Shown: in pieces, positions 1 through 64,000 of the stretch
How positions within the stretch are numbered: the stretch's first letter is position 1
Layout: every line of letters starts with the position of its first letter
Assembly (NCBI GenBank): GCA_965243205.1
Contig: CBDEUK010000001.1
Coordinates: 32,001 to 96,000 of the forward strand
DNA length: 64,000 nucleotides
Direction: 5' to 3'
Source: Gammaproteobacteria bacterium
GTDB lineage: Bacteria > Pseudomonadota > Gammaproteobacteria > Eutrophobiales > Eutrophobiaceae
Program-made: the position numbers and the translations under genes
The notes under the pieces: model-generated
Database searches by the model: none
What the model was told of the DNA's origin: nothing
Seen by the model: the letters and a program-made list of their open reading frames with translations, nothing else

Positions 1-950
1 TAACCACAAGCTTTTAAGACATTGTTTGCTAAAAGAACACCGCTTTGGCCAGAACCGAAATTGCGAACAATTTGCACAACTTTCCTATCATTAGGTATGT
101 CGCTAACACTACCTAATTGATCGGTGCCAAACAAAATAGTGCTAGATAACCTTTCGTCAGTAATCTCGTTATTAGTGATTGTGCTTTGTCCTGGCGCCAA
201 AGAAACTTTACATAAAGGTCGTCGACCTGATGGAATGCTCGGCGGCTGTGGCGACGCCGCTTCGTTACCAGAGCGAACTTCAATTGCACCAGTAGCAATA
301 ACTAAAACAACACGATCAATACGAGGATTAGTGGTTGGCGCAGTAATAATAGAAGTATTTTGCGCATCGATTTCAGTAACATCACTACCATCCCAAATAG
401 CACCAGCATCTACACGCACTGTCATATTCAGCGTTGATTGTTCATGGCAAGAAAAAGCACTAGCAGTTCGATCAAGCTTAGGATCCTTACCATGGAAATC
501 ATAAAAACCAACCTCATCTGTTCCATAATTACGGCTATGCTCTACCCAGTCATTACCAACTCGACGCAAAACAATTTCCTTGTCTAATGCATCAAGAATA
601 AAATCCTTATTTTTCTTTAACAGTATCTGCCCGTTACCGCCATTCCCGTGAACAACAGTAACGACTTGAGAAATATCTGAAGCTTGCAACGATATCAACT
701 GCCCTTCCCAAGTGTTCGTTAGCAAAACAGTTGTTAAGTCATCGGCTACAATATCACTCTCAGTGCTAATAGTATGAGTGCCGCCATCGACTGCAGGTAT
801 AGTGATAGCACCACTTGTTATATTCAAAACACTAACAGCAGAAGAGCCTGGTAACATGGAAGTATGATCGCGCTGCTGTTTAATTAACGGTCTCATTACT
901 GGATGTTTAATACTTACATTGGTCATTTCACCGGAAGTAGGTAAGGTCAT
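1..950 (-). CDS. Tail fibre / receptor-binding protein, 3'-truncated by the window edge (absent from the ORF track)
   Basis: ATG at 950 directly after the tail-tip stop codon. Frame is open to position 1 (MTLPTSGEMTNVSIKHP...APTTNPRIDRVVL...SGVLLANNVLKACG). PRIDRVV-type motif and position are typical of tail fibre N-termini. Confidence 0.75.
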   Translation of the reverse strand, partial: MTLPTSGEMTNVSIKHPVMRPLIKQQRDHTSMLPGSSAVSVLNITSGAITIPAVDGGTHTISTESDIVADDLTTVLLTNTWEGQLISLQASDISQVVTVVHGNGGNGQILLKKNKDFILDALDKEIVLRRVGNDWVEHSRNYGTDEVGFYDFHGKDPKLDRTASAFSCHEQSTLNMTVRVDAGAIWDGSDVTEIDAQNTSIITAPTTNPRIDRVVLVIATGAIEVRSGNEAASPQPPSIPSGRRPLCKVSLAPGQSTITNNEITDERLSSTILFGTDQLGSVSDIPNDRKVVQIVRNFGSGQSGVLLANNVLKACG

Positions 951-952
951 AA

Positions 953-3900
953 CTAATACCCCTGTATAGTTGCGTCTATTAATGCGCTGGTAGGATTGCC
1001 AGCATTATCAAAAGCCCTTATCAATGGGCCTAGAGAAAAATCTTTATCAATGATCTGAGTTTCAACAGAAGATCCACCATCATCCTGGCGGGTAATTTGA
1101 ATATTTTTAATTGAGCGATAAGCTTTAGTGATCGGCAAACGAGTTCCTGCTGCCGAAATAACAATGTCATTTAAACTTTCGGTTATATCATCAACGTCGA
1201 TCTTGATTTTAAATTGTTTGATAGCGCCTTGTTGGGTCCCAGGTAATACTACGACCCTAAAAAAATAATATGTATTATTAATCGGTCTTAGTACACCAGG
1301 CCAAGGCACCCAGTCGCCTTTATCGGACCAAAACAGTTCATTTGGATCTTCGGACCAAAATAATTCATCTGGGTCTTCAGACCAAAACAATGCGGACTGT
1401 ACCTCTTTATACTCAATATAAAAATCACCATCAATGTCGTACTCCAATAATAAAGAGGCATTTTCTATTTTATCTTGTTCGGGTTGGAACTCAGTCTCAT
1501 AGGTTAGAGTTAAATAGGTATCATCCCAAAACATGTCATCAGGATCTTCAGACCAAAATAATTCATTTGGGTCTTCAGACCAAAAATTAGAATCGGAATT
1601 AGCCTTTAAATCACCAGCATCAACAAAACCGTTAGTAATATCACCTGTCCATCCAAGTGAACGATGATCGGTTTCGAATACTAAATTTTTAAAAATAGGA
1701 TCGCCTAAATTAATGGTAAGCGTAGCAGCTGTTTCAGAATAAAGCCCTGCAATATCTACGGCTTTAATTAAATAGGTTCGTGTATAAACGCCGCTAGTAT
1801 CAAAAAGAAAAGAAGAGGTTTTTATAACATCAGCATGCAGTTTTATTGCGGTATCCCAATTCGATGAGTTACCAAAGTTCATGCGAATTTCAAACCCAGC
1901 TAAATCAATCGGCGGGTTTGGATAGGACCATATTAATTTATCATCTTGACGTAAAAAGGTTAGAACATCAGGCGGCAAGCTAAACTTACCTACCACCAAA
2001 TAATTATTTTCTTCAGTCCAATCACTAGTTAAACCAGGGAAAGGTGAGCCAACTGATACATATCGAAATGATAAGTCGTAACGCTTATTATCAGCTACAT
2101 CACTAAATATTATGGAGTCCGATGAACCAAGAATATCAATTAAATATTTCCACTCCCCAGGTTCTTCGTCAGACAATAAGCTTCCTGATAATCTATATCG
2201 TGCCTGCAGTCTCAATAAGTCTAAATTAAGTCCTGTTGGTGGGGCTATATAAGCAATAATTCTTGGTTGAAAATTCCCACCCGTCAACTGAAGCATTACT
2301 GTTTCATCAGAAATCAAATCTAATATAACAGGTGGATTTATAGTATTATTTAATACTGGGCCTTGTGTAATATTCGTTTTAAATTCTGGAATCTCACCGC
2401 TGTCAGCATTATGTATTTCTGGTGATGCGTCTTGTAAAAAAACCTGCGCATTATAATCTTGCGTTGGTTTAACGCTTTGAACAACTGCATTAAAACTTTC
2501 CAAACCTGCTTCACCAAACATGACTATGCCGTCTATCCATAACTGATCATTAGGCACTAAGCTTTGAACGATAGGGTTAGAAAAGTTTAGCTTGCTCGTG
2601 CTGTCGTTAGTGTTGTTGACGGCTTCAATAGTACGGGTTGCATCTAAAAACCAAACGCGAACACCGTAATTTTTACCCTCTTCAAATGTAAAAATTTCAT
2701 CACATACAATACTAACAATGTCATTATTATTGTTGCGAATAACTTGTTTAACACGGCCTTGCGACAATCCGACCAATAAAACATCATGCGCCACTTCCAC
2801 CATGTCGCCACGAGTTGCAATTAGATGCTCTGGATCCATGAATAGTGAATAAGTTTCTGGCCTTAACTTTGATGTGGCTAAATGGAAACGACCATGCCGC
2901 CAAACTAATTCAGGGTTGGTGTAGTTAGGCATTTCCATTCCTTCAAACTTGCTTGCATTACTTTCGTTATAACCATCGTCATATACAATACGTTGGTCTT
3001 GTTGGTAATCTTCTTCAGCATTCACGAAACGAATTTTTAATGCATGAACATCTTCAGGAAATATTTTTTCAGAAGAAAAGCCCCAAGAATTTTTTGGCGT
3101 AATACGTTGCACAGGAACCGTTTGAGGCTCATCGATCGCGACACCAATTTGATTATCAATCCAAGTACGAGAGGCGCGGCCACCTGCAGCAACATCTTTC
3201 AATTGCTCATCGATAGTGGTTCGAAAATCTATAACGCCATTAAAACTAAAATTATTTAATTCGTTATATTCATGCCAATACTCAAGCTTTGGTAAATCAA
3301 CCAAAGTATCTGGTTGGGCATTTTTGTTTGCGTCACCTTGTAACACATAACGATATAAACTTGCGGGGTTGTTACTAAACCGCTTAACCCATGTCTGAGA
3401 AGTTTTATCCCAATCATCAACCACACTACCCGCTATACAATTTAACTGATCAACAATACCGTTTAATTGTTCACTTGCGCGAATACGTAACTCAATCGTG
3501 GCAAGCGGATGAGGAAAACGAATAGGCTCAACATCTTTAACTGATCGCAGTACTGTCCAAATAGTTTTTTGAATAATATTCAGTACTGGATCTTTTGAAT
3601 TTATTAAATTAAATGCATTGAAGAAACGGACTCGTACGTCATACTGACCAAGAGGCACCTTTACGAGAGAGCTACGAGAGACACGATCGAATCCAGCTCC
3701 TTGAGCAACAATCCAAGGAGCTGTAATCCATCCTGAATCACCACTACCAACTGGACGGTATTGCCATTGAACAGTTACTCTTCGACCAGTTTCACCATCA
3801 GGATTACTACCAGATAAACCTCCTGGCCAAACAATATCGATAGAGATTTCTTTACAGTCAGGCTCTGACGTTCGTGTTGCCCAGGTTCCTGCGCCTGAAG

Positions 3901-4708
3901 GCGAAAGACCAGACGCACCGTTAGGAGGTTTAGGCGCCAAATCAACCGTTAACGATTGTTCATCAACTGTATCAGTAAATATGCTTAACGGTGGATCATC
4001 ATCGCGACCTTTGCGAACAATGTATTCTACTTCAGTAAAATTATCGATCGGTGTGTTACCAATCTTAATATCATTAATTTCAAGCTCACCATAACCCACC
4101 ACAAACAAAGCTCTTAAAAACTGATTATTTCCAGCTCTCTCTGTAAATGTAGGCGCGCCAAACGGCGGGTAAATTTTATGCTGCCCTAACACAACAGGAA
4201 CTGGACCAAATTTATTGATCGAGTTTCGAATACCCGTAATCGAATAAGTACGACTGGTATTTTGTTGACCAGAAACCTGAGAAAGCTGCTGTTTAGGCGG
4301 CGGAGCTATGGCTGAAACAATTAAACGGCTTACAATACCTAAACCAGCTTTAACAATGCCGCTAGCGATACCAAGCTTACCGGCAAGAAAAGGGGCTGCT
4401 TTAAACGCAGCAACACTTAGCGCGATTGTGAGTATTGTTGCAAAGGGATTTTTTTTGCCACGGCCACCGCCACCTTGAGGCACAACCCTAGCGGTAATAT
4501 GTTGACCAGGCTTAACGTAATACTTATCCAGCATCGATTTCCCGACTGGTTCCCCATCGACACAAACAGAAATACTGGCGCTTGGTTTTAAAAGGCAGGC
4601 ATCTAATACGTCACGAATGGTTTTGTCATCTGCCTCAATTAATCGAGTAACACGAGCGTCACGCAAAGGAACCGGACAAAAGGTAACTTTAATCTTGTCT
4701 AAGGACAT
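953..4708 (-). CDS. Central tail tip / host-specificity protein J with fused N-terminal gpI-like (ubiquitin-like plus hydrophobic) region
   Basis: VVPQGGGG followed by a hydrophobic helix; GPVPVVLGQHKIYPP, SNNPASLYRYVL and RGDMVEVAHDVL TipJ motifs; FN3-like C-terminal part. ATG 4708 is preceded by AAAGGTGG. Confidence 0.88.
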   Translation of the reverse strand: MSLDKIKVTFCPVPLRDARVTRLIEADDKTIRDVLDACLLKPSASISVCVDGEPVGKSMLDKYYVKPGQHITARVVPQGGGGRGKKNPFATILTIALSVAAFKAAPFLAGKLGIASGIVKAGLGIVSRLIVSAIAPPPKQQLSQVSGQQNTSRTYSITGIRNSINKFGPVPVVLGQHKIYPPFGAPTFTERAGNNQFLRALFVVGYGELEINDIKIGNTPIDNFTEVEYIVRKGRDDDPPLSIFTDTVDEQSLTVDLAPKPPNGASGLSPSGAGTWATRTSEPDCKEISIDIVWPGGLSGSNPDGETGRRVTVQWQYRPVGSGDSGWITAPWIVAQGAGFDRVSRSSLVKVPLGQYDVRVRFFNAFNLINSKDPVLNIIQKTIWTVLRSVKDVEPIRFPHPLATIELRIRASEQLNGIVDQLNCIAGSVVDDWDKTSQTWVKRFSNNPASLYRYVLQGDANKNAQPDTLVDLPKLEYWHEYNELNNFSFNGVIDFRTTIDEQLKDVAAGGRASRTWIDNQIGVAIDEPQTVPVQRITPKNSWGFSSEKIFPEDVHALKIRFVNAEEDYQQDQRIVYDDGYNESNASKFEGMEMPNYTNPELVWRHGRFHLATSKLRPETYSLFMDPEHLIATRGDMVEVAHDVLLVGLSQGRVKQVIRNNNNDIVSIVCDEIFTFEEGKNYGVRVWFLDATRTIEAVNNTNDSTSKLNFSNPIVQSLVPNDQLWIDGIVMFGEAGLESFNAVVQSVKPTQDYNAQVFLQDASPEIHNADSGEIPEFKTNITQGPVLNNTINPPVILDLISDETVMLQLTGGNFQPRIIAYIAPPTGLNLDLLRLQARYRLSGSLLSDEEPGEWKYLIDILGSSDSIIFSDVADNKRYDLSFRYVSVGSPFPGLTSDWTEENNYLVVGKFSLPPDVLTFLRQDDKLIWSYPNPPIDLAGFEIRMNFGNSSNWDTAIKLHADVIKTSSFLFDTSGVYTRTYLIKAVDIAGLYSETAATLTINLGDPIFKNLVFETDHRSLGWTGDITNGFVDAGDLKANSDSNFWSEDPNELFWSEDPDDMFWDDTYLTLTYETEFQPEQDKIENASLLLEYDIDGDFYIEYKEVQSALFWSEDPDELFWSEDPNELFWSDKGDWVPWPGVLRPINNTYYFFRVVVLPGTQQGAIKQFKIKIDVDDITESLNDIVISAAGTRLPITKAYRSIKNIQITRQDDGGSSVETQIIDKDFSLGPLIRAFDNAGNPTSALIDATIQGY
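1321..1590 (-). repeat. Two clusters of 27-bp (9-aa) FWSEDP(N/D)EL tandem repeats inside the tail-tip gene
   Basis: Protein reads FWSEDPNELFWSEDPDDMFWDD and FWSEDPDELFWSEDPNELFWSD; the DNA unit gaccaaaataattcat recurs. Confidence 0.9.
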
Positions 4709-5102
4709 GAAAGCCACCTTTTTCAATGCGTTTTACCCAGCGAGCTTCCGTGTATCGTTCTACTGCAACATAAGTTTCTTCGCTTGCATGAACCATTAGG
4801 CCGCGAGCAACAACTAACCCTAAATGCCAAGGCAAACCCTGCATGTAAATTAAAATTAAATCAAAAGGCTGTTCTCGACCTTCACGTTTTATCCATTGGT
4901 CTCGGTTTGCATTCACTAAATCACCAATAGAGTGGCTGTCCGCGGTATCATCATAACCATGAACATAAGTAGGTAACTCAATACCTAATTCACATTCATA
5001 AATAAGTTTCACCAAACCCCAGCAGTCCACGCCACTAAAGTCACGACCGTGTTCTTTAAAAGGGATTTGCATGTAAGGTTCTAACCAGGCAGGAGCTCTC
5101 AT
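4689..5102 (-). CDS. NlpC/P60 tail assembly protein (gpK-like, no JAB domain)
   Basis: GRDFSGVDCWGLV catalytic Cys motif, WHLGLVV, MVHA; lies just before the tail tip. Confidence 0.88.
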   Translation of the reverse strand: MRAPAWLEPYMQIPFKEHGRDFSGVDCWGLVKLIYECELGIELPTYVHGYDDTADSHSIGDLVNANRDQWIKREGREQPFDLILIYMQGLPWHLGLVVARGLMVHASEETYVAVERYTEARWVKRIEKGGFHVLRQD

Positions 5103-5110
5103 ACTATCAC

Positions 5111-5581
5111 CTAAAATAATGCCGGAAATTTATCAGGTGTAAATGAATCACCAGGAAACTGTTCTATTAAAAAATTAGGCCCAACAAGTTCGCCGGTAAT
5201 CTGCAAAGCATCATAATTGATTTGCTCTAAGCCTAAACCAAGCCACTCTGTTTCTACACTATCAGGGTCGCTAGCTAATACCATTTTTATATTTACGGTT
5301 GCCCGTCCACTCATAGAGCGAATAGTTTTCCCAATTTGACGATCGACATTATCAATTTTTAAACTTGCGATAGGTACCGAGTCAGCAGATTCCTCTGGTA
5401 AGGTTAACTCGTATGGCAATCCTATATATTCATTGCCGTTACTAGTATGATTAACTCCATCGTTTACAACCCGTATAGGCTCACTTAAGGAGCTATGATA
5501 AATTTCAATTAAAAACAAAAAGACTTCGTCTGTATTTTGTTTAAGCAGCTCTCTTTTAAGTTTTTCGCTTAGGTTTCTCAT
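5111..5581 (-). CDS. Minor tail protein (DUF1833 / gpL-like)
   Basis: LIEIYH..PIRVVND, LPYELTLP, LKIDNVDR and C-terminal FTPDKFPALF; position in the tail module. Confidence 0.8.
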   Translation of the reverse strand: MRNLSEKLKRELLKQNTDEVFLFLIEIYHSSLSEPIRVVNDGVNHTSNGNEYIGLPYELTLPEESADSVPIASLKIDNVDRQIGKTIRSMSGRATVNIKMVLASDPDSVETEWLGLGLEQINYDALQITGELVGPNFLIEQFPGDSFTPDKFPALF

Positions 5582-5587
5582 ACAAAA

Positions 5588-6022
5588 CTAACTCTCATTT
5601 GCATCAAACATGACAATATCGCCATCACCATAAACATCATCATCGTATATACCAGGCAACACACTTTCTGGTGTCATTTTAAGTTTTAAGTTTGCTCGCC
5701 AAATATTGCCGCGAACCAAACTGATATCTGGCTCTTCATCAATAAAAAATGTTGCAGGGCTATGTGTGCGAGGATGTATCCAGTCAAATGGAAGTGAGCC
5801 GCTAGCCAAAGTGTTGGTATAAAAATCGTCTAGAATAGCAGTCTCGTCATTTGTTAATTGAATGTGGCAATTAATTTCCCGTTCGCCAGCCGTGTATCGT
5901 CGCCTTCGTTTTGGCCCTCCGGCATCCATATCCGTTTTCAAAGTAAGCTCAGGAGGCTTTTCGCTTAAACCTTCAGAGGAAACATACTGAGGTAAAGTTA
6001 ATGGCCAAACCGCATTAGCCAC
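5588..6022 (-). CDS. Distal tail / minor tail protein
   Basis: WPLTLP, TDMDAGGPKRRRRYT, FYTNTLASGSLPFDWIHP; immediately after the tape measure gene. Confidence 0.75.
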   Translation of the reverse strand: MANAVWPLTLPQYVSSEGLSEKPPELTLKTDMDAGGPKRRRRYTAGEREINCHIQLTNDETAILDDFYTNTLASGSLPFDWIHPRTHSPATFFIDEEPDISLVRGNIWRANLKLKMTPESVLPGIYDDDVYGDGDIVMFDANES

Positions 6023-8345
6023 GGTTAATCACCTCTGGCTTATTGAAGTTTTCAAGCCGGCCTTGTCGTTTCTGACGCCCTAGCGAATTCGATACTTCAA
6101 GATCAATGATCTGTTCATTATTAGGACCAGTTGACTCGCCAGTTTTCTCTACTTTCGAATCCGAATTGTTAGTAATGTTAATAATGACATTACCTTTACC
6201 CAAGGCCTTCATTTGCCCTTTTGTAAATACCCCTTCGTCTTCATGAATAATCGCGCGCATTTCTTTTGGCATTAAACCTTGATGGAAACGTGGAGCATTA
6301 TTAAAGTTAGCTAGATTGTCTGGACGTGAAACACTGCCTTCACTGGCAAGACCACCACTATGAAAAAGTGGTATATGTGTAATTAAATTGGAAACGGGAT
6401 CGGTGCTAGTACCGCTTAAAACAAAACGATCAGGATCGTTACCTGAACCAAAAATACTTCCAAAACCACCTTCTAATAAATCACCTAACATATTAAAGCC
6501 AGGTTCGAATAATTTTGTTAAAGCTAGCTTCTCTATCTGCTTTAACAGACTTCCAATAAAATCAGAAAAATTGCCTTCCGATTCAACCAACTCATCAGCA
6601 AACGAACGACTCCACCCTTCAACGGCACGGCGTAAATCTTTAAATGTCTCTTCACCTTCTTTATCGATATCATCAAATTGTTTTTTGTGAATGTCGCTCA
6701 TACGCTCAGAATGCTGAAGCATTAAACGTTCTTTTAATTGAATGTATTCAGAATCACTGATTTCAGCCGTTGCATAAAAGCGATCAATCATGGCCAAAGT
6801 TTCATCGTAATGAGCGCGCTGCAATTCTTCTTCGGTAGCTAAGCCACGTCGCACTGTCTCTAAGTTTCTTTCTACTGCTTTGCGACGTTCTTCATATTCA
6901 CGCTTTAAATCTATATCAAGTTGCTGAAGAATTCTTTCATCTTCTAATGCATCTTGCTTAGCTTCACGCTCTGCTTTTAAACGTTCACGTTCAGCTTTAG
7001 AAGCATTTCGTTTAGCATCTTCTAAGGCTTTGACTTGATCTATTTCATCAGCTAACTGCAATAACCGTGTCGCATGTTGCGAACTAATTCCTCTAAGGGA
7101 ACCACTCTCGATTTCATTTCGAATACGCGCAGCCTCACTGACATTATTTAACGCAAACACCTGGCGTTCATATTTATCAATTAACTTAGCGCTTTGCTCA
7201 TCCAGCTTAGAAAGAGAGCCGCTTAGTCGTTGAGGCGTATCATCAAACTCAATATTGGAACCATTTAAAACATCCAAATGTTTTTTGAGTTCTACAGCTT
7301 CTTTTTTAAGCTCGGTAAGATTTTTTAATAATTGAGGGCGTCCACGAGTACGCTTTTGACTTAATCGATTTTCGATGCTGGCTATTTGAGACTCAACTTC
7401 TTTGAGTTTGTTTTCTGAAGCGCTTTGACTGAGTTCATTGATCTCAATATCAATCAAACCAATTTTGTCAGCAAGCGTCGTAAAGTTTTCAATTAAAGAA
7501 GTGGTAAACACTAATGTTTTATTGAATGCTGGAATTAATTCTTCGCCAAGCTCACTGGCTAGAATGAAAAAAGAATTTTTTAATCTATTTACATTAGCAT
7601 CAGTGCTATCCATTGCTGTTTCAAGATTCTCGCCAAAGGTGTTGCGAAGTTCCACAGCCATCTTAGGTAATAAATCATCCGCTAAGACAGAGCCCGAATC
7701 TAACATATCGTTAAGCTCTTGCGTGGTGACGCCCATAGCACGGGCAGCAATTTGGAATGCACCAGGTATACGCTCACCTAACTGACCACGTAATTCTTCA
7801 GCTTGAACATTACCCTTAGACATCATTTGCTCTATCGCACGAAGAGCGCCTTCAGTGTCGTAAGCACTAAGCTGTAAAGTACGTGAAGCCTCCATAACGG
7901 CTGTAAAAATTTCGCGTGTGGCTTCGCCTTCTAAGTTCGTCCCTTTACTTGCTGCAGTTAATTTAGCATAAGCACTAGCAGTGCTCTGTAATTCAAGACC
8001 TAAGCGTTCGGCTTCGCTTTTTACAAACAACATATTCGCTGCAGCTTCACCAGTATTATCGGAAGCAGCTAGCATTTGATTGTTCAAGCGCTCCATTTCA
8101 ATCGCTACAGGGATGACAGCATCAGCGTATCGCTTAAAAACTAAAGCAGCGGCACCTATGCCACCAGCCACCAAGCCAACACCAATAGCTAGCTTGGCCA
8201 TTCGGCTTTTTAAAACATTCGTTTTGCCGGCTAGGTTATCGCTTTCATTGGATAGACGCTTAGTTTCGCCAGTAGCCTTATCAATCTCCGTTGCGTACTG
8301 CTGACCATCCATAGTCAAAACCACTTTAATCTTTTTGTCTGCCAT
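6015..8345 (-). CDS. Tail tape measure protein
   Basis: Tape-measure motif ALRAIEQMMSKGNVQAEELRGQLGERIPGAF, long coiled coil, C-terminal FHSGG...EGVFT. ATG 8345 (MADKK) preferred because the track start lies at the terminator U-tract. Confidence 0.93.
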   Translation of the reverse strand: MADKKIKVVLTMDGQQYATEIDKATGETKRLSNESDNLAGKTNVLKSRMAKLAIGVGLVAGGIGAAALVFKRYADAVIPVAIEMERLNNQMLAASDNTGEAAANMLFVKSEAERLGLELQSTASAYAKLTAASKGTNLEGEATREIFTAVMEASRTLQLSAYDTEGALRAIEQMMSKGNVQAEELRGQLGERIPGAFQIAARAMGVTTQELNDMLDSGSVLADDLLPKMAVELRNTFGENLETAMDSTDANVNRLKNSFFILASELGEELIPAFNKTLVFTTSLIENFTTLADKIGLIDIEINELSQSASENKLKEVESQIASIENRLSQKRTRGRPQLLKNLTELKKEAVELKKHLDVLNGSNIEFDDTPQRLSGSLSKLDEQSAKLIDKYERQVFALNNVSEAARIRNEIESGSLRGISSQHATRLLQLADEIDQVKALEDAKRNASKAERERLKAEREAKQDALEDERILQQLDIDLKREYEERRKAVERNLETVRRGLATEEELQRAHYDETLAMIDRFYATAEISDSEYIQLKERLMLQHSERMSDIHKKQFDDIDKEGEETFKDLRRAVEGWSRSFADELVESEGNFSDFIGSLLKQIEKLALTKLFEPGFNMLGDLLEGGFGSIFGSGNDPDRFVLSGTSTDPVSNLITHIPLFHSGGLASEGSVSRPDNLANFNNAPRFHQGLMPKEMRAIIHEDEGVFTKGQMKALGKGNVIINITNNSDSKVEKTGESTGPNNEQIIDLEVSNSLGRQKRQGRLENFNKPEVINRG

Positions 8346-8361
8346 ATAAATTCCACGCATA

Positions 8362-8426
8362 AAAAAAGCCGGAGCCCCTTTCGAGGATCCGGCTTTTCGC
8401 TTTAAATACGTTATGCCTTAGTTCAG
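8362..8426 (-). terminator. Conserved 65-bp leader with intrinsic-terminator hairpin, copy A (in front of the tape measure gene)
   Basis: Minus strand CTGAACTAAGGCATAACGTATTTAAAGCGAAAAGCCGGATCCTC-GAAA-GGGGCTCCGGC-TTTTTTT; near-identical to 20453-20516. Confidence 0.85.
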
Positions 8427-8441
8427 TAAATTATAGCAAGA

Positions 8442-8711
8442 TTATTTCAAATCAGACCCGCAATATTTACATTTTATTGCTGCTTTTTTAATGATTTCAG
8501 CACAATAAGGGCATTCTTTCATGTCGCCATCTTGAACCCGCTGCTGTTCCAATTTTTCAGTATTCGTTTTTAACGCTGCTACGATAACAAGACCGAGTAA
8601 GGGAGATATGAACAAACACATGATGAAGGCTTTCAGCCCTGAGCGCCCTTTTTTATGAGCAAACACCGCTACAGCTGCAGACAACAAAAACCATAAAAAG
8701 AGAAATTCCAT
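8442..8711 (-). CDS. Moron-like membrane protein with C-terminal zinc ribbon
   Basis: Two TM helices and KECPYCAEIIKKAAIKCKYCG; strong RBS TAAGGAGG; extended -10-like TGATATAGT upstream; interrupts the chaperone-tape measure junction. Confidence 0.8.
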   Translation of the reverse strand: MEFLFLWFLLSAAVAVFAHKKGRSGLKAFIMCLFISPLLGLVIVAALKTNTEKLEQQRVQDGDMKECPYCAEIIKKAAIKCKYCGSDLK

Positions 8712-8751
8712 AAACGCCTCCTTACTGCGTATTTCTAGACTATATCATGGT

Positions 8752-9060
8752 TTAATCTGTGGGTTCACCACCAAACATCACATGCTCAATTTCAGAAAGC
8801 AATACCAACGACAAGTCTAAACGCCACCCTTTTGCCTCGATAACAGGAATATACACATTAAAATCTAAGCCAGTGACACCAGATAGATTGTTGCGCACTT
8901 GTCGCCAAAATTGACAAAATAAATCCCATACTGGTTTTTCCCATTTTAACTCAGGCGGCAGATCCTCCGGTTCTGGTTCCCAGCCTAAATCAAGAATATC
9001 TCTTAAGGCTTTGTCTCCGCCCCTGCGGTACCATCCTGCAAGGGCGGCGAGCCTTCCTTT
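8752..9060 (-). CDS. Tail assembly chaperone, -1 frameshift extension (gpT / DUF1799-like; absent from the ORF track)
   Basis: Open -1 frame overlapping the end of 9003-9413 with no usable start codon: KGRLAALAGWYRRGG...VWDLFCQFWRQVRNNLSGVTGLDFNV...; W-x-LF and G-x-TGLD pattern. Confidence 0.75.
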   Translation of the reverse strand, partial: KGRLAALAGWYRRGGDKALRDILDLGWEPEPEDLPPELKWEKPVWDLFCQFWRQVRNNLSGVTGLDFNVYIPVIEAKGWRLDLSLVLLSEIEHVMFGGEPTD

Positions 9061-9413
9061 GCTTGCGCTTCCTCTTTAACTACATGCATTTGCAAGGCTT
9101 TAACTTTGCCCATGATAAAATCTCGCGCTTTACCGACTTTCATTAATCGCGCGATGTTTACATCATTACATTCAGCAGGCTGCTCACGCTCATCAACAAC
9201 GCCTGTCCATTGTTTAATGCAATGCAAACCGACTAGCTCTGCATATTTATCTTGATCAACTTTTATATCAACAATGCGATCGTTTTTAACTTCCCGTTCG
9301 GTAGATTGTTCTCTAAACAAAGAATCCATGTCTTCTAAAAGAGGCTTCAATGTAAAAACGATGTCAGCCTCTTCCCATTTGGTCTTGACAGTAAAATCGC
9401 CAATCCGGAGCAT
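9003..9413 (-). CDS. Tail assembly chaperone (gpG-like)
   Basis: CIKQWTGVVDE motif; lies between the tail tube and tape measure genes. Confidence 0.75.
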   Translation of the reverse strand: MLRIGDFTVKTKWEEADIVFTLKPLLEDMDSLFREQSTEREVKNDRIVDIKVDQDKYAELVGLHCIKQWTGVVDEREQPAECNDVNIARLMKVGKARDFIMGKVKALQMHVVKEEAQAKEGSPPLQDGTAGAETKP

Positions 9414-9631
9414 TAAACGCTCACCTTTTCAAAGCCGTACGCATCTTCAAGCGCTTTAATAAGCTTCGGATCGGACGTAGAGACAATTCCATTTTGAATA
9501 ACAACATCATGCTCACCTACTTTCATTTTGCATTGCTCATAAGCAGAGGATTTAAAGGTGACTTCCTTGTCTTTAACGGCTTCCTTATCTTTAGTACCCA
9601 CGGCCCCTGCAGTCGTGTTTTCTTTTGACAT
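9413..9631 (-). CDS. Small phage hypothetical protein
   Basis: RBS AAGAGGT; stop overlaps the next start. Confidence 0.6.
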   Translation of the reverse strand: MSKENTTAGAVGTKDKEAVKDKEVTFKSSAYEQCKMKVGEHDVVIQNGIVSTSDPKLIKALEDAYGFEKVSV

Positions 9632-9739
9632 AAGCTTTACCTCTTTTTAAAAGTGTTTTCTTTACTTAAACAATATTTTAAAAACAAAACATTATTAAGA
9701 AATTGTTTTATATAAAAATATTTCTTGATTCAGTTTTGA

Positions 9740-10696
9740 TTAATAACTCGGAATTGAGTTAACCAACTCAATCGTTGGCGGGTTTGCATTAGAGTGCGCG
9801 CGCCAGTTAGTATCAATATGTAAACCTTTAGATGATTGAATTTCGTGTGGCATCTCTTCGAATTCAACGGCTGGTAAAATTAATTTCAAACTAGCATCGC
9901 CAGCTGCATTTTTACTTTCTAAGGTAAGTGGCAATGAAGTATGGTTCTTACCATAATCACGAATAGCTTCAGCAGTGTCTAAAATAAATCTTGCACTCCC
10001 ACTAATGGCAGGCTGGCCAACTAATACACGGCCATAGCCCTCTAATCCATCAGCTAACGTTTGACCTTCAAGATCGTTCGTTATTTCTACGCTTGCCTCA
10101 ACAACATCCCCCAATGTGCTAGCGCCTACCACATCATAAACATTACCTTGTCGGCCTTGCGCACGGTTCTTTGCGTAAACCGTTGGCGCAGCATCCCATG
10201 GCGTGGTTGGAGCAGGTTCAACTTCTTCGGCTCCGATCAATTCAAGACTCATGTTTTGTTCAGCCTCGATCACATTCCAACTTAATTTGCTTACCATCAT
10301 GCCTAGCCAGCGCTCGTAATCTGCTGGAGCGCCTAAATAACCTAACTCCATTAAAGCCGAAGGACGATCATTTAAATCGCATGTAAAAACATGAGTGTAC
10401 GGACCAGCGCCAGTAGTTGATGGAGCTCCCCATAACAAAGTTAACCATTGTCCAATTTCGTTTAAACATAAAATAGAACTTAAGCCACCTGTGACCATGG
10501 CATCGGCTGTATCGGTTTTTTCCTCCATAGGAGTAGCCTTTACAGTCGGATCTTGAACTCGAACCGGATTACGACCTATTTTTAAGCCTGGATTAAACTT
10601 CATAGAAAAAGCAGCGGCAGCACCTGGCGCAGTTCGATAAGTGCTTTCGCGTTGTAAAAGTAATTGCGTATTACGACCGTGTCTAACTTCTGCCAT
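9740..10696 (-). CDS. Major tail (tube) protein
   Basis: QRESTYRTAPG N-terminus, GAGPYTHVFT and ASVEITNDLE beta-rich segments; 318 aa; RBS GGAG; position. Confidence 0.8.
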   Translation of the reverse strand: MAEVRHGRNTQLLLQRESTYRTAPGAAAAFSMKFNPGLKIGRNPVRVQDPTVKATPMEEKTDTADAMVTGGLSSILCLNEIGQWLTLLWGAPSTTGAGPYTHVFTCDLNDRPSALMELGYLGAPADYERWLGMMVSKLSWNVIEAEQNMSLELIGAEEVEPAPTTPWDAAPTVYAKNRAQGRQGNVYDVVGASTLGDVVEASVEITNDLEGQTLADGLEGYGRVLVGQPAISGSARFILDTAEAIRDYGKNHTSLPLTLESKNAAGDASLKLILPAVEFEEMPHEIQSSKGLHIDTNWRAHSNANPPTIELVNSIPSY

Positions 10697-10708
10697 TGTA
10701 TTTCTCCA

Positions 10709-11125
10709 CTAATCTAATTCTTTCCACGTTAAACTGAATGCAACAAAACCATAAGGCGCTTCTAACTGCGCAGATTGCACATAGCTATTAAAATCAAAAC
10801 ATCTTGATGTACCGGTTGCTTGGTCCAGGATGTCTACCAAGTCATTGACTGCTTGCAGCTCTCTATTTTCTATCTCGATACCTTCCGAACCTTCAGGCAA
10901 AAGAAACATAAAAATGACATGAGCGCCAAGCTCTCCAGACATCTCCCGTAAAGTAATAGGTGAATTAAAACTGCTGCCACCATTCGCCATAACAATCCAA
11001 TAACCTTTAACTAAATCTTCATTACTAATGTTATGACGTTCTTTAAAGCTTCTTTTTACGACTTCATTCGGCTTAGCGTTTTGAATATCAACCGATAACG
11101 CATCTAAGACTTGAGAAAAATTCAT
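10709..11125 (-). CDS. Tail terminator / tail completion protein
   Basis: 138 aa between the gp10-like gene and the tail tube gene; called from synteny only. Confidence 0.55.
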   Translation of the reverse strand: MNFSQVLDALSVDIQNAKPNEVVKRSFKERHNISNEDLVKGYWIVMANGGSSFNSPITLREMSGELGAHVIFMFLLPEGSEGIEIENRELQAVNDLVDILDQATGTSRCFDFNSYVQSAQLEAPYGFVAFSLTWKELD

Positions 11126-11622
11126 GCAAACACCTCTTTAAGCCCTTCATTGACACCTTGATCAAGTAAAGCAGTAATTCGATCGCTTTTACTTTCTAAT
11201 GCAGGTAACACAAAAGGTTTGGCTTTAATTCCTTCTTCATAAATAGCGCGCTGAATTAAAAATGCTAAACTATCCAAACTCACACCTTCACGCGGTTGAA
11301 TACGTTTTACTTTTATCCAGTCCTTCAATGTTCTAATGCTTGGCGCACCACCAGGTTTTGTACCTTCTTCAACAAAAATTGCATGGCGTGCTCCCACGGT
11401 AACTTCAACTTCTGGCTTCAATAAAGTGCCGGTCTCTTTAACTTGGCCAGAGCTTATTAATTGTGAATAAGCAACGCTTTTATTCTTTCGAAGATGACGC
11501 TGCATCTCCCGCCACAGTTCATGGCCAGCACGCATCATTTTTGAAACGATCTTACGATTCATTACGCGAGGCGATTTACTAAAAGCATCTAGAACTTCTT
11601 TGGCGTCGAACTTAACACTCAT
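11122..11622 (-). CDS. HK97 gp10-like head-tail / tail completion protein
   Basis: HAIFVEEGTKP and IKAKPFVLPALE motifs. Confidence 0.75.
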   Translation of the reverse strand: MSVKFDAKEVLDAFSKSPRVMNRKIVSKMMRAGHELWREMQRHLRKNKSVAYSQLISSGQVKETGTLLKPEVEVTVGARHAIFVEEGTKPGGAPSIRTLKDWIKVKRIQPREGVSLDSLAFLIQRAIYEEGIKAKPFVLPALESKSDRITALLDQGVNEGLKEVFA

Positions 11623-12248
11623 GCTGTCTGCCTATAAAATTCGTTCATTAAATCTTTATACAACGCGTTCGGAGTCGAATTGCGCGGTGTACCAGAAATG
11701 CCATCTCGGATACTGACTGGTTTATGGCTATTACGCATAGCAACCGTTTTCATTACTTCTGCTTGGCATCGCAATAAAAACAACCCTTTGTCTTCTGCTC
11801 TTATAGTGGTGTTATTGGCAGTATCCGATAACACATGAAGTTTGGAGCACATAAAAGTAAAATCCGTGCCACAACAATTAATTAAATGCGCATCCGGCGT
11901 AGGCGTTAATAATAAAATTATTTGGTTATTGGTAGGATCGTGTAACTCTTTAACTTCAGGGATAATCTTTGGATAGTTCTGCTCCCAAGGCTTACGAGTA
12001 CTGATTTCATTCATACCGTAAACGACATGAATCATATGCATAAACGATTGCGGAGCAATATAGTCTGCCTTGCCAGCCTCGATGGTTACGGAATCCTGTA
12101 CCCTATAAAGACGATAACGACTAAAATCAGGAAGCGCGCCCGCAATAACTGAATCATAGTCGTCGCTATTATCTTTGACGAAAACACTAGCAACATCCTT
12201 GAGAGAATCTTTTAGTTCCGTTATGAAAGCATTCTTAGTAAAACTCAT
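11619..12248 (-). CDS. Head-tail adaptor / connector protein
   Basis: Position before the gp10-like gene; size and helix-beta-helix pattern. Confidence 0.5.
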   Translation of the reverse strand: MSFTKNAFITELKDSLKDVASVFVKDNSDDYDSVIAGALPDFSRYRLYRVQDSVTIEAGKADYIAPQSFMHMIHVVYGMNEISTRKPWEQNYPKIIPEVKELHDPTNNQIILLLTPTPDAHLINCCGTDFTFMCSKLHVLSDTANNTTIRAEDKGLFLLRCQAEVMKTVAMRNSHKPVSIRDGISGTPRNSTPNALYKDLMNEFYRQTA

Positions 12249-12254
12249 TACAAT

Positions 12255-12791
12255 TTACTTAAAATGAGTTGCTGGATGAGGCATTGGTTTAGACGCTACA
12301 GGCTCAGGGATACCCATAGCTTCTTTCAGACCGGTTAAACAATTTTGAGCGTAAGCCAATAACTGTTCATTTGTGACCAAGTTATGTTTAGCCAAACCAG
12401 ACACATACGATAAGTTAGCTCTACATGTACACTGTTTATCTTCTTTAGTAGTTAGCAAACCAAGTGACACGGCACCACCTGCAGCAGCACTGCCACCAAC
12501 ATTGGCAAAGCATGTTAAGTTTGATACGCCACCAAATATAGAAGGCGCTATTGCTGGCTCAGCCTCAATTTTATCACTACCGTTACCTGGTGCGACAGGA
12601 TGTTGAATGCTAATAGAATTGTCTAGGTTATTTGTATTATCTGAGCTTGCTACAGTGCTAACATCAATCGGCGCATTTACTTTTGCTTTGACAGTATCAC
12701 TACGATGAGAACTATCAGCATTAGCAGCTAACGAGTAAACAAAAAACATTCCGACAACACAAAGTAAAGTAATAAATTTTGAAATATTCAT
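12255..12791 (-). CDS. Exported Cys-containing phage protein of unknown function
   Basis: ATG 12791 with RBS GAGGA; signal peptide MNISKFITLLCVVGMFFVYSLAANA; AIAPS...C...GGS...D..C.CR pattern. Confidence 0.65.
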   Translation of the reverse strand: MNISKFITLLCVVGMFFVYSLAANADSSHRSDTVKAKVNAPIDVSTVASSDNTNNLDNSISIQHPVAPGNGSDKIEAEPAIAPSIFGGVSNLTCFANVGGSAAAGGAVSLGLLTTKEDKQCTCRANLSYVSGLAKHNLVTNEQLLAYAQNCLTGLKEAMGIPEPVASKPMPHPATHFK

Positions 12792-12795
12792 GATA

Positions 12796-13050
12796 TTAAT
12801 CCTCTTTAAATTTTGATGCTTTATGCATTTCTTTAGCCTCATAACAATCATTTGCGCCATGCTCATTCATGTAATATTCGCAATTATTTTCGGCTATCTG
12901 TTGCTTCCCTTCGTCACTCAAAACCTTTTTATCCTGTTCCGATAAATAAACAGGATCGAACCACAAAGATTCCTCCGAAATAGTCTTATAACAACAGCCG
13001 TTAAATAAGATCGTCAATGTCAGGGTCAGACATATTTTCAATATCGACAT
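12796..13050 (-). CDS. o-spanin (Rz1-like lipoprotein)
   Basis: Lipoprotein signal ILFNG-CC; overlaps the 3' end of the i-spanin candidate. Confidence 0.7.
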   Translation of the reverse strand: MSILKICLTLTLTILFNGCCYKTISEESLWFDPVYLSEQDKKVLSDEGKQQIAENNCEYYMNEHGANDCYEAKEMHKASKFKED

Positions 13051-13195
13051 TAGCCTTTCTCTTATTGTCTATAGCTTGGGTCTGTTTTTTATTTTGAGAT
13101 TTAATCGTATTTACTTGTTTGGACTTCTTGCCGTAAGAATAAGCAAGGCCTATTAACACAACAAGAAGCCCAAAGATGACAGCAAGTGCAGTCAT
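13001..13195 (-). CDS. i-spanin (Rz-like)
   Basis: Single N-terminal TM helix followed by a short coiled coil; in the lysis cassette. Confidence 0.65.
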   Translation of the reverse strand: MTALAVIFGLLVVLIGLAYSYGKKSKQVNTIKSQNKKQTQAIDNKRKANVDIENMSDPDIDDLI

Positions 13196-13530
13196 TACTT
13201 CTTAACCGAATACCATCCCATCATTCGAATGATCTTAATAAACCAGTTAACGGCTTCATCGTCCCAAGTGTTTTTTGTCCATCGAGCAATTGACTGAAAT
13301 ATCAAAACGAGAGTAGGTAGCAACACCACTACATAAGCAACCCACTGAGGAATAAAGCTTGGGAGAACTACTGTATTTGGATCGGCAATCTCTTGAGCAG
13401 AAGCTAAACCAGGAATCAATACAAAAACCAACGTAAGCAATATAGAAAAGACAAGAAAAAATACAATATTTGATAACTGACTCAAAAAATTATCATACTT
13501 ACTAAAATCAATATTAAACATAATGATCAC
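13195..13530 (-). CDS. Holin-like membrane protein
   Basis: Two hydrophobic helices and a TKNTWDD motif; directly after the endolysin. Confidence 0.6.
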   Translation of the reverse strand: MIIMFNIDFSKYDNFLSQLSNIVFFLVFSILLTLVFVLIPGLASAQEIADPNTVVLPSFIPQWVAYVVVLLPTLVLIFQSIARWTKNTWDDEAVNWFIKIIRMMGWYSVKK

Positions 13531-13547
13531 CTTTATAAGTTAAAAAA

Positions 13548-14117
13548 TTAAGCTGCCTGCAAATCAGGCGCATACCTCTTTAAAAACGCATTAATATCAA
13601 AGCTAGGGCAGTCCTTTAACCATTCGTGTTTTTTTATTACACCATCACCATCTTTGTCTGGTGATAATTCTCTATGGCTAGTAATTACCGCATCAGGCCA
13701 TCGCAGTTTGCTCATTCGAATGCAAGTAATTAAAGCCCACTTCTGTTTAGTAGTAACTATCGCGCTTGGTTTATTATTCATATCCAAGCCACCTATATAA
13801 ACTATTCCAATAGAGTCCGTGTTATGCCCGTAAGTGTGTGCGCCAGGTATTGAAACCGGTCGCCCTGCCTGCACTAATCCATTTCGCGGAACTACATAGT
13901 GGTAAGCAATGTCATCCCAACCATTGCCGCGTAAGTTTTGCCATTCTGTTGGCAAATCCTCGATCGAAAGATATACTTTTCCTTGAAAATAAAAGGTGCC
14001 GTCCGGCTTTTCTTTTGGTGCAATATGAAACTGTCTAATCTCTTCTACACCATAGCCACTTGATACGTTTGGTCTATTAGCAGAACAATGAACAATTATT
14101 TTTTTTATAGACCTCAC
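13548..14117 (-). CDS. Endolysin, N-acetylmuramoyl-L-alanine amidase (T7 lysozyme / Amidase_2 family)
   Basis: IIVHCSA, GWDDIAYHYVV, GAHTYGHNTDSIGI, SHRELSPD and KDCPSFD zinc-amidase motifs. Confidence 0.93.
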   Translation of the reverse strand: MRSIKKIIVHCSANRPNVSSGYGVEEIRQFHIAPKEKPDGTFYFQGKVYLSIEDLPTEWQNLRGNGWDDIAYHYVVPRNGLVQAGRPVSIPGAHTYGHNTDSIGIVYIGGLDMNNKPSAIVTTKQKWALITCIRMSKLRWPDAVITSHRELSPDKDGDGVIKKHEWLKDCPSFDINAFLKRYAPDLQAA

Positions 14118-14341
14118 TTTAAAACCTTCTTAACTTTATCCAGTAACTGATTCGTTTTATTTATATGCTCTTTATTATCAGATACTCTTTTTGATATTAA
14201 CTTTTGAGCTGCTTCGGAGCTATCGGCCACGCGCTTAGCTAACACTTTAAAGTCTTTGCATTGTTTGTTAATGGTTTCAAGACTATTATCAAGCTCAGTC
14301 TGATCATCTTTGGGTAAAAAAGGAACAACTATAGCGTTCAC
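14114..14341 (-). CDS. Small coiled-coil phage protein
   Basis: Translationally coupled to both neighbours; helical composition. Confidence 0.55.
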   Translation of the reverse strand: MNAIVVPFLPKDDQTELDNSLETINKQCKDFKVLAKRVADSSEAAQKLISKRVSDNKEHINKTNQLLDKVKKVLK

Positions 14342-14559
14342 TATTTCCCACCATTTTTTTCAATTTTCAAAACTGTCAAAATCAAAGCCATGTCTTTCGT
14401 TAACTCAGATATATTACTTATAATGAATTTAACCAGCTCTCGATTAGCTTTAAACTGCAAAATGTTTGCGACTATTGAAGAAAACAAACATAAAGCTAAA
14501 ACAGCGATAGCGACGTTGTCGTATGTAAACAACCAATCAAAATATTTAGTTTCTGGCAT
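14341..14559 (-). CDS. Single-TM holin/antiholin candidate
   Basis: One TM helix and a basic C-terminus, upstream of the endolysin. Confidence 0.5.
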   Translation of the reverse strand: MPETKYFDWLFTYDNVAIAVLALCLFSSIVANILQFKANRELVKFIISNISELTKDMALILTVLKIEKNGGK

Positions 14560-14595
14560 TGCATTTGTCTTTATAAGTAATCTGTCATTTAAAAA

Positions 14596-15498
14596 TTAAT
14601 ATAAGGATTGCAAATAGATAATTACTTTTCTCAAGAAATTTCTTTGTGTTTCATCTTCATACTCTTGTTTAGATTTTTCTATCTTTGCCAAATATTTATC
14701 AACCCATTCTTTATTAGACCAATCATAGTTTGGCCCACTCCAAATAATGACTTTGTTAGTCATTGATAAAACAAAATCAATTTGCATCGAAAAAAAATCG
14801 TGTTCTATGGGCGTATTCCGTAAAGCTTTGTCTCCTTTGTCATGATAAGTCGGCATAAGAATAGGAATAACTTCTTTACCGCCTAAGAATTGGCGCGACT
14901 GATAAATATTTTCAAAGGCATAACGCTGCCATTGTTCGCGTAAACCATAGAAGGTATAAAGAGAGGGAAATATTGCATCAACCTCATCTACAAGGCGTTG
15001 CATTGACTTGTTTCTATCGTACCAATCGAAATAATCTTGTCGTCTACCTAGATCTTTAGGATGCGCAATACCAGTCGCAGGCCAGAAAGCGCGCTCTGGT
15101 ACCATTGAATAGATGCCGACCTTAAAACGTTCTCCATAAACTTCTTTAAATTGTTTTACAATAGGGATTAATGCGTCAGCTAACTCTTTTCCGCCTTTTA
15201 ATATTTTACCTTTATCATCCTTATAGTGTTCGATGTTTATGCAAACATAATTAACATCTTCACTACTAATATTTCCGCCTTCAAAATCAAATATAGAGCC
15301 GAATTTGTTTGATAGAACACCAGGCGCAGGCCATTCGCCATTTATTTTTTGTTTCCATATATCCCAAACACCAACAACAACAATCTTTTCAAAGTTAACA
15401 TCAGGTTTATTAGGATGATTATTTGTTGCGTCGAATATTTCAGCCGAAGCAAAGAACGTAAAGCTTAGAAAGAAAAATAAAATGATTTTCTTAAACAT
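14596..15498 (-). CDS. Secreted TIM-barrel glycoside hydrolase-like protein (hyaluronidase/GH56-like)
   Basis: Signal peptide MFKKIILFFFLSFTFFASA; CINIEHY and LVDEVDAIFPSLY resemble GH56 IDWE and ALYPSIY; VIIWSG at the C-terminus. Confidence 0.55.
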   Translation of the reverse strand: MFKKIILFFFLSFTFFASAEIFDATNNHPNKPDVNFEKIVVVGVWDIWKQKINGEWPAPGVLSNKFGSIFDFEGGNISSEDVNYVCINIEHYKDDKGKILKGGKELADALIPIVKQFKEVYGERFKVGIYSMVPERAFWPATGIAHPKDLGRRQDYFDWYDRNKSMQRLVDEVDAIFPSLYTFYGLREQWQRYAFENIYQSRQFLGGKEVIPILMPTYHDKGDKALRNTPIEHDFFSMQIDFVLSMTNKVIIWSGPNYDWSNKEWVDKYLAKIEKSKQEYEDETQRNFLRKVIIYLQSLY

Positions 15499-15506
15499 AA
15501 GGGATC

Positions 15507-17222
15507 TTAATTGTTCGAGAAGCATCGCTGAATCACGTCATCCGCAACAGCAAGATGACCAATGTTTGTTAAATGAGAAGCGTCTGCGTAATAAGAAGGA
15601 TCTGTAATATTTCCTCCAGCAGGATCCATTATCCATCCCAAATCAATCATTGCGGTATTGTCACGCTCTAAGGCTATCTCTCGATCGGCTTCTCGATACT
15701 GTTGCAATAGTGAGTTGTCAGATGTATGCGATTCGCGATGAGATGGCATTAAAACAAAGCTAACGTTTTGAGAAGCAATGCCCTTTGCTGCGCAAGCTGC
15801 TAATAGCTTATCCATAATGGCTTGCGAATTATTTTTATAAGTTTCCTTGGTTTGCGAGCCGCTTCGTTCGTTCATTCCAGAGTTAATCCAAAAGTTAACT
15901 TTTGGTTCAACAGCAGGTGCCAAATCAAGCTGACGCCTAACACCTTGATCGGCAAAGAAACCGATTTTTTCATTAGTTGAAGCATTAAAATAAGCTAAAG
16001 TATTATCCAGCGAATGACCGCCAAACGAATAATGCCCTTGCACAGATGAGCCGTAGCTAAGATCGGTCCTCATAATCTCAGCCCCAATAAGACATGCCAA
16101 GCCAGCATGGTTTCTAACTTCGAATAGAGTTTGGTCTTGAGGGTGACGAACACCACCCGCGCCAAACGTGTCAGGAATAACAAGCCTATCTATAAAATAT
16201 TCATTCACGTTATGAACATTTCGGGTTTCATTTACGATTGTATATGGAGCTTTTTGTACTCTTGCCCATAAATCATAAGTACCACCGCCTGCGTCAAAAC
16301 CGATTTGATGAATTCTTAGCTCTGATGACCCTTGACCAGGCATCCAATTACATTTGGTTACACGAATCGCATCGCCAAAGCTTATAGTATTGTTCGTGCC
16401 GCCTTGTAAACTTGCAACTGTGTAAGTGTTGGCGCCGTTGGCTGTAATAAAACCAAATGAACCATCTGTTTCATTCGTTAAGATACCACCTACGAAACTA
16501 TCAGGCGTTGAGCTCAAGCCTGTTTCTGTAGCAGTCAGCACACCGTTAGCACCATCATGAACGACTCGCTGATAGTCTCCAGAAGTTAATCGCCATACAT
16601 TACCGCCTAAAGCAAAAGCTGTATCGTGCGCGTAATCTTCCTCCCAGTTGGCATTGTTTAAATCAGGAAAAAGGGCCGTAATTAAGGATGGAGGGTTGGT
16701 ATGTTCTCCAATATTAACCCCATCCCCTATTCGATTACCTGAAAGATTTGGCTCAACAAAATATCCGCGTTGGTTATTTAGAAATGTTTCAGGATTAATT
16801 CCAATATAACCCTCGCCAGTAAAAGCGCCATTGTTATTATTGAAAGTATGTAAAGGGCTTGAGTAAATGTTGCCGTTGTTTTGTTGGAAAGCCGAGATTA
16901 AAGCGTCCAGCCAACCTACACCTCCTATTTTGCCATTTGAGTCAGCAACAAGATGATTGTCAACAAAGCCATTACCAGAAAATGCGCGCTGGATTGCTGC
17001 GGTAACATTAGAATCCATAACACCATAAAGCTGATCGCTTTTGACGTTATTAGCAGTAATTCCTGTTAAATCCGCTGCCGTTAAATTTCTATAAACAGGG
17101 TTACCAGTAACTTGATCTACTCCGTCTTGAATTTTCATTACAGAGCTGCCGTCCCAAGGAACAAAATCACCCTGCCCCCCGTTAGCAGATTGATCGAAAA
17201 TATGAAGTCTAACCTTACTCAT
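15507..17222 (-). CDS. SGNH/GDSL-type hydrolase with a large inserted beta domain
   Basis: Block I-like LVADSNG, block II SFGGHS, block III INSGMNE, block V DASH. Confidence 0.65.
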   Translation of the reverse strand: MSKVRLHIFDQSANGGQGDFVPWDGSSVMKIQDGVDQVTGNPVYRNLTAADLTGITANNVKSDQLYGVMDSNVTAAIQRAFSGNGFVDNHLVADSNGKIGGVGWLDALISAFQQNNGNIYSSPLHTFNNNNGAFTGEGYIGINPETFLNNQRGYFVEPNLSGNRIGDGVNIGEHTNPPSLITALFPDLNNANWEEDYAHDTAFALGGNVWRLTSGDYQRVVHDGANGVLTATETGLSSTPDSFVGGILTNETDGSFGFITANGANTYTVASLQGGTNNTISFGDAIRVTKCNWMPGQGSSELRIHQIGFDAGGGTYDLWARVQKAPYTIVNETRNVHNVNEYFIDRLVIPDTFGAGGVRHPQDQTLFEVRNHAGLACLIGAEIMRTDLSYGSSVQGHYSFGGHSLDNTLAYFNASTNEKIGFFADQGVRRQLDLAPAVEPKVNFWINSGMNERSGSQTKETYKNNSQAIMDKLLAACAAKGIASQNVSFVLMPSHRESHTSDNSLLQQYREADREIALERDNTAMIDLGWIMDPAGGNITDPSYYADASHLTNIGHLAVADDVIQRCFSNN

Positions 17223-17224
17223 AA

Positions 17225-17776
17225 TTATTCTTGATCGTCTTGTTCGTCTTCGGCAGCTAACTCGCTAAGACGTGCTTGAAGCAATTCAATGATATCTTCA
17301 CGTTGTTGAAACTCACGCTCATGTTCAAGCATTTCAGCAACGTCCCAACCATCAAGATCGGCAATATACTCTTTCATTTCATCAGCTTTCATGCCGAGTA
17401 CTTCTTGTATCTCTGCAGCACGTTTAATAATTGCTTCTTTCAATGGAGTAACAACACCAGTTCGATTCTTGTCGGACTCTTCTAATTCAAGAATTTCTTG
17501 AAGTGAAGTAACTGGTAATGGTGTTACAGATAATCGTTCAACTACTTTGCCAACCGCTTGATCAAGTAAAGTAACAAATTCGGGGTTCGGCTCAGTTGAA
17601 TCACTCGAAGTAGTTTCTTCTTTTGTTTCGCTCAACTCAGCTTCTTTAGCTTCGGCTTTTGCAATTGAATCAGCTGATTTAACGACATCACACCAGCGGC
17701 CCTCGCCAGGAGGAATCATCATTCCGCCAACAAACATATTGGATTTGCTGTCATTCTTTACAAATTCTTTACCCAT
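17225..17776 (-). CDS. Capsid-associated hypothetical protein with repeated helical motifs
   Basis: Follows the major capsid gene; LELEESDKNRTGVV and LEHEREFQQREDII repeats; RBS GGAG. Confidence 0.6.
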   Translation of the reverse strand: MGKEFVKNDSKSNMFVGGMMIPPGEGRWCDVVKSADSIAKAEAKEAELSETKEETTSSDSTEPNPEFVTLLDQAVGKVVERLSVTPLPVTSLQEILELEESDKNRTGVVTPLKEAIIKRAAEIQEVLGMKADEMKEYIADLDGWDVAEMLEHEREFQQREDIIELLQARLSELAAEDEQDDQE

Positions 17777-17787
17777 GTAATATCTCC

Positions 17788-17812
17788 AAAAAAGTTAGCC
17801 TTCCTTGGCTAA
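17788..17812 (-). terminator. Hairpin plus U-tract after the major capsid gene
   Basis: TTAGCC-AAGGAA-GGCTAA-CTTTTTT on the minus strand. Confidence 0.6.
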
Positions 17813-17832
17813 AGGTTTGCTGATGAAGCCGG

Positions 17833-20433
17833 TTATATAGCTCTAACGACTCTCGCGCTTGAGCTGTATTGCATGATGGCTGTGTTAGCAGCTTTTAATT
17901 GAGTCGGTGTATGGCACACAACAAATTGGTCGCCATAAGCTTCTTTCTCGCCTGTGAAATCGCCATTTGCATCGCGAGCGTCTTGCAGTTGACCCATTTG
18001 CCAAGGTTTCATCATGCGGAACCTAGTAGTGTTACGTTCGCCGATCACTAAGTAACGATCACCCATGTGCAAGCCAGGCGCGTTCGATTCAAAGATAGGT
18101 ACGCCTTTTACCTTACCCAATGAACCCATTTCATTTAGGCTGGTGCCAGCTCTCGCAAAGTTTGCTGAAAAATCTCGGGCTTGCTCGACCGCCGTTTTAT
18201 AGGTTTCACTCATGATGCCAAGATCAGCGTTGTAGTAACGTTGGTTTTTGATCATGGATTTACGCAAACCAAGTCGATACAACCATTTACTCCAGTGGTC
18301 TTTAACATCAACTCCACCTGGCAAATCAGTATCAAACGCATAAAGGTTAGTTGCGTATGAATAGCTAACAACGATAGCAGTGGCATTGGCAGGAGTTTGA
18401 ACAACTCCATCTTCGTTAACCACGCTTAGCTCACCTAAGTCATAATCAAGCAAGTAATAATTACCTGCAGCTTGCTCACCAGTACCGTCATACTCAGATA
18501 ACTGTGAACCGCCCACGCTTACCGTCACAGGATTAACCGTATTGCCAACTTGATTACCTTTAAGATCAAACTCACTGCGAGGACGAACAACAGGGAAGTT
18601 ATCAAGGAGAAAAACATTATTGGTGCCGTTAACGTCGCCGCCAATGGCTTCGTTGGTAACAGCAACCGCTTGAAACTCTAGACACGCTTTCAAAATTTCA
18701 TTCATGATGATGTCTTCGAGATCTTCACGAATAATACGGATTGCATTTAAAGCGTTCTCTTGAACGATATCCCAGTTATAAATACTGGCTGCGGTCAAAT
18801 AACGAAGTTCATCAGAAATCTTGAAAGATAACTTTTGAGGGATTGGACGCGCTTCTTCACTGGTTTGAATCATGCCGCTTCGTTTAATGCCCTGCCCTTC
18901 ATACTTGCGGACTTTTCCTTTGCCAGCAGCAGAGGTGTCGCGATAAGAATAAGGAAGGTTTGCAATCGCATTAAAAGGGTATGTGCCAATATTAACAAAC
19001 CTTAATGCGTTAAGATCGTATAAGGCTTCACGAATAACGGTACGTTCGAAAATAGCTGGCACATCAACATCTGGTGTTTGAGCTTGGCCTCCAGCCAATG
19101 CAACAGCCTCTTCATGCAGTCGACCTGCATTTTCGGCGTCATACATAGCGACAGAACCTTCAACAAGATTGCGAACTTCAGGAGAAACGTTATCCATATC
19201 GCGCGCGCTTAAGCCTAAACGCCGGTCTGTAGTTTCTTGTAGTTCACGAATCGCATTTGAATCATCAATACTGATATGAGTATTTCCGTGAGGGCCGTTA
19301 AAACCTCGGTCAGCCAACTGCTGTGTTACTGACAATTGATTAGCAATCTTTAATTGGCTCTCTGCAAATTTCTTGACTTGTTCCTCAGTCATATCAGCAG
19401 TAATAAGATCGCTATCATTTAGCATGGCTTGATTTTCTTCACTCAAAGAAGTGAAGGTATCCGACGCACTTAATGTGTCGCTAAACAATTGCACATTGGC
19501 GTCTAAACGTTCCTGAGCTTGATCAGCTTCTGCAGCGGCTCGATTACGTTCATCTTCCATGAGTTGAAGAACTTCTTCTTGAGACAGGCCAGTCGTAACA
19601 GATAGATTGATAGGCTGACTAGGGTCGACAGAGCCTTCATTGATTTGCTCGGCAAGCAATAAGGCTGACTCTTCGATTGAATCTGCTAACGCTTGTGCCT
19701 GAGCTTCTTCAGTAAAGCCACTGCATTTGTTGATGAACTGATCGCAAAGTTTCTTAATCAGATCCTCGGATAAACCTTTAGCCCGCAGATTCTCTGCCAG
19801 CTTTTTGCGAATAATTTCCCACATCTTAGTAATCTCCTCTGAGAGAGCAATTTTAAATTGAGGCGAAACAGCGTATTCATCACCTTCTTCAAACTCGAAG
19901 CCGATGTTTTCTGAAAGACCTACCTCATCAGGATTAATAGGATCTAAACGTTTGACGCGGGGACGTATCGTTAACGCTGCGCCAACCAGTAAAGTGCCTT
20001 TTTTATCTTCGGTTTCGGGGTCTTTGTAGTCGTTGATAAACTCGACAGAGAAATAACGGAAGCCTTTATTGTGAATGGCATCTACGCCCAGCGCAGTCCA
20101 TTCAATATCACCGAATAATTTATTTCCGCTTCGAATATGCAGCTTATTAATGAACCCAGCGGCACCGTGCATGTCGCTATGAGAGATATTGATCGCAATA
20201 CGCTGACCATAAACATCTTCATTAAAGTTCTTAACCATTTCGCGCAGCATCGCGCGATCGATTTTTAACTCGCCATAAAACGGATCATCGGGATAAGTAA
20301 AAACACGAGTCAACATCACAGTACTGGTCTTACTGCCTTCGGCAAGGTCAACACGATCGGTGTACAAACGAATTGCATCACCCGCATAGTCTTCGAGACA
20401 GATTACCACTTGTGCTAAATGTGACTTGGTCAC
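17833..20433 (-). CDS. Prohead protease (Mu gpI-like) - scaffold - major capsid protein fusion
   Basis: N-terminal INISHS, WTALG, FRYFSVEF, GAALTIRP Mu-like protease motifs; acidic coiled-coil middle; capsid-like C-terminal half (ISDELRY, GKVKGVPIFES). GTG start with GGAG. Confidence 0.85.
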   Translation of the reverse strand: MTKSHLAQVVICLEDYAGDAIRLYTDRVDLAEGSKTSTVMLTRVFTYPDDPFYGELKIDRAMLREMVKNFNEDVYGQRIAINISHSDMHGAAGFINKLHIRSGNKLFGDIEWTALGVDAIHNKGFRYFSVEFINDYKDPETEDKKGTLLVGAALTIRPRVKRLDPINPDEVGLSENIGFEFEEGDEYAVSPQFKIALSEEITKMWEIIRKKLAENLRAKGLSEDLIKKLCDQFINKCSGFTEEAQAQALADSIEESALLLAEQINEGSVDPSQPINLSVTTGLSQEEVLQLMEDERNRAAAEADQAQERLDANVQLFSDTLSASDTFTSLSEENQAMLNDSDLITADMTEEQVKKFAESQLKIANQLSVTQQLADRGFNGPHGNTHISIDDSNAIRELQETTDRRLGLSARDMDNVSPEVRNLVEGSVAMYDAENAGRLHEEAVALAGGQAQTPDVDVPAIFERTVIREALYDLNALRFVNIGTYPFNAIANLPYSYRDTSAAGKGKVRKYEGQGIKRSGMIQTSEEARPIPQKLSFKISDELRYLTAASIYNWDIVQENALNAIRIIREDLEDIIMNEILKACLEFQAVAVTNEAIGGDVNGTNNVFLLDNFPVVRPRSEFDLKGNQVGNTVNPVTVSVGGSQLSEYDGTGEQAAGNYYLLDYDLGELSVVNEDGVVQTPANATAIVVSYSYATNLYAFDTDLPGGVDVKDHWSKWLYRLGLRKSMIKNQRYYNADLGIMSETYKTAVEQARDFSANFARAGTSLNEMGSLGKVKGVPIFESNAPGLHMGDRYLVIGERNTTRFRMMKPWQMGQLQDARDANGDFTGEKEAYGDQFVVCHTPTQLKAANTAIMQYSSSARVVRAI

Positions 20434-20452
20434 TTTTCATTTCTCCAAACGC

Positions 20453-20516
20453 AAAAAAGCCGGAGCCTCTTTCGAGGATCCGGCTTTTCGCTTGAATACG
20501 TTATGCCTTAGTTCAG
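20453..20516 (-). terminator. Conserved 64-bp leader with intrinsic-terminator hairpin, copy B (in front of the capsid gene)
   Basis: Minus strand CTGAACTAAGGCATAACGTATTCAAGCGAAAAGCCGGATCCTC-GAAA-GAGGCTCCGGC-TTTTTT. Confidence 0.85.
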
Positions 20517-20538
20517 ATTAAATAATTAGCTTATTTGA

Positions 20539-20802
20539 TTAAGAAGTCAAGGGTTCTATCTTAATCTGTAGAGCTTTCTTTATGCGAGACTTATACTTTT
20601 CACACATGCTTTCATAGCTCTCAAGAATTTCGTCCTCATCATCAATATTTATAAATACATGAAATATATTTTCTTGCGTTTGATTAGAAGGGTTATAATT
20701 AATCAGATAAGTCGCTCCGTTCTGAACGACCCAAAAGCTAACAACAACATTATATCCGTCTATATTCATAATGGCTGATATTGTAATGGAACTGTCACCC
20801 AT
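20539..20802 (-). CDS. AT-rich hypothetical protein (moron-like)
   Basis: 87-aa ORF overlapping the Com-like gene; no recognisable motif. Confidence 0.5.
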   Translation of the reverse strand: MGDSSITISAIMNIDGYNVVVSFWVVQNGATYLINYNPSNQTQENIFHVFINIDDEDEILESYESMCEKYKSRIKKALQIKIEPLTS

Positions 20803-20957
20803 TTAGTACAACGACATTTAGCATTAGCTTGTCCATCAGGGTTAATACGAATTACTCGGGACTTAACCACTATGCCGTCAAATAATTCCCTATCACAATA
20901 AGGGCAATTAACTTTTGGTCTTGGGCCTGACTCAATTAGATTATTCACCGTCGTCAT
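20766..20957 (-). CDS. Com-like (Mu Com family) zinc-finger regulator
   Basis: CPYCDRELF...AKCRCTKWV resembles Mu Com CxxCxKLLF...RCPRC; ATG 20957 after GGAGG; 63 aa. Confidence 0.6.
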   Translation of the reverse strand: MTTVNNLIESGPRPKVNCPYCDRELFDGIVVKSRVIRINPDGQANAKCRCTKWVTVPLQYQPL

Positions 20958-21081
20958 CAACTTCCTCCAAATCACCTTCTACTTCACCAACTTCTTGCAA
21001 ATAAGCAAGCTCGGCGTTATCTCTTGTCAAACCAAACGCTTTCATGAGTTCGTTTATACGTTTTTCTTTTTCTTCGATCAT
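20941..21081 (-). CDS. 46-aa acidic protein, candidate MuF-toxin immunity (absent from the ORF track)
   Basis: ATGA overlap with the MuF stop; MIEEKEKRINELMKAFGLTRDNAELAYLQEVGEVEGDLEEVDDDGE. Confidence 0.55.
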   Translation of the reverse strand: MIEEKEKRINELMKAFGLTRDNAELAYLQEVGEVEGDLEEVDDDGE

Positions 21082-22922
21082 TTTAGCCATCCTTTTTTTA
21101 TAAAAAGCCTATCCATTGCATCGGCAATTGGTTGAAAATCATCTTCATCCCATTGGGTCATAATAGGGATAGGGCTGCGCTTTCTTGCGTCTATCTCAGC
21201 TTTTGTTTGTTCTAACAAAAACTCATCCCCTGAGCGAATTGCGATGTATTGAGAATAGCTCCGCGCCCATAATTCCTCGGTCTCCAAAAGATATTTTAAA
21301 TGCTTTTTAGGTACTGTTAAGCCATCAATTCTCCGAGGCCCCCGAAATAAACTAACTAGCCCTTTGATCGCTTTAGATTTCGCAACCGATTCTCTCCAGT
21401 CATTAAAATCGCTGTCATGCGTAGAAGAGAAGTCTTTTGACCCAAAAGCTTGATGATCAATAAAATGGCCTATCTCATGAACTAAAGTAAGCTCCTTATG
21501 TTCGCCGGAACTTCTTATTTCAATATCGATAGCTCTTCCATTCGTCATATATCGGTAACTACCAAAAGATTTACGTTTTCGAGATTTAACAATTTCAATA
21601 ACCGGTAAATCACCATCACCATGAACACTGTCAATAGCCTTAAGAACTCTGTCCGTTTCACGCTTAAAAGCCTTTGCCTGCAGTGCCCCAGAAACTGGAG
21701 CTCCAAGAGTCGCAAATGTTTTAGGTTGCGCCAAATCTAAAGGCACTGGTGCGACATTAAGATTATTAGTGTTAATGCCTTTTTTCTCAAAACGGACTTT
21801 TAAAATTTTCCACGGCGTGGTTATTTGATTTGTTTTAAGTAAACCAGCCTCAAGCGCTGCGCGTTTTTTTCTACCAAGTATTTGCTCTTGTGTAGTACCA
21901 GATTGCCGTTTTAACCAAGCAATAGGATCTTCTTTAGTTTTACGATCGATATCATCTACTTCGTCAGTAAAAACAACTTCGATAAAGCTTAAGGTATTCG
22001 GGTGAGCGGGATAAGGGTTTTTGCCTTTAGGGTAAACGCCATTACCTAAACCATAACGATTTATGTTCGCATGCATGTCACATATATCTGGACGTGGGTG
22101 TAAATGTGATAATAAAAAACGTGTGCCAGCTGTATCATCTAATTCAAACACTGACTCTTCATAGGCTTTGTTATGTGCTCGGTTTATTTCAGTACGAAAC
22201 ACACGCAAAACATTATTGTATGGATTACCCTCACCGGTCATTAATAGCTTGCCAACTTCATCAGCAATGCTTGAAGATTTAGCTTTTTTTAATTTTTGTT
22301 GAACATCAAAAGGAATAGACTCCCCGCGACTTAAAAAACTTTGCGCAGCTTCGCTAGCAGAGGTGCCTTGTATAACGGCAGATTGAATTGCCGTTCCAAT
22401 AATCTCTCGTGCATGATTATCAATACGCCATAAACGATCGGATAACTGTAAACCATCATCAGCAATAAAATTTTGCACAAATAAAACAGCGTCTTCAGCA
22501 ATGCCTCCAAGATCAACATTTATCGGCTCATCAATGACAGGCTCAACTCCTAACCTAGCCGCGGCAACCATCTTATCTGTTAAAAGTTCGTTACGTGAAA
22601 CGTATAACTGATTTAATCTGGAATTAACATTGTTAAGCAGCTGCTGCAGCTGCTCGCGTCGCACCGTATCACCGGCGGATTCAATTTGTTGTTTTATATC
22701 GTCGCGCGCCTGTTCATAAGAGCGAGCGAGTTCGTTGATAGTGTCAGAATCAAGTTGATCAATTTGATCTTGAGCAAATTGAGAAGCGCGTTTTATTTTT
22801 GCTTTTCTAGCTGTCGGCCCGCTTTCCATGAGCACAACAGCCGCATGACCGTACAAGCTAATGACTAAAGCTATTATTAGAAAACACGCAAAGCTCTTCA
22901 GCCATTTCAGGGTTTTCTGCAA
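21078..22922 (-). CDS. Minor head morphogenesis protein (MuF / SPP1 gp7-like) with C-terminal HExxH metallopeptidase-like domain
   Basis: LSDRLW, RVFRTEINRAH, DICD, PAHPNT MuF motifs; LVHEIGHFIDH and ELWARSY in the C-terminus. True start probably downstream (for example ATG 22829). Confidence 0.8.
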   Translation of the reverse strand: MQKTLKWLKSFACFLIIALVISLYGHAAVVLMESGPTARKAKIKRASQFAQDQIDQLDSDTINELARSYEQARDDIKQQIESAGDTVRREQLQQLLNNVNSRLNQLYVSRNELLTDKMVAAARLGVEPVIDEPINVDLGGIAEDAVLFVQNFIADDGLQLSDRLWRIDNHAREIIGTAIQSAVIQGTSASEAAQSFLSRGESIPFDVQQKLKKAKSSSIADEVGKLLMTGEGNPYNNVLRVFRTEINRAHNKAYEESVFELDDTAGTRFLLSHLHPRPDICDMHANINRYGLGNGVYPKGKNPYPAHPNTLSFIEVVFTDEVDDIDRKTKEDPIAWLKRQSGTTQEQILGRKKRAALEAGLLKTNQITTPWKILKVRFEKKGINTNNLNVAPVPLDLAQPKTFATLGAPVSGALQAKAFKRETDRVLKAIDSVHGDGDLPVIEIVKSRKRKSFGSYRYMTNGRAIDIEIRSSGEHKELTLVHEIGHFIDHQAFGSKDFSSTHDSDFNDWRESVAKSKAIKGLVSLFRGPRRIDGLTVPKKHLKYLLETEELWARSYSQYIAIRSGDEFLLEQTKAEIDARKRSPIPIMTQWDEDDFQPIADAMDRLFIKKGWLK

Positions 22923-23103
22923 TTGACTTAAAAGTCTTGTCTATATTCAAAATAGATTCCTGTCTGTGCTTCCTAACCTCATTAAAGGCATCTAAAATTT
23001 CTTGTTTCATTTCAGGAATCATTAAATCAGGCTGTTCACTAAGGATACTTAAATATTGTGATAAAGCCTTTTCGCATATATTCAATGTTCTATCGGTTAT
23101 CAT
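22858..23103 (-). CDS. Phage hypothetical protein
   Basis: RBS AGGAG; fills the gap between portal and MuF genes. Confidence 0.55.
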   Translation of the reverse strand: MITDRTLNICEKALSQYLSILSEQPDLMIPEMKQEILDAFNEVRKHRQESILNIDKTFKSIAENPEMAEELCVFSNNSFSH

Positions 23104-23111
23104 ATTAACTC

Positions 23112-24494
23112 CTATTTATTACTCACATCGGTCGCACTTTCTTTTTTCTTCGCGTTCCCTGGTGTTATTTTCACACTACGCGACCCAATTCCGTCTTCAT
23201 AAGTTGGGTAAGGATCTCCCCCTTCGAGCTCATCTGTCAAACGTTGCTTTTCTTTAGCTGGAACAAGTCCCATAGTTTCAAAAACAGTGGTTTTACTTGC
23301 GCCGCCCGCTTGCTGTTTCAAGGCTCTGTCGGTTGCCTGGTTAAGAGTTTCAGTAACTCGTTCGTTAAACTCAACTTTTACACCATGATTACGTGGATCA
23401 ATATTGTTTAACAACAACTCAAGCTCAAAACCTTCTTGATAAACTGCAGACAGCTCGTCTTGCATGGAATCCACTTCTTCAAAAAAATCACGTTTCATGT
23501 CTTCTAGTACATCACGCGAAATATTTTGCGCGTAACCAAACAAGGCCTTTGGAGCAGGCGCACCAGTAAAAAAAGTATCAACTAAATAAAGAACATCGTT
23601 TATCTGATCTAAGTTTTCATCGCCTTGTAATGCGCCTACAGCACCTTTTTTATTTAGAAAATAATCGAGATCAATAGCTTGAGTTTTTCTTCTCTGTTCG
23701 ACGTCGTTTTTGTAGGCTTCCAATTCTGCTTCAGTAGCTCCTTCAAGCACATGAACTTTTTGAGATGGAGCTCTGTCGTGTCTTCGAATAACTAAATCTT
23801 CATCCGTCAAAGTCATTTTCTTAAATATTGTCATTGCTGCATCGAGCATCGGTCTACCCATGCAACCTAAATCATCATAGTTATCTGGATCCAGCCTACC
23901 GTGAGATATTTGCCATAAAGGAAAAGAAGCTATCTTCTCGCTAGTCATAGCATCTAGTTGATGGTAAGCAGTTTGTATGTCTTTAAATATGCCATTCTCA
24001 CTCACATCAGGAATCATTGTTTCGCTGGGCATGCGCACCGCATTCCATATTTTATTATCTGCGCCTAAAACCCACTGCAAAAACAAATTGCCTTCCTTTA
24101 TGTAGCCACTAGCATCAGACATAAGTTTGGCTCTGTTACCAAGGCCTAGTCGATATGAAAAGTCATCCCAAATTTTTAATACTCGTTTATTATTGTCTTT
24201 AACGTTGCAACGTAATCCTGACTTTGTCATAACAGTACTAGTTTTTCTGTGAATCCGTTTGCAACGCGGATCCTTCCGGTCCATATCTCTAATAGACAAA
24301 ACAATATTACGAAAATTAGAATCGACCCAAAGGAGACGATATAAATACTGCATTCGATTTTCAGGATTTGGACGGTAACCAAGTTCGCCAGGTAAGTTAT
24401 TAACCTGGTTAGAAATCTTTGAGTCACTAATGGACTTATTACCAACTTTAAACAGCTCTCTTAACTGTCGAAATTGAGAAGAATAACTTTTCAT
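23112..24494 (-). CDS. Portal protein
   Basis: 460 aa directly after TerL; YIKEGNLF, GRPMLDAA and helical C-terminus typical of portals. Confidence 0.8.
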   Translation of the reverse strand: MKSYSSQFRQLRELFKVGNKSISDSKISNQVNNLPGELGYRPNPENRMQYLYRLLWVDSNFRNIVLSIRDMDRKDPRCKRIHRKTSTVMTKSGLRCNVKDNNKRVLKIWDDFSYRLGLGNRAKLMSDASGYIKEGNLFLQWVLGADNKIWNAVRMPSETMIPDVSENGIFKDIQTAYHQLDAMTSEKIASFPLWQISHGRLDPDNYDDLGCMGRPMLDAAMTIFKKMTLTDEDLVIRRHDRAPSQKVHVLEGATEAELEAYKNDVEQRRKTQAIDLDYFLNKKGAVGALQGDENLDQINDVLYLVDTFFTGAPAPKALFGYAQNISRDVLEDMKRDFFEEVDSMQDELSAVYQEGFELELLLNNIDPRNHGVKVEFNERVTETLNQATDRALKQQAGGASKTTVFETMGLVPAKEKQRLTDELEGGDPYPTYEDGIGSRSVKITPGNAKKKESATDVSNK

Positions 24495-24497
24495 AAC

Positions 24498-26096
24498 TTA
24501 CCCCGTACCGGCGTTTGGTAAAGCCGGTGTTTTTTCAATCATATTTTCTCGTGTAGTACTACTATTTAAGATCACAGTTTGAATTGTAGCAATACCACGA
24601 GTATATAAAGCCCAGTAAGCGACAATGAAGGCATCAAACAAATCATCGCCAACTTTTGAATTTACCATCTTATAACTTGCATAAGTTGCTTTTGTTTCTT
24701 CAGCTCTAATATTAGCCAATTGTCTAACCAATAACACTAACCCAGATAAAGCTGGATCGTTTGCATGAAAATCTTCAAAGTATGGAATCGCAATTTGTCT
24801 ATTACGGAATGCCTGGCTAGCAACAACTGCCATAGAATGTTTTTGCATACCTTGAAACTGCACAGGAGAAAAAGCCCACTCATTCCATGAACTAGCGGTG
24901 CTATTACCATCATTTATAGCTTGGCGATTGATGTTAATTAAATTTTCATTGAACAAAACATCATTAACATGCCCGATTAAACCTATGCCAAAGGCATCGC
25001 CCATACCGTAATCTGGATTAAAATATCGCCACAACTCAACCAAATCTCTTTCAATAACCGCCTCATCTGTACCAGGTGGCCATGTGCGCGCATAGATAAC
25101 ACAAGTAAAACTTCCTAGTTGCTCTAAAATAATAACGGCTGATTTAGATGACTCTGGTTTTTCACCATGCCCTGTATGGTCATAACCAATTGAAATAAGT
25201 CCTCGTTTTTTATACTTCACACCTGGCAATGGTTCTGCGAGCTGTATATCAGCCATTAAACCAGTCACCATTGCAATACGAATAAACTTCTCCCAAATTA
25301 AATTTCGTGATGTGACATTTTTACAAAGTAGCTGACGAATATATTCTTCTGAGGAAAGTTCTTTACGCATATCTTCCATAAAGTTTTTATGCAGTATCCC
25401 CATCTCTATACCAAGATGAACGTTAACTAATGGCAGCTGACGATATAAACCAGAATCAATTAAACCTTGCAAAGTATCAGCGCCTTTAAAAACGCCAGTA
25501 ATCCGAATTTGAGGCGGCTCATCGGCTGAGCTTTCAATAGCGCCTAATCTTCTTGTTGAGCCCAGCATTAAAAGGAAGCGCGAATACAAGCGATCGCTAG
25601 GCATGTCATCAACTTCTTCTAGTGATGCGCAAGTTAAATCGCCGCCATCCACATTAGCCATGATGCCGTAACAATGCGCACGCGACTGATTTGCAAACAT
25701 ATAGTATGTGTCTGCGATTTGCCTGCGTCCGCCTTTATGATCGATATAAGCCTCTAAAATCTGTGAGCGACGAATAGCATCCAAATGATAATCAAGGTTT
25801 ACCTTAGACTGGGCCTCGCGTGGAGCGACAATCCCTAATGACTGATCGGGCTGCGTTGAATTTTTCTTAAGACAGTACAGTTCTTTTATTGCTGTTTTAC
25901 CCGTCCGCCTACAAGAGTTATCCACGGTGTTAGGGCTTTCGTCCATTTCAATGCACTTAAGGATTTGCATGGGATCTAAGGTCACATTATGGACATACTT
26001 GTGCCACAAAGCATGATCGTGTTTATATTTTTGAACCTCGACTTCAGCAAGGTTACGCATTTCAATTCGTTTGGTACGTGAAATACGATTAGCCAT
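24498..26096 (-). CDS. Terminase large subunit
   Basis: Walker A SCRRTGKT, Walker B-like ASLEEVDD, RNase H-like IGYDHTG and GDDLFDA. Confidence 0.88.
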   Translation of the reverse strand: MANRISRTKRIEMRNLAEVEVQKYKHDHALWHKYVHNVTLDPMQILKCIEMDESPNTVDNSCRRTGKTAIKELYCLKKNSTQPDQSLGIVAPREAQSKVNLDYHLDAIRRSQILEAYIDHKGGRRQIADTYYMFANQSRAHCYGIMANVDGGDLTCASLEEVDDMPSDRLYSRFLLMLGSTRRLGAIESSADEPPQIRITGVFKGADTLQGLIDSGLYRQLPLVNVHLGIEMGILHKNFMEDMRKELSSEEYIRQLLCKNVTSRNLIWEKFIRIAMVTGLMADIQLAEPLPGVKYKKRGLISIGYDHTGHGEKPESSKSAVIILEQLGSFTCVIYARTWPPGTDEAVIERDLVELWRYFNPDYGMGDAFGIGLIGHVNDVLFNENLININRQAINDGNSTASSWNEWAFSPVQFQGMQKHSMAVVASQAFRNRQIAIPYFEDFHANDPALSGLVLLVRQLANIRAEETKATYASYKMVNSKVGDDLFDAFIVAYWALYTRGIATIQTVILNSSTTRENMIEKTPALPNAGTG

Positions 26097-27042
26097 TCCC
26101 TTCGCTCTGCTCGTGCTCGATTAATATCGGGTCGTTATTTGTAGCTTCCTGGCTTTTTTTAATCAAAGCTTTCATGTCGTCCATAACGCCTAATGTTTTT
26201 TGACTAAAATCTTCTAATGATTCATTAGCGTTTGGTTTAGCTGCATCAAGAAAACCTTTCATAGCTTCTTGCTCATCCTGAACTTTTGGCGTCATTTCCA
26301 TATCCGCTAAAGTCATAGAGTTTTTATTAATAAAATCGATTAATGGTTTTAGTAGAGGGTGAGCTTTCTTTTCAGTTACTCTAACCATGCGCCCAAGGCC
26401 AGCATCGTAATATGAGACCAACTGAAAGCCTTCGTCCTTAACATAAGTCCATACAGGATCCTCTACTCGTGGCCCGCCATCCTGAGCAATGGTCAAAATC
26501 ATATCGTTTATTAAACCCTGAATAGCCGCTTGAGTATCAGCGCGCAATCCCATCAACATGCTAGGGTCTTTAGTGTCGAAAGCGATATGATGCTTCATGA
26601 ATAATTCGACTCGCTTCAAGCAGGCCACTTCTTGACTGCAAATACTCTCTCTTAATTCACAGCCATCACATTGAGGATATTTGCCAGGTCTGGCGGGAAA
26701 ATAGTCGGCAACCTTTGCATGCAACCCGTGCTTCATAGCATTGAAACGAGTAATCAGAGTTTCCTCTGGAGTAGGATGCCCTTCGAGATTAGCTGCTGAC
26801 GCCGCCTTGCCCGCTACAGTCTTAGGTCCGGTCGCGTGCGCATGAGCTTTTAAAAGGTTTTGATCCCAGTAAGCCTGTTCGCATTGCTCTTTGCATTGAG
26901 GACAATTCCCATAATAGAAATAAGGATGGTAATCCCGTTCGGGATATTCCTCGATAAGATCGGGCTTTTTCTTGAAACTAATTTTGCAGTCAGGACAATA
27001 AAAAGTTACCTGATTACGTACCGAAATGTTAGAATTATCCAT
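26089..27042 (-). CDS. Terminase small subunit (HGGxSTG-related, Cys-rich)
   Basis: ATGPKTVAGKAAS and FNAMKHGLHA motifs; CPDC, CPQC and CDGC zinc ligands; overlaps the TerL start. Confidence 0.7.
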   Translation of the reverse strand: MDNSNISVRNQVTFYCPDCKISFKKKPDLIEEYPERDYHPYFYYGNCPQCKEQCEQAYWDQNLLKAHAHATGPKTVAGKAASAANLEGHPTPEETLITRFNAMKHGLHAKVADYFPARPGKYPQCDGCELRESICSQEVACLKRVELFMKHHIAFDTKDPSMLMGLRADTQAAIQGLINDMILTIAQDGGPRVEDPVWTYVKDEGFQLVSYYDAGLGRMVRVTEKKAHPLLKPLIDFINKNSMTLADMEMTPKVQDEQEAMKGFLDAAKPNANESLEDFSQKTLGVMDDMKALIKKSQEATNNDPILIEHEQSEGNG

Positions 27043-27108
27043 ACCTTAGAGCAGGCGGATACAAATTAACCGGCAAAGGTATAACAATAGATTTTGTTCC
27101 TAGTGTGG

Positions 27109-27124
27109 CTGTCTTGGGGAGCCA
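27109..27124 (+). other. tRNA 3'-end fragment (tRNA-Asn-like), candidate prophage att site
   Basis: CTGTC-TTGGGGA-G-CCA fits T-stem 3' strand, acceptor strand, G discriminator and CCA, followed by a terminator. No T-loop or rest of a tRNA upstream. Confidence 0.55.
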
Positions 27125-27128
27125 AATT

Positions 27129-27164
27129 AAAAAAGGGTTTCATAATGAAACCCTTTCTTGTTTT
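27129..27164. terminator. Bidirectional intrinsic terminator, copy 1
   Basis: AAAAAAGGGTTTCA-TAA-TGAAACCCTTTCTTGTTTT. Confidence 0.8.
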
Positions 27165-27224
27165 ATAAACTCAGTATTTTTTAAAAATACCTGCTTTGAG
27201 ATTTACTAAAAGTGCTCTGCCTCC

Positions 27225-27626
27225 TTAATTATAATTACTAATTGAATCGCAGTATGAGGGTGCAAGCAATAATGTGCTATTTTTATTGAAATTAATTATT
27301 AATAATTCATGATTTTTTGTATATTTTCCTTTCAATAAAGTATCAAACAATCTTGGTTTTAAATATTCATTTTTTAAATGATGTGGAAATTTATATTCAA
27401 AAAGTTTTTTTTCAGCGGTTTTTATCCTAAAACAATCAAAATTAAAAGGGACCTCTTTTTGTTCTCCTGAATTAATAGAATCTAGTTTAACTTTAGAATA
27501 TATAGAAATAATAAAAATTTCTTTATTAGTTTCATTAGCTAAAATTAACTTAGAATTAATGGCACACCCAGACAGTAATATAAATAAAAACCAAATAGAC
27601 ATTAAATGTTTAGCAAATAAATACAT
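27225..27626 (-). CDS. Lipoprotein, putative Rhs immunity protein
   Basis: Lipobox LSG-C after a hydrophobic stretch; very AT-rich; start overlaps the Rhs stop. Confidence 0.7.
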   Translation of the reverse strand: MYLFAKHLMSIWFLFILLSGCAINSKLILANETNKEIFIISIYSKVKLDSINSGEQKEVPFNFDCFRIKTAEKKLFEYKFPHHLKNEYLKPRLFDTLLKGKYTKNHELLIINFNKNSTLLLAPSYCDSISNYN

Positions 27627-30600
27627 TAAAACACTGTATCTTGCATCGGCCCTGTTTCCATAAAATTATTTTGATGCCATTTATCAACTGGATGCAATAA
27701 ATCAGGATGTGGTTCTCTAAAAATTGAAGTCATCCCACCAATAATATGAGAAGGGAAATAAGCTGGGCCCAGAATCTGAGATTGTAAGGTATGTCTGAAC
27801 TCCTCACCATAAACTGTAAAATCTGTTGGAGTTTTTAAGAAATGAACATTCGATGAATCAGGTGATACATTCTGTCCATAAATAACAGCATTTCCAAATG
27901 TCATAGCTGTTGCCATCAGTGGATTATTTGTAAATTGCACAGCATTATTCTCAAATGTGATATTAGGATTAGTATTCATTGCTAATCCTACAAGATGACC
28001 AATACCTCCGTAAGTTAAACCTACAATTGTATTTGGCCCTGCCCATATTTTACTAGCAACGTCTAATGATCCTCTAAAAACTTTTCCTTCAAAATTATAA
28101 CCACTATTTGTACCATCTAATTGCAATGTAGAATTATATTTAAATGCTGCATTTGCAAATGAAAATGCGGTAGATGATTTGAAGCCATCTAAGAAGTCAC
28201 CACCTTCTAGCTCCGAACGAGCACCACCAATTGTACCATTAGCCAATACTCTAGAAGCACTCCATGTATTTCCAAAATATGATTTTACTCCGCCTAAAGC
28301 CGCTCCAGATAAACCACCTAATACTCCACTCTCTAAATCTCCACCTGTAATTGCTCCAAACACAAACCCACCTGTTGCGCCACCAATAATATTTGCTACA
28401 GTAAACGCGGCCTCTAAAGTTATTGCACTACCAGATGCAATAGCCCCAGCAGCAAAATCTAATGCTGCATTATAAGCTAACCCTCCCGTATACCATGCAG
28501 TAACGCCTATAACTAATGCATTTATTAATGAGTTCCCTCCTGTAATTTTATTTAATGTGCTATTTATAAAACCAAGAACTCCATCTATCACATCAGTTAC
28601 AAAATCAATTATATCATCCCCGATTGTTACAGCTACAATAGCAGCAGCAATAAGACCAATAATGAAATGCCCGCTTGGATCGGTAAAACTCAACGGATTA
28701 TTATTTACATAAGTGTATCGATTAAAGTTTTGCTGAACTTCTGGGTATTGTATAAATGGATCTGGACTTAAGAAGCGCCCTAAGTCAGGGTCATACACAC
28801 GACCACCCATGTGAATGAGACCCACATCATCTAAGTATTGATGCCCAGTAAAACATCGGTTGGTTTCACTCGAGAACACTTGTGCTATGGCATCATCCCA
28901 GGTCGGTTGACGACGCTTACCATGTGGGTCATAACTTAAACTCTCAGCAACACCTGCCGTCTCATCCGTAATAGCTGTTATCGAACCTAAATGGTCTCGA
29001 TGTAAATAACGCGTCTCTTCTGTATCATTGTTAGTACTCGAAATATCATCAATCGATTTAAACAGGCCAATCGTTTGACCACCCGCTTTTAAATAATGAA
29101 TATAAGTGGTTTTACCTACCTTGCCGTCTATCTCAAACACCGAGTTCACATACGTACGGATTTCAGATGGATTCGAACCATTCGTCACCGTTTGTTGCAC
29201 CATCTCCCGACTCGCACCGTACTTAAACGCAATGTTGGTAGAACCTTGATCGATTTGTAATGGCTTGTTGTAACTGCTCCACGTTATGGTGCGCGTAGCG
29301 CTTGCAGTAAAATTATAGTTTTGTGTGACGTTACCGTTCGCATCATAGAGAACGTTATGACCACCGATCGATGTCACCGCATGTGGACGTGGACCACCAT
29401 AAATATACGTACCACTGACACCCGTCTTAGTTTTAATATTACCTAACGCATCATAGGTGTAGTTTTTTATCGTCCCGTTAAGAACGCTTTGTTTAATACG
29501 ATTCAAATCGTCGTATAAAAAACTTTCTGTATTGGTCTGAGTAATGTCTTCACGTTCAGTTAAGTTACCAATGACATCAAATGTGAACGTTAAGTCTTGA
29601 ATGTTATTGACCAACGCAGGTGAGCTCGTACCAATCGCATTCACCAAACCCGTCTCCGGTGTATACCCCATGTTGGTGATCACACCATTGTCGTATTTTT
29701 GTTTGGTCACCTTACCTTCGGCATCCATCAACATCACGGTGTAATACTCTTCCGTGATGTCATCGGCGTTATAAACCAAATCCAGATAACCGCGTGCATT
29801 GTATTGATGTTTGACTTTCAAACGGCCACTATCATGCGCCCGTTGTGGATAGGTAATGACATCGACTCTGCCTGAACTGTCGTAGGTTTGTTCTTGAACA
29901 TGTGTACCCACCACACCCGTGATGGTGGTTGAGGTCGAACTCAACCGACCGTAACCATCGTACACATAACTCTCATCTTTGCCTTCAGCCGAACTGACAC
30001 TAATGAGTTTGCCAATCGAGTGTGCTGTTTGACCCGCCGCGTAGTTACTGCCACTCGCATAGTCATACACCCATGTTGATGTTCCTTCGGCTTCGACTCT
30101 CTGCGTCATGCGACCTAACTTATCATAGGTCATTGTCACCGTTTGACTCTTTGCATCCGTTTGACTCACCAACTCACCTAAGGCGTTGTAGGTATAACTC
30201 CAGATACCCATATCCGGGTCATCCATACCCGTCTTACGACCGCGTAAGTCATATAGATTCGTCGTTGTGTTGTTATTGCTATCGGTTAGCGTCCTTAAGT
30301 TACCAAAGGGTTCATATTCATAGGTAGCGATATTGTTGAGATTGTCTTCAGTTGATACCAACTGTCCAATCGCATTATTGGTACGAGTATTAGTTTGACT
30401 TAAAAAAACATTGGTCTCGCTGACCGACAAACCGACATAACTCGTAGTAGTTTCAACACCGTTCACATGATCTGGATGCGGCGCGATGCGTTTAACTGAA
30501 CGACCCACCACATCGTATTCAATTGCGTGCCAGTAACTGGTACTACCCGCGTAGTATGGACGAGATTTGGCCACTACTTGACCCAACTGATTGTATTCCG

Positions 30601-31516
30601 TATCAACGTATATCAACGTACCATCAAAGCCTTGGCTTTGAACTCTCAACTCACGACCTAAGGCATCTGAATACGCCACACTAGTTGGAGCACCACTAGC
30701 TTGAGTCGTAACCGATAATGCACCGTTCAATGGACATGCAGTATTGCCACTTTCTCCCTGGAAGCCATGACACCATTCTCGCGTCACGGTGGTCGACGTG
30801 CCATCGGCCCTAACCTCACTCGTTTGACGGCCAAATGAGTCATAAACCCATGTCGTCATTAATTGATTTGGACCTGTTAAGGTCTTCATCACACCAAACT
30901 TCGCATCATAGGTTCGAGTTTCATTGTGGCCCAACGCATTTGTCGTGCTAATTGCAAATTGACCACGCGCATCATACATTGTCGTTGTCGTACGTGATGC
31001 AATAGCAGTAGCTCCGCTTCCACCAGTTACTGTCACACTGGTTTTATTACCAAATGCCACAGTATCGTATCCATAAGTTGTTTCCAGTCGTAATGACGGA
31101 GTGTCAGGTTCGATAATTTCTTTACTTAATAAACCATTTGCGTTGTATTCAAAACTCGATGTACGAGTACCGCAGGTTCCTGTCGTTGGATCAGAATTTG
31201 AACACGTACCGTCTCTCGGATCACCATTGCTTGGTAGATACTGAGTCACCTCGGTTCTTTGCAGCCTATCTAAAAACCATTGAGTTTCATTAGGCGGATA
31301 ATACTGATTAGCCGTATAAGTAGTGTGCGTATCACCATTGCATGTCGTATCTTTACATGTAGTTGAAACCGTAATGGTAGTGGGATTACCGTGATCATCA
31401 TAACTAGTGGTAGTTACCACCTCACTTACTTTGCTACTGGTCGCTGCAAACACTTGCCCTGCAAATAAGAAAAGTAAAGCAATAATAAATTGAGTAACTA
31501 GATTATAGCGTTGCAT
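27626..31516 (-). CDS. RHS/YD-repeat protein with Rhs core and C-terminal toxin; own signal peptide
   Basis: YD repeats; core YLHRDHLGS...GLIHMGGRVYDPDLGRFLSPDP...NPLSFTDPSG. ATG 31516 with RBS AAGGAG and signal MQRYNLVTQFIIALLFLFAGQVFA. Confidence 0.92.
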   Translation of the reverse strand: MQRYNLVTQFIIALLFLFAGQVFAATSSKVSEVVTTTSYDDHGNPTTITVSTTCKDTTCNGDTHTTYTANQYYPPNETQWFLDRLQRTEVTQYLPSNGDPRDGTCSNSDPTTGTCGTRTSSFEYNANGLLSKEIIEPDTPSLRLETTYGYDTVAFGNKTSVTVTGGSGATAIASRTTTTMYDARGQFAISTTNALGHNETRTYDAKFGVMKTLTGPNQLMTTWVYDSFGRQTSEVRADGTSTTVTREWCHGFQGESGNTACPLNGALSVTTQASGAPTSVAYSDALGRELRVQSQGFDGTLIYVDTEYNQLGQVVAKSRPYYAGSTSYWHAIEYDVVGRSVKRIAPHPDHVNGVETTTSYVGLSVSETNVFLSQTNTRTNNAIGQLVSTEDNLNNIATYEYEPFGNLRTLTDSNNNTTTNLYDLRGRKTGMDDPDMGIWSYTYNALGELVSQTDAKSQTVTMTYDKLGRMTQRVEAEGTSTWVYDYASGSNYAAGQTAHSIGKLISVSSAEGKDESYVYDGYGRLSSTSTTITGVVGTHVQEQTYDSSGRVDVITYPQRAHDSGRLKVKHQYNARGYLDLVYNADDITEEYYTVMLMDAEGKVTKQKYDNGVITNMGYTPETGLVNAIGTSSPALVNNIQDLTFTFDVIGNLTEREDITQTNTESFLYDDLNRIKQSVLNGTIKNYTYDALGNIKTKTGVSGTYIYGGPRPHAVTSIGGHNVLYDANGNVTQNYNFTASATRTITWSSYNKPLQIDQGSTNIAFKYGASREMVQQTVTNGSNPSEIRTYVNSVFEIDGKVGKTTYIHYLKAGGQTIGLFKSIDDISSTNNDTEETRYLHRDHLGSITAITDETAGVAESLSYDPHGKRRQPTWDDAIAQVFSSETNRCFTGHQYLDDVGLIHMGGRVYDPDLGRFLSPDPFIQYPEVQQNFNRYTYVNNNPLSFTDPSGHFIIGLIAAAIVAVTIGDDIIDFVTDVIDGVLGFINSTLNKITGGNSLINALVIGVTAWYTGGLAYNAALDFAAGAIASGSAITLEAAFTVANIIGGATGGFVFGAITGGDLESGVLGGLSGAALGGVKSYFGNTWSASRVLANGTIGGARSELEGGDFLDGFKSSTAFSFANAAFKYNSTLQLDGTNSGYNFEGKVFRGSLDVASKIWAGPNTIVGLTYGGIGHLVGLAMNTNPNITFENNAVQFTNNPLMATAMTFGNAVIYGQNVSPDSSNVHFLKTPTDFTVYGEEFRHTLQSQILGPAYFPSHIIGGMTSIFREPHPDLLHPVDKWHQNNFMETGPMQDTVF

Positions 31517-31634
31517 AGCGTCTCTCCTTAAGACCGGTGCTGTTGCAAATACATTTTTAATAACATTAAATTGAAAAAATGATTGGGCTTTAAAAATCAA
31601 ATCCAGTGTATTAAGTGAGTTCTGTTTCATGACA

Positions 31635-34298
31635 TTAATCCAATTCATAGTCTGTTTTCGTCACACTTGATGCATAGGGAAACAATACACCAGGATGTGG
31701 ATCGTATAATGGTAATGTTGAACTCGTCTTAATCGTCTCAACACCATCCTGCGTCTTCTTATTCGCAAAGGCCGTTATGACTTTACTTAATGGTGCACCG
31801 TCATATTCCTGTTTCGTCTCTTTCACCATACCCACATATGGATAAGCTTGTTCATACGTCGTAGTGGTAATGATGTTGGTATCAACATTAGTACTCGTCA
31901 TTGTTTGAAATCCTAAGAAACCTCTAAAATAAGAACTCTTTGCAATACTATATTGATACGTCGTTTCCGATTGATGAGGAACAATCAAACCACCAGCAAG
32001 ATAGTTCGCATCATTTTTAACTGAACTCACCACATAAACAGAACCGATGATATCCACTTCCGGATAAACAGAACCGCTGCCCTTTGTATAAATATTACTG
32101 TCCGTTAATGACTTGTATGAAATAGAGATTGATATGCCAAGAGAATCGGTAATGGAAGTAGCCTGGTCGGAAATATTTCCATCCGCTAAAAATACATACG
32201 CCAAACCCTCTTCATTGTGCGACATGATAAAATCCGTTAAACCATCTCCATTCACATCTTGGTAATAACGATCGTACGTCGAATTCCATCCACTCTGTTC
32301 AATATCCGTACCCACATAATTTTCTACAAACGAACCATCTCCCTCTCCTAAAAATACATACACCAAACCCTCTTCATTGTGCGACATGATAAAATCCGTT
32401 AAACCATCTCCATTCACATCTTGGTAATAACGATCGTACGTTGAATTCCATCCACTCTGTTCAACATCCGTACCCACATAACTTTCTACAAAAGAACCAT
32501 CTCCCTCTCCTAAAAATACATAGACGTATCCTTCATCGTTATGCGATAAGATATAATCAATTAAGCCATCTCCATTCACATCTCGAAAATAACGATCGTA
32601 CGTTGAATTCCATCCACTCTGTTCAATATCCGTACCCACATAATTTTCTACAAACGAACCGTCTCCTTCTCCTAAAAATACATACACCAAACCCTCTTCA
32701 TTGTGCGACATGATAAAATCCGTTAAACCATCTCCATTCACATCTTGGTAATAACGATCGTACGTCGAATTCCATCCACTCTGTTCAATATCCGTACCCA
32801 CATAATTTTCTACAAACGAACCATCTCCCTCTCCTAAAAATACATACACCAAACCCTCTTCATTGTGCGACATGATAAAATCCGTTAAACCATCTCCATT
32901 CATATCTTGGTAATAACGATCGTACGTTGAATTCCATCCACTCTGTTCAACATCCGTACCCACATAACTTTCTACAAAAGAACCATCTCCCTCTCCTAAA
33001 AATACATAGACGTATCCTTCATCGTTATGCGATAAGATATAATCAATTAAGCCATCTCCATTCACATCTCGAAAATAACGATCGTACGTTGAATTCCATC
33101 CACTCTGTTCAATATCCGTACCCACATAATTTTCTACAAACGAACCGTCTCCTTCTCCTAAAAATACATACACCAAACCCTCTTCATTGTGCGACATGAT
33201 AAAATCCGTTAAACCATCTCCATTCACATCTTGGTAATAACGATCGTACGTCGAATTCCATCCACTCTGTTCAATATCCGTACCCACATAATTTTCTACA
33301 AACGAACCATCGGCTGGATTTTGTTCCCAAGTTATTTCAATCGGCTTAAAACATTTCTGAGTAGTTGAACCATCACATTCGGTAAGATGGGTTATACGTG
33401 AACGACTCGCGGCACCGTTATTGTCATACGTCAGCTGATAATCTCTTACCGGTGTTGTGTAGTCATTATCCGTATACGTCTTTATGTTTGTTAAACGTTC
33501 CGTATTCTTGATAAGAGAACCCGCAAAGTACATCGGTGTAATGTCTGTCCTTGTCTCATACTCAAACTTAACTTTCGCATATGGACTCAAGTTCGAACTG
33601 TTACCCGTATAATTAATCTCGGTTGGCTTGTACGTCCCATTCGTTCCATCTTCACTGTACGTCACCTTCAAGTAGTTACCCACCGTGTCACTGATTTTGT
33701 TCACCGCCCAAAGCCTCACATCCGTTTTGCCTTGTGCTTCTATCCTTGAGTCATTGGTGTATCCATACTCCATCACCTGACCACTCTTCGTCCATGCCTT
33801 AAACTTCTCAGGACCATTCCCCGTATCTCCATAAGAAATGACCTTCGTAAAACTCTCTATCTCAGTCCGATACTCCGTACCCTCTGCTCCATAAACACCA
33901 CTCACTGAAATCAATCGTTGACCATCAATACAAAAACGGTCGTTAGCATCAAAGTCAACGCCATCAATAAAACCATCCACCACGCGATTCGCAGGACAAC
34001 GTGTAATCACAGACAAACCACCCAAACTAAATCCAACTCCCATCAAACCATTACCACTTCGTGAGTTATACGATAACGATAACGAGGGTTGCATACCCGC
34101 TGTACCTGGGGGCACAACAATAGGAACCGAATAGTTCGCACCACCACTCGAATCCACACTGAACTCACCCGCCGTCACACCAGGTTCGGTGGCTTGAATG
34201 GAAAAAGAAATGAATGAAAGAAAAAAAAGAAAAGGAAAAACGGTATGCCTTAACAACACACGACAAAGAATACGAATATCAAACCTTGAATACTCCAT
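31635..34298 (-). CDS. SpvB/TcB-like N-terminal domain plus FG-GAP (VCBS-like) propeller plus TcdB-midN-like region; signal peptide
   Basis: GEFSVDSSGGANYSVPIVVPPGTAGMQPSLSLSYNS, DRFCIDGQRL, seven DVNGDGL.D repeats, RGFLGFQ. Signal ends FSIQA; RBS GGGGAG. Confidence 0.9.
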   Translation of the reverse strand: MEYSRFDIRILCRVLLRHTVFPFLFFLSFISFSIQATEPGVTAGEFSVDSSGGANYSVPIVVPPGTAGMQPSLSLSYNSRSGNGLMGVGFSLGGLSVITRCPANRVVDGFIDGVDFDANDRFCIDGQRLISVSGVYGAEGTEYRTEIESFTKVISYGDTGNGPEKFKAWTKSGQVMEYGYTNDSRIEAQGKTDVRLWAVNKISDTVGNYLKVTYSEDGTNGTYKPTEINYTGNSSNLSPYAKVKFEYETRTDITPMYFAGSLIKNTERLTNIKTYTDNDYTTPVRDYQLTYDNNGAASRSRITHLTECDGSTTQKCFKPIEITWEQNPADGSFVENYVGTDIEQSGWNSTYDRYYQDVNGDGLTDFIMSHNEEGLVYVFLGEGDGSFVENYVGTDIEQSGWNSTYDRYFRDVNGDGLIDYILSHNDEGYVYVFLGEGDGSFVESYVGTDVEQSGWNSTYDRYYQDMNGDGLTDFIMSHNEEGLVYVFLGEGDGSFVENYVGTDIEQSGWNSTYDRYYQDVNGDGLTDFIMSHNEEGLVYVFLGEGDGSFVENYVGTDIEQSGWNSTYDRYFRDVNGDGLIDYILSHNDEGYVYVFLGEGDGSFVESYVGTDVEQSGWNSTYDRYYQDVNGDGLTDFIMSHNEEGLVYVFLGEGDGSFVENYVGTDIEQSGWNSTYDRYYQDVNGDGLTDFIMSHNEEGLAYVFLADGNISDQATSITDSLGISISISYKSLTDSNIYTKGSGSVYPEVDIIGSVYVVSSVKNDANYLAGGLIVPHQSETTYQYSIAKSSYFRGFLGFQTMTSTNVDTNIITTTTYEQAYPYVGMVKETKQEYDGAPLSKVITAFANKKTQDGVETIKTSSTLPLYDPHPGVLFPYASSVTKTDYELD
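32178..33311 (-). repeat. Seven tandem 162-bp (54-aa) FG-GAP-type repeats with a 486-bp higher-order period
   Basis: Units are near-identical, in order A-B-C-A-B-C-A; shadow ORFs at 32441 and 32927 are identical and 486 bp apart. Confidence 0.95.
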
Positions 34299-34403
34299 GC
34301 TCTCCCCTTAGAGCGTATGTTTTTAAACTCCCTTTTAATTTAAGTAACAAAAGGGCTTATTAAAACTGAGGCCCGATTATTACCGATAGTTAATATTTTC
34401 GCA

Positions 34404-34419
34404 TCACCCATTTGGGTGA
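34404..34419. promoter_or_regulatory. Operator-like palindrome upstream of the Rhs operon
   Basis: TCACCCA-TT-TGGGTGA, perfect 7-bp arms in an AT-rich intergenic region. Confidence 0.4.
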
Positions 34420-34631
34420 GGTTTGATGAACTTTTTATGAATAAGGATTATTTCCTAGGTGATGTATCATCGTTAATTGATTGAATAACGATGACATTAT
34501 TCAATCTTGATTACTTTTTATTGATTTAAATAAAACGTGTTTAATTATATAAATTATGAAACAGTTCACAGTTTTAATAACAACATGAACGCAATACGTT
34601 TTATTACTAATACAACTGTTTAAGAAAAGAC

Positions 34632-34672
34632 AAATAAAAAAAGGGTTTCATAACGAAACCCTTTTTTTATTT
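34632..34672. terminator. Bidirectional intrinsic terminator, copy 2 (after galU)
   Basis: AAATAAAAAAAGGGTTTC-ATAAC-GAAACCCTTTTTTTATTT, perfect 18-bp arms. Confidence 0.88.
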
Positions 34673-34690
34673 TATAAGTAAACTATTTTT

Positions 34691-35566
34691 TTATAATTTC
34701 ATTGTATTTAAATATTCTTTAAAATCATCTTTTAATTCAGGGTGTTCTAATGCAAGTTCAACGGTAGCTTGTAGATAGCCTAATTTTGAACCACAATCAT
34801 AGCGTTTACCTTGGAATTCTAAACCATAAACTGCTTCAATTTTTAGTAATGAATCAATAGCATCTGTTAATTGGATTTCGCCGCCAGCGCCTTTACCGAT
34901 TGTGCGAATCATTTTAAAGATCGTTGGACTTAATACATATCGTCCCACACTGGCCAATGTAGTTGGCGCTTCTTCAGGTTTTGGTTTTTCAATAATTCCG
35001 GTTACTTTTTGGATATTGGTTGCTAACTTTTCTGAACTTACTATTCCGTATTTAGATGTTTCTTCTCGTGCGACATCCATAACCGCCAATACACTGCCAT
35101 GATGATATTCGAATACATCTACCATTTGTTTTAAACAACCTTGCCCTTGGTTCTTAATTAAATCATCTGCTAATAAAACGGCAAAAGGTTCATCTCCAAC
35201 GGCAGGTTCTGCGCATAGCACTGCATGCCCTAAGCCAAGTGCTTCGGCTTGTCGAATGTAAATACAGTTAACATGTTCAGGTACGATTCCTTGTACAATT
35301 TCTAACATCTTAGTTTTTTGTTTTTTTTCTAATTCCACTTCAAGTTCATATGCTTTATCGAAGTGATCTGCTATTGAACGTTTTGCTCTACCCGTAATAA
35401 AGATAAGATCTGTAATACCAGCTTCTACAGCTTCTTCTACTGCATATTGAATAAGCGGTTTATCAACAATAGGTAACATTTCTTTTGCATTGGCCTTAGT
35501 TGCGGGAAGAAAGCGTGTGCCGAGACCTGCTACTGGAAAAACGGCTTTGGTGATTTTACGTTTCAT
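34691..35566 (-). CDS. galU: UTP--glucose-1-phosphate uridylyltransferase
   Basis: [44 protein letters not shown]. Confidence 0.97.
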
Positions 35567-35575
35567 GACAAAAAA

Positions 35576-37435
35576 CTATCTCGTCGTTAATTGAATTATA
35601 TTATTAGGTTGTGTGGCATCTTTGTCAGCTATAGGAACTAAGATCTGAACCCAATCAGCTAAGCTTTGTTCTTCAAAGTTTTCACATAATTCCTCTAGCT
35701 CATTGAAAAATATTTCAAGTTTTTGAGTATCGAGTTTACATTGTTTCGCTAAAAATATTTTATTATGCTGGGTATGAATTCGTTCTTCATTAGAATAGAA
35801 CAACTCTTCATATAATTTCTCTCCGGGCCGTAAACCAACATATTCTATTTGGATATCTTTTCCAGGTATTTTTCCAGAAAGTTGAATCATTTTTTCTGCT
35901 AAGTATGCAATCCTGACAGTCTTGCCCATATCCAATACAAATATTTCACCACCTTTTCCCATAGAACTTGCTTGTAATATTAACTGACATGCTTCAGGGA
36001 TAGTCATGAAAAAACGTGTAACTTCAGGGTGAGTGACGGTAACAGGCCCACCAGATTGAATTTGTTTTTTAAATAATGGCACAACGCTGCCATCAGAACC
36101 TAAGACGTTTCCAAACCTGACTGTAATAAACTGAGTCTTTGAGATAAGTGATTTTTGTTCACAATAACATTCAGCCAATCGTTTTGACTTACCTAAAATA
36201 TTTGCTGGTTTTACTGCTTTATCAGTCGATATAAAAATAAATTTTTCTAATCCAAATTGATCTGCGGCATCGACTAAAATTTTTGTTCCTAAAACATTGT
36301 TTTTTAATGCTTCACGTAATTGATATTCCAACATGGGAACATGTTTATAAGCTGCAGCATGAAATAATATGTCAGGTTTATAGCTATTTAAAACATGGGA
36401 TATTTTTGCTTTGTCTGTTACATCGCCTAGAACAACAGTATATTTTACATTTGGGAATTTTAAATCAAATTGCTGCTGTAATTGATAAAGACTGAATTCA
36501 CTTTGTTCAAAAAAGATTAAATGTTTAGGCGCAAGCACTGCAATTTGTTCACATAACTCTGAACCTATCGAACCTCCAGCACCTGTAATTAATATAGTTT
36601 TACTGATAATACCTTCTTGTAGAGTATTCCAATCTAATTCAATTTTTTCTCTTCCTAATAAATCTTCAATGGAAATTTCTCGTAAATTACTTAAAGCATC
36701 ATTGCCAACAACCATTTCTTTAAGCTTTGGCAAAGTTTTTACTGGTACTGAAAGCTCATTACACAAATTAAATATTCTTTGCATTTGATCATTGGTTGCA
36801 GAAGGTATTGCAATCACCACATGGTCTACAGAATTTTCTTGTACTATTTCCGTTAACTTATCAATAGACCCTAAAACTTTGATACCATGAATTTGCGCTT
36901 TCTTAATAGTCGGATCATCATCTAAAATACCAACAGGCATATAGGCACCTGTTCTAAGCATTTCACGAATCACCATATCACCGCCTCTTCCTGCACCAAT
37001 AACTAATACTCGTGGACCATTGGAAAGACGTTTAAAACTGAACCCATTATCTTTCCAGAATCGATAAGCTAATCGAGGTGCTCCTAATAAAAAAATCAAA
37101 TACATAGGATATAAAACAGCAACAGAACGCGGGATACCTACTAGGCGAAATACAATGAATAGACTCAAAACAATTATCAATGTACCTATAATGGCTGCAC
37201 GAAAGATATTCCAAAGATCAGGCAAACTAGCAAATCGCCACATGCCTTTATAAAGACGTAAATGCCAAAGTACACCTGCTTGAATTAAAATTACAAAGGG
37301 CAATGTAATGAAACTACTTTGCCATTCCAGATATGGAAAATGAAAATTAAATCGTGATAACCATGCTAATTGCCAAGCTAACGTTATCATGAATAGATCA
37401 TGAAGAATCACAGCTTGTTTTATAGATAATTTCAT
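35576..37435 (-). CDS. Membrane-bound UDP-GlcNAc 4,6-dehydratase (WbpM/CapD/PglF family)
   Basis: Four N-terminal TM helices; GAGGSIGSEL, HAAAYKHVP, STDKAV, RFGNVLGS, GLRPGEKLYEEL. Confidence 0.92.
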   Translation of the reverse strand: MKLSIKQAVILHDLFMITLAWQLAWLSRFNFHFPYLEWQSSFITLPFVILIQAGVLWHLRLYKGMWRFASLPDLWNIFRAAIIGTLIIVLSLFIVFRLVGIPRSVAVLYPMYLIFLLGAPRLAYRFWKDNGFSFKRLSNGPRVLVIGAGRGGDMVIREMLRTGAYMPVGILDDDPTIKKAQIHGIKVLGSIDKLTEIVQENSVDHVVIAIPSATNDQMQRIFNLCNELSVPVKTLPKLKEMVVGNDALSNLREISIEDLLGREKIELDWNTLQEGIISKTILITGAGGSIGSELCEQIAVLAPKHLIFFEQSEFSLYQLQQQFDLKFPNVKYTVVLGDVTDKAKISHVLNSYKPDILFHAAAYKHVPMLEYQLREALKNNVLGTKILVDAADQFGLEKFIFISTDKAVKPANILGKSKRLAECYCEQKSLISKTQFITVRFGNVLGSDGSVVPLFKKQIQSGGPVTVTHPEVTRFFMTIPEACQLILQASSMGKGGEIFVLDMGKTVRIAYLAEKMIQLSGKIPGKDIQIEYVGLRPGEKLYEELFYSNEERIHTQHNKIFLAKQCKLDTQKLEIFFNELEELCENFEEQSLADWVQILVPIADKDATQPNNIIQLTTR

Positions 37436-37442
37436 AGTTATT

Positions 37443-38426
37443 TTAAGTATTCTGAATATGTGTTTTTTGTATCTTATACCATAAAATCAATAGGATAGCG
37501 TAATTTAACAAAACTACAATGACAGAATGCTGACTATGCAGATATATCCAATAAGCGAATGGCCAAGTAATTAAAATATTAAACAAAAAAACTAAAATAG
37601 ATACAGTTTTATGTGAATATTCTGTACTAATTAACACTTGATAAGCGTGTTTCTTATGTGCCTGATACCATTTCTCTCCAAAAAAAACTCGTTTAATTAA
37701 TGTAAAACTCGTGTCTGCAATAAATACTGATAGTAAAACTAACCAAATTTCTACTGGAACTTCATATTTTACATATGAAAATATCGCTATCATTGAAAAA
37801 ATTAACCCTAAGGAGCAACTTCCTACATCACCTAAAAAAACTTTTGCTGGTGACCAATTCCATATTAAAAAACCTGCAGTCGAACTAAATAATACTAATG
37901 ATAAATAAAATAATTCTTGTGCTTGTAATTGATGAAAAATAAAAAGAGAAAACAAAGAGACTGATATCGCTTCAATACTAGCAATACCATCAATTCCATC
38001 CATAAAGTTATAAAGATTTATCATCCAAACTATGCATATAGCGATACAAAATAAAATGCCATAGCCCCATTCAAGCTTTAAAAACAATAAAAAGCTAATA
38101 GCAGATATAAAATAAAAAAAAGCACGAATCTTAATTGAAAGAGAAACTCTATCATCTATTAATGCAACAAGCATTGTAATAATCAAAGATAAACTAAATG
38201 CCAAAAATTCATTTAGATTAATTATTTTTAAGACATATAGAATAAAAAAAGCCAACAATATAAATAAAAATATAACGACACCACCGCCTCGTGGAACAGG
38301 TGATTTATGGAGGCTACGATGGTTAGGAATATCAACTAAAGAAAATTTAATTAAATAATTTATAATATGTTTTGTAACTAATACAGAAACAATAAAAACA
38401 CCTAGTGAAATAATAATTGGTATCAT
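37443..38426 (-). CDS. Undecaprenyl-phosphate HexNAc-1-P transferase (WbpL/WecA, MraY-like family)
   Basis: DIPNHRSLH..PVPRGGG, NLYNFMDGIDG, FLGDVGS; multiple TM helices. Confidence 0.92.
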   Translation of the reverse strand: MIPIIISLGVFIVSVLVTKHIINYLIKFSLVDIPNHRSLHKSPVPRGGGVVIFLFILLAFFILYVLKIINLNEFLAFSLSLIITMLVALIDDRVSLSIKIRAFFYFISAISFLLFLKLEWGYGILFCIAICIVWMINLYNFMDGIDGIASIEAISVSLFSLFIFHQLQAQELFYLSLVLFSSTAGFLIWNWSPAKVFLGDVGSCSLGLIFSMIAIFSYVKYEVPVEIWLVLLSVFIADTSFTLIKRVFFGEKWYQAHKKHAYQVLISTEYSHKTVSILVFLFNILITWPFAYWIYLHSQHSVIVVLLNYAILLILWYKIQKTHIQNT

Positions 38427-39367
38427 GATATGTTATTACTCTTATACCATTTAATAGTTTTTTCTATAGCCATATCAAATGTATAAATTGGATGCCAATT
38501 AAGCTGTTTTATCGTTTTATAATTATCAACTGATAAATTACCAATTAAACGCGATATTTGTTTCCGTTTTTGAAAAATAATAGCTGTTATCTTTAACAGT
38601 AATGAAGGAATTGAAAACATCCGATTTGGTTTATCAAGGTACTTATAAAATATTTTGATTAAATCTGTTGTTGAAACATCATAATCTTTCACTAAAAAAA
38701 TTTGATTTTTTGCATTATAGTCAATAACACATTGCTCAATAAAACTGCATAAATTCTCAACATAGATCATGCTGCGTTTATTATTGATTGAAGCAAATGG
38801 CAAAGGAATTCCTGATTCGGCGAGAGCAATTAAGTTATAAAAATTTGCTTTAACACCTGGTCCATAGACTAATGGTGGTCGAATGATAACGTATTCAAGT
38901 GAGCTATTTTTACTAGCCAATTTTATATTCTCTTCACAACGAGCCTTACTATTCGCATAAGGATCTTCCGGATTGATTATTGAATCTTCTGAAATATTTT
39001 CAAGTTCACCATCACCATGTACTTTGATAGTGCTCAAAAAAATAAAGCGTTTTATTTTAAATTTTACTGCAGCATCAATTAATTGTTGAGTTCCGTTAAC
39101 ATTGATTTGAATATATTCATCTAATGATTGTTGGTTATTTAAATCGTGAACTTTTGAGGCTAGATGTATTACAACATCGATATTATGAAATGCCTCATTT
39201 AATATATTTTCATTATTAGATAAATCGTATTGAAAAACCTTGTTATTTTGTACTTTAGTTGAATGCGTATCTCTTAATAGAATAGATACTATATGCCCAG
39301 AAGCTTCTAGTCTTGGTATTAAGTGAGAGCCAATAAATCCATTAGCTCCTGTAAGAAGAATATTCAA
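38423..39367 (-). CDS. NAD-dependent epimerase/4-reductase (WbpK/WbpV-like)
   Basis: TGANGFIG, YANSK, IRPPLVYGPGVKANF; next to wbpL/wbpM-like genes. Confidence 0.85.
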   Translation of the reverse strand: MNILLTGANGFIGSHLIPRLEASGHIVSILLRDTHSTKVQNNKVFQYDLSNNENILNEAFHNIDVVIHLASKVHDLNNQQSLDEYIQINVNGTQQLIDAAVKFKIKRFIFLSTIKVHGDGELENISEDSIINPEDPYANSKARCEENIKLASKNSSLEYVIIRPPLVYGPGVKANFYNLIALAESGIPLPFASINNKRSMIYVENLCSFIEQCVIDYNAKNQIFLVKDYDVSTTDLIKIFYKYLDKPNRMFSIPSLLLKITAIIFQKRKQISRLIGNLSVDNYKTIKQLNWHPIYTFDMAIEKTIKWYKSNNIS

Positions 39368-39380
39368 ATATTATATATTT

Positions 39381-40826
39381 TTAAGTATTATTAACACGTC
39401 CAAAATCATCATCAAAGCGAACAATATCATCCTCACCAAGATAAGTACCACATTGTACTTCTATCACCTCCAAAGGTTTAGACTGTTTATTTTCGAGACG
39501 ATGCTTAACACCCATAGGAATAAATGTTGATTGATTTTCTTGTAAATTAATAATGTTTTCACCAAGAGTGACCGTAGCTATACCACTTACTACCACCCAA
39601 TGTTCGGCCCGTTTATGATGCATTTGTAGTGAAAGTTTTTTTCCAGGACTTACTATTAAACGTTTTACTTGAAAATTTTCACCATTTTCCAAACCTTCAT
39701 AACTTCCCCATGGACGATAGACTTTACGATGTAATAAACTTTCTTCTCGTTCTTGTTGTTTTAATTCTAAGACCACTTGTTTTATCTTTTGTGCTTGCGA
39801 TTTATTTCCAATCAATACAGCATCCGATGTTTCAACGACGACTAAATCTTTACAACCAACCGTTGCAACAAGCTTATGATTTGCATGTATCAAAGAGTTT
39901 TCTGTATCAATAGTGATCACATCACCATGTATTGCATTAGCATTATCATCTTTATGATTAATATCCCAAACAGATGCCCATGATCCAATATCTGACCAGC
40001 CAACATCTAATGTAACTAAAGCTCCTTTTAATGATTCATCCTCAGATAATTTTTCCATCACTGCATAATCAATGGAATTATCTGGCGAAGCAGAAAAAGC
40101 TTCTTTATCTAATCGAAAAAAATCTCCATCCTCATTACCATTATGGACTGCTTTTACACATTGTTCATACATTACTGGCTCATATTTTTTAATCGCTTCT
40201 AACCAAACTGATGCTTTAAAAACAAATAAACCACTATTCCAAAAGTAATTACCTGATTGTATATATGATTCAGCAACTTCTAATGATGGTTTCTCAACAA
40301 ACTCTTTTATTTCAAATGCATCTTCAGCCAATAAGTTTTGTGTGTTGATATACCCATATCCAATTTCTGGGTGTGTTGGGGTAATACCAAAGGTAACAAG
40401 ATAGTTTTGCTCCGCATAGCTTGCTGCTTTATTAACTTGTTCATGGAATTTTTCTTTATTAGCTACCACATGATCAGAGGGCATGATAAGTAAAATAGTA
40501 TTTTTACTATGGCTTCGTAATGCTGCGACTGTAATAGCTGGAGCCGTATTTCTTCCAATTGGTTCCAGAATAATTTCTTTTAAGTTTTGTTCAATAAGTC
40601 TTGCATGCTCAGCAACAAGAAACCGTTGTTCTTCGTTAGTAATAACGATTGGATTTTGAATAGAACTGGAATCAGATAGATTATCTAATCGCGTTAATGT
40701 TTTTTGTAACATTGATTCTTCATCAATCAATGATAAAAATTGTTTGGGATAATAACTTCGTGATAATGGCCACAATCGAGTACCACCACCACCAGCCAAA
40801 ATTATAGGTTGAATTAAACTATTCAT
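39381..40826 (-). CDS. manC: Mannose-1-phosphate guanylyltransferase / mannose-6-phosphate isomerase
   Basis: GGGGTRLWPLSR, EPIGRNTAPA, FVEKP, WNSG, RPWG and the LSLQMHHKRAEHW cupin. Confidence 0.95.
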   Translation of the reverse strand: MNSLIQPIILAGGGGTRLWPLSRSYYPKQFLSLIDEESMLQKTLTRLDNLSDSSSIQNPIVITNEEQRFLVAEHARLIEQNLKEIILEPIGRNTAPAITVAALRSHSKNTILLIMPSDHVVANKEKFHEQVNKAASYAEQNYLVTFGITPTHPEIGYGYINTQNLLAEDAFEIKEFVEKPSLEVAESYIQSGNYFWNSGLFVFKASVWLEAIKKYEPVMYEQCVKAVHNGNEDGDFFRLDKEAFSASPDNSIDYAVMEKLSEDESLKGALVTLDVGWSDIGSWASVWDINHKDDNANAIHGDVITIDTENSLIHANHKLVATVGCKDLVVVETSDAVLIGNKSQAQKIKQVVLELKQQEREESLLHRKVYRPWGSYEGLENGENFQVKRLIVSPGKKLSLQMHHKRAEHWVVVSGIATVTLGENIINLQENQSTFIPMGVKHRLENKQSKPLEVIEVQCGTYLGEDDIVRFDDDFGRVNNT

Positions 40827-40874
40827 AATTAACTACTCATAACTAACTACGGAAAATATATTTAATTGAAGAGT

Positions 40875-42008
40875 TTAGTTTTTACGCCAAACAGTACGAT
40901 TGACAAAGGAAGTGTAACTCAAAATAATTCTTACTATTTTTTTTGAAACTTGTCCCCCTTCATAATCAGGAACAATTTCATGTTTATAATTACCATTTTT
41001 CTTTTGATTTATGACAGTTTTTATAGCAATGAGAATTTCCTCTTTTATAGTATCCGCCATAATCAAAGTACCAACATCCATTCCTTCAGGCCTTTCATGT
41101 GACTGCCTTATCGTAACTGCAGGAAATCCTAATAATGATGATTCTTCAGCTATTGTTCCACTATCAGAAATCACACATTGTGCATTTTTTTGTAATTGAA
41201 TGTAATCTATGAATCCCATTGCTTTCATAAATCTGACATTGTCATTCAAATTTGAATTTGATAATGATTCAAGACGTTTTTGTGTCCTAGGATGCACCGA
41301 AAATATGACAGGCATATTATATTCGTTAATTAATTCATTTAATGCCTCTAAAAAGCTACTTAATCTCTCATTAGAATCAACATTTTCTTCTCTGTGTGCA
41401 CTCACTAAAAAATATTCATTTTGTTTTAGATTTAGCTTATTCAGAATATCTGACTGGCAAATTTTGTTCTTATAATATTGCAATACTTCCTGCATACAAG
41501 AGCCAGTTTTAATAATAGTATTTGGCTGAATACCTTCTGCAATCAAATATTGCCTTGCATGTTCAGTCAATGGCATATTAATGTCACTTATGTGGTCAAT
41601 TATGCGTCTATTTATCTCTTCTGGTACACGTTCATCGAAACACCGATTACCTGCTTCCATATGAAACACAGGAATTTTCAAACGTTTAGCAGTAATAGCC
41701 GACATACAACTATTTGTATCACCATATAATAATATTGCGTTAGGCTTTTCATTTAAAATAACAGGCTCTATTTTAGAAATAACTTGAGCTATAGTTTCAC
41801 ATGCACTTGTACCTGCTGCATCAAGATATATATCAGGCGATCTTATTTCTAAATCATCAAAAAATATTTTGTTTAATTCATCTGAATAGTTTTGTCCTGT
41901 GTGAACTAAAACATGTTCAATATGTTTATCTAGTTCAGCAATAACACGTGACAACTTAATAAGTTCTGGCCTTGTGCCAACAATAGTCATTACTTTAAAC
42001 CGACTCAT
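40875..42008 (-). CDS. wecB: Non-hydrolysing UDP-HexNAc 2-epimerase (FnlC/WbjD/CapG subtype)
   Basis: VGTRPELIKLS, HTGQNY, HMEAGNRCFDERVPEEINRRIIDH, SDSGT, HERPEG. Confidence 0.9.
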   Translation of the reverse strand: MSRFKVMTIVGTRPELIKLSRVIAELDKHIEHVLVHTGQNYSDELNKIFFDDLEIRSPDIYLDAAGTSACETIAQVISKIEPVILNEKPNAILLYGDTNSCMSAITAKRLKIPVFHMEAGNRCFDERVPEEINRRIIDHISDINMPLTEHARQYLIAEGIQPNTIIKTGSCMQEVLQYYKNKICQSDILNKLNLKQNEYFLVSAHREENVDSNERLSSFLEALNELINEYNMPVIFSVHPRTQKRLESLSNSNLNDNVRFMKAMGFIDYIQLQKNAQCVISDSGTIAEESSLLGFPAVTIRQSHERPEGMDVGTLIMADTIKEEILIAIKTVINQKKNGNYKHEIVPDYEGGQVSKKIVRIILSYTSFVNRTVWRKN

Positions 42009-43069
42009 GCTAATAATTCACCACCTTCGGATAAATTATCTTCACCAATCATTAATTGATTTTCTGATAATAATTTAATGGTATCGGATAAATTAAGAAC
42101 CGTATCTTCGGAACTAAATTCTTTTGTAAGTACTTTTTCAAAATTTTCTTGATTATTAAGTTCAGGTAACATCGAACGAATTGCGTAGTAGTCCCCTGCA
42201 CGTACTGTATGATGACATTCTTCCTCTGAAACCATAATTTCATGCATTTTCTCACCAGGTCTAATTCCTATAATATTAATATCAATACCACGATCTCCTA
42301 TAAGTGCTTTAGCGATATTTATTACGGTTGCGGAAGGAGCATTAGGAACAAATGTATCACCTGGTTTTGCATCGCGTATACAATTAAACACAGTATCGAC
42401 AGCTTGATCTAAGCTAAGTAAAAAGCGTGTCATTTCTGGGACTGTAATCGTAACAGGACCACCATTCTTTATTTGCTCATGGAACAGCGGTATAACAGAA
42501 CCTCTTGAAGCTAAAACATTACCATAACGTACACATGCAAAACGAGTGTTTTTATTCAGTATATTTGCTGAAGTAAATATACGTTCTTGAATTGATTTAG
42601 ACATTCCCATTACATTAACTGGTTTACATGCTTTATCAGTACTAACACCTATAACAGTCTCTATACTTAAATCTAGTTCACGTATCGCACGAACGATATT
42701 CATCGCACCAATACAATTAGTTAATACTGCTTGTTCTGGAAAATATTCACATGTTGGCACTTGCTTAAGTGCTGCAGCATTAATAACAATATCCACATCA
42801 TTCAATGCCGAGCTCACGTCATGAAAATCTCGAACATCACCTATACGAAATTCTAACACTTGTTTAAAGTTATTAAATATAACTTCATCAGTTGTGACAG
42901 TCCGATTTAAATACGCCACTCTCATGTCATGCTGTTTGCCTTCATCTCTTGACATAACAATTACTTTTTTTGGGACTCCGTTTTCAGAAGATAACAAGCG
43001 CCTAACTAATACTTTACCTAATGAGCCAGTACCACCCGTGACTAGAATTTTTTTCCCCTCAAATAGCAT
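42005..43069 (-). CDS. UDP-GlcNAc 4,6-dehydratase/5-epimerase (FnlA/WbjB/CapE family)
   Basis: TGGTGSLG, SRDEGKQ, AAALKQVPTCE, STDKAC, MGMSK, RYGNVLASRGSV. Confidence 0.88.
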   Translation of the reverse strand: MLFEGKKILVTGGTGSLGKVLVRRLLSSENGVPKKVIVMSRDEGKQHDMRVAYLNRTVTTDEVIFNNFKQVLEFRIGDVRDFHDVSSALNDVDIVINAAALKQVPTCEYFPEQAVLTNCIGAMNIVRAIRELDLSIETVIGVSTDKACKPVNVMGMSKSIQERIFTSANILNKNTRFACVRYGNVLASRGSVIPLFHEQIKNGGPVTITVPEMTRFLLSLDQAVDTVFNCIRDAKPGDTFVPNAPSATVINIAKALIGDRGIDINIIGIRPGEKMHEIMVSEEECHHTVRAGDYYAIRSMLPELNNQENFEKVLTKEFSSEDTVLNLSDTIKLLSENQLMIGEDNLSEGGELLA

Positions 43070-43071
43070 GG

Positions 43072-43947
43072 TTAAAATATATCTCCTCGTTGTTTAATTT
43101 GTTCAGCCAATTCAGATAACATTGCATCCCAATCTGGCGGCACATAGCTTGTAATTGAATTAAATTCATTTGCAATCAAACTTCGGTCGCATGCAAACTC
43201 ATCATAAGGGTTAATTTTAACATCACTTCTGTTTAATTTTTCAGATAATTTAGTTAACAATTCATATTTACTAATTGGGTTCGATGCGACATGATAAACA
43301 CCTGATAGATTTGGGTAATGTAATAAAACTCTCTCAATAATCCTTGCCATTTCAATAGTTGTAAACCCACTAAATATGGCATTTGAGTAGCCGTTGACAC
43401 AACCTTTCTGAGATAAAAACCACTCAATCAAACTTTTTTTATAGTTTAATTCAAGACCGATTATAGATGTTCGAAGCGTGATACAATTACTATAACTAAC
43501 TTCACCTAAATATTTAGTTTTTCCATAAATATCTTCTGCATCGACTAAATCAGTTTGTAAATATTGTCCTTTTTTACCTGAAAATACGCAGTCCGTACTC
43601 ATATGAATAAATTTAGAATTTATTTTTGCAGCTAAGATTGCTATTTTGTGTGGAAGTAATGAATTAATTTCTATATATTTTACTGGAGAAGTTTTAACAT
43701 CTCTCTGTTTAATAACCCCTACAGCATTCAAAATGATATCCGGTCGTATATCATTCAATATTGCTTCCATACGATTAAAATCTGTCAGATCAATATTTTG
43801 CACCACATTATTTTCATTAATGATATCTTCTATATTAGAACCAATATATTGATGGTGCAGTAAGCCATACACTTCATATTTAGCAGTAAAATATTTAGCA
43901 AACTGATGACCTAACATACCATTGCATCCTAAAACTAATATTTTCAT
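43072..43947 (-). CDS. RmlD-like SDR sugar reductase
   Basis: LGCNGMLG, STDCVFSGKKG, YGKTK, LRTSIIG. Confidence 0.85.
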   Translation of the reverse strand: MKILVLGCNGMLGHQFAKYFTAKYEVYGLLHHQYIGSNIEDIINENNVVQNIDLTDFNRMEAILNDIRPDIILNAVGVIKQRDVKTSPVKYIEINSLLPHKIAILAAKINSKFIHMSTDCVFSGKKGQYLQTDLVDAEDIYGKTKYLGEVSYSNCITLRTSIIGLELNYKKSLIEWFLSQKGCVNGYSNAIFSGFTTIEMARIIERVLLHYPNLSGVYHVASNPISKYELLTKLSEKLNRSDVKINPYDEFACDRSLIANEFNSITSYVPPDWDAMLSELAEQIKQRGDIF

Positions 43948-43950
43948 ATC

Positions 43951-45174
43951 TTATTTTGAAGTTAATTTATTCATCATACTGACTAATCTATCTAGCAGAA
44001 TGCTTCTATCATAATGTAATTTATAATAATTATATGAGCATTCTCCCATTTTATCTCTTTGTGTTTTATCAAGATTATAAATACTCAATATCGCTTCTGC
44101 TAATGCTTTCTCATCTTCAGCATTAACGGCTACTCCACCTGCAGATTCATTTATGACTCTAGCACCTTCTCCATTCAGTGAACCTATGATAGGTCTTGCG
44201 CATGCCATGTAACTTTGTACTTTAGAAGGAATTGTTTGAGAAAAAACAGTTTCATCTTTCAATGTAACTAATAATGTATCGGCATGCGAAAAATATTTTG
44301 GCATATCCTGTGTTGGCTTACGCCCTAAGAAATACATACATTGTTCAATCCCTAGTTTTTTCACTTCGTTTTCCATCCATTCTTTACGTCGGCCATCGCC
44401 AATAATAACCCAATGTAAGTCTTTTAGATGTTTTAGTCTTAAAGCAGCTGAAGTAATTGTATTTAATGATTGAGCTTCGCCAAGATTTCCTGCAAATAAG
44501 ACTATAAAACCTTTAGGAAATTTATCTGATATATCATTAGTGTTTTCTAAAGATATTGGTTTATAAAAATCTTCAGCCCAATTCGGAAAGTAAAATGTCT
44601 TATTAGGATCTGCACCAGCATCAACCGCTGGTTTTATAAACGATTCTGACTGGACTAAAATTAAATCACAACGATAATATATCCATTTTACCATTTTAGA
44701 AACTAAGTTTAATATGAACTTTGAATCGATTGCACCTGCAGCTTTAATACTTTCAGGCCATAAATCTTGCACCCAGAAAATCATTGGTGCTTTTTTTAAA
44801 AAGCGAAATAGGACACCGGGTATTCCAACAGTAAATGGTGATGGCTCATAAACAAATATAACATCATAGTTATCGCGGCAGTAAAAAGGGCCCAAGATGC
44901 AGGAGGTCAAAACAAAAGATATATAATTAAGAATAAGTTGCCACGATTTACTTTTCATACGCGGTATTAATGGTACTCTATATATTGTTACATTATTATG
45001 CCTATCTTTACCAACAGACTGATAACCATAGCCTTCAGAGATAGCTCCAGATGGATAATTAGGAAGTCCTGTTAATACAGTAATTTCATGCCCCATATCA
45101 TCAAGACTTAATGCTAAATCATTAATACGAAAAGACTCTGGCCAAAAATATTGGCTTATGATTAAAATCTTCAT
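43951..45174 (-). CDS. GT4 glycosyltransferase (WbuB-like)
   Basis: SQYFWPE, LTGLPNYPSG, VQDLWPES, FAGNLGEAQ, IPSKVQSYMA. Confidence 0.9.
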   Translation of the reverse strand: MKILIISQYFWPESFRINDLALSLDDMGHEITVLTGLPNYPSGAISEGYGYQSVGKDRHNNVTIYRVPLIPRMKSKSWQLILNYISFVLTSCILGPFYCRDNYDVIFVYEPSPFTVGIPGVLFRFLKKAPMIFWVQDLWPESIKAAGAIDSKFILNLVSKMVKWIYYRCDLILVQSESFIKPAVDAGADPNKTFYFPNWAEDFYKPISLENTNDISDKFPKGFIVLFAGNLGEAQSLNTITSAALRLKHLKDLHWVIIGDGRRKEWMENEVKKLGIEQCMYFLGRKPTQDMPKYFSHADTLLVTLKDETVFSQTIPSKVQSYMACARPIIGSLNGEGARVINESAGGVAVNAEDEKALAEAILSIYNLDKTQRDKMGECSYNYYKLHYDRSILLDRLVSMMNKLTSK

Positions 45175-45250
45175 TTATATTTTCAATATTATTTCTTAAA
45201 TATATATGATTTAACAAATAACTTTATTAGTTACATTTTGTGCTTGAGTA

Positions 45251-46408
45251 TTATTTATCAACTGATTTAAAACTTATATCCTTGTTTAATATAGACTCAT
45301 AACAAAAAATATATTTTCGTGAAATTGATTCCCACGAATATTTCGACGACACGAATATTGATGCTTTACTACCCATTTCAACAAGAGAATTATTATTTAG
45401 TTCTAATAAATTACTAATCCCATATGCAATACTTTCTATAGTAGGAGAAACCTCTATTCCACCTCCAGCTTCTACTAATTCAGGAAACCCACATGCATTA
45501 GTCATTAAAACTGGTTTATTATAAACAGCTGCTTCTAATGCAACTAATGACATTGCTTCTTTTCTTGAGGGTATGACAAGAAAACTACAATCGCGGTAAG
45601 CTAATTTCTTATCGTCACCTCCAATGTATCCTGTTAAAAAAACGCGATTTTCTAAATTATTCTTATCAATAATTTTTTTTAAATCTTGTCCCATGCCATC
45701 ATCTGGACCAGCTAAAACTAAATTAATATCTGGATATTTTTTATTTATTTTTATAAAAGCATTAATTAATAAATCTGGTCCTTTTATAAGATTTAATCTA
45801 CCAACAAATAATATATATGGTTTATCTGGAATATTAAAAATTTTGTTAAAAGTTCGTTCATCCTCAAACGAAACATTACAATCCACTCCATTTGGAATAA
45901 ACTCTACATGCTTATTAGCATTGATTGTATGAAAATATTGCATCTCAGGCTTTGTTATTGCAATTATCCTCGATGCATTTTTTAACATCCTATACCCTAT
46001 TACATAGTTATATATTAATTTAAAGATCTTAGAACGCCCAAAAATCTCTAAAGAACCTGCTGGACAAACCACATAAGGCTTGCCTTGTTTTTTTGCTATT
46101 AAATAGACCCAAATATTTAACACTGTCCAATGATTCATTAAATGAATCACATCAGCCCATTCCACTGTTTCATAAATTTTTTTGTAGTTAAAAGTAGGTA
46201 TATACCATCGTTTTATCAAACATGGTAAAACAACCATGGTATTTTGATCATGTTTAAATACTTTATTATTTAAACCTATGTCTGTTGTAATTACCTTAGC
46301 ATTAGTATTATTTAATTTATTTAGATATGTAATAAGAGCACCGGTTCGTTGTGCAGTACCACCACCAGTTATAGGATCCATACTCATATTCACATGTAAA
46401 ATATTCAT
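45251..46408 (-). CDS. GT4 glycosyltransferase
   Basis: IPNGV, LFVGRL..IKG, PSRKEAMSLVALEA. Confidence 0.9.
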   Translation of the reverse strand: MNILHVNMSMDPITGGGTAQRTGALITYLNKLNNTNAKVITTDIGLNNKVFKHDQNTMVVLPCLIKRWYIPTFNYKKIYETVEWADVIHLMNHWTVLNIWVYLIAKKQGKPYVVCPAGSLEIFGRSKIFKLIYNYVIGYRMLKNASRIIAITKPEMQYFHTINANKHVEFIPNGVDCNVSFEDERTFNKIFNIPDKPYILFVGRLNLIKGPDLLINAFIKINKKYPDINLVLAGPDDGMGQDLKKIIDKNNLENRVFLTGYIGGDDKKLAYRDCSFLVIPSRKEAMSLVALEAAVYNKPVLMTNACGFPELVEAGGGIEVSPTIESIAYGISNLLELNNNSLVEMGSKASIFVSSKYSWESISRKYIFCYESILNKDISFKSVDK

Positions 46409-46413
46409 TTTGA

Positions 46414-47385
46414 TTAAGTCTTTTTTATTTTATTGCTCAAATACCAATCAAAATACTTATCCAATCCATCATTGATAGTAATTTTTTTTTGAAACCCTTT
46501 TTCTATTAATTTAGTAGGAAAAAATTTTTTCATAGGCTCTATATTATCTTTACCTTGAATATATAAAATCAGTTTCAAAAAATATATATGAAACTTCCAT
46601 GGTGGAACTTTATGGCGCTTCAATTTAAATTTATCAATAATGTATTTTTCTACAAATTTATAGTTATTATTTGGATCATCATCATCTGTTACAAAATAAA
46701 TTGATTTAGATTCGATTGAATAATCTTCTATAAAAAATAGAATTGAACGCAATAAATTATCTATATATACAAGATTTAACGACCTATTTTGATAAATTAT
46801 TGACCTCATATAATTTAGAGTTGTTTTTTTGCATAAAATATCTTTGATAATTTTATCCAAGCCTATCGTTAAAGGACCAAATACCAAACCAGATCTAAGA
46901 ATGGAAAAACTTTGATATGCTAAAGAATTGTTTTTAATCACTACTTTCTCAAGCTCATATTTTTCTTTTGCATAATCGGAATAAGGTTTAGGTATATCTA
47001 ATTCAGATGGTTTTATAGATTTTAATCGGCCACAAACATCAATCGTGCTAATATGTATAAATTTTTTAACAGATACTTTTTTACATATATCTATAAAATT
47101 GTTTAATAACAATAGATTATAGTCATCATACTTTTTTCTAGAATACGCTAGATTAATAGCTACTACATTATTTTCAAATTCAATTTCCCATTTATTTGAT
47201 TTTGATAAATCAATTTCTATGACTTTAATATTTGAAAATTGATTATATAACTCTAGAGTTTTAGCATCTCTAGTTAAAGCATAGACTTTATATTTTTGAT
47301 CATTTGATAATTTATTCAGAAGTGCTTTTCCAATTACCCCTGATGCTCCAGTTATAATTAAATCTGTAATATCAGAATTTTCCAC
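46414..47385 (-). CDS. NAD-dependent epimerase/dehydratase family protein
   Basis: ITGASGVIG, HIST, YAKEK; GTG start. Confidence 0.75.
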   Translation of the reverse strand: MENSDITDLIITGASGVIGKALLNKLSNDQKYKVYALTRDAKTLELYNQFSNIKVIEIDLSKSNKWEIEFENNVVAINLAYSRKKYDDYNLLLLNNFIDICKKVSVKKFIHISTIDVCGRLKSIKPSELDIPKPYSDYAKEKYELEKVVIKNNSLAYQSFSILRSGLVFGPLTIGLDKIIKDILCKKTTLNYMRSIIYQNRSLNLVYIDNLLRSILFFIEDYSIESKSIYFVTDDDDPNNNYKFVEKYIIDKFKLKRHKVPPWKFHIYFLKLILYIQGKDNIEPMKKFFPTKLIEKGFQKKITINDGLDKYFDWYLSNKIKKT

Positions 47386-48245
47386 TACTTTGATTTATAA
47401 TTACTAATTAAACGTTTATAAATATAAGAAAGGATGCTCACAATATAAAAAAAATAAATCCTAAAGCTATTGCTTTTCTTTAAACTCATTAAATGACGTC
47501 TAACTTTATAATCACCATAAAGGTTATGAAGCCATTGTTTAAATGTATGTTCTATTGCTTCTACTTTATCTAAATAACATTTAGATTGCTTGTTAACTAA
47601 TAAACGAACTCCATTTTTTTTTAGCCAGAAAGAATGAACAACATCCTCTCCAAAAGCTTTTCCTTTAAAAGGGAAATAATTTTTTAAAACTAAATTTTCC
47701 CTAAAATGCATTACGCAACCACCGGCCAGCCATTCTGTTTCGAAAGTATCATTAAAAAATTCATTTGATGAGATACCAACAGCTGAGCCTGTTTTATCAA
47801 TCTTCCCAGGCTGATATCCTTCTTTCCCATTCATTAAATAATAATAAACAGTCTCAATGTACGGATGATATTTTTTTCTAGAATAAATTGACTGATGAGT
47901 ATCAACATCCAACATAACAGGAGCTACAGCGACTTTGTTATTTTCAGAATTTAATGTATCCATTAATATCTCTATACAATGTCTATCTAATAAAATGTCA
48001 TCATCCATTTGCATTACATATTCACCTAAAGCTGCATTAAATCCAAAAGCTCTCTGAGATACTTGACCTCTATCTTTAGTCATTATTTTTCGAACATTAT
48101 CATCATTAATTTCTATATTGTCTATTTCAGGTTCGGGAGTGCAAATAAGAATTTCATCTGGAATAATCGTGCTTTGATTAATACTTGTTATTGTATCTTT
48201 AAGGGTTCCACCACCTAAAGTTGCTATAACAACACTTAGCTTCAT
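47385..48245 (-). CDS. GT2 glycosyltransferase
   Basis: LSVVIAT, MDDD, GGC and GED motifs. Confidence 0.85.
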   Translation of the reverse strand: MKLSVVIATLGGGTLKDTITSINQSTIIPDEILICTPEPEIDNIEINDDNVRKIMTKDRGQVSQRAFGFNAALGEYVMQMDDDILLDRHCIEILMDTLNSENNKVAVAPVMLDVDTHQSIYSRKKYHPYIETVYYYLMNGKEGYQPGKIDKTGSAVGISSNEFFNDTFETEWLAGGCVMHFRENLVLKNYFPFKGKAFGEDVVHSFWLKKNGVRLLVNKQSKCYLDKVEAIEHTFKQWLHNLYGDYKVRRHLMSLKKSNSFRIYFFYIVSILSYIYKRLISNYKSK

Positions 48246-48251
48246 TATTAC

Positions 48252-50132
48252 CTAATATCCATTTAAATCTAATAAAGCTCGCCATCTTGGTAGCTTTCTA
48301 TCTAAGTAAAAATAATCTTGGTGACTATTATTATTTTTTTTAGATGTAACGTTAATTATTGTCTCTGCTAATTTATATGAGTTAGTAATATATGTATTAC
48401 TTTCAATATCACGTAAAGGACTTACATTAAAACTATTACCATCAAGAATTTGCAATACAGGCACTCCCATACTATACAAATCAACAGCTGAAGAGGTTAT
48501 ATTACTGGTAAAAGCAACATCACATTTTTTTCCAATACTAGCTAATGTATCATCTGTTAAAATAATATTAAGATCTGAAATGATTTTATGGCTAATTGGT
48601 TGTGCAGGATGTGGCTTCAATATATATCGAGTATTTTTTGGTAATGATTTTGCCGCTATTGCCACCCATGACAATAATTTAAGATTAGTTGAAGAAAGAA
48701 AATCTCCACAAATCAATACTGTAAGATACTCATGATTATTCTCTCTATTGATTGGCTGAGCTAAATGTAAATATCTCAATGCTTCTACTTCAATAATTTC
48801 GTTTTTTGGATATCCAGCTTCAATATAATTTTTTTTTGCAACTTGGCCATTAACAGCTATTTTACTTGGTCTAGGCAAAGAAAGTTTTTCTATATTAGAA
48901 AAATTCCTGTTGTCATAAAAATATCTTAAATCCCAATATCGTACTGTTGAGTGGGGTACACCAATTAGCTCAGACTGTTTATATCTATTCCATATTTGAA
49001 TAAGTGCCATTTCCCATGGTTGATTTTCTTGAATATAAACCCCTACGTTTTGAGACGATAAATTTGAGAATGTTTTGTTGTAGAGCGCTATTCTAATACA
49101 ATTCATCATTGCATCTTGCCCCCTCAAAGAATTAATAAAATCTTTTTGAAAAAAACTTTTATAATCAAACGTACCACCTGATACAAGAAAAAAACCTCTA
49201 TTATTTATTAAAAAAACTGAAAGAAACCATAATTGATAATAAAGTTTAAGTGCCTTTATATATACTATAAGGTTTAAATTAGATTCAATTAATACGTGTT
49301 GTTGATTATCATTTGAAGTTTTATTGATTTCTTCAAGAAATTTTTTGGCAGAAGAAGATTTAAGCAAAGGTTTGTGAGGATAGTAATTATGTAGCCAAAC
49401 CACATTTTTTTTTGATTCATTTAACTTATCAACAAGTTCATGCCAGTAATTAGATTTAAATTTTTTATTAACATAAGAATCTTTATCTAAATGAATTAGC
49501 ACATCTACAATTACAATATCACTACTAATAAAATCTTTTCTCTTTCCAAATATGAGAGGAATATTTTTAAAAAAATACACCATATAAAAAATATGAGCTT
49601 TAACTGTGTATGGTAAAAAATGATAAAGCTTTTTTAGATCAAATTTAAAATGAGATGGTTTCGACTTATAATTAGTATAAAATTTTATTCCATTAATTTT
49701 ACAATAATACTGTATAGTTCTTATTAAAAACTTATTATTTCCTTTATAAATAATATGACTACTTTTATATTTTTTAATAATTTCTTCAAGCAAGAAACAT
49801 TTAATAGTATTGGATATCTGAGAATTATCAGAAATATTGTATCTTTGTGCTATAGAAGTCATCCACCAATAGCTAAAACCCGGATATAATTGAAGATATT
49901 CAACAATTTTTTTATCCTTGATTTTTTTTTCACTTATATCATATATCCAAGCTAAATATTTTGATCTATAGTAGTCACTATTTTCTTCAACTACTTTTGG
50001 AATTGAGATAATATTTTTATCATCTGGTTGTTCGTAACTATTCCAAAGTAAAGTAATATCTTTATTTTTCTTAGGTAATTCTTCTAAATCCCAAATAATA
50101 ATTTTACTATAATTATTGGTATCTTTGTCCAT
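48252..50132 (-). CDS. Surface carbohydrate biosynthesis protein (LIC13510-like, GT-B-like C-terminus)
   Basis: SYWWMT, ENQPWE, HSTVRYWDLRY, VEALRY, LKPHP, TSSAVD; family assigned from memory. Confidence 0.6.
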   Translation of the reverse strand: MDKDTNNYSKIIIWDLEELPKKNKDITLLWNSYEQPDDKNIISIPKVVEENSDYYRSKYLAWIYDISEKKIKDKKIVEYLQLYPGFSYWWMTSIAQRYNISDNSQISNTIKCFLLEEIIKKYKSSHIIYKGNNKFLIRTIQYYCKINGIKFYTNYKSKPSHFKFDLKKLYHFLPYTVKAHIFYMVYFFKNIPLIFGKRKDFISSDIVIVDVLIHLDKDSYVNKKFKSNYWHELVDKLNESKKNVVWLHNYYPHKPLLKSSSAKKFLEEINKTSNDNQQHVLIESNLNLIVYIKALKLYYQLWFLSVFLINNRGFFLVSGGTFDYKSFFQKDFINSLRGQDAMMNCIRIALYNKTFSNLSSQNVGVYIQENQPWEMALIQIWNRYKQSELIGVPHSTVRYWDLRYFYDNRNFSNIEKLSLPRPSKIAVNGQVAKKNYIEAGYPKNEIIEVEALRYLHLAQPINRENNHEYLTVLICGDFLSSTNLKLLSWVAIAAKSLPKNTRYILKPHPAQPISHKIISDLNIILTDDTLASIGKKCDVAFTSNITSSAVDLYSMGVPVLQILDGNSFNVSPLRDIESNTYITNSYKLAETIINVTSKKNNNSHQDYFYLDRKLPRWRALLDLNGY

Positions 50133-50140
50133 GGGACGGT

Positions 50141-50887
50141 TTAATATAAGTCCTTCATAAGTTTTTCAACCATAACTAAATCTTCAACTGTATCGACAGC
50201 GTGAGTATTAAATTTCGTGGGCGCCATATAAACAGACATCCCATGCTCTAATACTCGCATCATATCGACAGATTCTGCGACTTCTAATGGAGTTGGAGTG
50301 ATTTCATTATACTGTAATAGAAAATCTCGTTTAAACGGAATAACACAAACTTGTTTATACATAGGCACTTTATCTTCTTTTGCCCGTGTTGGAATAGGCT
50401 CTCTTGAAAAATAAATCGCATTATTATTTAAATCACAGACTACTTTTATACAATTTCTATCTTCAAACTCTTCGATTGTTTTTATCTCAGCAATCAGGTT
50501 AGTAACTTTAATAGTTTCATCTTCTAACATTGGTTGTACAGCTTCAGATATCATATCAGGATGAGTCATTGGTTCATCACCTTGTACCATAACTACAATG
50601 TCGTATTTTATATTATGTTGTTTTTCCAATTTGATTAGAGCTTCTGCACACCTATCTGATGCTCGTTCGTGTGTATTACTCGTCATAACTGCTATTCCAC
50701 CAAGTGATTCTATATAATCGTATATTTCTTGATCACATGTTGCTACAGCTGTCATGGTTAATAATTTTGATTGTGCTACTCGTTCATAAACATGACCGAT
50801 CATGGGTTTCTCTAAAATTTTAGCCATAGGCTTTCCAGGGAAACGACTACTACCCATACGGGCAGGTATTAATGCGAGAATATTCAT
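50141..50887 (-). CDS. kdsB: CMP-Kdo synthetase-family cytidylyltransferase
   Basis: IPARMGSSRFPGKP, VQGDEP, YFSREPIP, LEVAESVDMMRVLEHG, VDT. ATG 50887 preferred. May act on a non-Kdo ulosonate. Confidence 0.8.
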   Translation of the reverse strand: MNILALIPARMGSSRFPGKPMAKILEKPMIGHVYERVAQSKLLTMTAVATCDQEIYDYIESLGGIAVMTSNTHERASDRCAEALIKLEKQHNIKYDIVVMVQGDEPMTHPDMISEAVQPMLEDETIKVTNLIAEIKTIEEFEDRNCIKVVCDLNNNAIYFSREPIPTRAKEDKVPMYKQVCVIPFKRDFLLQYNEITPTPLEVAESVDMMRVLEHGMSVYMAPTKFNTHAVDTVEDLVMVEKLMKDLY

Positions 50888-50915
50888 AATAATTGTATAT
50901 ATCTTAGTGGTGTAG

Positions 50916-51830
50916 TTATGATTTACCAGCCCATTCAATAAAATCTGATAGGCCCTGTTCTAATTCAGTAAACTCAGTTAAATCTAATAATTCTTGAAGT
51001 TTTTTCTTATCCGCATATATTCCAGCTTGATCGCCTAAAGTAGGATCATCTATTGTGATTTTTGTATCATTTACTCTATTACAAATAATATCTAGTAATT
51101 GTTCCACTGTAGTTTTTATTCCAGTACCAATATTAATCATTTGGTTTAATGCTTTTTTTTCTATCGAAGCGCGCCACCAAGCTTCGACAACATCATCAAT
51201 ATAAATAAAATCTCTAAATCGATTAATGCTACCTTTCACTAGTATATGTTGATTCTTGAGCGCTTGTGCAAGATAAATACTAACCATGCCTTGACGTAAA
51301 TTATTCATATCCTGACCAGGCCCATACACATTAAACATTCGCATAGAAACAAAGGGTAAACTTTTTTGATATATTCTTAAGTAATTTTCGGAAGCCATTT
51401 TACCAATCCCATAACAAGACAATGGCTGCAATATCATATCTTCAGATATAGGTTGTTCAGGCACAGAACCATAGACCGACATAGAACTTGCATAAACAAT
51501 ACGCTCTGTTTGATTTTGAATACCATACTGAATTAAATTGAGAGTTGAAACGGTATTTTTATTAAGATCAATTACAGGATTATCAAAACTAATTTCACCA
51601 GATGATTGCCCTGCTAAATGGAGTATTTTATTGCAATTAACAGGTAAAACTTCTAATACTTTGTTATCAGAAAGATCTATTTCAATAAACTCTATATCTT
51701 CTGGAATATTTTTTATATTCCCATTCGATAAATCATCTATACCGATTACTTCATAACCTTCCGATACAAAACGTTGAGCAACATGTGAACCAATAAAACC
51801 AGCAACACCTGTTATAAGTATTCTATTCAT
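50916..51830 (-). CDS. NAD-dependent epimerase (GalE-like)
   Basis: TGVAGFIGSH, YGIGK, FNVYGPGQ, RDFIYIDD. Confidence 0.88.
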   Translation of the reverse strand: MNRILITGVAGFIGSHVAQRFVSEGYEVIGIDDLSNGNIKNIPEDIEFIEIDLSDNKVLEVLPVNCNKILHLAGQSSGEISFDNPVIDLNKNTVSTLNLIQYGIQNQTERIVYASSMSVYGSVPEQPISEDMILQPLSCYGIGKMASENYLRIYQKSLPFVSMRMFNVYGPGQDMNNLRQGMVSIYLAQALKNQHILVKGSINRFRDFIYIDDVVEAWWRASIEKKALNQMINIGTGIKTTVEQLLDIICNRVNDTKITIDDPTLGDQAGIYADKKKLQELLDLTEFTELEQGLSDFIEWAGKS

Positions 51831-52747
51831 CAATCGTTGGTAATTATTGCAATTAATGTATCACAACGTTTTTGTCGTATTAATTCTTGTTTATACATTT
51901 CTTCTAATTCATTGCCTAATATGTCAGTATATTTCCCCATACCACCAGGCTTACCATCTCTTGCCCAAGTCATATGATTGGAAAAATCATAACGTTGGTC
52001 TAATAGAATTTGAAATGGCTTATCCAGTTGTTTCAAAAGATAATTTAATGAATCTTCACTAAAGTACCAAGGATGTGCAATAGACCAATAAAATCTTTCA
52101 AACTCTGGTATATCATATACTGAATATAAAGGATCAGCGGCATTTGGAATTTCAAATACTATCTTGCCTCCAGTATTCAAAAGACTAAGTTGTTTTTTTA
52201 AAAAATCCAAAGGTTCTGAGATATGTTCTAATACAAAATAATGTTGAATTAAATCGAACTTAGTTTCTAAATCACGATTAACGAGTTCATCTAATGAATT
52301 ATGTACTACAATATTTTGTTGTTTCAAAAAATTAGTAAATAAGTTTGAGGGTTCAATTCCTGAGCAAGTATGTCCCATCTTGATCTGAGGAAATAACATA
52401 AATCCTGACGAACATCCAACCTCAAGGATATTTTTTTCACCAGTAAGGTGTTCAGAAAGATATTTAGAACGGCGTAAGTAAGTATGGTGGTTTGCTTTTA
52501 TATGTTGTTCGGCCTCCATCCATCCACCAGATTCACCACTCCTGCTTTGCATAAAGCCCTCAAATTCAGCGGCATAAAACTTCTCTTCGTCCTCTTTAGA
52601 AAGGCCTGGATATTGGTATCTAACATCACATTTATTGCAATGATAAAATGCTCTTATTTGATGTTTATCGCCAAAAACATGAGGTGTAACGATAGATTGG
52701 TATTTATGATTAGCGCCACACAAGGGACAATTTGAAGGTATTGGCAT
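51830..52747 (-). CDS. Class I SAM-dependent methyltransferase with N-terminal zinc ribbon
   Basis: CPLC and CNKC; LEVGCSSG; VLEHI; EIPN. Confidence 0.85.
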   Translation of the reverse strand: MPIPSNCPLCGANHKYQSIVTPHVFGDKHQIRAFYHCNKCDVRYQYPGLSKEDEEKFYAAEFEGFMQSRSGESGGWMEAEQHIKANHHTYLRRSKYLSEHLTGEKNILEVGCSSGFMLFPQIKMGHTCSGIEPSNLFTNFLKQQNIVVHNSLDELVNRDLETKFDLIQHYFVLEHISEPLDFLKKQLSLLNTGGKIVFEIPNAADPLYSVYDIPEFERFYWSIAHPWYFSEDSLNYLLKQLDKPFQILLDQRYDFSNHMTWARDGKPGGMGKYTDILGNELEEMYKQELIRQKRCDTLIAIITND

Positions 52748-52789
52748 ATGACTATTTAATATTTTTTTTAATTATATTCAAAAGATATT

Positions 52790-53365
52790 TTATATTATTC
52801 GTTTTACTATTTTAGCTGGATTACCTGCAACTATGACATCGCTAGGAACGTCGTTTGTTACGACCGAACCAGCAGCAATAATAGCTCGACTTCCAATATT
52901 AACGCCTCTTAATATAATTGAATTCGCAGATAATAATACATCATCACCAATAGATATTTTTTTTGGATCTAACTCAATTTGTTGAGGAAAAGGATAACCG
53001 AACTTTGCTTTATACTGCATATGTCGAATTTCATGATTAAGAGGATGCGTTCGATTATCCATTATCGTAACATTATGAGATATTAATACTCTATTTCCTA
53101 TATCAATTGATTCTAATGCCCAAATACGTGTATTAACTCCAATATAAGAATAGTCACCGATAGAAATATTTCCTTTATTTAAAAAACAATATAATTCACC
53201 AAAACATTTCACATAATCTCCAATTATAATTTTTCCATGTGAATTCTTATTAAGAAGAATTTTTGAAAAATCAACTGTTGTATTTTTCCCCTGTTGTAGA
53301 TTCACTCCAAATTTTCGGTATTTGAAGTATTGTTTTTTTAAAAAATAATTTATATCACTTAGCAA
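52790..53365 (-). CDS. Hexapeptide-repeat acyltransferase
   Basis: [30 protein letters not shown]. Confidence 0.88.
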
Positions 53366-53368
53366 TGT

Positions 53369-54130
53369 TTATATATCAGGTTTTAAACAATTTTTATTTA
53401 AAAATACTGTATCTATTGAATATGCAATAAAACAGTATCCTTCATCAATTTTTTTTATTAATTCATTTTTATCCGGTTCCACTATATGTATACCGCATGG
53501 TATTTTATATTTAATAGCGGTTGATTTAATTTTATTAATCACATCAATAAATTCGTTAGTATCAAACTCACCCACTCGATTCATCGAAGCAGAAAGATCA
53601 TAAGGTCCTATTAAAATTGCATCTAAACCTTTAACTTTTAAAATATCATCTAGATTATCAAGAGCAGAGATATGTTCAATCATTGCAACCAAAATTGGTG
53701 ATTGAGCTTCTTCATTATATTCACTGAAATATTTTCCAAATAAATTAGCCCTAGAAAATGCCACGCCTCTTTCTCCAGATGGAGGCCAACAGCAATAATC
53801 TTTAATATCAGCTAGCTGTTTAGCTGAATGTACCATCGGAATGATCACACCACCGGCGCCAGCGTCTAATGCTTGTTTACATTCTTTTTGACAACCTTGA
53901 GCCAGCCTTACTAAGGGTAAGGTATCACCTAATTCCAATGCACGAAATAAGTTAGGTAATGATTGATTGTTTATTGCACCATGTTCAAGGTCAATTGCCA
54001 CCCAATCGTATCCAGCATCTCCCATTATTTCTGCTACAGACGCATCAGGCAATTGCATCCAGCTTCCAATTGATGGCAAATCATTAGCAAGAGTTTGTCT
54101 TATAACTTTAATTTTATCTATTCGATTCAT
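53369..54130 (-). CDS. HpcH/HpaI pyruvate aldolase family protein
   Basis: GYDWVAIDLEHG, LDAGAGGVIIPMV, PPSGERG, MIEH, IGPYDLSAS. Confidence 0.9.
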   Translation of the reverse strand: MNRIDKIKVIRQTLANDLPSIGSWMQLPDASVAEIMGDAGYDWVAIDLEHGAINNQSLPNLFRALELGDTLPLVRLAQGCQKECKQALDAGAGGVIIPMVHSAKQLADIKDYCCWPPSGERGVAFSRANLFGKYFSEYNEEAQSPILVAMIEHISALDNLDDILKVKGLDAILIGPYDLSASMNRVGEFDTNEFIDVINKIKSTAIKYKIPCGIHIVEPDKNELIKKIDEGYCFIAYSIDTVFLNKNCLKPDI

Positions 54131-54771
54131 AAACTAGTAAAATCTTTAATATTCATACCTTGAAAATCTTTAAATACTTCTTGATTTGAATTATGTCGTC
54201 TAAGAATAAAGTTTATATTATTTAATTCAGCAGCTTGTTGGTCAGCTATTGCATCACCTATCATTACACATTCATTGGAAGCAATATTTTTATTAGATAA
54301 TACAGTTTTAATTGCTTCTTTTTTACTTGTAGATGATCCAAAAACATCAGAAAAACATTTTATGAGTTTAAGCTCATTAAGAATAATATCCAATTCATTA
54401 TCTGGTGTAGCTGAAACTAAAATAAACTCCTGTTGAAACTGATTATTTCGAATATATTTCTCAACACCTGGAACCCAAGAAGATTTAATAACATTATTTA
54501 GTACTATCCTACTAAACTTATCAAATAACTTATCCAATACTTGCTGATTACAATCTTCACCTGCCCATTCCATATATAATGGAATTTTTTTAAAGCGCGA
54601 CATACCACCATTCGCTTCATGATGTTTTTTTACTTTTTGTACAATATTATCACCATAAGACTCAAATAATTGCATAAATGCTCTTGTTTTAACATCGACA
54701 GAATCTTTTATTACACCATCAAAATCCCAAAATATAATTTTTGATTCTACTAGAATAGTATTTACATTCAT
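54127..54771 (-). CDS. HAD-family phosphatase
   Basis: WDFDGVIKDS, VSAT, MIGDAIAD. Confidence 0.88.
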   Translation of the reverse strand: MNVNTILVESKIIFWDFDGVIKDSVDVKTRAFMQLFESYGDNIVQKVKKHHEANGGMSRFKKIPLYMEWAGEDCNQQVLDKLFDKFSRIVLNNVIKSSWVPGVEKYIRNNQFQQEFILVSATPDNELDIILNELKLIKCFSDVFGSSTSKKEAIKTVLSNKNIASNECVMIGDAIADQQAAELNNINFILRRHNSNQEVFKDFQGMNIKDFTSL

Positions 54772-55616
54772 GGCCTTTTCCATATTTGATTATATGAATT
54801 TTGAAACCCTGTAGTAGAAGATGCAATCATGTCAGAATGTAATTTTCCTTCCAGAACTAAACCCGACTCTTGTAATATTTTTTCACAATTATCTGCTTGT
54901 TCTTTAAAGTCATCATTGACTTCTATTAATATTTGTTTCACATTTTTTAAAATCTCTTTACATCCCATTAATATATAATGTTCTAATCCATCGACATCCA
55001 TTTTTATATATTCGGGTGCTGGAATAGACAGTATATTGAAAGCATCATCTCCTTTTAAACCATATGTTTGATATTCGAATATTTTTTTAATTTCTTTACC
55101 ATCCCAACCAAAAGCTCTGTCAAATGTTGATAGAGCACCACCCCATTCAGTAGTTGTTAATTGCATTTGACTAATACCATTCTTGTCACATAACGCAAAT
55201 GGGAGAATAGATATTTTATTAGAAAGTTTATTAAGATTAATATTTCTAGCCAATATCTCTAAATTAAACACTGAAGGTTCAAATGCCCATACATCTATAT
55301 TTCTAGTCTTTGCAGCATAAATAGAATATAAACCGACATTTGCTCCTATGTCCCATAATATAGATGCTTCGGGTAACGAATCTATCCAATTTAATGTCTC
55401 AGGTTCTTTTTTTGAAAAAGTCTCTGCTCGCCATGAACATAATCTATTTGGTGTAGAAAATATAAAATCCATATTATTATGTGTTAGTTCTTTCGTATCA
55501 TTAATAGAAATATCTATTATCTGATTATGTATGTACGAGCCTATACTAAAGCTTCTACTACTCTTTATTAGTGCATTAATAATCGTTTTAAGTAAAGACT
55601 TTATGTATTTAATCAT
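54768..55616 (-). CDS. FkbM-family methyltransferase
   Basis: WDIGANVGLYS, AFEPS, IKMDVDGLE. Confidence 0.9.
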   Translation of the reverse strand: MIKYIKSLLKTIINALIKSSRSFSIGSYIHNQIIDISINDTKELTHNNMDFIFSTPNRLCSWRAETFSKKEPETLNWIDSLPEASILWDIGANVGLYSIYAAKTRNIDVWAFEPSVFNLEILARNINLNKLSNKISILPFALCDKNGISQMQLTTTEWGGALSTFDRAFGWDGKEIKKIFEYQTYGLKGDDAFNILSIPAPEYIKMDVDGLEHYILMGCKEILKNVKQILIEVNDDFKEQADNCEKILQESGLVLEGKLHSDMIASSTTGFQNSYNQIWKRP

Positions 55617-55628
55617 TTAACAATCTAA

Positions 55629-56531
55629 TTAATTCTCTTGTTTTTCTTTAATTTCGGCTATTAACTCTAATAAACCTTGTCCTAAGTCAACATGCATAGG
55701 ATGAACATACTTTCTACCTAACTTTGGCTGATATGCATAAGGAGTTCTAATATAATGTCCTGTATGTTCGCTTTCATTGAATTTAACATTTTGATCCAGA
55801 CCTAATATTTCAGCAATCATCTTTAAGAAATCTAAAACTCGCATAGGCTCTTGGCCAGTTAGTACAACATGTTGATTACAAAACTCATCGTTTAATGCAG
55901 CAACACTAGCTATAGCTGCATCGACAACATGTATATATTCCCTCATTGCTTCTATACTGCCTTCGTAACTAACTTCTGATGTATCCAATGCACGTTTAAT
56001 TACTCTCCATACTCCATTATGATGATCCGATCGTGGTCCATATAAAGAACCATAACGCAATACCGTATAATCCAGATCAAAGTTACGTTTATATTCTTCA
56101 ATATAATTTTCAGCAGCAATTTTACTACAACGATAAAAACCACCTTCTCTGCTATGGACATAAACCGTACTTGCAAACATATAACGTTGAACATTATTTT
56201 TTACACAAGCATCTAGCACTTGTGCATTACCCAATATATTGACTTTCGCTGTCTCAACAGGCATTTTCATTGCAACATCTAAATCAGCAATTGCCGCAAA
56301 ATTATAAACTATGTCACAACCTTTAATTGCTTGGTCTAATTTCTCAACATTGAGTACATCATCAATAATTATTTCTTGATCTTTGCTAATATAAGGAGAG
56401 TCTTCTTTATCAAATATTCTAACTTCATAATCGTCATTACATAGGGCATCAACTACATGGCTCCCAAGAAAACCTGAACCGCCAATTACTAAAACTTTTT
56501 TTGCATCATCATTTTTCATTTTAATACTCAT
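55629..56531 (-). CDS. NAD-dependent epimerase/dehydratase
   Basis: GGSGFLGSH, YRCSK, RYGSLYGP. Confidence 0.88.
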   Translation of the reverse strand: MSIKMKNDDAKKVLVIGGSGFLGSHVVDALCNDDYEVRIFDKEDSPYISKDQEIIIDDVLNVEKLDQAIKGCDIVYNFAAIADLDVAMKMPVETAKVNILGNAQVLDACVKNNVQRYMFASTVYVHSREGGFYRCSKIAAENYIEEYKRNFDLDYTVLRYGSLYGPRSDHHNGVWRVIKRALDTSEVSYEGSIEAMREYIHVVDAAIASVAALNDEFCNQHVVLTGQEPMRVLDFLKMIAEILGLDQNVKFNESEHTGHYIRTPYAYQPKLGRKYVHPMHVDLGQGLLELIAEIKEKQEN

Positions 56532-56545
56532 CTGAATATTTTATT

Positions 56546-57475
56546 TTATAATAGACCATGCTCTTGCAAACCAACTATTAACCTAGCACATGCTTCCTGT
56601 TCCATCATACTTCTAGATTCAGCAGCATATGAACCCATATGAGCAGAAAATTGAATGTTATCTAATTCAAGTAATTTACCTTCGTATGGCTCATCAACAA
56701 AGCAATCAAAAGCAGCACCGCGTATTCGATTTTCATTTAAAGCGATATATAAAGCATCTTCATCAACAAGACCTCCTCTTGCCACGTTAATTAAAATAGC
56801 ATTATCTTTTAGTTTTTTAAAAACATCAGCATTAATAATATTATGTGATTCAGAACTATAAGGAACATGTAGGCTAATAATATCGCTATTTTGATAAATA
56901 TAATCTAAAGATACTTTTTCTATCTCTTCTGAAGCTTCTACATCATCGACATCATAGACGATAACTCTTTTAGCAAGAGGATGTAACATATTTGCAACTA
57001 AACGCCCTATACGGCCATAACCTATAATACCTATTGTTTGTTTTGATATTAAATTTCCCATCAATGGTTGCCATTCCCCTTTTCTTATTATTCGATCAGT
57101 TTCAGGTAAACGCCTAGCTAGAGAAAAGATATGAGCTAGTGTTAATTCAGCTACTGAACGACTTGGCGCATCAGGAGTATTAAAGATACTTATATTATTA
57201 TCTTTAGCATAGGTTAAATCGACATTATCTATTCCAATTCCACATCTTGAAATTACTTTTATATTTGGCGCTTTATTTAGAACAGATTCTGTTAAAGGTT
57301 CAACTCCAGCAACCATTCCGAATACGTCATCATCCATCAGTTCGGAAACTGTTTCTTCTGTCAATCGTTTTCCATATGGATTTGTTATAAGTTCATATCC
57401 TTTTGATTCAACTTTCTCTTTATCTATAAAATTATTTAAATTAAATGTTGATGTTGTAAATAGTAATTTTGGCAT
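56546..57475 (-). CDS. D-2-hydroxyacid dehydrogenase (phosphoglycerate dehydrogenase-like, no ACT domain)
   Basis: SRCGIGIDNVD, GYGRIG, INVARGGLVDE, EPY, HMGS. Confidence 0.88.
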   Translation of the reverse strand: MPKLLFTTSTFNLNNFIDKEKVESKGYELITNPYGKRLTEETVSELMDDDVFGMVAGVEPLTESVLNKAPNIKVISRCGIGIDNVDLTYAKDNNISIFNTPDAPSRSVAELTLAHIFSLARRLPETDRIIRKGEWQPLMGNLISKQTIGIIGYGRIGRLVANMLHPLAKRVIVYDVDDVEASEEIEKVSLDYIYQNSDIISLHVPYSSESHNIINADVFKKLKDNAILINVARGGLVDEDALYIALNENRIRGAAFDCFVDEPYEGKLLELDNIQFSAHMGSYAAESRSMMEQEACARLIVGLQEHGLL

Positions 57476-57492
57476 AATTATTTGCTACTGAT

Positions 57493-58161
57493 TTAGTTTG
57501 ATGGGCAATAAAATATAAGTGTCTGTTCTTTTCCTTTAATCGTATTTGCAGGCATTTTTTCATTATTATTATATGATTCTATAATTTTTTTCTTATTAAG
57601 CCCTTTTGCAAGAAAAATAACAATTCGAGATCGATTTAATCTTTGTGATGATAATGTAACTCTTTCAGCTGGATATTTAGGTGAGTTCTTAACCTCGAGA
57701 ACATCTGGGGCTTTTGGGTTATTCCCTATATCATTATCTGGAAATAAACTAGCTGTATGCCCATCTTCTCCGATACCAAGAAGAGTAATATCAAAAATCG
57801 GTATATCTTTAAGTTTAGTTCTATACAGATTTGTAGCCTTATGTACTCCTAGTTCGCCTTTTATTCGATGAACATTTGGATTTTGAATGGGCAGGTAAGA
57901 AAAAAGAAAATCTTCGGCCATAATACTATTTAAGTTTTTATCTGTTAATTTCAAGCACCGTTCATCACTGAACCAAAAATGCCATGCATTCCAATCTGTA
58001 TCTATTTGACTAAAAAACGGATATATTGATTTTGGTGTATCTCCACCGGCTAGCACGATATTAAAAACTGATTGTTTTTTTAAAGTACTTGATGCAATAG
58101 TCGAAATATAATTTATCACTTTATCTGCTAACTGCTCTAAATTTGAAACTGTTATAAGCAA
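57493..58161 (-). CDS. pgl: 6-phosphogluconolactonase-like protein
   Basis: LAGGDTP, FSDERC, LLGIGEDGHTASLFP, SPKYPAERVTL. Confidence 0.88.
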   Translation of the reverse strand: MLITVSNLEQLADKVINYISTIASSTLKKQSVFNIVLAGGDTPKSIYPFFSQIDTDWNAWHFWFSDERCLKLTDKNLNSIMAEDFLFSYLPIQNPNVHRIKGELGVHKATNLYRTKLKDIPIFDITLLGIGEDGHTASLFPDNDIGNNPKAPDVLEVKNSPKYPAERVTLSSQRLNRSRIVIFLAKGLNKKKIIESYNNNEKMPANTIKGKEQTLIFYCPSN

Positions 58162-58182
58162 TGTTTTATTAGTAAATTAATT

Positions 58183-59223
58183 TTAATTTACTAATTCCCA
58201 TGTAACAGGTGTGCCGCGAGTAACATTTTGATTTAATTTCTTTCCAATAATATCTGAAAGATATTTAGGTTCTAAACCGCTACCTGGCCTTAATGATTTC
58301 ACATCTTTTTCTGTAAGCATCTGACCTTTTTTAAGATCATTAATAATGAATAATGAACGACGATATTGTTTAAAGCTGTTCTCAATTTCACTTTTATTAT
58401 AAGTAACATCACCTAATGATAAAAATGTATTTCTACAACTTCGAGTTAAAGTAAATAATTCATTAGGCTCAATTGAGAAATCTGAATCAACTCCTCCGTC
58501 TGTTCTAGCAAGTGTAAAATGTTTTTCAATAATAGACGCACCTAAGGCAACTGCAGCAATCGAAACTTCGATACCTAGAGTATGATCAGATAAACCAGCC
58601 AAGGTATTAAATCGCTCTGTTAAATCCGGAATTGTTTTTAAATTCATATCTTGGTATGGGGCTGGGTAAGCACTGGTACATTTTAACAAAGCAATATCCT
58701 TAGCCCCTGCAGAGTTAGCTACATCCATAGCTTCAGAAATTTCTTCCAAAGAGGCCATCCCTGTTGACATAATTATTGGCTTTCCAGTGCTCACGCATTT
58801 TTTTATTAATTCGTGATCAACTAGTTCAAATGAGGCTATTTTATACGCTGGAGCATTTAGAGATTCTAGGAAATCTACTGCTGTTGAATCGAAAGGACTA
58901 CTAAAAATTGTAATTCCTATTTCTCTACCTAGATTAAACAATTCTTCATGCCATTCCCAAGGCGTGGAAGCTTTTCTATATAATTCATATAGATGTTCGC
59001 CATCCCATGGATTTTCTCCTGCAACTCTAAAACGAGGGTGTTCAACATTTAAAGTCATGGTATCAGCAGTATATGTCTGTAATTTCACTGCATCCGCACC
59101 AGATTTTTTAGCTTGTTTTATAATCGAAATTGCTCTATCTATTGAACCATTATGATTACCGGACATTTCTGCAATAATATATGGAGGAAATCCCTTTCCT
59201 ATTTCTCTGCCATTAATATACAT
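58183..59223 (-). CDS. pseI: Pseudaminic acid synthase (NeuB family)
   Basis: IIAEMSGNHNG, KLQTYTADTMT, TPWEWH, YKIASFE, LKCTSAYPA, EKHFTL; C-terminal SAF domain. Confidence 0.92.
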   Translation of the reverse strand: MYINGREIGKGFPPYIIAEMSGNHNGSIDRAISIIKQAKKSGADAVKLQTYTADTMTLNVEHPRFRVAGENPWDGEHLYELYRKASTPWEWHEELFNLGREIGITIFSSPFDSTAVDFLESLNAPAYKIASFELVDHELIKKCVSTGKPIIMSTGMASLEEISEAMDVANSAGAKDIALLKCTSAYPAPYQDMNLKTIPDLTERFNTLAGLSDHTLGIEVSIAAVALGASIIEKHFTLARTDGGVDSDFSIEPNELFTLTRSCRNTFLSLGDVTYNKSEIENSFKQYRRSLFIINDLKKGQMLTEKDVKSLRPGSGLEPKYLSDIIGKKLNQNVTRGTPVTWELVN

Positions 59224-59231
59224 TGGTTTAG

Positions 59232-61172
59232 TTATACTCTATTTAGCGCCCAAGTTGTGTTTTTAGTGTTGTCATCAATTTTAATAAATCCCGCATTGGC
59301 TGCTATTTTTTCAGATATTGTATTTCCTTTTAATATTCTAGCAATCAGTGTTTTATCAATTTTATTAACTGCAGCTTTGAGCATCTCTTTTCCTATACCT
59401 CTTTCTCGAAATAATGGAGCAATAGTCCATGAGATCTCCCATTCTGAATTTGAACTCATTTTATCGAGTCTGATCATACCCACTGCGTCATTATGTTTAA
59501 TAGCTAGGTATAATAATCTTTCATTATTATCTAACTGTTTTTTAAACCATGAATGATGTTCATCCCATCTTAATATTTGTTTATTGAAAGAATTCTGCCT
59601 AGTCTCTGGATCATTCCTCCATTCAAATAAACATCTAGCATCATTTAAACATGCTTCTCTGAAATGTATGTCTGATTTACCTGAATTTTCTTTTAACCAG
59701 AGTTTAAGTTCATCAATGTTATTTATATATTCCGTATTATATATTTTCTGATTTAATTTTATCTTTCCAGTCGGATCGTAATATGCTGATGGTACTCCCA
59801 AAAGTTGGGCAATATATGCAGTCGACGTAAACGGCATTGATATAACAGCATCAGCACTTTTAATTACCCTATATAAATCGGATGTCACTTCCAGCAAATT
59901 AATTTGTTGTTGTTTTGCCAATGTCTCTATAAAATTCCAATACCTCATATCATGAGAATCAGAGTTACCTCGTTTACTTTTCAAACTAAGTAATTTATTT
60001 GCTGGTGTCGATTCAATGATATCAATTAAAAATTGTCGGCAGTTTTCAAACGTATACAGTTGAGTACCACGTAAATAAGTATATTTTCGTAACCAATCTA
60101 AATCACAAGGAATCACATCAAAAACCAGCACCCCTCCTGTTAAATTTGGTCGGTTATCATTATTGGAATTAAATAATACTGGGCCAGTTACTTCTGTTCT
60201 GCCTGAATAATTTTCTATACTATTAAGCCATTCGGCATGAAAATCATTCCAAACATAAGATATATCACAGTCGTAATATCGATATGGTGGAAAATTCACA
60301 GCCTCTATATCTTTTTCAAATTGAAATGGAACTGAATTTGTTGAATACCAATATATTCCATATATAAATGATTTGTTATTTAAAGAAACTAAAGGCATCA
60401 ACTGCGAATTGTAATTTGAATTACTGTCGAGATAATATTCAATTAATTTTTTATTATTTAAAAAATTTAATAATGGATGAATTGCTATATCTCTATAAAG
60501 CAAACTCAGTATCGGGTAACGTGAAAAAAAATATAAATAAATTACATTATTAACAATAATGGATAATGCTACTTGAAATCTCTCATGAAATCGAACTCTT
60601 CTATCTTTCAATATTTCATAAATCGGATTTCTCACATAAGAGATGGTGCCATATTCATCCTTAAGATCACTACCAATTAATATATTGTTTGATTCATTTA
60701 GAAATTTTAATGGCCCTTCATTACAAAACTCCTCAAAATGTTTGGCTTTTGATCCACCCACTTGTTTTTCAAATCCAAAACAATTCATTATTGAATATTT
60801 TCCTGTTTTAGTTTTGCTCGTAAATGGAAATAACCTAACGATTATTAATAAGGATAATACTATGAATCTTGATACATTATAGAGCCATAAATAAACAGTA
60901 GGCCTGATAATACTGGAATCCAGTTCTAATATTATGTCCCCGTATTTTTTCTTAGAATAATCCTCTTTTTTAGATTCTATAAATGGTATAAATATATCAT
61001 TTGTAATCAATTGCCCTAATCTTCTTACAATACTGGAATTGTCATACCCTAAAAAAGAATAATTATATCCTTCTAAAATTGCATCTATATCAATCTGTAA
61101 ATGACTGAAAGCACGATTTATCTGATTCTGTAAAGATTCACCTTTGAACACATTATCTTTTTGCAACATCAT
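59232..61172 (-). CDS. Polysaccharide-biosynthesis PFTS-motif protein fused to a PseH-like GNAT acetyltransferase
   Basis: WYSTNS, ISMPFTSTA, YYDPTG, then FEWRNDPETRQNSF...RERGIGKEML GNAT domain. Confidence 0.65.
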   Translation of the reverse strand: MMLQKDNVFKGESLQNQINRAFSHLQIDIDAILEGYNYSFLGYDNSSIVRRLGQLITNDIFIPFIESKKEDYSKKKYGDIILELDSSIIRPTVYLWLYNVSRFIVLSLLIIVRLFPFTSKTKTGKYSIMNCFGFEKQVGGSKAKHFEEFCNEGPLKFLNESNNILIGSDLKDEYGTISYVRNPIYEILKDRRVRFHERFQVALSIIVNNVIYLYFFSRYPILSLLYRDIAIHPLLNFLNNKKLIEYYLDSNSNYNSQLMPLVSLNNKSFIYGIYWYSTNSVPFQFEKDIEAVNFPPYRYYDCDISYVWNDFHAEWLNSIENYSGRTEVTGPVLFNSNNDNRPNLTGGVLVFDVIPCDLDWLRKYTYLRGTQLYTFENCRQFLIDIIESTPANKLLSLKSKRGNSDSHDMRYWNFIETLAKQQQINLLEVTSDLYRVIKSADAVISMPFTSTAYIAQLLGVPSAYYDPTGKIKLNQKIYNTEYINNIDELKLWLKENSGKSDIHFREACLNDARCLFEWRNDPETRQNSFNKQILRWDEHHSWFKKQLDNNERLLYLAIKHNDAVGMIRLDKMSSNSEWEISWTIAPLFRERGIGKEMLKAAVNKIDKTLIARILKGNTISEKIAANAGFIKIDDNTKNTTWALNRV

Positions 61173-61174
61173 AA

Positions 61175-61699
61175 TTACAGCTTTAACCGCATCCGAAAAA
61201 CATTCACATCATAATCTTCTGCTATGACTTTGAAGCCTGATTTGATGTAAGATTGGACAGCAGCTTGATTATCTTTTTCAACACCTAGATAGATGGTATT
61301 GATACCATACAATAAATTCAATTTTCTAGAAGTTGTAGTAATTATTTCGGAACTGACTCCTTTCCCTCTCCATTTTTTTTCTCCAATTAATATACCCATC
61401 GTTGCTGAGGAATTATCAAAATCAATAGGCTCATACTTAATATTGCCTATGTGCTCCATATTTTTTTTGGAAAAAATGCCTAGAAATAGACAATTATTAT
61501 TACTTTTTTTATCAACTATATATTTTTTTAAATTCTCTAAATCATCACTATTTGTTTTATATTGTATATATTTTTCTACTTGTTCATCACGAAACCAATC
61601 TAAATATTTTTTTGTCGCATGGGCTTCGTTGAGTTCTTTGAGCATAAAACGCTCTGACTCAATAATTAATTCATCCAGTTGCCCTTTTAAACTACACAT
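61175..61699 (-). CDS. GNAT (RimJ/RimL-like) N-acyltransferase
   Basis: HIGNIK, GILIGEKKWRGKG, NQAAVQSYIKSGF. Confidence 0.85.
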   Translation of the reverse strand: MCSLKGQLDELIIESERFMLKELNEAHATKKYLDWFRDEQVEKYIQYKTNSDDLENLKKYIVDKKSNNNCLFLGIFSKKNMEHIGNIKYEPIDFDNSSATMGILIGEKKWRGKGVSSEIITTTSRKLNLLYGINTIYLGVEKDNQAAVQSYIKSGFKVIAEDYDVNVFRMRLKL

Positions 61700-61756
61700 C
61701 TATTTCTATAAAATAACAAAACAAATACATTATATACTGCACATATATGAGGATGG

Positions 61757-62812
61757 TTATAAATTGTTATTACTGATTATGTATTCAAGCGATGGATGAA
61801 AATTATTTTTTTGTGCAGCAACAATGTTGAACGAAATATCGGACATTTTTTTGACTTGTTGAGGGTTATTGAATAATTCCAAAAAAGCATTCTTATAATC
61901 GTCCTTGGATAGTTCATCTATATATCCAAGATATCGTATTGCGCCACTCTCAGCTAAATCTTCTGTCGTTTGCCGTTGGTTTTCAGCAAAAGCTACAGTA
62001 ATTGATGGCAAACCAAGATAACAACGCTCCCAGGTTGTAGCACCACCTGCTCCAAATGCGAGGTCTGCGTCATTCATTAATTTTGAAATATTGCTGACTT
62101 GCTGATGATACACAACATTATTCATTTCAAGACACAGGTTACGTATGTTATTTTTATTAGGATTAGATTCCCCTACAACAACATCTATTTTTATGTTTAT
62201 ATTATTTAATTCAGATAATTCTGTGAGAACTATTTCTGTCTGGTTAGTGGGATCTGATGAACCAAAAAAAACTAATATATGGTTTATCTTGCCAGTTCTA
62301 TCTTTGAGTTTTTCTTTGACTAAATAAAACTCTTTTCTTAATAGCGCATAAGCAGGACCTAACAATTTGATACATTTAGGTGAAACCAATTCGTTATAAC
62401 GAGTTTTCTGATTTTCATAATAATTTTGATCGAGCAAGATATCACAGTCGTGTTTTCTATCAGCCAGGTCATCTATAGCCATAATTTTACCAACAAAATT
62501 ACGTATCTTTGATTCCCATTCAACATCAAGTAAATAATGATCCACTATCAACCAATCGATTTTTTGATGTTCACTTGCAATAACTTCCATGTCTTCAATA
62601 TCTTCTGACCAAGTAAAATTCGATACATTATTCAATGGTATCAACTCAAACCCTTCAAAACGTATCTGCTGATATGCATTACCATCAAATTCCCTAGAAA
62701 CAAAAAATACGTTATCTCCTCGTTCCCTTAAATCATTTGCCAGAGTTAAACAACGCATAACATGTCCTGAACCTATATCAATAGAGGCATCTACCCGAAA
62801 ACAAATATTCAA
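61757..62812 (-). CDS. pseG: UDP-2,4-diacetamido-2,4,6-trideoxy-beta-L-altropyranose hydrolase
   Basis: FRVDASIDIGSGHVMRCLTLA, IVDHY, IDDLADR, GAGGATTWERC, AENQ. Confidence 0.9.
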   Translation of the reverse strand: MNICFRVDASIDIGSGHVMRCLTLANDLRERGDNVFFVSREFDGNAYQQIRFEGFELIPLNNVSNFTWSEDIEDMEVIASEHQKIDWLIVDHYLLDVEWESKIRNFVGKIMAIDDLADRKHDCDILLDQNYYENQKTRYNELVSPKCIKLLGPAYALLRKEFYLVKEKLKDRTGKINHILVFFGSSDPTNQTEIVLTELSELNNINIKIDVVVGESNPNKNNIRNLCLEMNNVVYHQQVSNISKLMNDADLAFGAGGATTWERCYLGLPSITVAFAENQRQTTEDLAESGAIRYLGYIDELSKDDYKNAFLELFNNPQQVKKMSDISFNIVAAQKNNFHPSLEYIISNNNL

Positions 62813-62814
62813 AA

Positions 62815-64000
62815 TTAACGTAACTTAAATAAGGGTTGTAATGGTTCTGCTTCCAGTTTTTGAGAAAGTATACCTTTTTCTATCGTATCTCTTACTAAAG
62901 GAAATACTTCGTCGTAAACATTCAATAAAACTTCAGTATCATGCTCGGTATGTGCATAACTGATATTATGAGAGCCAATAGTAAAGATGCCGCGCTTAAA
63001 TATTTCCTGAAGAAAATAAGTTTTGATCTCCCAACTACTGTATTCTTTAATATCTGTTATGGAAAATATTGACCACGATGGATGTCCATGAATAGACATA
63101 AATGTATTGATATCATGCTTGACCAATAATTCACTAACACCGTCTTGTACTATCTTACCTATATCGTGAATTTTTTTTATAACTGGCTGAGTCATGATCT
63201 TATTTAATACGACTTTAGCAGCAGCAAGAGATAATGTCTCACCACCAAATGTACCTGAGAAAAAAATATCTTCCATTTTCTTCATGATTTCTTTCTTCCC
63301 AGTAATCACCGATAAAGGATAACCATTTCCAAGACCTTTACCTAAAGTCGTCAAATCTGGAATCACATTAAATAATTCTTGTGCACCTCCATTTGCAAAA
63401 CGACATCCTGTTATTGTTTCATCAAAGATGAAAATTGCCTCGTTTTTATGTGTTAGTTCTTTTGCATTTTCAAGAAAATGCTCCTTAGGCCATTCGAGAT
63501 TCATGGGCTCAAGTATCACCGCTGCAACATTATTTTGATATTCATTGAATAATGTTTCTAAACTTGCAAGGTCATTATATTGGAAACTATGTGTCAACTG
63601 TTTAACCGTTTTGGGAACACCTAAATCACGCGAGGTTGATCCTATGTACCAATCCTGCCAGCCATGATAGCCACAAACTAATACATGTTCTTTACCTGTG
63701 TACGCTCTGGATAAACGAATAGCTGCAGAAGTAGCATCAGTACCATTTTTTCCAAACCGTACCATTTCTGCACTAGGAATGAGGTCTATAATTAATTCTG
63801 CAACTTCAGCTTCAAGCCGATGTGGTAATGAAAAAGTTACACCATTTTCCATTTGTTGCTTAACTGCTTTATCAATATCAACATCACAATAACCGATGGT
63901 TATGCATGCTAAAGCATTTACAAAATCAATGTACTCATTACCATCAATATCCCAAATTTTACTTCCTTTTGCATGGTCCACAAAAAAAGGCGAAACGCCT
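62815..64000 (-). CDS. Class III PLP aminotransferase (glutamate-1-semialdehyde aminomutase-like), 5'-truncated by the window edge
   Basis: WDIDGNEYIDF, FGKNGTDATSAAIR, GYHGW, FDETITG, GKGLGNGYP, GTFGGE. Frame stays open to the window end. Confidence 0.9.
   Translation of the reverse strand, partial: GVSPFFVDHAKGSKIWDIDGNEYIDFVNALACITIGYCDVDIDKAVKQQMENGVTFSLPHRLEAEVAELIIDLIPSAEMVRFGKNGTDATSAAIRLSRAYTGKEHVLVCGYHGWQDWYIGSTSRDLGVPKTVKQLTHSFQYNDLASLETLFNEYQNNVAAVILEPMNLEWPKEHFLENAKELTHKNEAIFIFDETITGCRFANGGAQELFNVIPDLTTLGKGLGNGYPLSVITGKKEIMKKMEDIFFSGTFGGETLSLAAAKVVLNKIMTQPVIKKIHDIGKIVQDGVSELLVKHDINTFMSIHGHPSWSIFSITDIKEYSSWEIKTYFLQEIFKRGIFTIGSHNISYAHTEHDTEVLLNVYDEVFPLVRDTIEKGILSQKLEAEPLQPLFKLR

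Follow-up and report, generated by a model that had tools for sequence, protein, structure and literature searches.

Several described phage systems resemble, each in part, the element that we report here. In the lambdoid PR'-tR'/Q system, a strong intrinsic terminator lies within tens of bases of the promoter, with the late genes beyond it; a short RNA (6S RNA or StxS) is made by default, and late expression needs read-through. The lambda cassette occurs once, before the lysis genes, and the late leader of lambda is 194 nt long. The sigma-dependent pause element is a -10-like hexamer whose second base is A and whose sixth is T. The nut sites of lambda N, which consist of boxA and boxB, and the put sites of HK022, which have a two-stem architecture, come as a pair of near-identical copies in each phage; a promoter lies just upstream of each copy, and each has a linear conserved element followed by a hairpin. 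Morons are composed of a promoter, an accessory gene and a terminator, and the terminators of classical morons are reportedly unrelated. The transposable phage Mu has more than one late unit within its structural genes (late units Plys, PI, PP and Pmom), and its annotated order at one junction is a terminator (17908-17953) followed by PI (17977-18043). In the com-mom system of Mu, the gene for a small zinc-binding protein lies just upstream of a structured leader before the regulated gene, and the Com site adjoins a hairpin that occludes the start codon; the RNA target of Com is CC(N)2-3GAG, located in the loop of a hairpin (PMC6483171). In Stx phages, PR' is described as always active and terminated just downstream in lysogens, giving a short RNA (PMC7547250).

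The element and its two copies

The window, meaning the whole stretch of DNA that was analysed (64,000 nt), carries a prophage whose coding strand is the minus strand throughout. A preliminary description of this DNA had proposed that one structured element is duplicated and precedes both the capsid gene and the tape-measure gene, and both copies were indeed located there:

8426..8362, minus strand: element copy A, before the tape-measure gene
20516..20453, minus strand: element copy B, before the protease-capsid fusion gene
6015..8345, minus strand: tape-measure gene (PF20155 and tape-measure PHROGs; start by alignment with G102)
17833..20433, minus strand: 866-aa gene with a Mu-I-type protease/scaffold and a probable major capsid domain (PF10123, phrog_328)

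The copies are 64-65 nt each and differ by the two substitutions and the 1-nt indel counted previously, to which one extra T in the tract has to be added. The window contains the 22-nt 5' part exactly two times (0 expected from 100 shuffles), and a scan of the whole 2.79 Mb genome (G000) with BLAST and covariance models returned copies A and B only. A dispersed host repeat of the REP or MITE type was considered and rejected, since both copies in this genome lie inside the prophage; true copies are also rare in relatives: of 126 genomes from the taxonomic family, 2 carry them, and in a class-wide sample they were seen, besides G000, in one of 150 other genomes. Rfam gave no match within the window at the gathering score, and at E-values up to 10 five loci yielded only chance-level matches on the element (e.g., MicC, 7-8.6), so that it belongs to no Rfam family found by this search. 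We refer to this phage-borne element family as E.

From 5' to 3', E comprises sigma-70-like -35/-10 hexamers, whose upstream distance is fixed, the 11-nt motif AAGGCATAACG, situated about at the expected transcription start, a variable linker whose 3' end is (A/G)CGAAA(A), and a GC-rich hairpin followed by a U-tract that ends 2-6 nt 5' of the ribosome-binding site. This anatomy, together with the conservation, hairpin covariation, promoter-like hexamer enrichment and placement of E, is directly observed.

The U-tract of copy A ends at 8361, and the tape-measure ATG follows 15 nt further, with GGAA as Shine-Dalgarno (SD) sequence; N-terminal alignment with the G102 orthologue places this start at ATG 8345, where the ORF caller gave the in-frame ATG 8360. 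The U-tract of copy B ends at 20453, and the 866-aa gene has its SD, GGAG, at 20446..20443 and a GTG start at 20433. Orthologues of the 866-aa protein are present in all six phages. Its C-terminal half is probably the major capsid protein because of synteny, the lack of a rival capsid candidate in shorter relatives, and an Atlas lead to capsid clusters (score 0.90); fold prediction gave a pLDDT of 29.7 and no fold was obtained.

The hairpin and its predicted function

The hairpin has the form GCCGGAUCCUC-GAAA-G(G/A)GGCUCCGGC and, with the sequences on either side, makes up the following features:

8361..8400, minus strand: copy A GCGAAAA, hairpin and U7, predicted intrinsic terminator (fold, covariation, terminator scan)
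20453..20491, minus strand: copy B GCGAAAA, hairpin and U6, predicted intrinsic terminator (fold, covariation, terminator scan)

In copy A, the hairpin GCCGGAUCCUC-GAAA-GGGGCUCCGGC occupies 8393..8368 and U7 8367..8361 (dG -17.2 in the terminator scan); in copy B, GCCGGAUCCUC-GAAA-GAGGCUCCGGC occupies 20484..20459 and U6 20458..20453 (dG -18.1). The stem substitution preserves pairing, as had been noticed earlier (U-G in copy A, U-A in copy B), and the folding of both regions beats all 200 shuffles (z -3.7 and -4.3). Covariation extends this to the family: in alignment A8, which was fitted to the model and whose stem-base GCC/GGC was partly imposed by the search patterns, 96.6% of the cells are paired, against 37-48% in slid controls, and 8 of the 11 pairs show compensatory changes. 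Family stems range from -12 to -19.5 kcal/mol with 6-7 U, and the tract measures 6-7 T in the window copies and 5-9 T in the listed family members. Upstream of the tail end of the six phages, the compact strong intergenic terminators on the sense strand are all E units, with the sole exception of one after the capsid gene of G129. Taken at face value, the hairpin and U-tract of E would terminate transcription; three RNA runs that might have covered this DNA gave no alignment to it. It should be noted that intrinsic terminators can leak, and that a constitutive attenuator or insulator would look identical to a gate.

A conserved leader motif with promoter-like hexamers upstream

The features 5' of the hairpin, and the accessory genes that border them, are as follows:

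8409..8419, minus strand: copy A conserved leader motif AAGGCATAACG (sequence, family comparison)
20499..20509, minus strand: copy B conserved leader motif AAGGCATAACG (sequence, family comparison)
8430..8438, minus strand: copy A extended -10-like TGcTATAAT (sequence; promoter score 9)
20522..20550, minus strand: copy B promoter-like TTGACT/17 nt/AATTAT (sequence; promoter score 9)
8442..8711, minus strand: 89-aa membrane/zinc-ribbon ORF, accessory (PF13248, phrog_8436)
20539..20802, minus strand: 87-aa ORF, accessory, between the zinc-ribbon gene and copy B (no relatives found)

Between this prophage and that of G102, the element and about 30 nt upstream of it are 83-90% identical, whereas the flanks are about 50% identical. 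The conserved 5' part had been taken as a sign that E is not a plain terminator, and this is borne out because that part is far more strongly constrained than the sequence around it. The motif is retained where the hairpin sequence has completely turned over, and the exact 11-mer stands beside a different hairpin in a phage, retrieved by protein similarity, whose tape measure is only 31% identical. A full-text literature search for AAGGCATAACG returned nothing relevant. By inspection, the candidate pause hexamers in the motif are CATAAC, without the final T, and TAACGT in low-GC members or TAACGC elsewhere; none consistently combines A as its second base with T as its sixth, and a lambda-type sigma-dependent pause is therefore not evident.

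The -10-like element of copy A lies 10 nt 5' of the motif, just past the stop codon of the 89-aa ORF (8444..8442), and TTGCTATAAT is kept in the orthologous copy of G102 despite flanks of about 50% identity. In copy B, TTGACT (20550..20545) overlaps the 3' end of the 87-aa ORF and AATTAT (20527..20522) ends 12 nt before the motif; TTGACT and the spacing are preserved in copy B of G102. A promoter score of at least 9 (-35/-10, 3-16 nt from the motif) was reached by 14 of 40 non-redundant E units, as against a mean of 0.26 (maximum 3) in random windows and 1.1 (maximum 4) in shuffles, and the mean score was 7.2, compared with 2.8 and 4.3, respectively, an enrichment that is overstated because the 40 units are related. 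The other 26 units score below 9, and 3 of the 40 have no qualifying hexamer pair. All four tape-measure copies have, by inspection, a strong -10 located 9-11 nt 5' of the motif. The hexamers suggest a promoter of E that fires. The proposal that E is an attenuator opened by a phage factor is still the best reading, and it has gained because the promoter-like hexamers give the cassette its own start.

The same features fit a small-RNA gene, whose RNA of about 60 nt would use the unpaired 5' motif as a seed for host or phage mRNAs, possibly with Hfq. Such a gene would have its own promoter-like hexamers (a prediction), a terminator with 6-7 U preceded by an A-rich stretch, and two copies per genome; the motif is predicted to be mostly unpaired in the terminated RNA (mean 0.72), and StxS is a precedent (PMC7547250). 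The place of E before late genes would be secondary, and the RNA could coexist with a gate, as StxS does with PR'-tR'. Against this, the six phage genomes share no conserved complementary site, and the best-scoring start regions are not orthologous among them. The sole exact sense-strand complement in the G000 prophage (14925..14915) has no counterpart with at most one mismatch in G102, and outside the prophage there are two exact complements, each of them a single site, unlike a multi-copy rRNA or tRNA target. A seed kept over E units of 0.38-0.63 G+C would require a universal target, and it would be left unexplained why E always abuts the ribosome-binding site of a late gene. We consider this reading unlikely.

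Distribution among related phages

The prophage of G102, a genome from another genus, carries both copies in front of the corresponding two genes. E is a phage-borne family, neither a host repeat nor a recent accident, and many related phages, all uncultured, share it. Of 80 capsid-related viral contigs, 26 have E directly before the protease-capsid fusion gene (model R2, E-value <0.01). Among the 66 of these 80 loci with enough upstream sequence, 17 have the motif (at most 2 mismatches) 74-130 nt 5' of the estimated capsid start, 16 of them at 74-92 nt.

Each phage carries one to three copies. In L405, L364/L321 and L350, additional copies lie on both sides of inserted gene blocks; the same is seen less clearly in L409 and L349. 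Tape-measure copies occur only with inserts between the tail chaperone and the tape measure (G000, G102, G126 and G129), such as the 89-aa ORF before copy A; where the two genes abut, in G127 and G128, there is neither insert nor E. Copies within a genome are closer than orthologues (95% in G000, against 81-85% to G102). They share the promoter region and a phage-specific variant of the motif (AAGGCATCACG twice in L405, AGGCACAACG twice in L350) and differ in their stems. Such shared variants, like the predicted unpaired state of the motif, speak for recognition by a factor acting in trans. The alternative offered in the preliminary description, a recombination handle, gains support from the extra copies that flank inserts and from the tape-measure copies found only beside them.

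These observations also suit a constitutive punctuation, that is, a terminator or insulator which ends transcription from upstream or inserted accessory genes, is never opened by a factor, and spread as a homology patch for recombination, its motif being kept for a DNA-level or promoter-escape reason. In that case, the phage would pay a high price for a strong, unregulated terminator placed 15-19 nt ahead of the start codon of its most abundant virion protein, and the survival of the motif through complete turnover of the hairpin would be hard to accommodate. E is also present without an insert between the zinc-ribbon and capsid genes in single-copy phages (the capsid copy of G129, L340, L342 and L391), and its terminators are related, unlike those of classical morons, which are reportedly unrelated. 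On balance, we do not favor constitutive punctuation, and regard it as improbable.

A candidate factor encoded next to the element

One further gene lies close to copy B:

20766..20975, minus strand: small zinc-ribbon protein, CxxC...CxC (profile search, alignment A7)

This gene, whose product has 60-70 aa, is conserved just upstream of E in the phage group. Its profile matched all six phages and 7 of 15 further contigs scanned, and gave no match in the four motif-less contigs L165, L166, L170 and L171. The motif (at most 2 mismatches) is present in 14 of 26 loci with the gene and 3 of 40 without it, an association confounded by shared ancestry. No Pfam, PDB or named relatives of the protein were found. 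It had been called Com-like, a kinship that we reject: Pfam at E-values up to 10 gave nothing beyond chance zinc ribbons, and hhalign against Mu Com gave a probability of 19.9% over 14 columns. The protein is the leading candidate for a factor acting on E, an assignment that we hold to be doubtful.

A gene of this kind just upstream recalls a translational switch, in which the 5' part would pair past the U-tract and hide the ribosome-binding site until a zinc-finger protein opens it, as in com-mom. In copy B, UUCAAGCG pairs with CGUUUGGA in the predicted centroid structure, covering the GGA of the SD, and two short sequences, (A/G)CG ahead of the A-tract and CGUUU behind the U-tract, are found repeatedly in the family. 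The motif region is slightly more complementary to the 20 nt past the U-tract than shuffles are (family mean duplex energy -7.45 versus -6.61, z -2.4), and the pairing of each copy with its own ribosome-binding site, as proposed earlier, finds weak support across the family. However, the effect is small, the pairings vary between members, and the hairpin proper stops short of the SD, with no start codon inside. The protein is not a detectable Com relative, and the site CC(N)2-3GAG (PMC6483171) is absent. Moreover, a switch needs neither a U-tract nor an upstream promoter, yet both are conserved. We regard a translational switch as very unlikely.

Comparison with known systems

Our preferred reading, to which we assign a probability of about 0.45, is that E gates late genes by means of a promoter-proximal terminator, following the logic of lambda PR'-tR'. 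In each unit, a sigma-70-type promoter would start a transcript a few bases before AAGGCAUAACG; a short linker would come next, and then a strong intrinsic terminator that ends 2-6 nt 5' of a major late gene's ribosome-binding site. By default, polymerase initiating at E, or reaching it from upstream, would halt at the U-tract and release an RNA of about 60 nt, so that the capsid and tape-measure/tail genes would not be expressed. In the lytic cycle, a factor specified by the phage would recognise the leader motif, either in the RNA or in the DNA at the start site, and allow read-through. We infer both this regulated read-through and the identity of the factor.

By its sequence, E shares with PR'-tR' a likely promoter, a predicted terminator within tens of bases and late genes beyond, and the model shares with it the short default RNA and the need for read-through. 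Unlike lambda, the whole genome has no match over the curated cut-offs to the Q families PF06530, PF03589 and PF06323 (the best match to PF06530, 11.2 bits, is elsewhere on C2, and the other two have none), and no sigma-dependent pause hexamer is evident in E. The leader is about 60 nt, as against 194 nt in lambda, and E sits inside the structural cluster on the ribosome-binding sites of the capsid and tape-measure genes, in one to three copies.

Mu has the same junction of portal, MuF-type protein, small protein, transcription punctuation and Mu-I-type protease/scaffold/capsid, and, as here, more than one late unit among its structural genes. In E, the order is reversed, with the promoter-like hexamers first, and the terminator-then-promoter order of Mu counts against the gate reading. 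The phage studied here also differs in not being transposable, with an integrase and a primase present, and no Mor/C-type activator came up in the searches, which were general ones rather than aimed at that family. The com-mom system has a similarly placed zinc-binding protein gene, but the protein has no sequence kinship with Com, the motif AAGGCATAACG is single-stranded, unlike the Com site, and the hairpin is a terminator without a start codon.

Like nut and put sites, E has two near-identical copies, each just downstream of promoter-like hexamers, with a linear element before a hairpin, but it has neither boxA/boxB nor the two-stem put architecture, and no Rfam match. The hairpin loop of E is unconserved and the U-tract comes next, so that the hairpin itself would be the terminator, unlike in nut and put. 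Finally, inserted accessory genes precede the tape-measure copies and several of the extra ones; as moron terminators do, these copies would stop accessory transcription from entering late genes. In contrast to morons, the terminators of E form one conserved unit with a 5' motif and a promoter-like part of its own, and E is present also where nothing is inserted.

Implications

It is possible, albeit with the odds clearly against it, that the zinc-ribbon protein binds the motif, in nascent RNA or DNA, and suppresses the adjacent terminator, which would constitute an undescribed site-specific antitermination system. If true, only terminators bearing the motif would be tolerated inside the late operon, and the promoter-motif-terminator unit would be a portable "licence plate", copied with each insertion of an accessory gene. 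This would explain both the copies that bracket inserts and the phage-specific motif variants that they share.

The two copies and their prophage

The element studied here, E, is a cassette of promoter-like hexamers, an 11-nt motif, a linker with (A/G)CGAAA, and a predicted terminator hairpin with a U-tract. Its duplication in front of two structural genes, as noted in the preliminary description, was borne out: two substitutions, one indel and an unequal T-run set the copies apart, and BLAST and covariance-model searches of the whole 2.79-Mb source genome (G000) found these two copies alone. A 22-mer of E occurs twice in the window and not once in 100 shuffles. Read on the minus strand, the shared sequence begins with CTGAACTAAGGCATAACGTATT, continues with (A)AAGCGAAAA, and leads into the hairpin GCCGGAUCCUC-GAAA-G(G/A)GGCUCCGGC and 6-7 U.

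20516..20453, minus strand: copy B, before the gene for an 866-aa protein, part of which is a Mu-I-type protease (PF10123)
8426..8362, minus strand: copy A, before the tape-measure gene (PF20155)
8345, minus strand: ATG start of the tape-measure gene, from comparison with its orthologue in G102, a genome of another genus with a related prophage

The C-terminal half of the 866-aa protein is probably the major capsid protein, based on synteny and on the Atlas lead, a score-based pointer to capsid clusters; a PDB sequence search with this half gave chance hits alone, and AlphaFold2, run for the protein on a 5-sequence alignment, returned a pLDDT of 29.7.

The prophage is about 45 kb long, with genes nearly all in the same direction; its late half lies in the window, where every gene of the region is on the minus strand. 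The gene order is as follows.

Start: 317-aa protein; 532-aa protein (at the place expected for the large terminase); portal; MuF/SPP1-gp7-type protein
Next: small zinc-ribbon protein; 87-aa ORF; copy B; protease-capsid fusion
Next: inserted block including lysis genes; neck proteins; tail tube; chaperones
End: 89-aa zinc-ribbon membrane ORF; copy A; tape measure; J-like protein; fibre
Beyond the window: divergent repressor, CII-like activator, 198-aa integrase-like protein, CsrA homologue, methylases, primase, integrase

Synteny links this prophage to five other phages. The group, which carries an integrase, a primase, a MuF-type head protein, the protease-capsid fusion and a siphovirus tail, is frequent in marine and other environmental Gammaproteobacteria; the phage collection searched contains a single cultured relative, a distant one.

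Several other features of the prophage and its surroundings are recorded here. The lysis block (12796-14117, minus strand; an amidase and two Rz-like spanin ORFs, between the capsid and neck genes) lies within a stretch of ~5.5 kb without counterpart in the five syntenic phages. The 198-aa protein (G000:C1:27679-28275) consists of a tyrosine-recombinase catalytic domain alone, and it is kept, at 40-53% identity, in the early operon of each of the six phages, in addition to the full-length integrase. Upstream, the head genes are adjoined by two large ORFs (27626-34298, minus strand) encoding an SpvB/FG-GAP protein (887 aa) and an RHS-repeat protein (1340 aa), which are flanked by two similar hairpins, AAAGGGTTTC...GAAACCCTTT, at 27132-27156 and 34632-34672; this stretch has a phage-like G+C content of ~40%, and the polysaccharide gene cluster further out one of ~30%. 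In the G102 prophage, the insert that separates the tape-measure gene from the chaperone gene contains a match to the Rfam family sRNA-Xcc1 (RF02221; L003:346-431, 60.7 bits, gathering threshold 53), for which no counterpart was found in the window phage.

Family and distribution of E

Among 126 genomes of the taxonomic family, BLAST detected paired copies in one further genus (G102), again ahead of the tape-measure and protease-capsid genes; true copies occur in 2 of the 126. Between G000 and G102, E and ~30 nt upstream are 83-90% identical, as against ~50% for the flanks. In a class-wide sample, one of 150 genomes other than G000 carried a true copy. This sporadic occurrence indicates that E is phage-borne, and it disposes of the possibility, raised in the preliminary description, that E is a dispersed host repeat.

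A search with the tape-measure protein led to the phage record G126 (tape measure 31% identical), which has the exact 11-mer and GCGAAAAGCC with a different stem. Gapped DNA patterns retrieved further members from viral and metagenome contigs, among which the invariance of the motif and the stem base is imposed by the pattern and has no evidential value; five hits without the (A/G)CGAAA block (L194, L195, L196, L197 and L200) were excluded as chance before alignment. Scans with 15-mers matched at least 118 stretches of genome contigs and 38 of viral contigs, and all the matches listed were due to chance. The MAFFT alignment A3 with RNAalifold misaligned the stems, and model-based alignments were used instead; L198 was missed by the first model, R1, and is absent from the family alignment, A8.

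As an unbiased test set we used 80 viral loci retrieved by capsid-protein alignment. With the second model, R2, E was found directly 5' of the capsid gene in 26 of them (E<0.01). In 17 of the 66 loci with sufficient upstream sequence, the motif occurs with at most two mismatches; its distance from the estimated start of the capsid gene is 74-130 nt, and 74-92 nt in all but one of these loci. Natural variants of the motif include AAGGCGTAACG, AAGGTATAACG, ACGGCATAACG and AAGGCATCACG, and more distant members of the family retain AAGG(C/T)(A/G) and the hairpin, no more. Rfam had no match for E, and a full-text literature search for the 11-mer returned one unrelated primer paper and nothing relevant; that E is not in print is therefore a statement based on limited full-text searching and Rfam.

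Some high-GC capsid relatives (L165-L171, L372, L373, L411 and L417) have neither the motif nor the zinc-ribbon gene; their junction consists of TTGACA, a terminator hairpin and a conserved leader of ~100-150 nt, followed by the capsid gene.

Anatomy of E

The homologues collected show covariation in the hairpin: in 17 model-aligned members, 96.6% of cells are paired and 8 of 11 pairs have changed on both sides, whereas sliding the partners by 1-3 columns lowers pairing to 37-48%. In all six phages, the part of the late region that precedes the tail end has no compact, strong, intergenic sense-strand terminators other than the copies of E, apart from a hairpin 3' of the capsid gene in the phage record G129; our terminator finder is conservative (9 of 14 E hairpins recovered in one class), and these are counts rather than frequencies. 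The distance from the end of the U-tract to the Shine-Dalgarno sequence of the next gene is 2-6 nt. The preliminary description had proposed a switch in which the element masks this ribosome-binding site. Copy B supports such pairing locally, but the signal across the family is weak (z -2.4), and we hold this explanation to be very improbable.

The promoter-like sequence upstream of the motif is TGcTATAAT in copy A, where it ends 10 nt short of the motif and G102 retains TTGCTATAAT; in copy B it is TTGACT-17-AATTAT (TTGACT-17-AATCAT in G102) and ends 12 nt short of the motif. Under positional constraints, a promoter score of at least 9 was reached by 14 of 40 non-redundant E units, compared with 0.26 for random windows and 1.1 for shuffles, although the members are related and this, like every enrichment figure given here, overstates independence. 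The E units of one phage share a near-identical promoter-like part and differ in their stems. If transcription started ~7 nt past the -10 hexamer, the motif would lie at roughly +1 to +15 of the transcript. In the terminated RNA it is, by prediction, largely single-stranded (mean 0.72), and it contains no clear sigma-pause hexamer. Three bases of the motif (CGY) could pair with the RCG that precedes the A-tract, as C-G in 11, U-G in 4 and U-A in 2 of the 17 sequences, with none mismatched; this helix was set aside as too short and too thin in covariation.

This anatomy is also compatible with a small RNA that acts in trans. However, a target search across the phages found no conserved target, and we consider this reading unlikely. 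The prophage has one exact reverse complement of the 11-mer on its sense strand (14915-14925, minus strand; inside ORF 14596-15525), which is probably due to chance, as it is not kept in G102 and two more exact complements occur elsewhere in the genome.

Perfect or near-perfect inverted repeats (GACAAC...GTTGTC, GACATAAC...GTTATGTC and CTACTAAT...ATTAGTAG are examples) lie just 5' of E's promoter-like part or just 5' of the equivalent junction, at L409:3847-3891, at L381:2363-2407 and, in L166/L171, just 5' of the TTGACA that comes ahead of the capsid-proximal terminator. They look like operator or activator sites.

Placement of the copies and candidate factors

E is located 3' of the zinc-ribbon gene and 5' of the capsid gene, and in 9 of the 26 loci with a zinc-ribbon gene it starts within 90 nt of the end of that frame (11 when two weak matches are counted). 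Where genes are inserted between the two, there are often two copies, one after the zinc-ribbon gene and one before the capsid gene (L405, L364/L321 and L350; weaker cases, L409 and L349). At the tape measure, E is found only in phages that carry additional genes between this gene and the chaperone (G000, G102, G126 and G129), and it is absent there from the phage records G127 and G128. Constitutive punctuation combined with a recombination patch, akin to the recombination handle of the preliminary description, would account for copies that bracket inserts and for the high likeness of copies within a genome (95% in G000). It leaves unexplained, however, why the motif is conserved and how the cost of an unregulated stop 5' of the capsid gene is borne, and we consider it unlikely.

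Position and co-occurrence make the small zinc-ribbon protein (20766-20975, minus strand) the evident candidate for the factor that would open the terminator, though a rather improbable one: the motif is present in 14 of 26 loci with the gene versus 3 of 40 without it, and both may simply be markers of one clade. The suggestion that it is Com-like found no support: it has no detectable kinship to Mu Com, and neither a Pfam family nor a named relative was found for it. A phage CsrA was rejected as a general partner of E, being present in the G000 and G102 prophages and absent from four other E-bearing records. These homologues (G000:C1:26538-26693 and G102:C26:249971-250129) score 89-91 bits against PF02599 and exist besides the host copy.

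Discussion

Judged by sequence comparison, E is a real element, under selection, and widespread in an almost uncultured phage group. Its predicted terminator lies 15-19 nt before the start of the gene for the most abundant virion protein, and is kept where capsid identity falls to 34%. A strong, conserved terminator at this position makes sense only if read-through is controlled, and the conservation of the promoter-like part argues that E starts its own transcript. We therefore favour, with a probability of about 0.45, the reading that E is a gated late promoter, which would by default yield an RNA of ~60 nt and, on induction, the late mRNA. Three sequencing runs taken to be RNA gave no reads on 8000-21000, a stretch covered by one DNA run of the source sample only, and they carry no information on expression. 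Variants of the motif are phage-specific and common to both copies of one phage, which suggests that a phage-encoded factor may read it; Q-family Pfam models gave no match over curated cut-offs in the genome.

The closest precedent for a gated promoter is the lambdoid PR'-tR' arrangement with its short RNA (PMC7547250). Among studied relatives of the head module, the nearest is that of Mu, where the same junction has an annotated terminator followed by the promoter PI, whereas in E the promoter-like part comes first; this reversed order is the main anatomical difference. E is, by prediction, a new variant of promoter-proximal termination control.

If read correctly, E would provide a new example of how temperate phages silence their structural genes. 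In lysogens, this compact cassette of ~100 bp, with its promoter, its 11-nt recognition motif and its terminator, would give rise to prophage small RNAs. It would also be a simple switch, easily moved, with which antitermination factors could be tested. Copies of E that bracket inserts would offer a concrete mechanism by which accessory genes enter late operons while control is left intact.

Follow-up and report, generated by a model that had tools for sequence, protein, structure and literature searches.

In a 64,000-nt stretch of gammaproteobacterial DNA (the window), a gene for a 63-aa zinc-finger protein lies near one of two copies of a leader, which raises the question of what the protein does to these leaders. 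The first-pass annotation had seen in it a Com-like protein without a mom gene, acting in trans on both leaders and so coupling capsid and tail-tip expression to transcription from the terminase end of the operon. The gene is harboured by a prophage of about 46 kb at tRNA-Asn (G000 C1 about 12,720-59,124). On the minus strand, the order is a putative terminase pair, portal, minor head, a 49-aa ORF, the zinc-finger gene, an 87-aa ORF, leader 1 and a protease-capsid fusion, followed further on by an 89-aa zinc-ribbon membrane ORF, leader 2, the tape measure and tail-tip genes (Table 1). Portal and minor head were named from library matches, both terminases from position, without a library hit, and the capsid part of the fusion from size and position. 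Small accessory-looking genes (window 20539-20802 and 8442-8711) directly precede both leaders. In the reading favoured here, with a probability of about 0.62, the zinc finger is a BglG/RAT-like antiterminator of the capsid and tape-measure operons and not a Com-like translational activator.

Table 1. Features of the window that bear on the zinc-finger gene and the two leaders
Feature	Position	Strand	Remarks
Tape-measure gene, then tail-tip genes	6015..8360, start more likely 8345	-	PF20155, PHROGs
Leader 2 putative intrinsic terminator	8361..8397	-	U7
Leader 2 putative antiterminator hairpin	8391..8417	-	-5.2 kcal/mol
Leader 2 promoter-like site, extended -10 TGnTATAAT	8430..8438	-	read from sequence
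Mu-like protease-major capsid fusion gene, first behind leader 1	17833..20433	-	PF10123, phrog_328
Leader 1 putative intrinsic terminator	20453..20488	-	-22.8 kcal/mol, U6; 7 nt in common with antiterminator
Leader 1 putative antiterminator hairpin: 3 bp, 4x4 A-rich internal loop, 3 bp	20482..20507	-	-5.8 kcal/mol
Leader 1 putative promoter, sigma70-like TTGACT-17-AATTAT	20522..20550	-	consensus match only
Zinc-finger gene	20766..20957	-	63-aa C4 zinc-ribbon protein, candidate RNA-binding antiterminator; homodimer predicted
Upstream operon, runs into zinc-finger gene	21078..27042	-	putative small and large terminase, portal, minor head
Copy of tRNA-Asn 3' end, likely prophage boundary	27109..27124	.	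66 nt upstream of first operon gene

The ORF starts with ATG, has GGAGG 6 nt upstream and overlaps the neighbouring ORFs. Its product carries CPYC-DR-ELF ... KCRC, the motif described at first except that two residues (DR), not one, separate CPYC and ELF. Judged by its conservation it is a real gene and not a chance frame, because phmmer against 1.84 billion representatives at 50% identity gave 93 matches at E<=0.001. The family alignment comprised the 77 short members, and 16 others were left out: 4 longer or doubled forms, a single fragment and 11 long proteins in which several short stretches matched. Cysteines C18, C21, C48 and C50, predicted to bind zinc, are conserved in at least 90% of the 77 aligned members, DG, R and W-x-x-x-P positions are conserved as well, and two of the relatives occur naturally as tandem doubles. 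Where members have a name at all, it is "hypothetical", and annotated phages gave no homologue of the protein at E<=1. Searches of Pfam, NCBIfam and PHROGs with the family returned weak generic zinc-ribbon matches only, there were weak matches to polymerase subunit P models, and the leads from the ESM Atlas were clusters without a name and, at 0.92-0.93 with fewer than 170 shared features, DUF8260/DUF8106. In 17 of 18 viral loci (the 18th stops just past the gene) and in 3 of 3 genome loci, the gene has the minor head gene on one side and the capsid gene on the other; among 18 metagenome loci, several of which duplicate viral or genome loci, one is rearranged and two are without a flanking match. 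By these matches and positions, it represents an unannotated, predicted C4 zinc-ribbon family of a temperate phage family, sited between minor-head and protease-capsid genes. The putative small terminase (window 26089-27042, 317 aa) also has an N-terminal CxxC...CxxC finger with further cysteine clusters; it had no library hit and is conserved in 19/19 relatives.

The AlphaFold model of the 63-aa protein is a confident beta zinc ribbon (pLDDT 87). A PDB sequence search returned generic zinc ribbons only, and fold searches gave no clear match (best E 0.41 with PDB Foldseek and 0.044 with BFVD, best Z 2.5 with VIA), which does not show a new fold. A homodimer was predicted with a score of 0.71 against 0.07 for the best control, with 93% agreement of contacts and pLDDT 88; 20 of 30 solved homodimers and 1 of 23 monomers reached the mark used, counts that are rough since a custom alignment and zinc were used. 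The predicted interface, residues 28-38 and 55-63, is formed by an insertion of about 10 residues and the C-terminal strand, parts without counterpart in Com.

As to Com itself, the resemblance proposed earlier held as a distant one and membership did not. Against PF10122 the 63-aa protein had no match at E<=1, whereas Mu Com scores 36.8 bits, above the cut-off of that model, and PF10122 was absent among the matches listed for the 77 members (25 of 56 families). Com-type PHROG families matched 4/77 and 2/77 members, all at E>=0.0007. The PF10122 search found none in the host genome and likewise none in 14 control genomes; the same model matched in 19/251 genomes of another search. Comparison by hhalign with a 23-row Com alignment gave a probability of 93 and a pairwise E of 3e-7, with the knuckles aligned and a gap of about 10 residues, and 39% with Mu Com alone. 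Com rows scored 4-15 bits on the family HMM and other host cysteine ORFs up to 9.4; the cross-scores are thus barely above those of unrelated ORFs, and the family therefore appears to be at most a distant relative of Com. In the ESM Atlas, no Com cluster was among the matches listed. The absence of a mom-like gene was borne out for the whole 2.79-Mb genome, where a Mu Mom search gave nothing at E<=1, and no mom or other modification gene was found directly downstream of the zinc finger. One relative (G844, L203) bears both a true Com gene and the zinc-finger gene with its leader; downstream, that Com gene adjoins what we take, from its motifs, to be a Dam-like methylase.

The leader copies (20453-20516 and 8362-8426) are 95% identical over 65 nt and are the sole strong copies in the genome, as blastn found no further one and the RNA model gave 2 matches at 62-65 bits, the next best at 23. 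Both their duplication and the 250-bp distance had been described correctly: from the stop codon of the zinc-finger gene to position 20516, where the repeated block starts, it is 250 nt, with the 87-aa ORF between. The pattern shared with other phages was first noticed upstream of the capsid gene in loci selected by the protein, from which a descriptor was built. Its 5' part begins with GGY, a 4-nt loop and 3 bp and, across a variable spacer that often forms a hairpin, continues with another 3 bp, a second 4-nt loop and GCC; its 3' part is a variable stem closing on GGC and then a U-run. The 3' arm of the weak hairpin formed by the 5' part is the 5' arm of the U-tailed terminator; 7 nt are shared, and the two computed folds are mutually exclusive. 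In the window, the lowest-energy fold computed for the first 36 nt of the nascent RNA is the weak hairpin (-5.8 kcal/mol); taken alone, this hairpin is not stabler than shuffled sequences (z -1.2 and -1.0). The descriptor occurs directly before the capsid gene in 32/32 protein-selected loci, a count that includes duplicates, and has no match on the opposite strand; in capsid-selected loci without the zinc-finger protein it occurs in 0/6. Descriptor matches in L106 and L115 and one on the minus strand of L078 were rejected for poor geometry and lack of RNA-model support.

Forty-five distinct leaders, chosen with the descriptor, which requires pairing, were aligned by sequence alone. In the antiterminator, 90.7% of cells are paired with 8 double changes, and 0/500 shuffles were as high on that measure; pairing in slid controls was 16-30%, and two of five covariation measures were borderline (29/500 shuffles). 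The terminator is 89.2% paired with 75 double changes, kinship among the leaders inflating both double-change counts. RNAA stands in both strands of the internal loop in 37/45 leaders; this pseudo-symmetry is two-fold, as would suit a dimer. In 36/45 leaders, a -35-like box is found 30-55 nt upstream (shuffles: mean 9, maximum 18), and a U-run of 4-8 is found in 45/45. Extra copies precede tape-measure genes far from the zinc-finger gene: the 15 genes downstream of such copies comprise 7 tape-measure, 4 other tail, adaptor or lysis-type and 4 unannotated genes. Rfam gave no match over the leaders, and the duplicated leader is a conserved RNA uncatalogued there, with both folds covarying. In the available part of Fremin's catalogue, only DNAVirus_7413 is listed ahead of Mu-like protease genes; this RNA is from Firmicutes and without a terminator.

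The position of the hairpin relative to the gene start bears on whether the mechanism of Com applies. In Mu, according to the available text of PMC6483171, the inhibitory stem includes the mom start codon. The likeness to Com/mom as far as it is described there comprises a length of about 60 aa, four cysteines, a similar knuckle pattern, a phage origin and presumed hairpin binding. The zinc-finger family differs in lying under the PF10122 cut-off and in the insertion of about 10 residues that forms the predicted dimer interface, and, against the same partial description, in lacking mom and the GAG(N)2CC motif and in a putative target that is a terminator. A Com-like action here would mean that ribosomes can load once the protein, bound to the leader, has opened the large hairpin, and both the profile resemblance to Com and the closeness of the hairpin end to the ribosome-binding site, in a stretch predicted to be only about 44% unpaired (median), speak for it. 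Nevertheless, the start codon is left outside the stem, 18-28 nt beyond it, in all 33 leaders with a called start (of 45), unlike the Mu stem as available in that source, and the U-run is always there. In addition, the Com RNA motif, GAG(N)2CC / CC(N)2-3GAG, occurs in 7/45 leaders against a shuffled mean of 9.4 and in 0/2 window copies. Translational activation is therefore considered distinctly improbable, and a Com mechanism gained no support. An out-of-frame ATG at window 20440, 7 nt ahead of the capsid GTG, begins a frame of 20 codons; it is an unlikely start because it is too near the ribosome-binding site.

Whether the leader occurs without the gene was followed across phages in 80 of the 208 viral loci retrieved with the capsid protein, with a query alignment mostly from gene-bearing phages. 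The relevant interval was visible in 57 of the 80, the other 23 being cut short or rearranged. Gene and leader were both present in 22, the gene without a leader at 20 bits in 6, neither in 29 and the leader alone in 0 (19, 4, 24 and 0 after collapsing at 90% identity). For 17 of the 22 leader-positive loci an identical or near-identical leader was already in the RNA-model training set, an overlap that leaves the absence in the 29 unaffected. Five of the 6 without a scored leader (among 28 gene-bearing loci) still have a hairpin that is U-tailed but altered in its 5' half, and their proteins are divergent too; the sixth, L142, is without a terminator. Among whole records at least 90% complete, the leader was found in 15/16 with the gene, 4 of these 16 having been found via gene or leader, and in 0/19 without it, where one weak match was a plain terminator. 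Weak RNA-model matches in G506, G529 and G809 were likewise plain terminators, and G477 has a match of 25 bits on another contig. This co-occurrence makes the zinc finger very probably the trans-acting partner of the two leaders, as had been proposed.

Many relatives without the zinc finger have another leader upstream of the capsid gene, a long hairpin whose pyrimidine-rich loop is of the CTCGCTCGCTCC or CTCCTCC type and which has a U-tail in some (L085, L090, L094, L099-L101, L105-L107, L109, L113, L002, L003, L007, L008). A search for an antisense partner of this type gave no consistent match nearby in 29 loci. The L139 provirus, which was ineligible for the count, is deleted for the interval between mid-portal and the capsid leader, which takes in minor head and zinc finger, and keeps a variant terminator leader.

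Gene and leader might also be linked and yet independent, the leader being a promoter with a leaky terminator or responding to another factor, from host or phage, with the zinc finger serving in head assembly. Since the gene and the first leader are neighbours, linkage accounts for part of the pattern; the gap between zinc finger and capsid leader varies in relatives from <0.1 to about 8 kb, with varied insertions. On the capsid tree (46 rows), joint absence needs 5 changes, and the few independent contrasts also leave room for this explanation: 4 of the 5 go the same way, 0 the opposite and 1 shows no difference (p 0.125), which is consistent with pairing but not significant. Moreover, the small inserted genes that precede both window leaders are common sites of terminators. 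Second copies at least 10 kb away are, however, likewise absent from records without the gene, a plain terminator would not need the conserved competing hairpin, and with a host factor 0/29 would not be expected. Other phage factors were covered by comparing 230 prophage ORFs with hand-chosen records, 10 with both gene and leader and 9 with neither: only the zinc-finger gene fits the split (10/10 vs 0/9), and therefore the prophage encodes no better candidate. No other prophage gene tracks the leader, including an ORF outside the window (G000 C1 26415-26693), which from its sequence we take to be CsrA-like (2/10 and 0/9). Protein divergence also tracks leader divergence (rho 0.81, n=22; 0.77 once the capsid score is removed), both scores being distances from sets built around the window. 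Independence of the two is considered unlikely on this balance.

Leader RNA and zinc-finger gene are thus probably a conserved regulatory pair. On the basis of the two conserved folds computed, of the features of the terminator and of the distribution that gene and leader share, we infer promoter activity, termination, binding and read-through in the following form. Each leader would be driven by its own sigma70-type promoter, and its first 35 nt fold, by computation and with covariation, into the weak hairpin with the pseudo-symmetric RNAA/RNAA internal loop. When the protein is absent, the far stronger terminator would capture the shared AAAAGCC arm, and transcription would halt before the capsid or tape-measure gene. 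The predicted zinc-finger dimer, a product of the terminase operon, would bind the internal loop and stabilise the hairpin, and polymerase would read through. The protein would probably switch capsid and tail genes on in this way, by blocking a stop signal. Packaging genes would come first and capsid and tail genes afterwards, the internal promoters remaining silent in the lysogen. Since the zinc finger is encoded in the terminase-portal-minor head operon, expression of the capsid and of the tape-measure and tail-tip genes would depend on that upstream operon; the coupling to terminase-end transcription imagined at first may thus stand, via the protein, and not via one long transcript, because the leaders have their own putative promoters.

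The closest known arrangement is that of BglG and SacY, in which, according to the available text of PMC5393181, a dimer holds a weak hairpin that overlaps the terminator by 6-10 nt. As in the BglG/SacY/LicT systems (CAT dimer, RAT hairpin) so far as described there, a hairpin with an internal loop overlaps the 5' arm of an intrinsic terminator, here by 7 nt, and the partner is a small RNA-binding protein, with binding and dimer both predicted in the present case. Unlike in those descriptions, a zinc ribbon replaces CAT, no PRD sensor domains are present, there is one 4x4 loop without an Rfam match where RAT has two loops, and virion genes would be controlled, presumably by protein supply. Neither CAT nor PRD domains were matched in the 63-aa protein by Pfam or NCBIfam models. 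An even chance is given to the fuller description of the pair, in which a dimeric zinc-ribbon family, distantly akin to Com, reads the pseudo-symmetric, A-rich internal loop as a stand-alone, site-specific antiterminator timing capsid and tail genes. No paper on the pair was found in the open-access literature, and it is not described in the available parts of PMC10690425 (including part of its supplements), PMC5737381, PMC2965389 and PMC11658703.

The late control known from temperate phages is otherwise exerted by antiterminators that load through DNA (Q) or by initiation activators (Ogr, Mu C). Lambda Q acts processively from one promoter (PR'-tR'), and P2 Ogr and P4 Delta are small C4 zinc-finger late regulators, of which Ogr activates initiation via DNA upstream of the promoter. 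The zinc finger could similarly act on the leader in another manner, by N-like processive antitermination after loading on polymerase via the hairpin, by Ogr-like activation on DNA or even by favouring termination. Zinc-ribbon folds frequently contact RNA polymerase, which together with the weak matches to polymerase subunit P models counts for such an action. The leader has in common with PR'-tR' a promoter and then a terminator ahead of late genes, but it recurs ahead of every block and includes a competing RNA fold, and a copy for each gated block would be superfluous for a processive factor. Ogr and Delta share the small C4 finger and the existence of tandem doubles, but the conserved element here is transcribed, its distance to the -35 box is variable (30-54 nt) and the motif covaries as RNA. 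The Ogr family had no match to the 63-aa protein at E<=1. Only a slim chance is left to these other actions, and stabilisation of the competing hairpin by the protein is preferred.

The prophage boundary bears on the supply of the protein. The insertion at tRNA-Asn was located at window 27042-27165 and G000 C1 12660-12735, the operon begins 66 nt from the boundary and a host terminator-like hairpin precedes it. Since the operon starts so close to the attachment site, provision of the zinc finger may hinge on excision, by which the operon would be joined to the early operon; this is a guess. The first terminase gene is the start of many provirus records of the phage family. Contigs of a sample that is probably the source, taken from three of its runs, agree with the stretch and contain no joint. 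The serine-recombinase ORF ends within the tRNA gene, so excision would alter the recombinase C-terminus; besides it, two ORFs (G000 C1 14709-15734 and 27679-28275) that presumably have tyrosine-recombinase folds are kept in 19/19 relatives. An 11-nt match to the 5' block of the family leaders (window 27075-27085, plus strand) is aimed outward towards the attachment site; it is without the rest of the leader motif and may be chance. Host genes with RHS repeats and SpvB/FG-GAP domains lie at window 27626-34298, the second with a 162-nt tandem repeat.

What is new here, as far as sequences tell, is probably a variant of protein-dependent antitermination, made up of an unannotated protein family and an uncatalogued RNA. 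The system is small (63-aa protein, 70-nt RNA) and easy to test, and natural variants of both partners permit swaps. If the antitermination reading is true, a zinc-finger-run RNA switch of the RAT type would add a further route of late-gene control, and a function would be given to an unannotated protein family and to an RNA family absent from Rfam. It would also suggest Com-like fingers as late-gene gatekeepers beyond mom, and protein and leader together would make a portable transcription switch of very small size.

What the first reader, a model, noticed from the sequence alone, without database searches (positions are those of the whole stretch)
27626..34298. Rhs toxin shell split into two genes, each with its own RBS and Sec-type signal peptide
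Seen: the SpvB + FG-GAP + midN part ends cleanly at ...SVTKTDYELD. After a 118-bp gap a second gene starts at 31516 with RBS AAGGAG and a classical signal peptide (MQRYNLVTQFIIALLFLFAGQVFA), then resumes the beta-strand pattern (VVTTTSYDDHGNP). The first gene also has a signal-like N-terminus (...FLFFLSFISFSIQA). Known: this architecture is usually one polypeptide, while TcB/TcC pairs are two chains without signal peptides that work with TcA. No TcA, VgrG or PAAR is present here. Inference: an evolved two-chain Rhs cocoon, exported separately and assembled in the periplasm or outside the cell, allowing the receptor-binding half and toxin half to be swapped independently.
Basis: partly seen in the sequence, partly recalled or inferred. 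Interest (0 to 1): 0.8.

Follow-up and report, generated by a model that had tools for sequence, protein, structure and literature searches.

The report
Two-gene Rhs toxin, each half exported
A large bacterial toxin capsule that is normally made as one protein is encoded here as two neighbouring genes, each with its own export signal; related marine bacteria keep the same arrangement, which suggests the capsule is assembled only after both halves have left the cytoplasm.

Summary
On the minus strand, gene A (34298-31635, 887 aa) has a signal peptide, SpvB, a 7-blade FG-GAP array and a midN-like end. Gene B follows (31516-27626, 1296 aa): signal peptide, RHS shell, Rhs core and an unnamed C-terminal toxin. 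A lipoprotein gene, the likely immunity gene, comes next.

The split is not an error or fresh decay. The same seam, a conserved AGGAGA ribosome site and a second signal peptide recur in two other genomes (same genus, same family). Four further database proteins start the same way. Fused relatives run straight through the seam, so mature A plus mature B equals one fused protein.

A complex model pairs A's last strand with B's first (ipSAE 0.80, best control 0.00). This may reflect likeness to solved cocoons.

Two loci carry two A genes that differ almost only in the propeller. A second, larger family splits about 100 residues further on (e.g. Mitsuaria).

The genome shows no T6SS, PAAR or VgrG and no TcA hit. 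It does have a T2SS secretin.

Unexplained: in 3 of 3 loci B's frame stays open back to A's stop.

Export and assembly are inferred, not shown. This is a new variant of a known kind.

The parts
34632..34672 (-). Terminator-like hairpin, copy 1; upstream edge of the A-B-I module
   Evidence: One of only two copies of this hairpin in the 2.79-Mb genome.
34301..34309 (-). Ribosome-binding site of gene A (AAGGGGAGA)
   Evidence: Read, a few nt before ATG 34298.
31635..34298 (-). Gene A, 887 aa: signal peptide, SpvB, FG-GAP propeller and midN-like shell segment (the lid half)
   Evidence: Orthologues are 53-58% identical in G001.
34191..34298 (-). Signal peptide of A (residues 1-36, site IQA|T)
   Evidence: Crude n/h/c scoring. 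Four of 4 A-type proteins scored have one.
33618..34148 (-). SpvB domain (residues 51-227)
   Evidence: Pfam PF03534, 9e-16. Weak matches to the N-termini of TcdB1 and YenB.
32186..33311 (-). Tandem array coding the FG-GAP blades: 7.0 copies of 162 bp (90% matches), also 2.3 copies of 486 bp (99% matches)
   Evidence: Pfam FG-GAP_3 5.5e-32. Short-read contigs stop about 30 nt past position 32200, just inside this array, so the copy number rests on the assembly.
31842..32156 (-). TcdB_toxin_midN-like shell segment
   Evidence: Sub-threshold Pfam hit, E 0.0023, 17.7 bits.
31517..31634 (-). 118-nt spacer with AAGGAG at 31529-31524; free of stops in B's frame; in-frame ATGs at 31630 and, just upstream of the spacer, at 31648
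27626..31516 (-). Gene B, 1296 aa: signal peptide, RHS shell, Rhs core and C-terminal toxin (the cup half with its cargo)
   Evidence: G001 orthologue is 62% identical.
31445..31516 (-). Signal peptide of B (residues 1-24, site VFA|A)
   Evidence: Seven of 7 same-seam B proteins have one. Homology to fused relatives resumes 2-3 residues after the site.
28667..28933 (-). Rhs-associated core (autoprotease region), ending in PLSFTDPSGH
   Evidence: TIGR03696, 72.5 bits; motif read.
27629..28666 (-). C-terminal cargo: a glycine-rich hydrophobic stretch, then a domain of about 190 aa with no named family
   Evidence: No Pfam or NCBIfam family. Atlas returns unnamed clusters; eCIS_core at 0.85 is a weak lead only.
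27225..27626 (-). 133-aa lipoprotein gene (lipobox LSGC); its start overlaps B's stop (TAATG); putative immunity protein
   Evidence: No family found.
27132..27156 (-). Terminator-like hairpin, copy 2; downstream edge of the module

Best explanation
The locus is a three-gene operon (A, B, lipoprotein I). It arose by fission of a Sec-exported SpvB / beta-propeller / RHS polymorphic toxin, the 'TcdB/TcaC-type' single-chain class.

The fission put a stop codon, a spacer, a strong ribosome site and a new Sec signal peptide between two neighbouring beta-strands of the shell. Nothing of the mature protein was lost.

Inferred mechanism:
- A (lid: SpvB, propeller, first shell turns) and B (cup: rest of the RHS shell, autoprotease core, toxin) are each threaded unfolded through Sec, and their signal peptides are removed.
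- They then join in the periplasm by strand complementation. A's last strand (875-887) pairs antiparallel with B's first (25-39), which closes a BC-like cocoon around the self-cleaved toxin.
- The lipoprotein protects the producer's envelope.
- The complex leaves by the T2SS or another route.

Because the halves are separate genes, a locus can hold alternative A subunits with different propellers for one B subunit.

Shown here: gene structure, conservation, the exact seam, signal-peptide-like features, a confident model interface and the mosaic A paralogues. Inferred: export of each chain, cleavage, site of assembly, route over the outer membrane, the role of the propeller and the target of the toxin.
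For: Same seam in other genomes:
- G001:C34 has A1 (846 aa), A2 (890 aa) and B.
- G502:C4 has the end of an A gene followed by B.
- AGGAGA lies 6-7 nt before B's ATG in all three loci.
- Database proteins P0005-P0008 and P0027 also start with a signal peptide followed by the same first strand.
- Stand-alone A proteins P0124-P0126 end at the seam.

Fused relatives G001:C1 (2752 aa) and G014:C10 (2948 aa) read straight through the seam.

Signal-like features were found in 7 of 7 B and 4 of 4 A proteins. No 11-residue window of the mature chains reaches the same hydrophobicity (0 of 925 and 0 of 840 windows).

Complex model: ipSAE 0.80, 0.81 and 0.80 against a best control of 0.00. That mark was reached by 58 of 80 solved complexes and 2 of 110 mismatched pairs. 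The runs agree in at least 95% of contacts, and partner pLDDT is 90-92.

A paralogues are identical in the shell parts and divergent in the propeller.

The genome is 100% complete. It has no VipB, PAAR or Phage_GPD hit, with controls that rang. It has no hit to two TcA families. GspD is present at 541.6 bits.

The immunity candidate is a lipoprotein whose start is coupled to B's stop.
Against: - No experiment and no RNA data bear on this locus.
- No dedicated signal-peptide predictor was available. In G001 the hydrophobic core is the weakest (1.65) and its basic start is long.
- B's frame is open from A's stop in 3 of 3 loci. B may therefore be made with a 38-57-residue extension ahead of the hydrophobic core. 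That could alter targeting.
- The complex score may come from memory of solved TcB-TcC and Rhs cocoons, and my alignments held fused homologues in both chains.
- A closed cocoon is large for a T2SS channel (own knowledge), so the outer-membrane step is open.
For P0007, P0008 and P0027 no upstream A gene could be looked for.
Confidence: 0.6

Rival explanations
1. B is translated mainly from the start codon coupled to A's stop (ATGA overlap in G001 and G502; ATG 31630 or 31648 here). The hydrophobic stretch then lies 40-80 residues in. It would act as an extended signal peptide or an uncleaved membrane anchor, and B would sit in the inner membrane or be exported by a different timing. Not exclusive of the main reading.
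For: There are 0 stops in B's frame over 39, 55 and 42 spacer codons, against 2-5 stops in each other frame. Composition-matched shuffles reach 0 stops in 867, 896 and 1181 of 20000. Gene callers chose upstream starts for P0004, P0007 and P0009.
Against: The only conserved spacer sequence is the AGGAGA site 6-7 nt before the inner ATG. The translated spacers show no similarity to each other when read by eye. A small-x-small site sits exactly where homology to fused proteins resumes.
Confidence: 0.15
2. A and B no longer work together. B is a self-sufficient Sec-exported Rhs toxin, and A is an independent secreted propeller protein such as an adhesin.
For: Many roughly 1150-1200-aa Rhs proteins with a signal peptide and no SpvB part exist. 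I saw an upstream partner gene for only one of that class.
Against: A always ends and B always begins at complementary strands of one shell. The two genes stay adjacent in 3 of 3 loci with DNA. The shell-forming parts of A paralogues are held at 86-100% identity while the propeller drifts. The model interface is confident.
Confidence: 0.12
3. The split is a decaying gene, or a sequencing or assembly error in one long gene.
For: Other genomes do show plain frameshifts in such genes: G412:C20 inside midN, and G330:C19 right at the seam with no signal peptide.
Against: Both frames are intact at 53-64% identity in two other genomes. The inserted 190 nt carry a ribosome site and a signal peptide, not a shifted copy of the fused sequence. 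Contigs of 4 runs, all from one sample, agree with 0 differences.
Confidence: 0.04
4. Programmed frameshifting at A's stop makes a fused A-spacer-B chain.
For: B's frame is open up to A's stop in 3 of 3 loci.
Against: The shift needed is +1 here but -1 in G001 and G502, and no slippery heptamer is seen at the site (read). A fused product would carry a hydrophobic segment inside the shell.
Confidence: 0.03

Closest known systems
Single-chain 'TcdB/TcaC-type' polymorphic toxins (signal peptide, SpvB, integrin-like propeller, RHS, C-terminal toxin; Zhang et al. 2012, PMC3482391, passages read)
   Same: Same domain order, a Sec signal at the front, a variable C-terminal toxin and a downstream immunity gene. 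The closest relatives of A and B are such fused proteins.
   Different: Here the chain is cut after the midN-like segment and the second piece has a signal peptide of its own. No such split appears in the passages I read.
TcB-TcC cocoon of Tc (ABC) toxins, e.g. TcdB2-TccC3 and YenB-YenC
   Same: A two-chain RHS cocoon in which one chain brings SpvB and the propeller and the other brings the Rhs core and the toxin. One partner can pair with alternative subunits (own knowledge for YenC1/C2; abstract of PMC11067744 seen). Sequence matches to TcdB1/YenB for A and to TccC2/TccC3 for B.
   Different: The seam lies at A residue 887. By a very rough mapping, this is some 300 shell residues earlier than the TcB/TcC seam. 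Both chains have signal peptides, which Tc subunits lack (own knowledge). No TcA family was found in the genome, but the controls for those searches were silent. No midC hit. Here it is the propeller half that is duplicated, not the toxin half.
Second split family found here (G339:C1; A'-type proteins such as Mitsuaria sp. 7 'hypothetical protein ABE85_08620'; B'-type Rhs of Herbaspirillum and Bradyrhizobium)
   Same: A two-gene SpvB/propeller/midN gene plus a signal-peptide Rhs gene. The genes are 3 nt apart in G339.
   Different: The seam lies about 100 residues further into the shell. A' carries a conserved tail of about 45 residues that ends in an acidic LLL(E/D)D motif. That tail was seen in 13 of 16 hits plus the query and is absent from the window's A.
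Periplasmic assembly of AB5 toxins (cholera toxin, heat-labile enterotoxin); functional analogy only, own knowledge
   Same: Subunits are made with separate Sec signals, assembled in the periplasm and then exported by the T2SS. A T2SS secretin is present here.
   Different: Unrelated folds. The assembly proposed here is completion of one beta-sheet shell, not oligomerisation.
T6SS-delivered Rhs effectors and Sec-exported bacterial teneurin-like proteins (PMC8765631 listing only; PMC13018210 passages)
   Same: An RHS/YD shell that encloses a C-terminal toxin. Teneurin-like proteins also use Sec signals and have no obvious delivery machine.
   Different: Those are single chains. The T6SS ones need PAAR/VgrG, which were not found in this genome.

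Membership tests
Rhs / YD-repeat polymorphic toxin | RHS/YD repeats that form the shell | tested here: met
   PF05593 1.7e-30; TIGR01643 1.5e-22, both in B.
Rhs / YD-repeat polymorphic toxin | Rhs-associated core with the PxxxxDPxGL motif (motif as quoted in the bioRxiv passage) | tested here: met
   TIGR03696 at 72.5 bits. The sequence reads PLSFTDPSGH, so the last position is H rather than L.
Rhs / YD-repeat polymorphic toxin | Variable C-terminal toxin followed by a cognate immunity gene | tested here: inconclusive
   A C-terminal region of about 340 aa with no family, and a coupled 133-aa lipoprotein gene. Neither toxicity nor protection was tested.
TcdB/TcaC-type single-chain toxin (Zhang et al. 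2012) | Signal peptide, SpvB and integrin-like propeller at the N-terminus | tested here: met
TcdB/TcaC-type single-chain toxin (Zhang et al. 2012) | All modules on one polypeptide | tested here: not met
   A stop codon, a 118-nt spacer and a new start lie between the modules.
Tc (ABC) toxin BC subcomplex | TcB-type chain with SpvB, propeller, midN and midC | tested here: inconclusive
   SpvB and FG-GAP are met. midN is sub-threshold. No midC hit at E<=0.01 on the whole proteins.
Tc (ABC) toxin BC subcomplex | A TcA translocator encoded in the genome | tested here: inconclusive
   PF18276 and PF03538 gave no hit in a 100% complete genome, but the control genomes were silent too.
Tc (ABC) toxin BC subcomplex | Cytoplasmic subunits without signal peptides (own knowledge) | tested here: not met
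   Both chains have signal-peptide-like N-termini.
T6SS Rhs effector | PAAR/VgrG loading and a T6SS in the genome | tested here: not met
   No PAAR, VipB or Phage_GPD hit; the controls rang in 3, 1 and 2 genomes respectively.
Sec (SPase I) signal peptide on B | Basic n-region, hydrophobic h-region, small residues at -3 and -1 | tested here: met
   Home-made scoring only: KD11 2.91, site VFA|A. Seven of 7 orthologous B proteins pass. SignalP was not available.
Sec (SPase I) signal peptide on B | Actual export and cleavage | not testable with these tools
   Needs reporter fusions or N-terminal mapping.

The most novel reading that the evidence does not exclude
Rhs cocoons can be built outside the cytoplasm from two separately Sec-exported half-shells. 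Bacteria would exploit this as a combinatorial system: one toxin-bearing cup gene is served by interchangeable lid genes whose propellers set the target. The stop-free spacer would be a coupling device that keeps the two halves in step. The seam would be a preferred fission point, since it has been cut or re-joined at least three times on the shell tree, and a second seam is used by a larger family.
Probability: 0.4. Interest if true: 0.75.

Novelty: new variant of a known kind. Interest (0 to 1): 0.6.

Why it matters
Rhs, Tc and teneurin cocoons are thought of as single folding units, or in Tc toxins as two cytoplasmic chains. How Sec-exported members fold, load their toxin and close is unknown.

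A natural, conserved version cut into two separately exported pieces makes that question testable. It says the shell can be completed after membrane passage by adding a lid, and it marks where the shell tolerates a break.

The paired A genes, with identical shell parts and different propellers, point to the propeller as the variable, probably target-recognising, part of TcA-less SpvB-Rhs toxins.

The same logic seems to be used by a second, larger family found in cultured Burkholderiales. The phenomenon is therefore not confined to one uncultured marine lineage.

Tried and rejected
- The search for related loci in genome contigs with B's first 260 aa gave only two distant loci (Rhizocola, Luteolibacter). 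The window's own genome is left out there. Not used.
- The listing of cluster members gave no names or accessions for 9 proteins.
- Seven short open frames from the class sample were checked as possible further splits. They were cut by contig ends (G395, G212, G318, G274, G074), carried a plain frameshift (G412), or were otherwise not this split (G098, one TAG inside the match). G425:C106 has withheld bases across the region and could not be judged.
- Programmed frameshifting was rejected because the direction of the shift differs between loci.
- Pfam, NCBIfam and the protein atlas gave no family for the toxin domain or the lipoprotein.
- No RNA holder was listed among the sequencing runs.
- The TcA family searches had silent controls.
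- Three look-ups of earlier scan notes found nothing on this theme.
- Three full-text searches and passages of four papers showed no description of a two-gene, two-signal-peptide SpvB-Rhs system. Supplementary files were not seen and might list such loci.
Full report
**What is there**

The flagged interval holds two long minus-strand ORFs.
- Gene A runs 34298->31635 and gives 887 aa ending ...TKTDYELD.
- Gene B, read from ATG 31516, gives 1296 aa. AAGGAG lies 7 nt before that ATG, and 118 nt separate A's stop from it.
- Pfam finds SpvB (9e-16) and FG-GAP_3 (5.5e-32) in A, and RHS_repeat (1.7e-30) in B.
- NCBIfam adds the Rhs-associated core in B (72.5 bits).
- The midN label is only sub-threshold for this protein (17.7 bits against a cut-off of 24.8), although its relatives carry PF12256.
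- The propeller is coded by a tandem array of 7.0 units of 162 bp.

B's frame is open up to ATG 31648, inside the end of A.

**The rest of the operon**

B's stop overlaps (TAATG) the start of a 133-aa ORF with a lipobox (LSGC). This is a lipoprotein with no known family, and I take it as the immunity candidate.

A terminator-like hairpin follows at 27132-27156. A near-identical copy sits just upstream of A at 34640-34664. These are the only two copies in the 2.79-Mb genome, so the three genes look like one inserted module.

**Is the split real and kept?**

The genome holds one copy of each gene. Contigs of four runs from one sample, probably the source, cross the junction with no difference.

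More telling is the conservation of the split in other genomes.
- In a genome of the same genus (G001, contig 34), two A-type genes (846 and 890 aa) are followed by a B-type gene. In a genome of another genus of the family (G502, contig 4), the end of an A gene is followed by B.
- All A genes end at the same ...YEL(D/N/GVTP/ESTP).
- All B genes have AGGAGA 6-7 nt before an ATG, then a basic stretch, a hydrophobic core and a small-x-small site, and then the same first strand.
- The large protein database holds four more such B proteins (P0005-P0008) and a fifth from a different lineage (P0027).
- It also holds stand-alone A proteins that end at the seam.

**Fused relatives**

The same genus also has a fused gene of 2752 aa (G001, contig 1), and another genus has one of 2948 aa (G014). 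In these the sequence runs ...YEF/L-(3-4 residues)-first strand without interruption.

Mature A plus mature B therefore equals one fused protein. The fission added a stop, a spacer, a ribosome site and a signal peptide, and removed nothing.

In an even sample of 400 genomes of the class, 33 had a match. Twenty-five of the 40 matched places lay in open frames of 1700 aa or more. The seven short ones I opened were contig-end cuts or plain frameshifts. In the order, 10 of 126 genomes matched, and the split was verified in three of them (G000, G001, G502). One chain is thus the rule, and this split is rare but conserved.

**Signal peptides**

No dedicated predictor was on hand, so I scored them crudely.
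- All 7 B proteins have a hydrophobic core (11-residue Kyte-Doolittle mean 1.65-2.91).
- All 7 also have a site (VFA|A, AIA|V, AMA|A, ALA|G, VMA|A, VWA|T, ALA|A) that falls 2-3 residues before homology to fused proteins resumes.
- All 4 A proteins scored have one too.
- No window of the mature chains reaches 2.0 (0 of 925 and 0 of 840).

The peptide sequences are not conserved, but their features are. That is what selection for export would give.

**Do the halves fit?**

I modelled A 690-887 together with B 25-800, with alignments.
- The model gave ipSAE 0.80, 0.81 and 0.80, against 0.00 for the best of three controls.
- That mark was reached by 58 of 80 solved complexes and 2 of 110 mismatched pairs.
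- The runs agree in at least 95% of contacts, and partner pLDDT is 90-92.
- A 875-887 pairs antiparallel with B 25-39. Further contacts reach the next turn of the shell, B 263-362.

Two cautions apply. Solved TcB-TcC and Rhs cocoons resemble this pair, and my alignments held fused homologues. The pass therefore shows likeness to a continuous shell, not binding.

**Swappable halves**

Within G001:C34 the two A genes are 88-100% identical over SpvB and midN but only 30-40% identical over the propeller. The pair P0125/P0126 shows the same pattern (86-96% against 17-45%).

So it is the propeller half that is duplicated and diversified, while the parts that must fit B are kept.

**Delivery**

The 100%-complete genome shows no T6SS sheath, PAAR or VgrG family, with controls that rang. 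It has no hit to two TcA families, but those controls were silent. It does have a full GspD secretin (541.6 bits).

A route through Sec, the periplasm and then the T2SS or some other release is therefore plausible but untested.

A preprint links Xanthomonas and Ralstonia Rhs families to the T2SS (10.1101/2025.05.08.652813, passages).

The lipoprotein immunity candidate and the glycine-rich hydrophobic stretch after the Rhs core fit a toxin that acts on the cell envelope. This is inference.

**Unexplained spacer**

In all three loci with DNA the spacer has no stop in B's frame (39, 55 and 42 codons), against 2-5 stops in each other frame. Shuffles of the same composition reach zero stops in 4.3%, 4.5% and 5.9% of trials.

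G001 and G502 have an ATGA overlap of A's stop with an in-frame ATG. Here ATGs lie at 31648 and 31630. I read this as translational coupling that feeds ribosomes into B. A longer pre-B cannot be excluded.

A conserved frameshift is unlikely, because the shift would be +1 here and -1 in the other two.

**A second split family**

In G339, an A' gene (1128 aa from the chosen start) ends about 100 residues further into the shell. A B' gene with its own signal peptide follows 3 nt later.
- A' proteins form a family. Of 16 hits, 13 are 1120-1221 aa long, and 13 hits (plus the query itself) end in the conserved acidic LLL(E/D)D tail. Mitsuaria sp. 7 is a named example.
- Many roughly 1150-1200-aa signal-peptide Rhs proteins of Herbaspirillum, Bradyrhizobium and others begin at the B' point.
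- I saw the A'-B' pairing at the DNA level only once.

**History**

I built a maximum-likelihood tree of the shell region. It used 32 of 35 rows; P0010, P0064 and P0028 were dropped for short coverage.
- Six split B proteins fall in one clade (91/91 support) with the fused G001:C1 gene nested inside it (98/94).
- P0027 groups with fused proteins (100/100).
- The split label needs at least 3 changes, and 0 of 200 bootstrap trees allow a single change.

Fission, re-fusion or recombination at this seam thus happened repeatedly.

**Comparison with what is known**

The single-chain class is described by Zhang et al. 2012 (PMC3482391, passages). Tc toxins are two-chain cocoons but are cut elsewhere. 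They lack signal peptides (own knowledge), and they need TcA. Natural B-C fusions are noted by Song et al. 2021 (PMC7861908, passages). Sec-exported single-chain teneurin-like toxins are described in PMC13018210 (passages).

None of three full-text searches or these passages described a split with two signal peptides. Supplements were closed.

**Verdict**

This is a real, conserved, two-gene version of a Sec-exported SpvB-Rhs toxin, with good computational support for two exported chains that complete one shell. It is a new variant of a known kind. Export, cleavage, assembly site, release and target all remain to be shown.

Noticed in passing
window 27132-27156 and 34640-34664: The A-B-I module (about 7.5 kb) is bracketed by the only two copies in the whole genome of a 25-nt terminator hairpin, inside an imperfect direct repeat of about 45 nt. 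This looks like the scar of an insertion next to the terminator of the preceding sugar-nucleotide transferase gene.
   Followed up: partly
window 31517-31648; L020 7584-7756; L073 (minus strand) around 9100-9252: B's reading frame has no stop between A's stop and B's ribosome site in 3 of 3 loci. G001 and G502 have an ATGA stop/start overlap. The other two frames hold 2-5 stops each. Unexplained; possibly translational coupling.
   Followed up: partly
L077 (G339:C1) 4619-8002 and 8009-11959; proteins P0132-P0147: A second family of split SpvB-Rhs toxins, cut about 100 residues further into the shell. Its A' proteins (1120-1221 aa) end in a conserved tail of about 45 residues with an acidic LLL(E/D)D end. 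Its B' proteins begin with a signal peptide. Named examples include Mitsuaria sp. 7, and Herbaspirillum and Bradyrhizobium Rhs proteins.
   Followed up: partly
window 32186-33311: The seven propeller blades are coded by near-identical 162-bp units, and triplets of blades are 99% identical. This suggests very recent duplication or conversion. Short-read contigs of 4 runs all stop just inside the array (about 30 nt past position 32200), so the blade number depends on the assembly.
   Followed up: partly
L020 2187-4727 and 4915-7587; P0125/P0126: Two loci carry two tandem A genes. Their SpvB and midN parts are 86-100% identical, but their propellers are only 17-45% identical.
   Followed up: yes
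L078 (G330:C19) around 4272-4371: Another genome has its SpvB-Rhs gene broken by a plain frame change right at the same YELD seam, next to a run of lysine codons, with no signal peptide. It could be a sequencing slip, decay or slippage.
   Followed up: no
shell tree: The fused gene of G001 (contig 1) nests inside the clade of split B genes (98/94 support). The split protein P0027 groups with fused proteins (100/100). Fission, re-fusion or recombination at this seam therefore happened more than once.
   Followed up: partly
window 23112-24494: A 460-aa ORF four genes downstream matches the T4-like phage portal family (2.7e-8). The neighbouring ORFs have no family. The region below the toxin module may be phage-derived.
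   Followed up: no
window 27629-28198: The toxin's last 190 residues belong to an unnamed family whose nearest clusters are mostly from Bacteroidota. The nearest named lead is eCIS_core (0.85, weak). The stretch EEFRHTLQSQ recalls that family's metal-binding motif with its first histidine replaced; the motif is recalled from memory, not tested.
   Followed up: no
G000:C2:371940-372278: An orphan Rhs-core-like fragment (38% identical to B residues 835-950) lies on the other contig.
   Followed up: no
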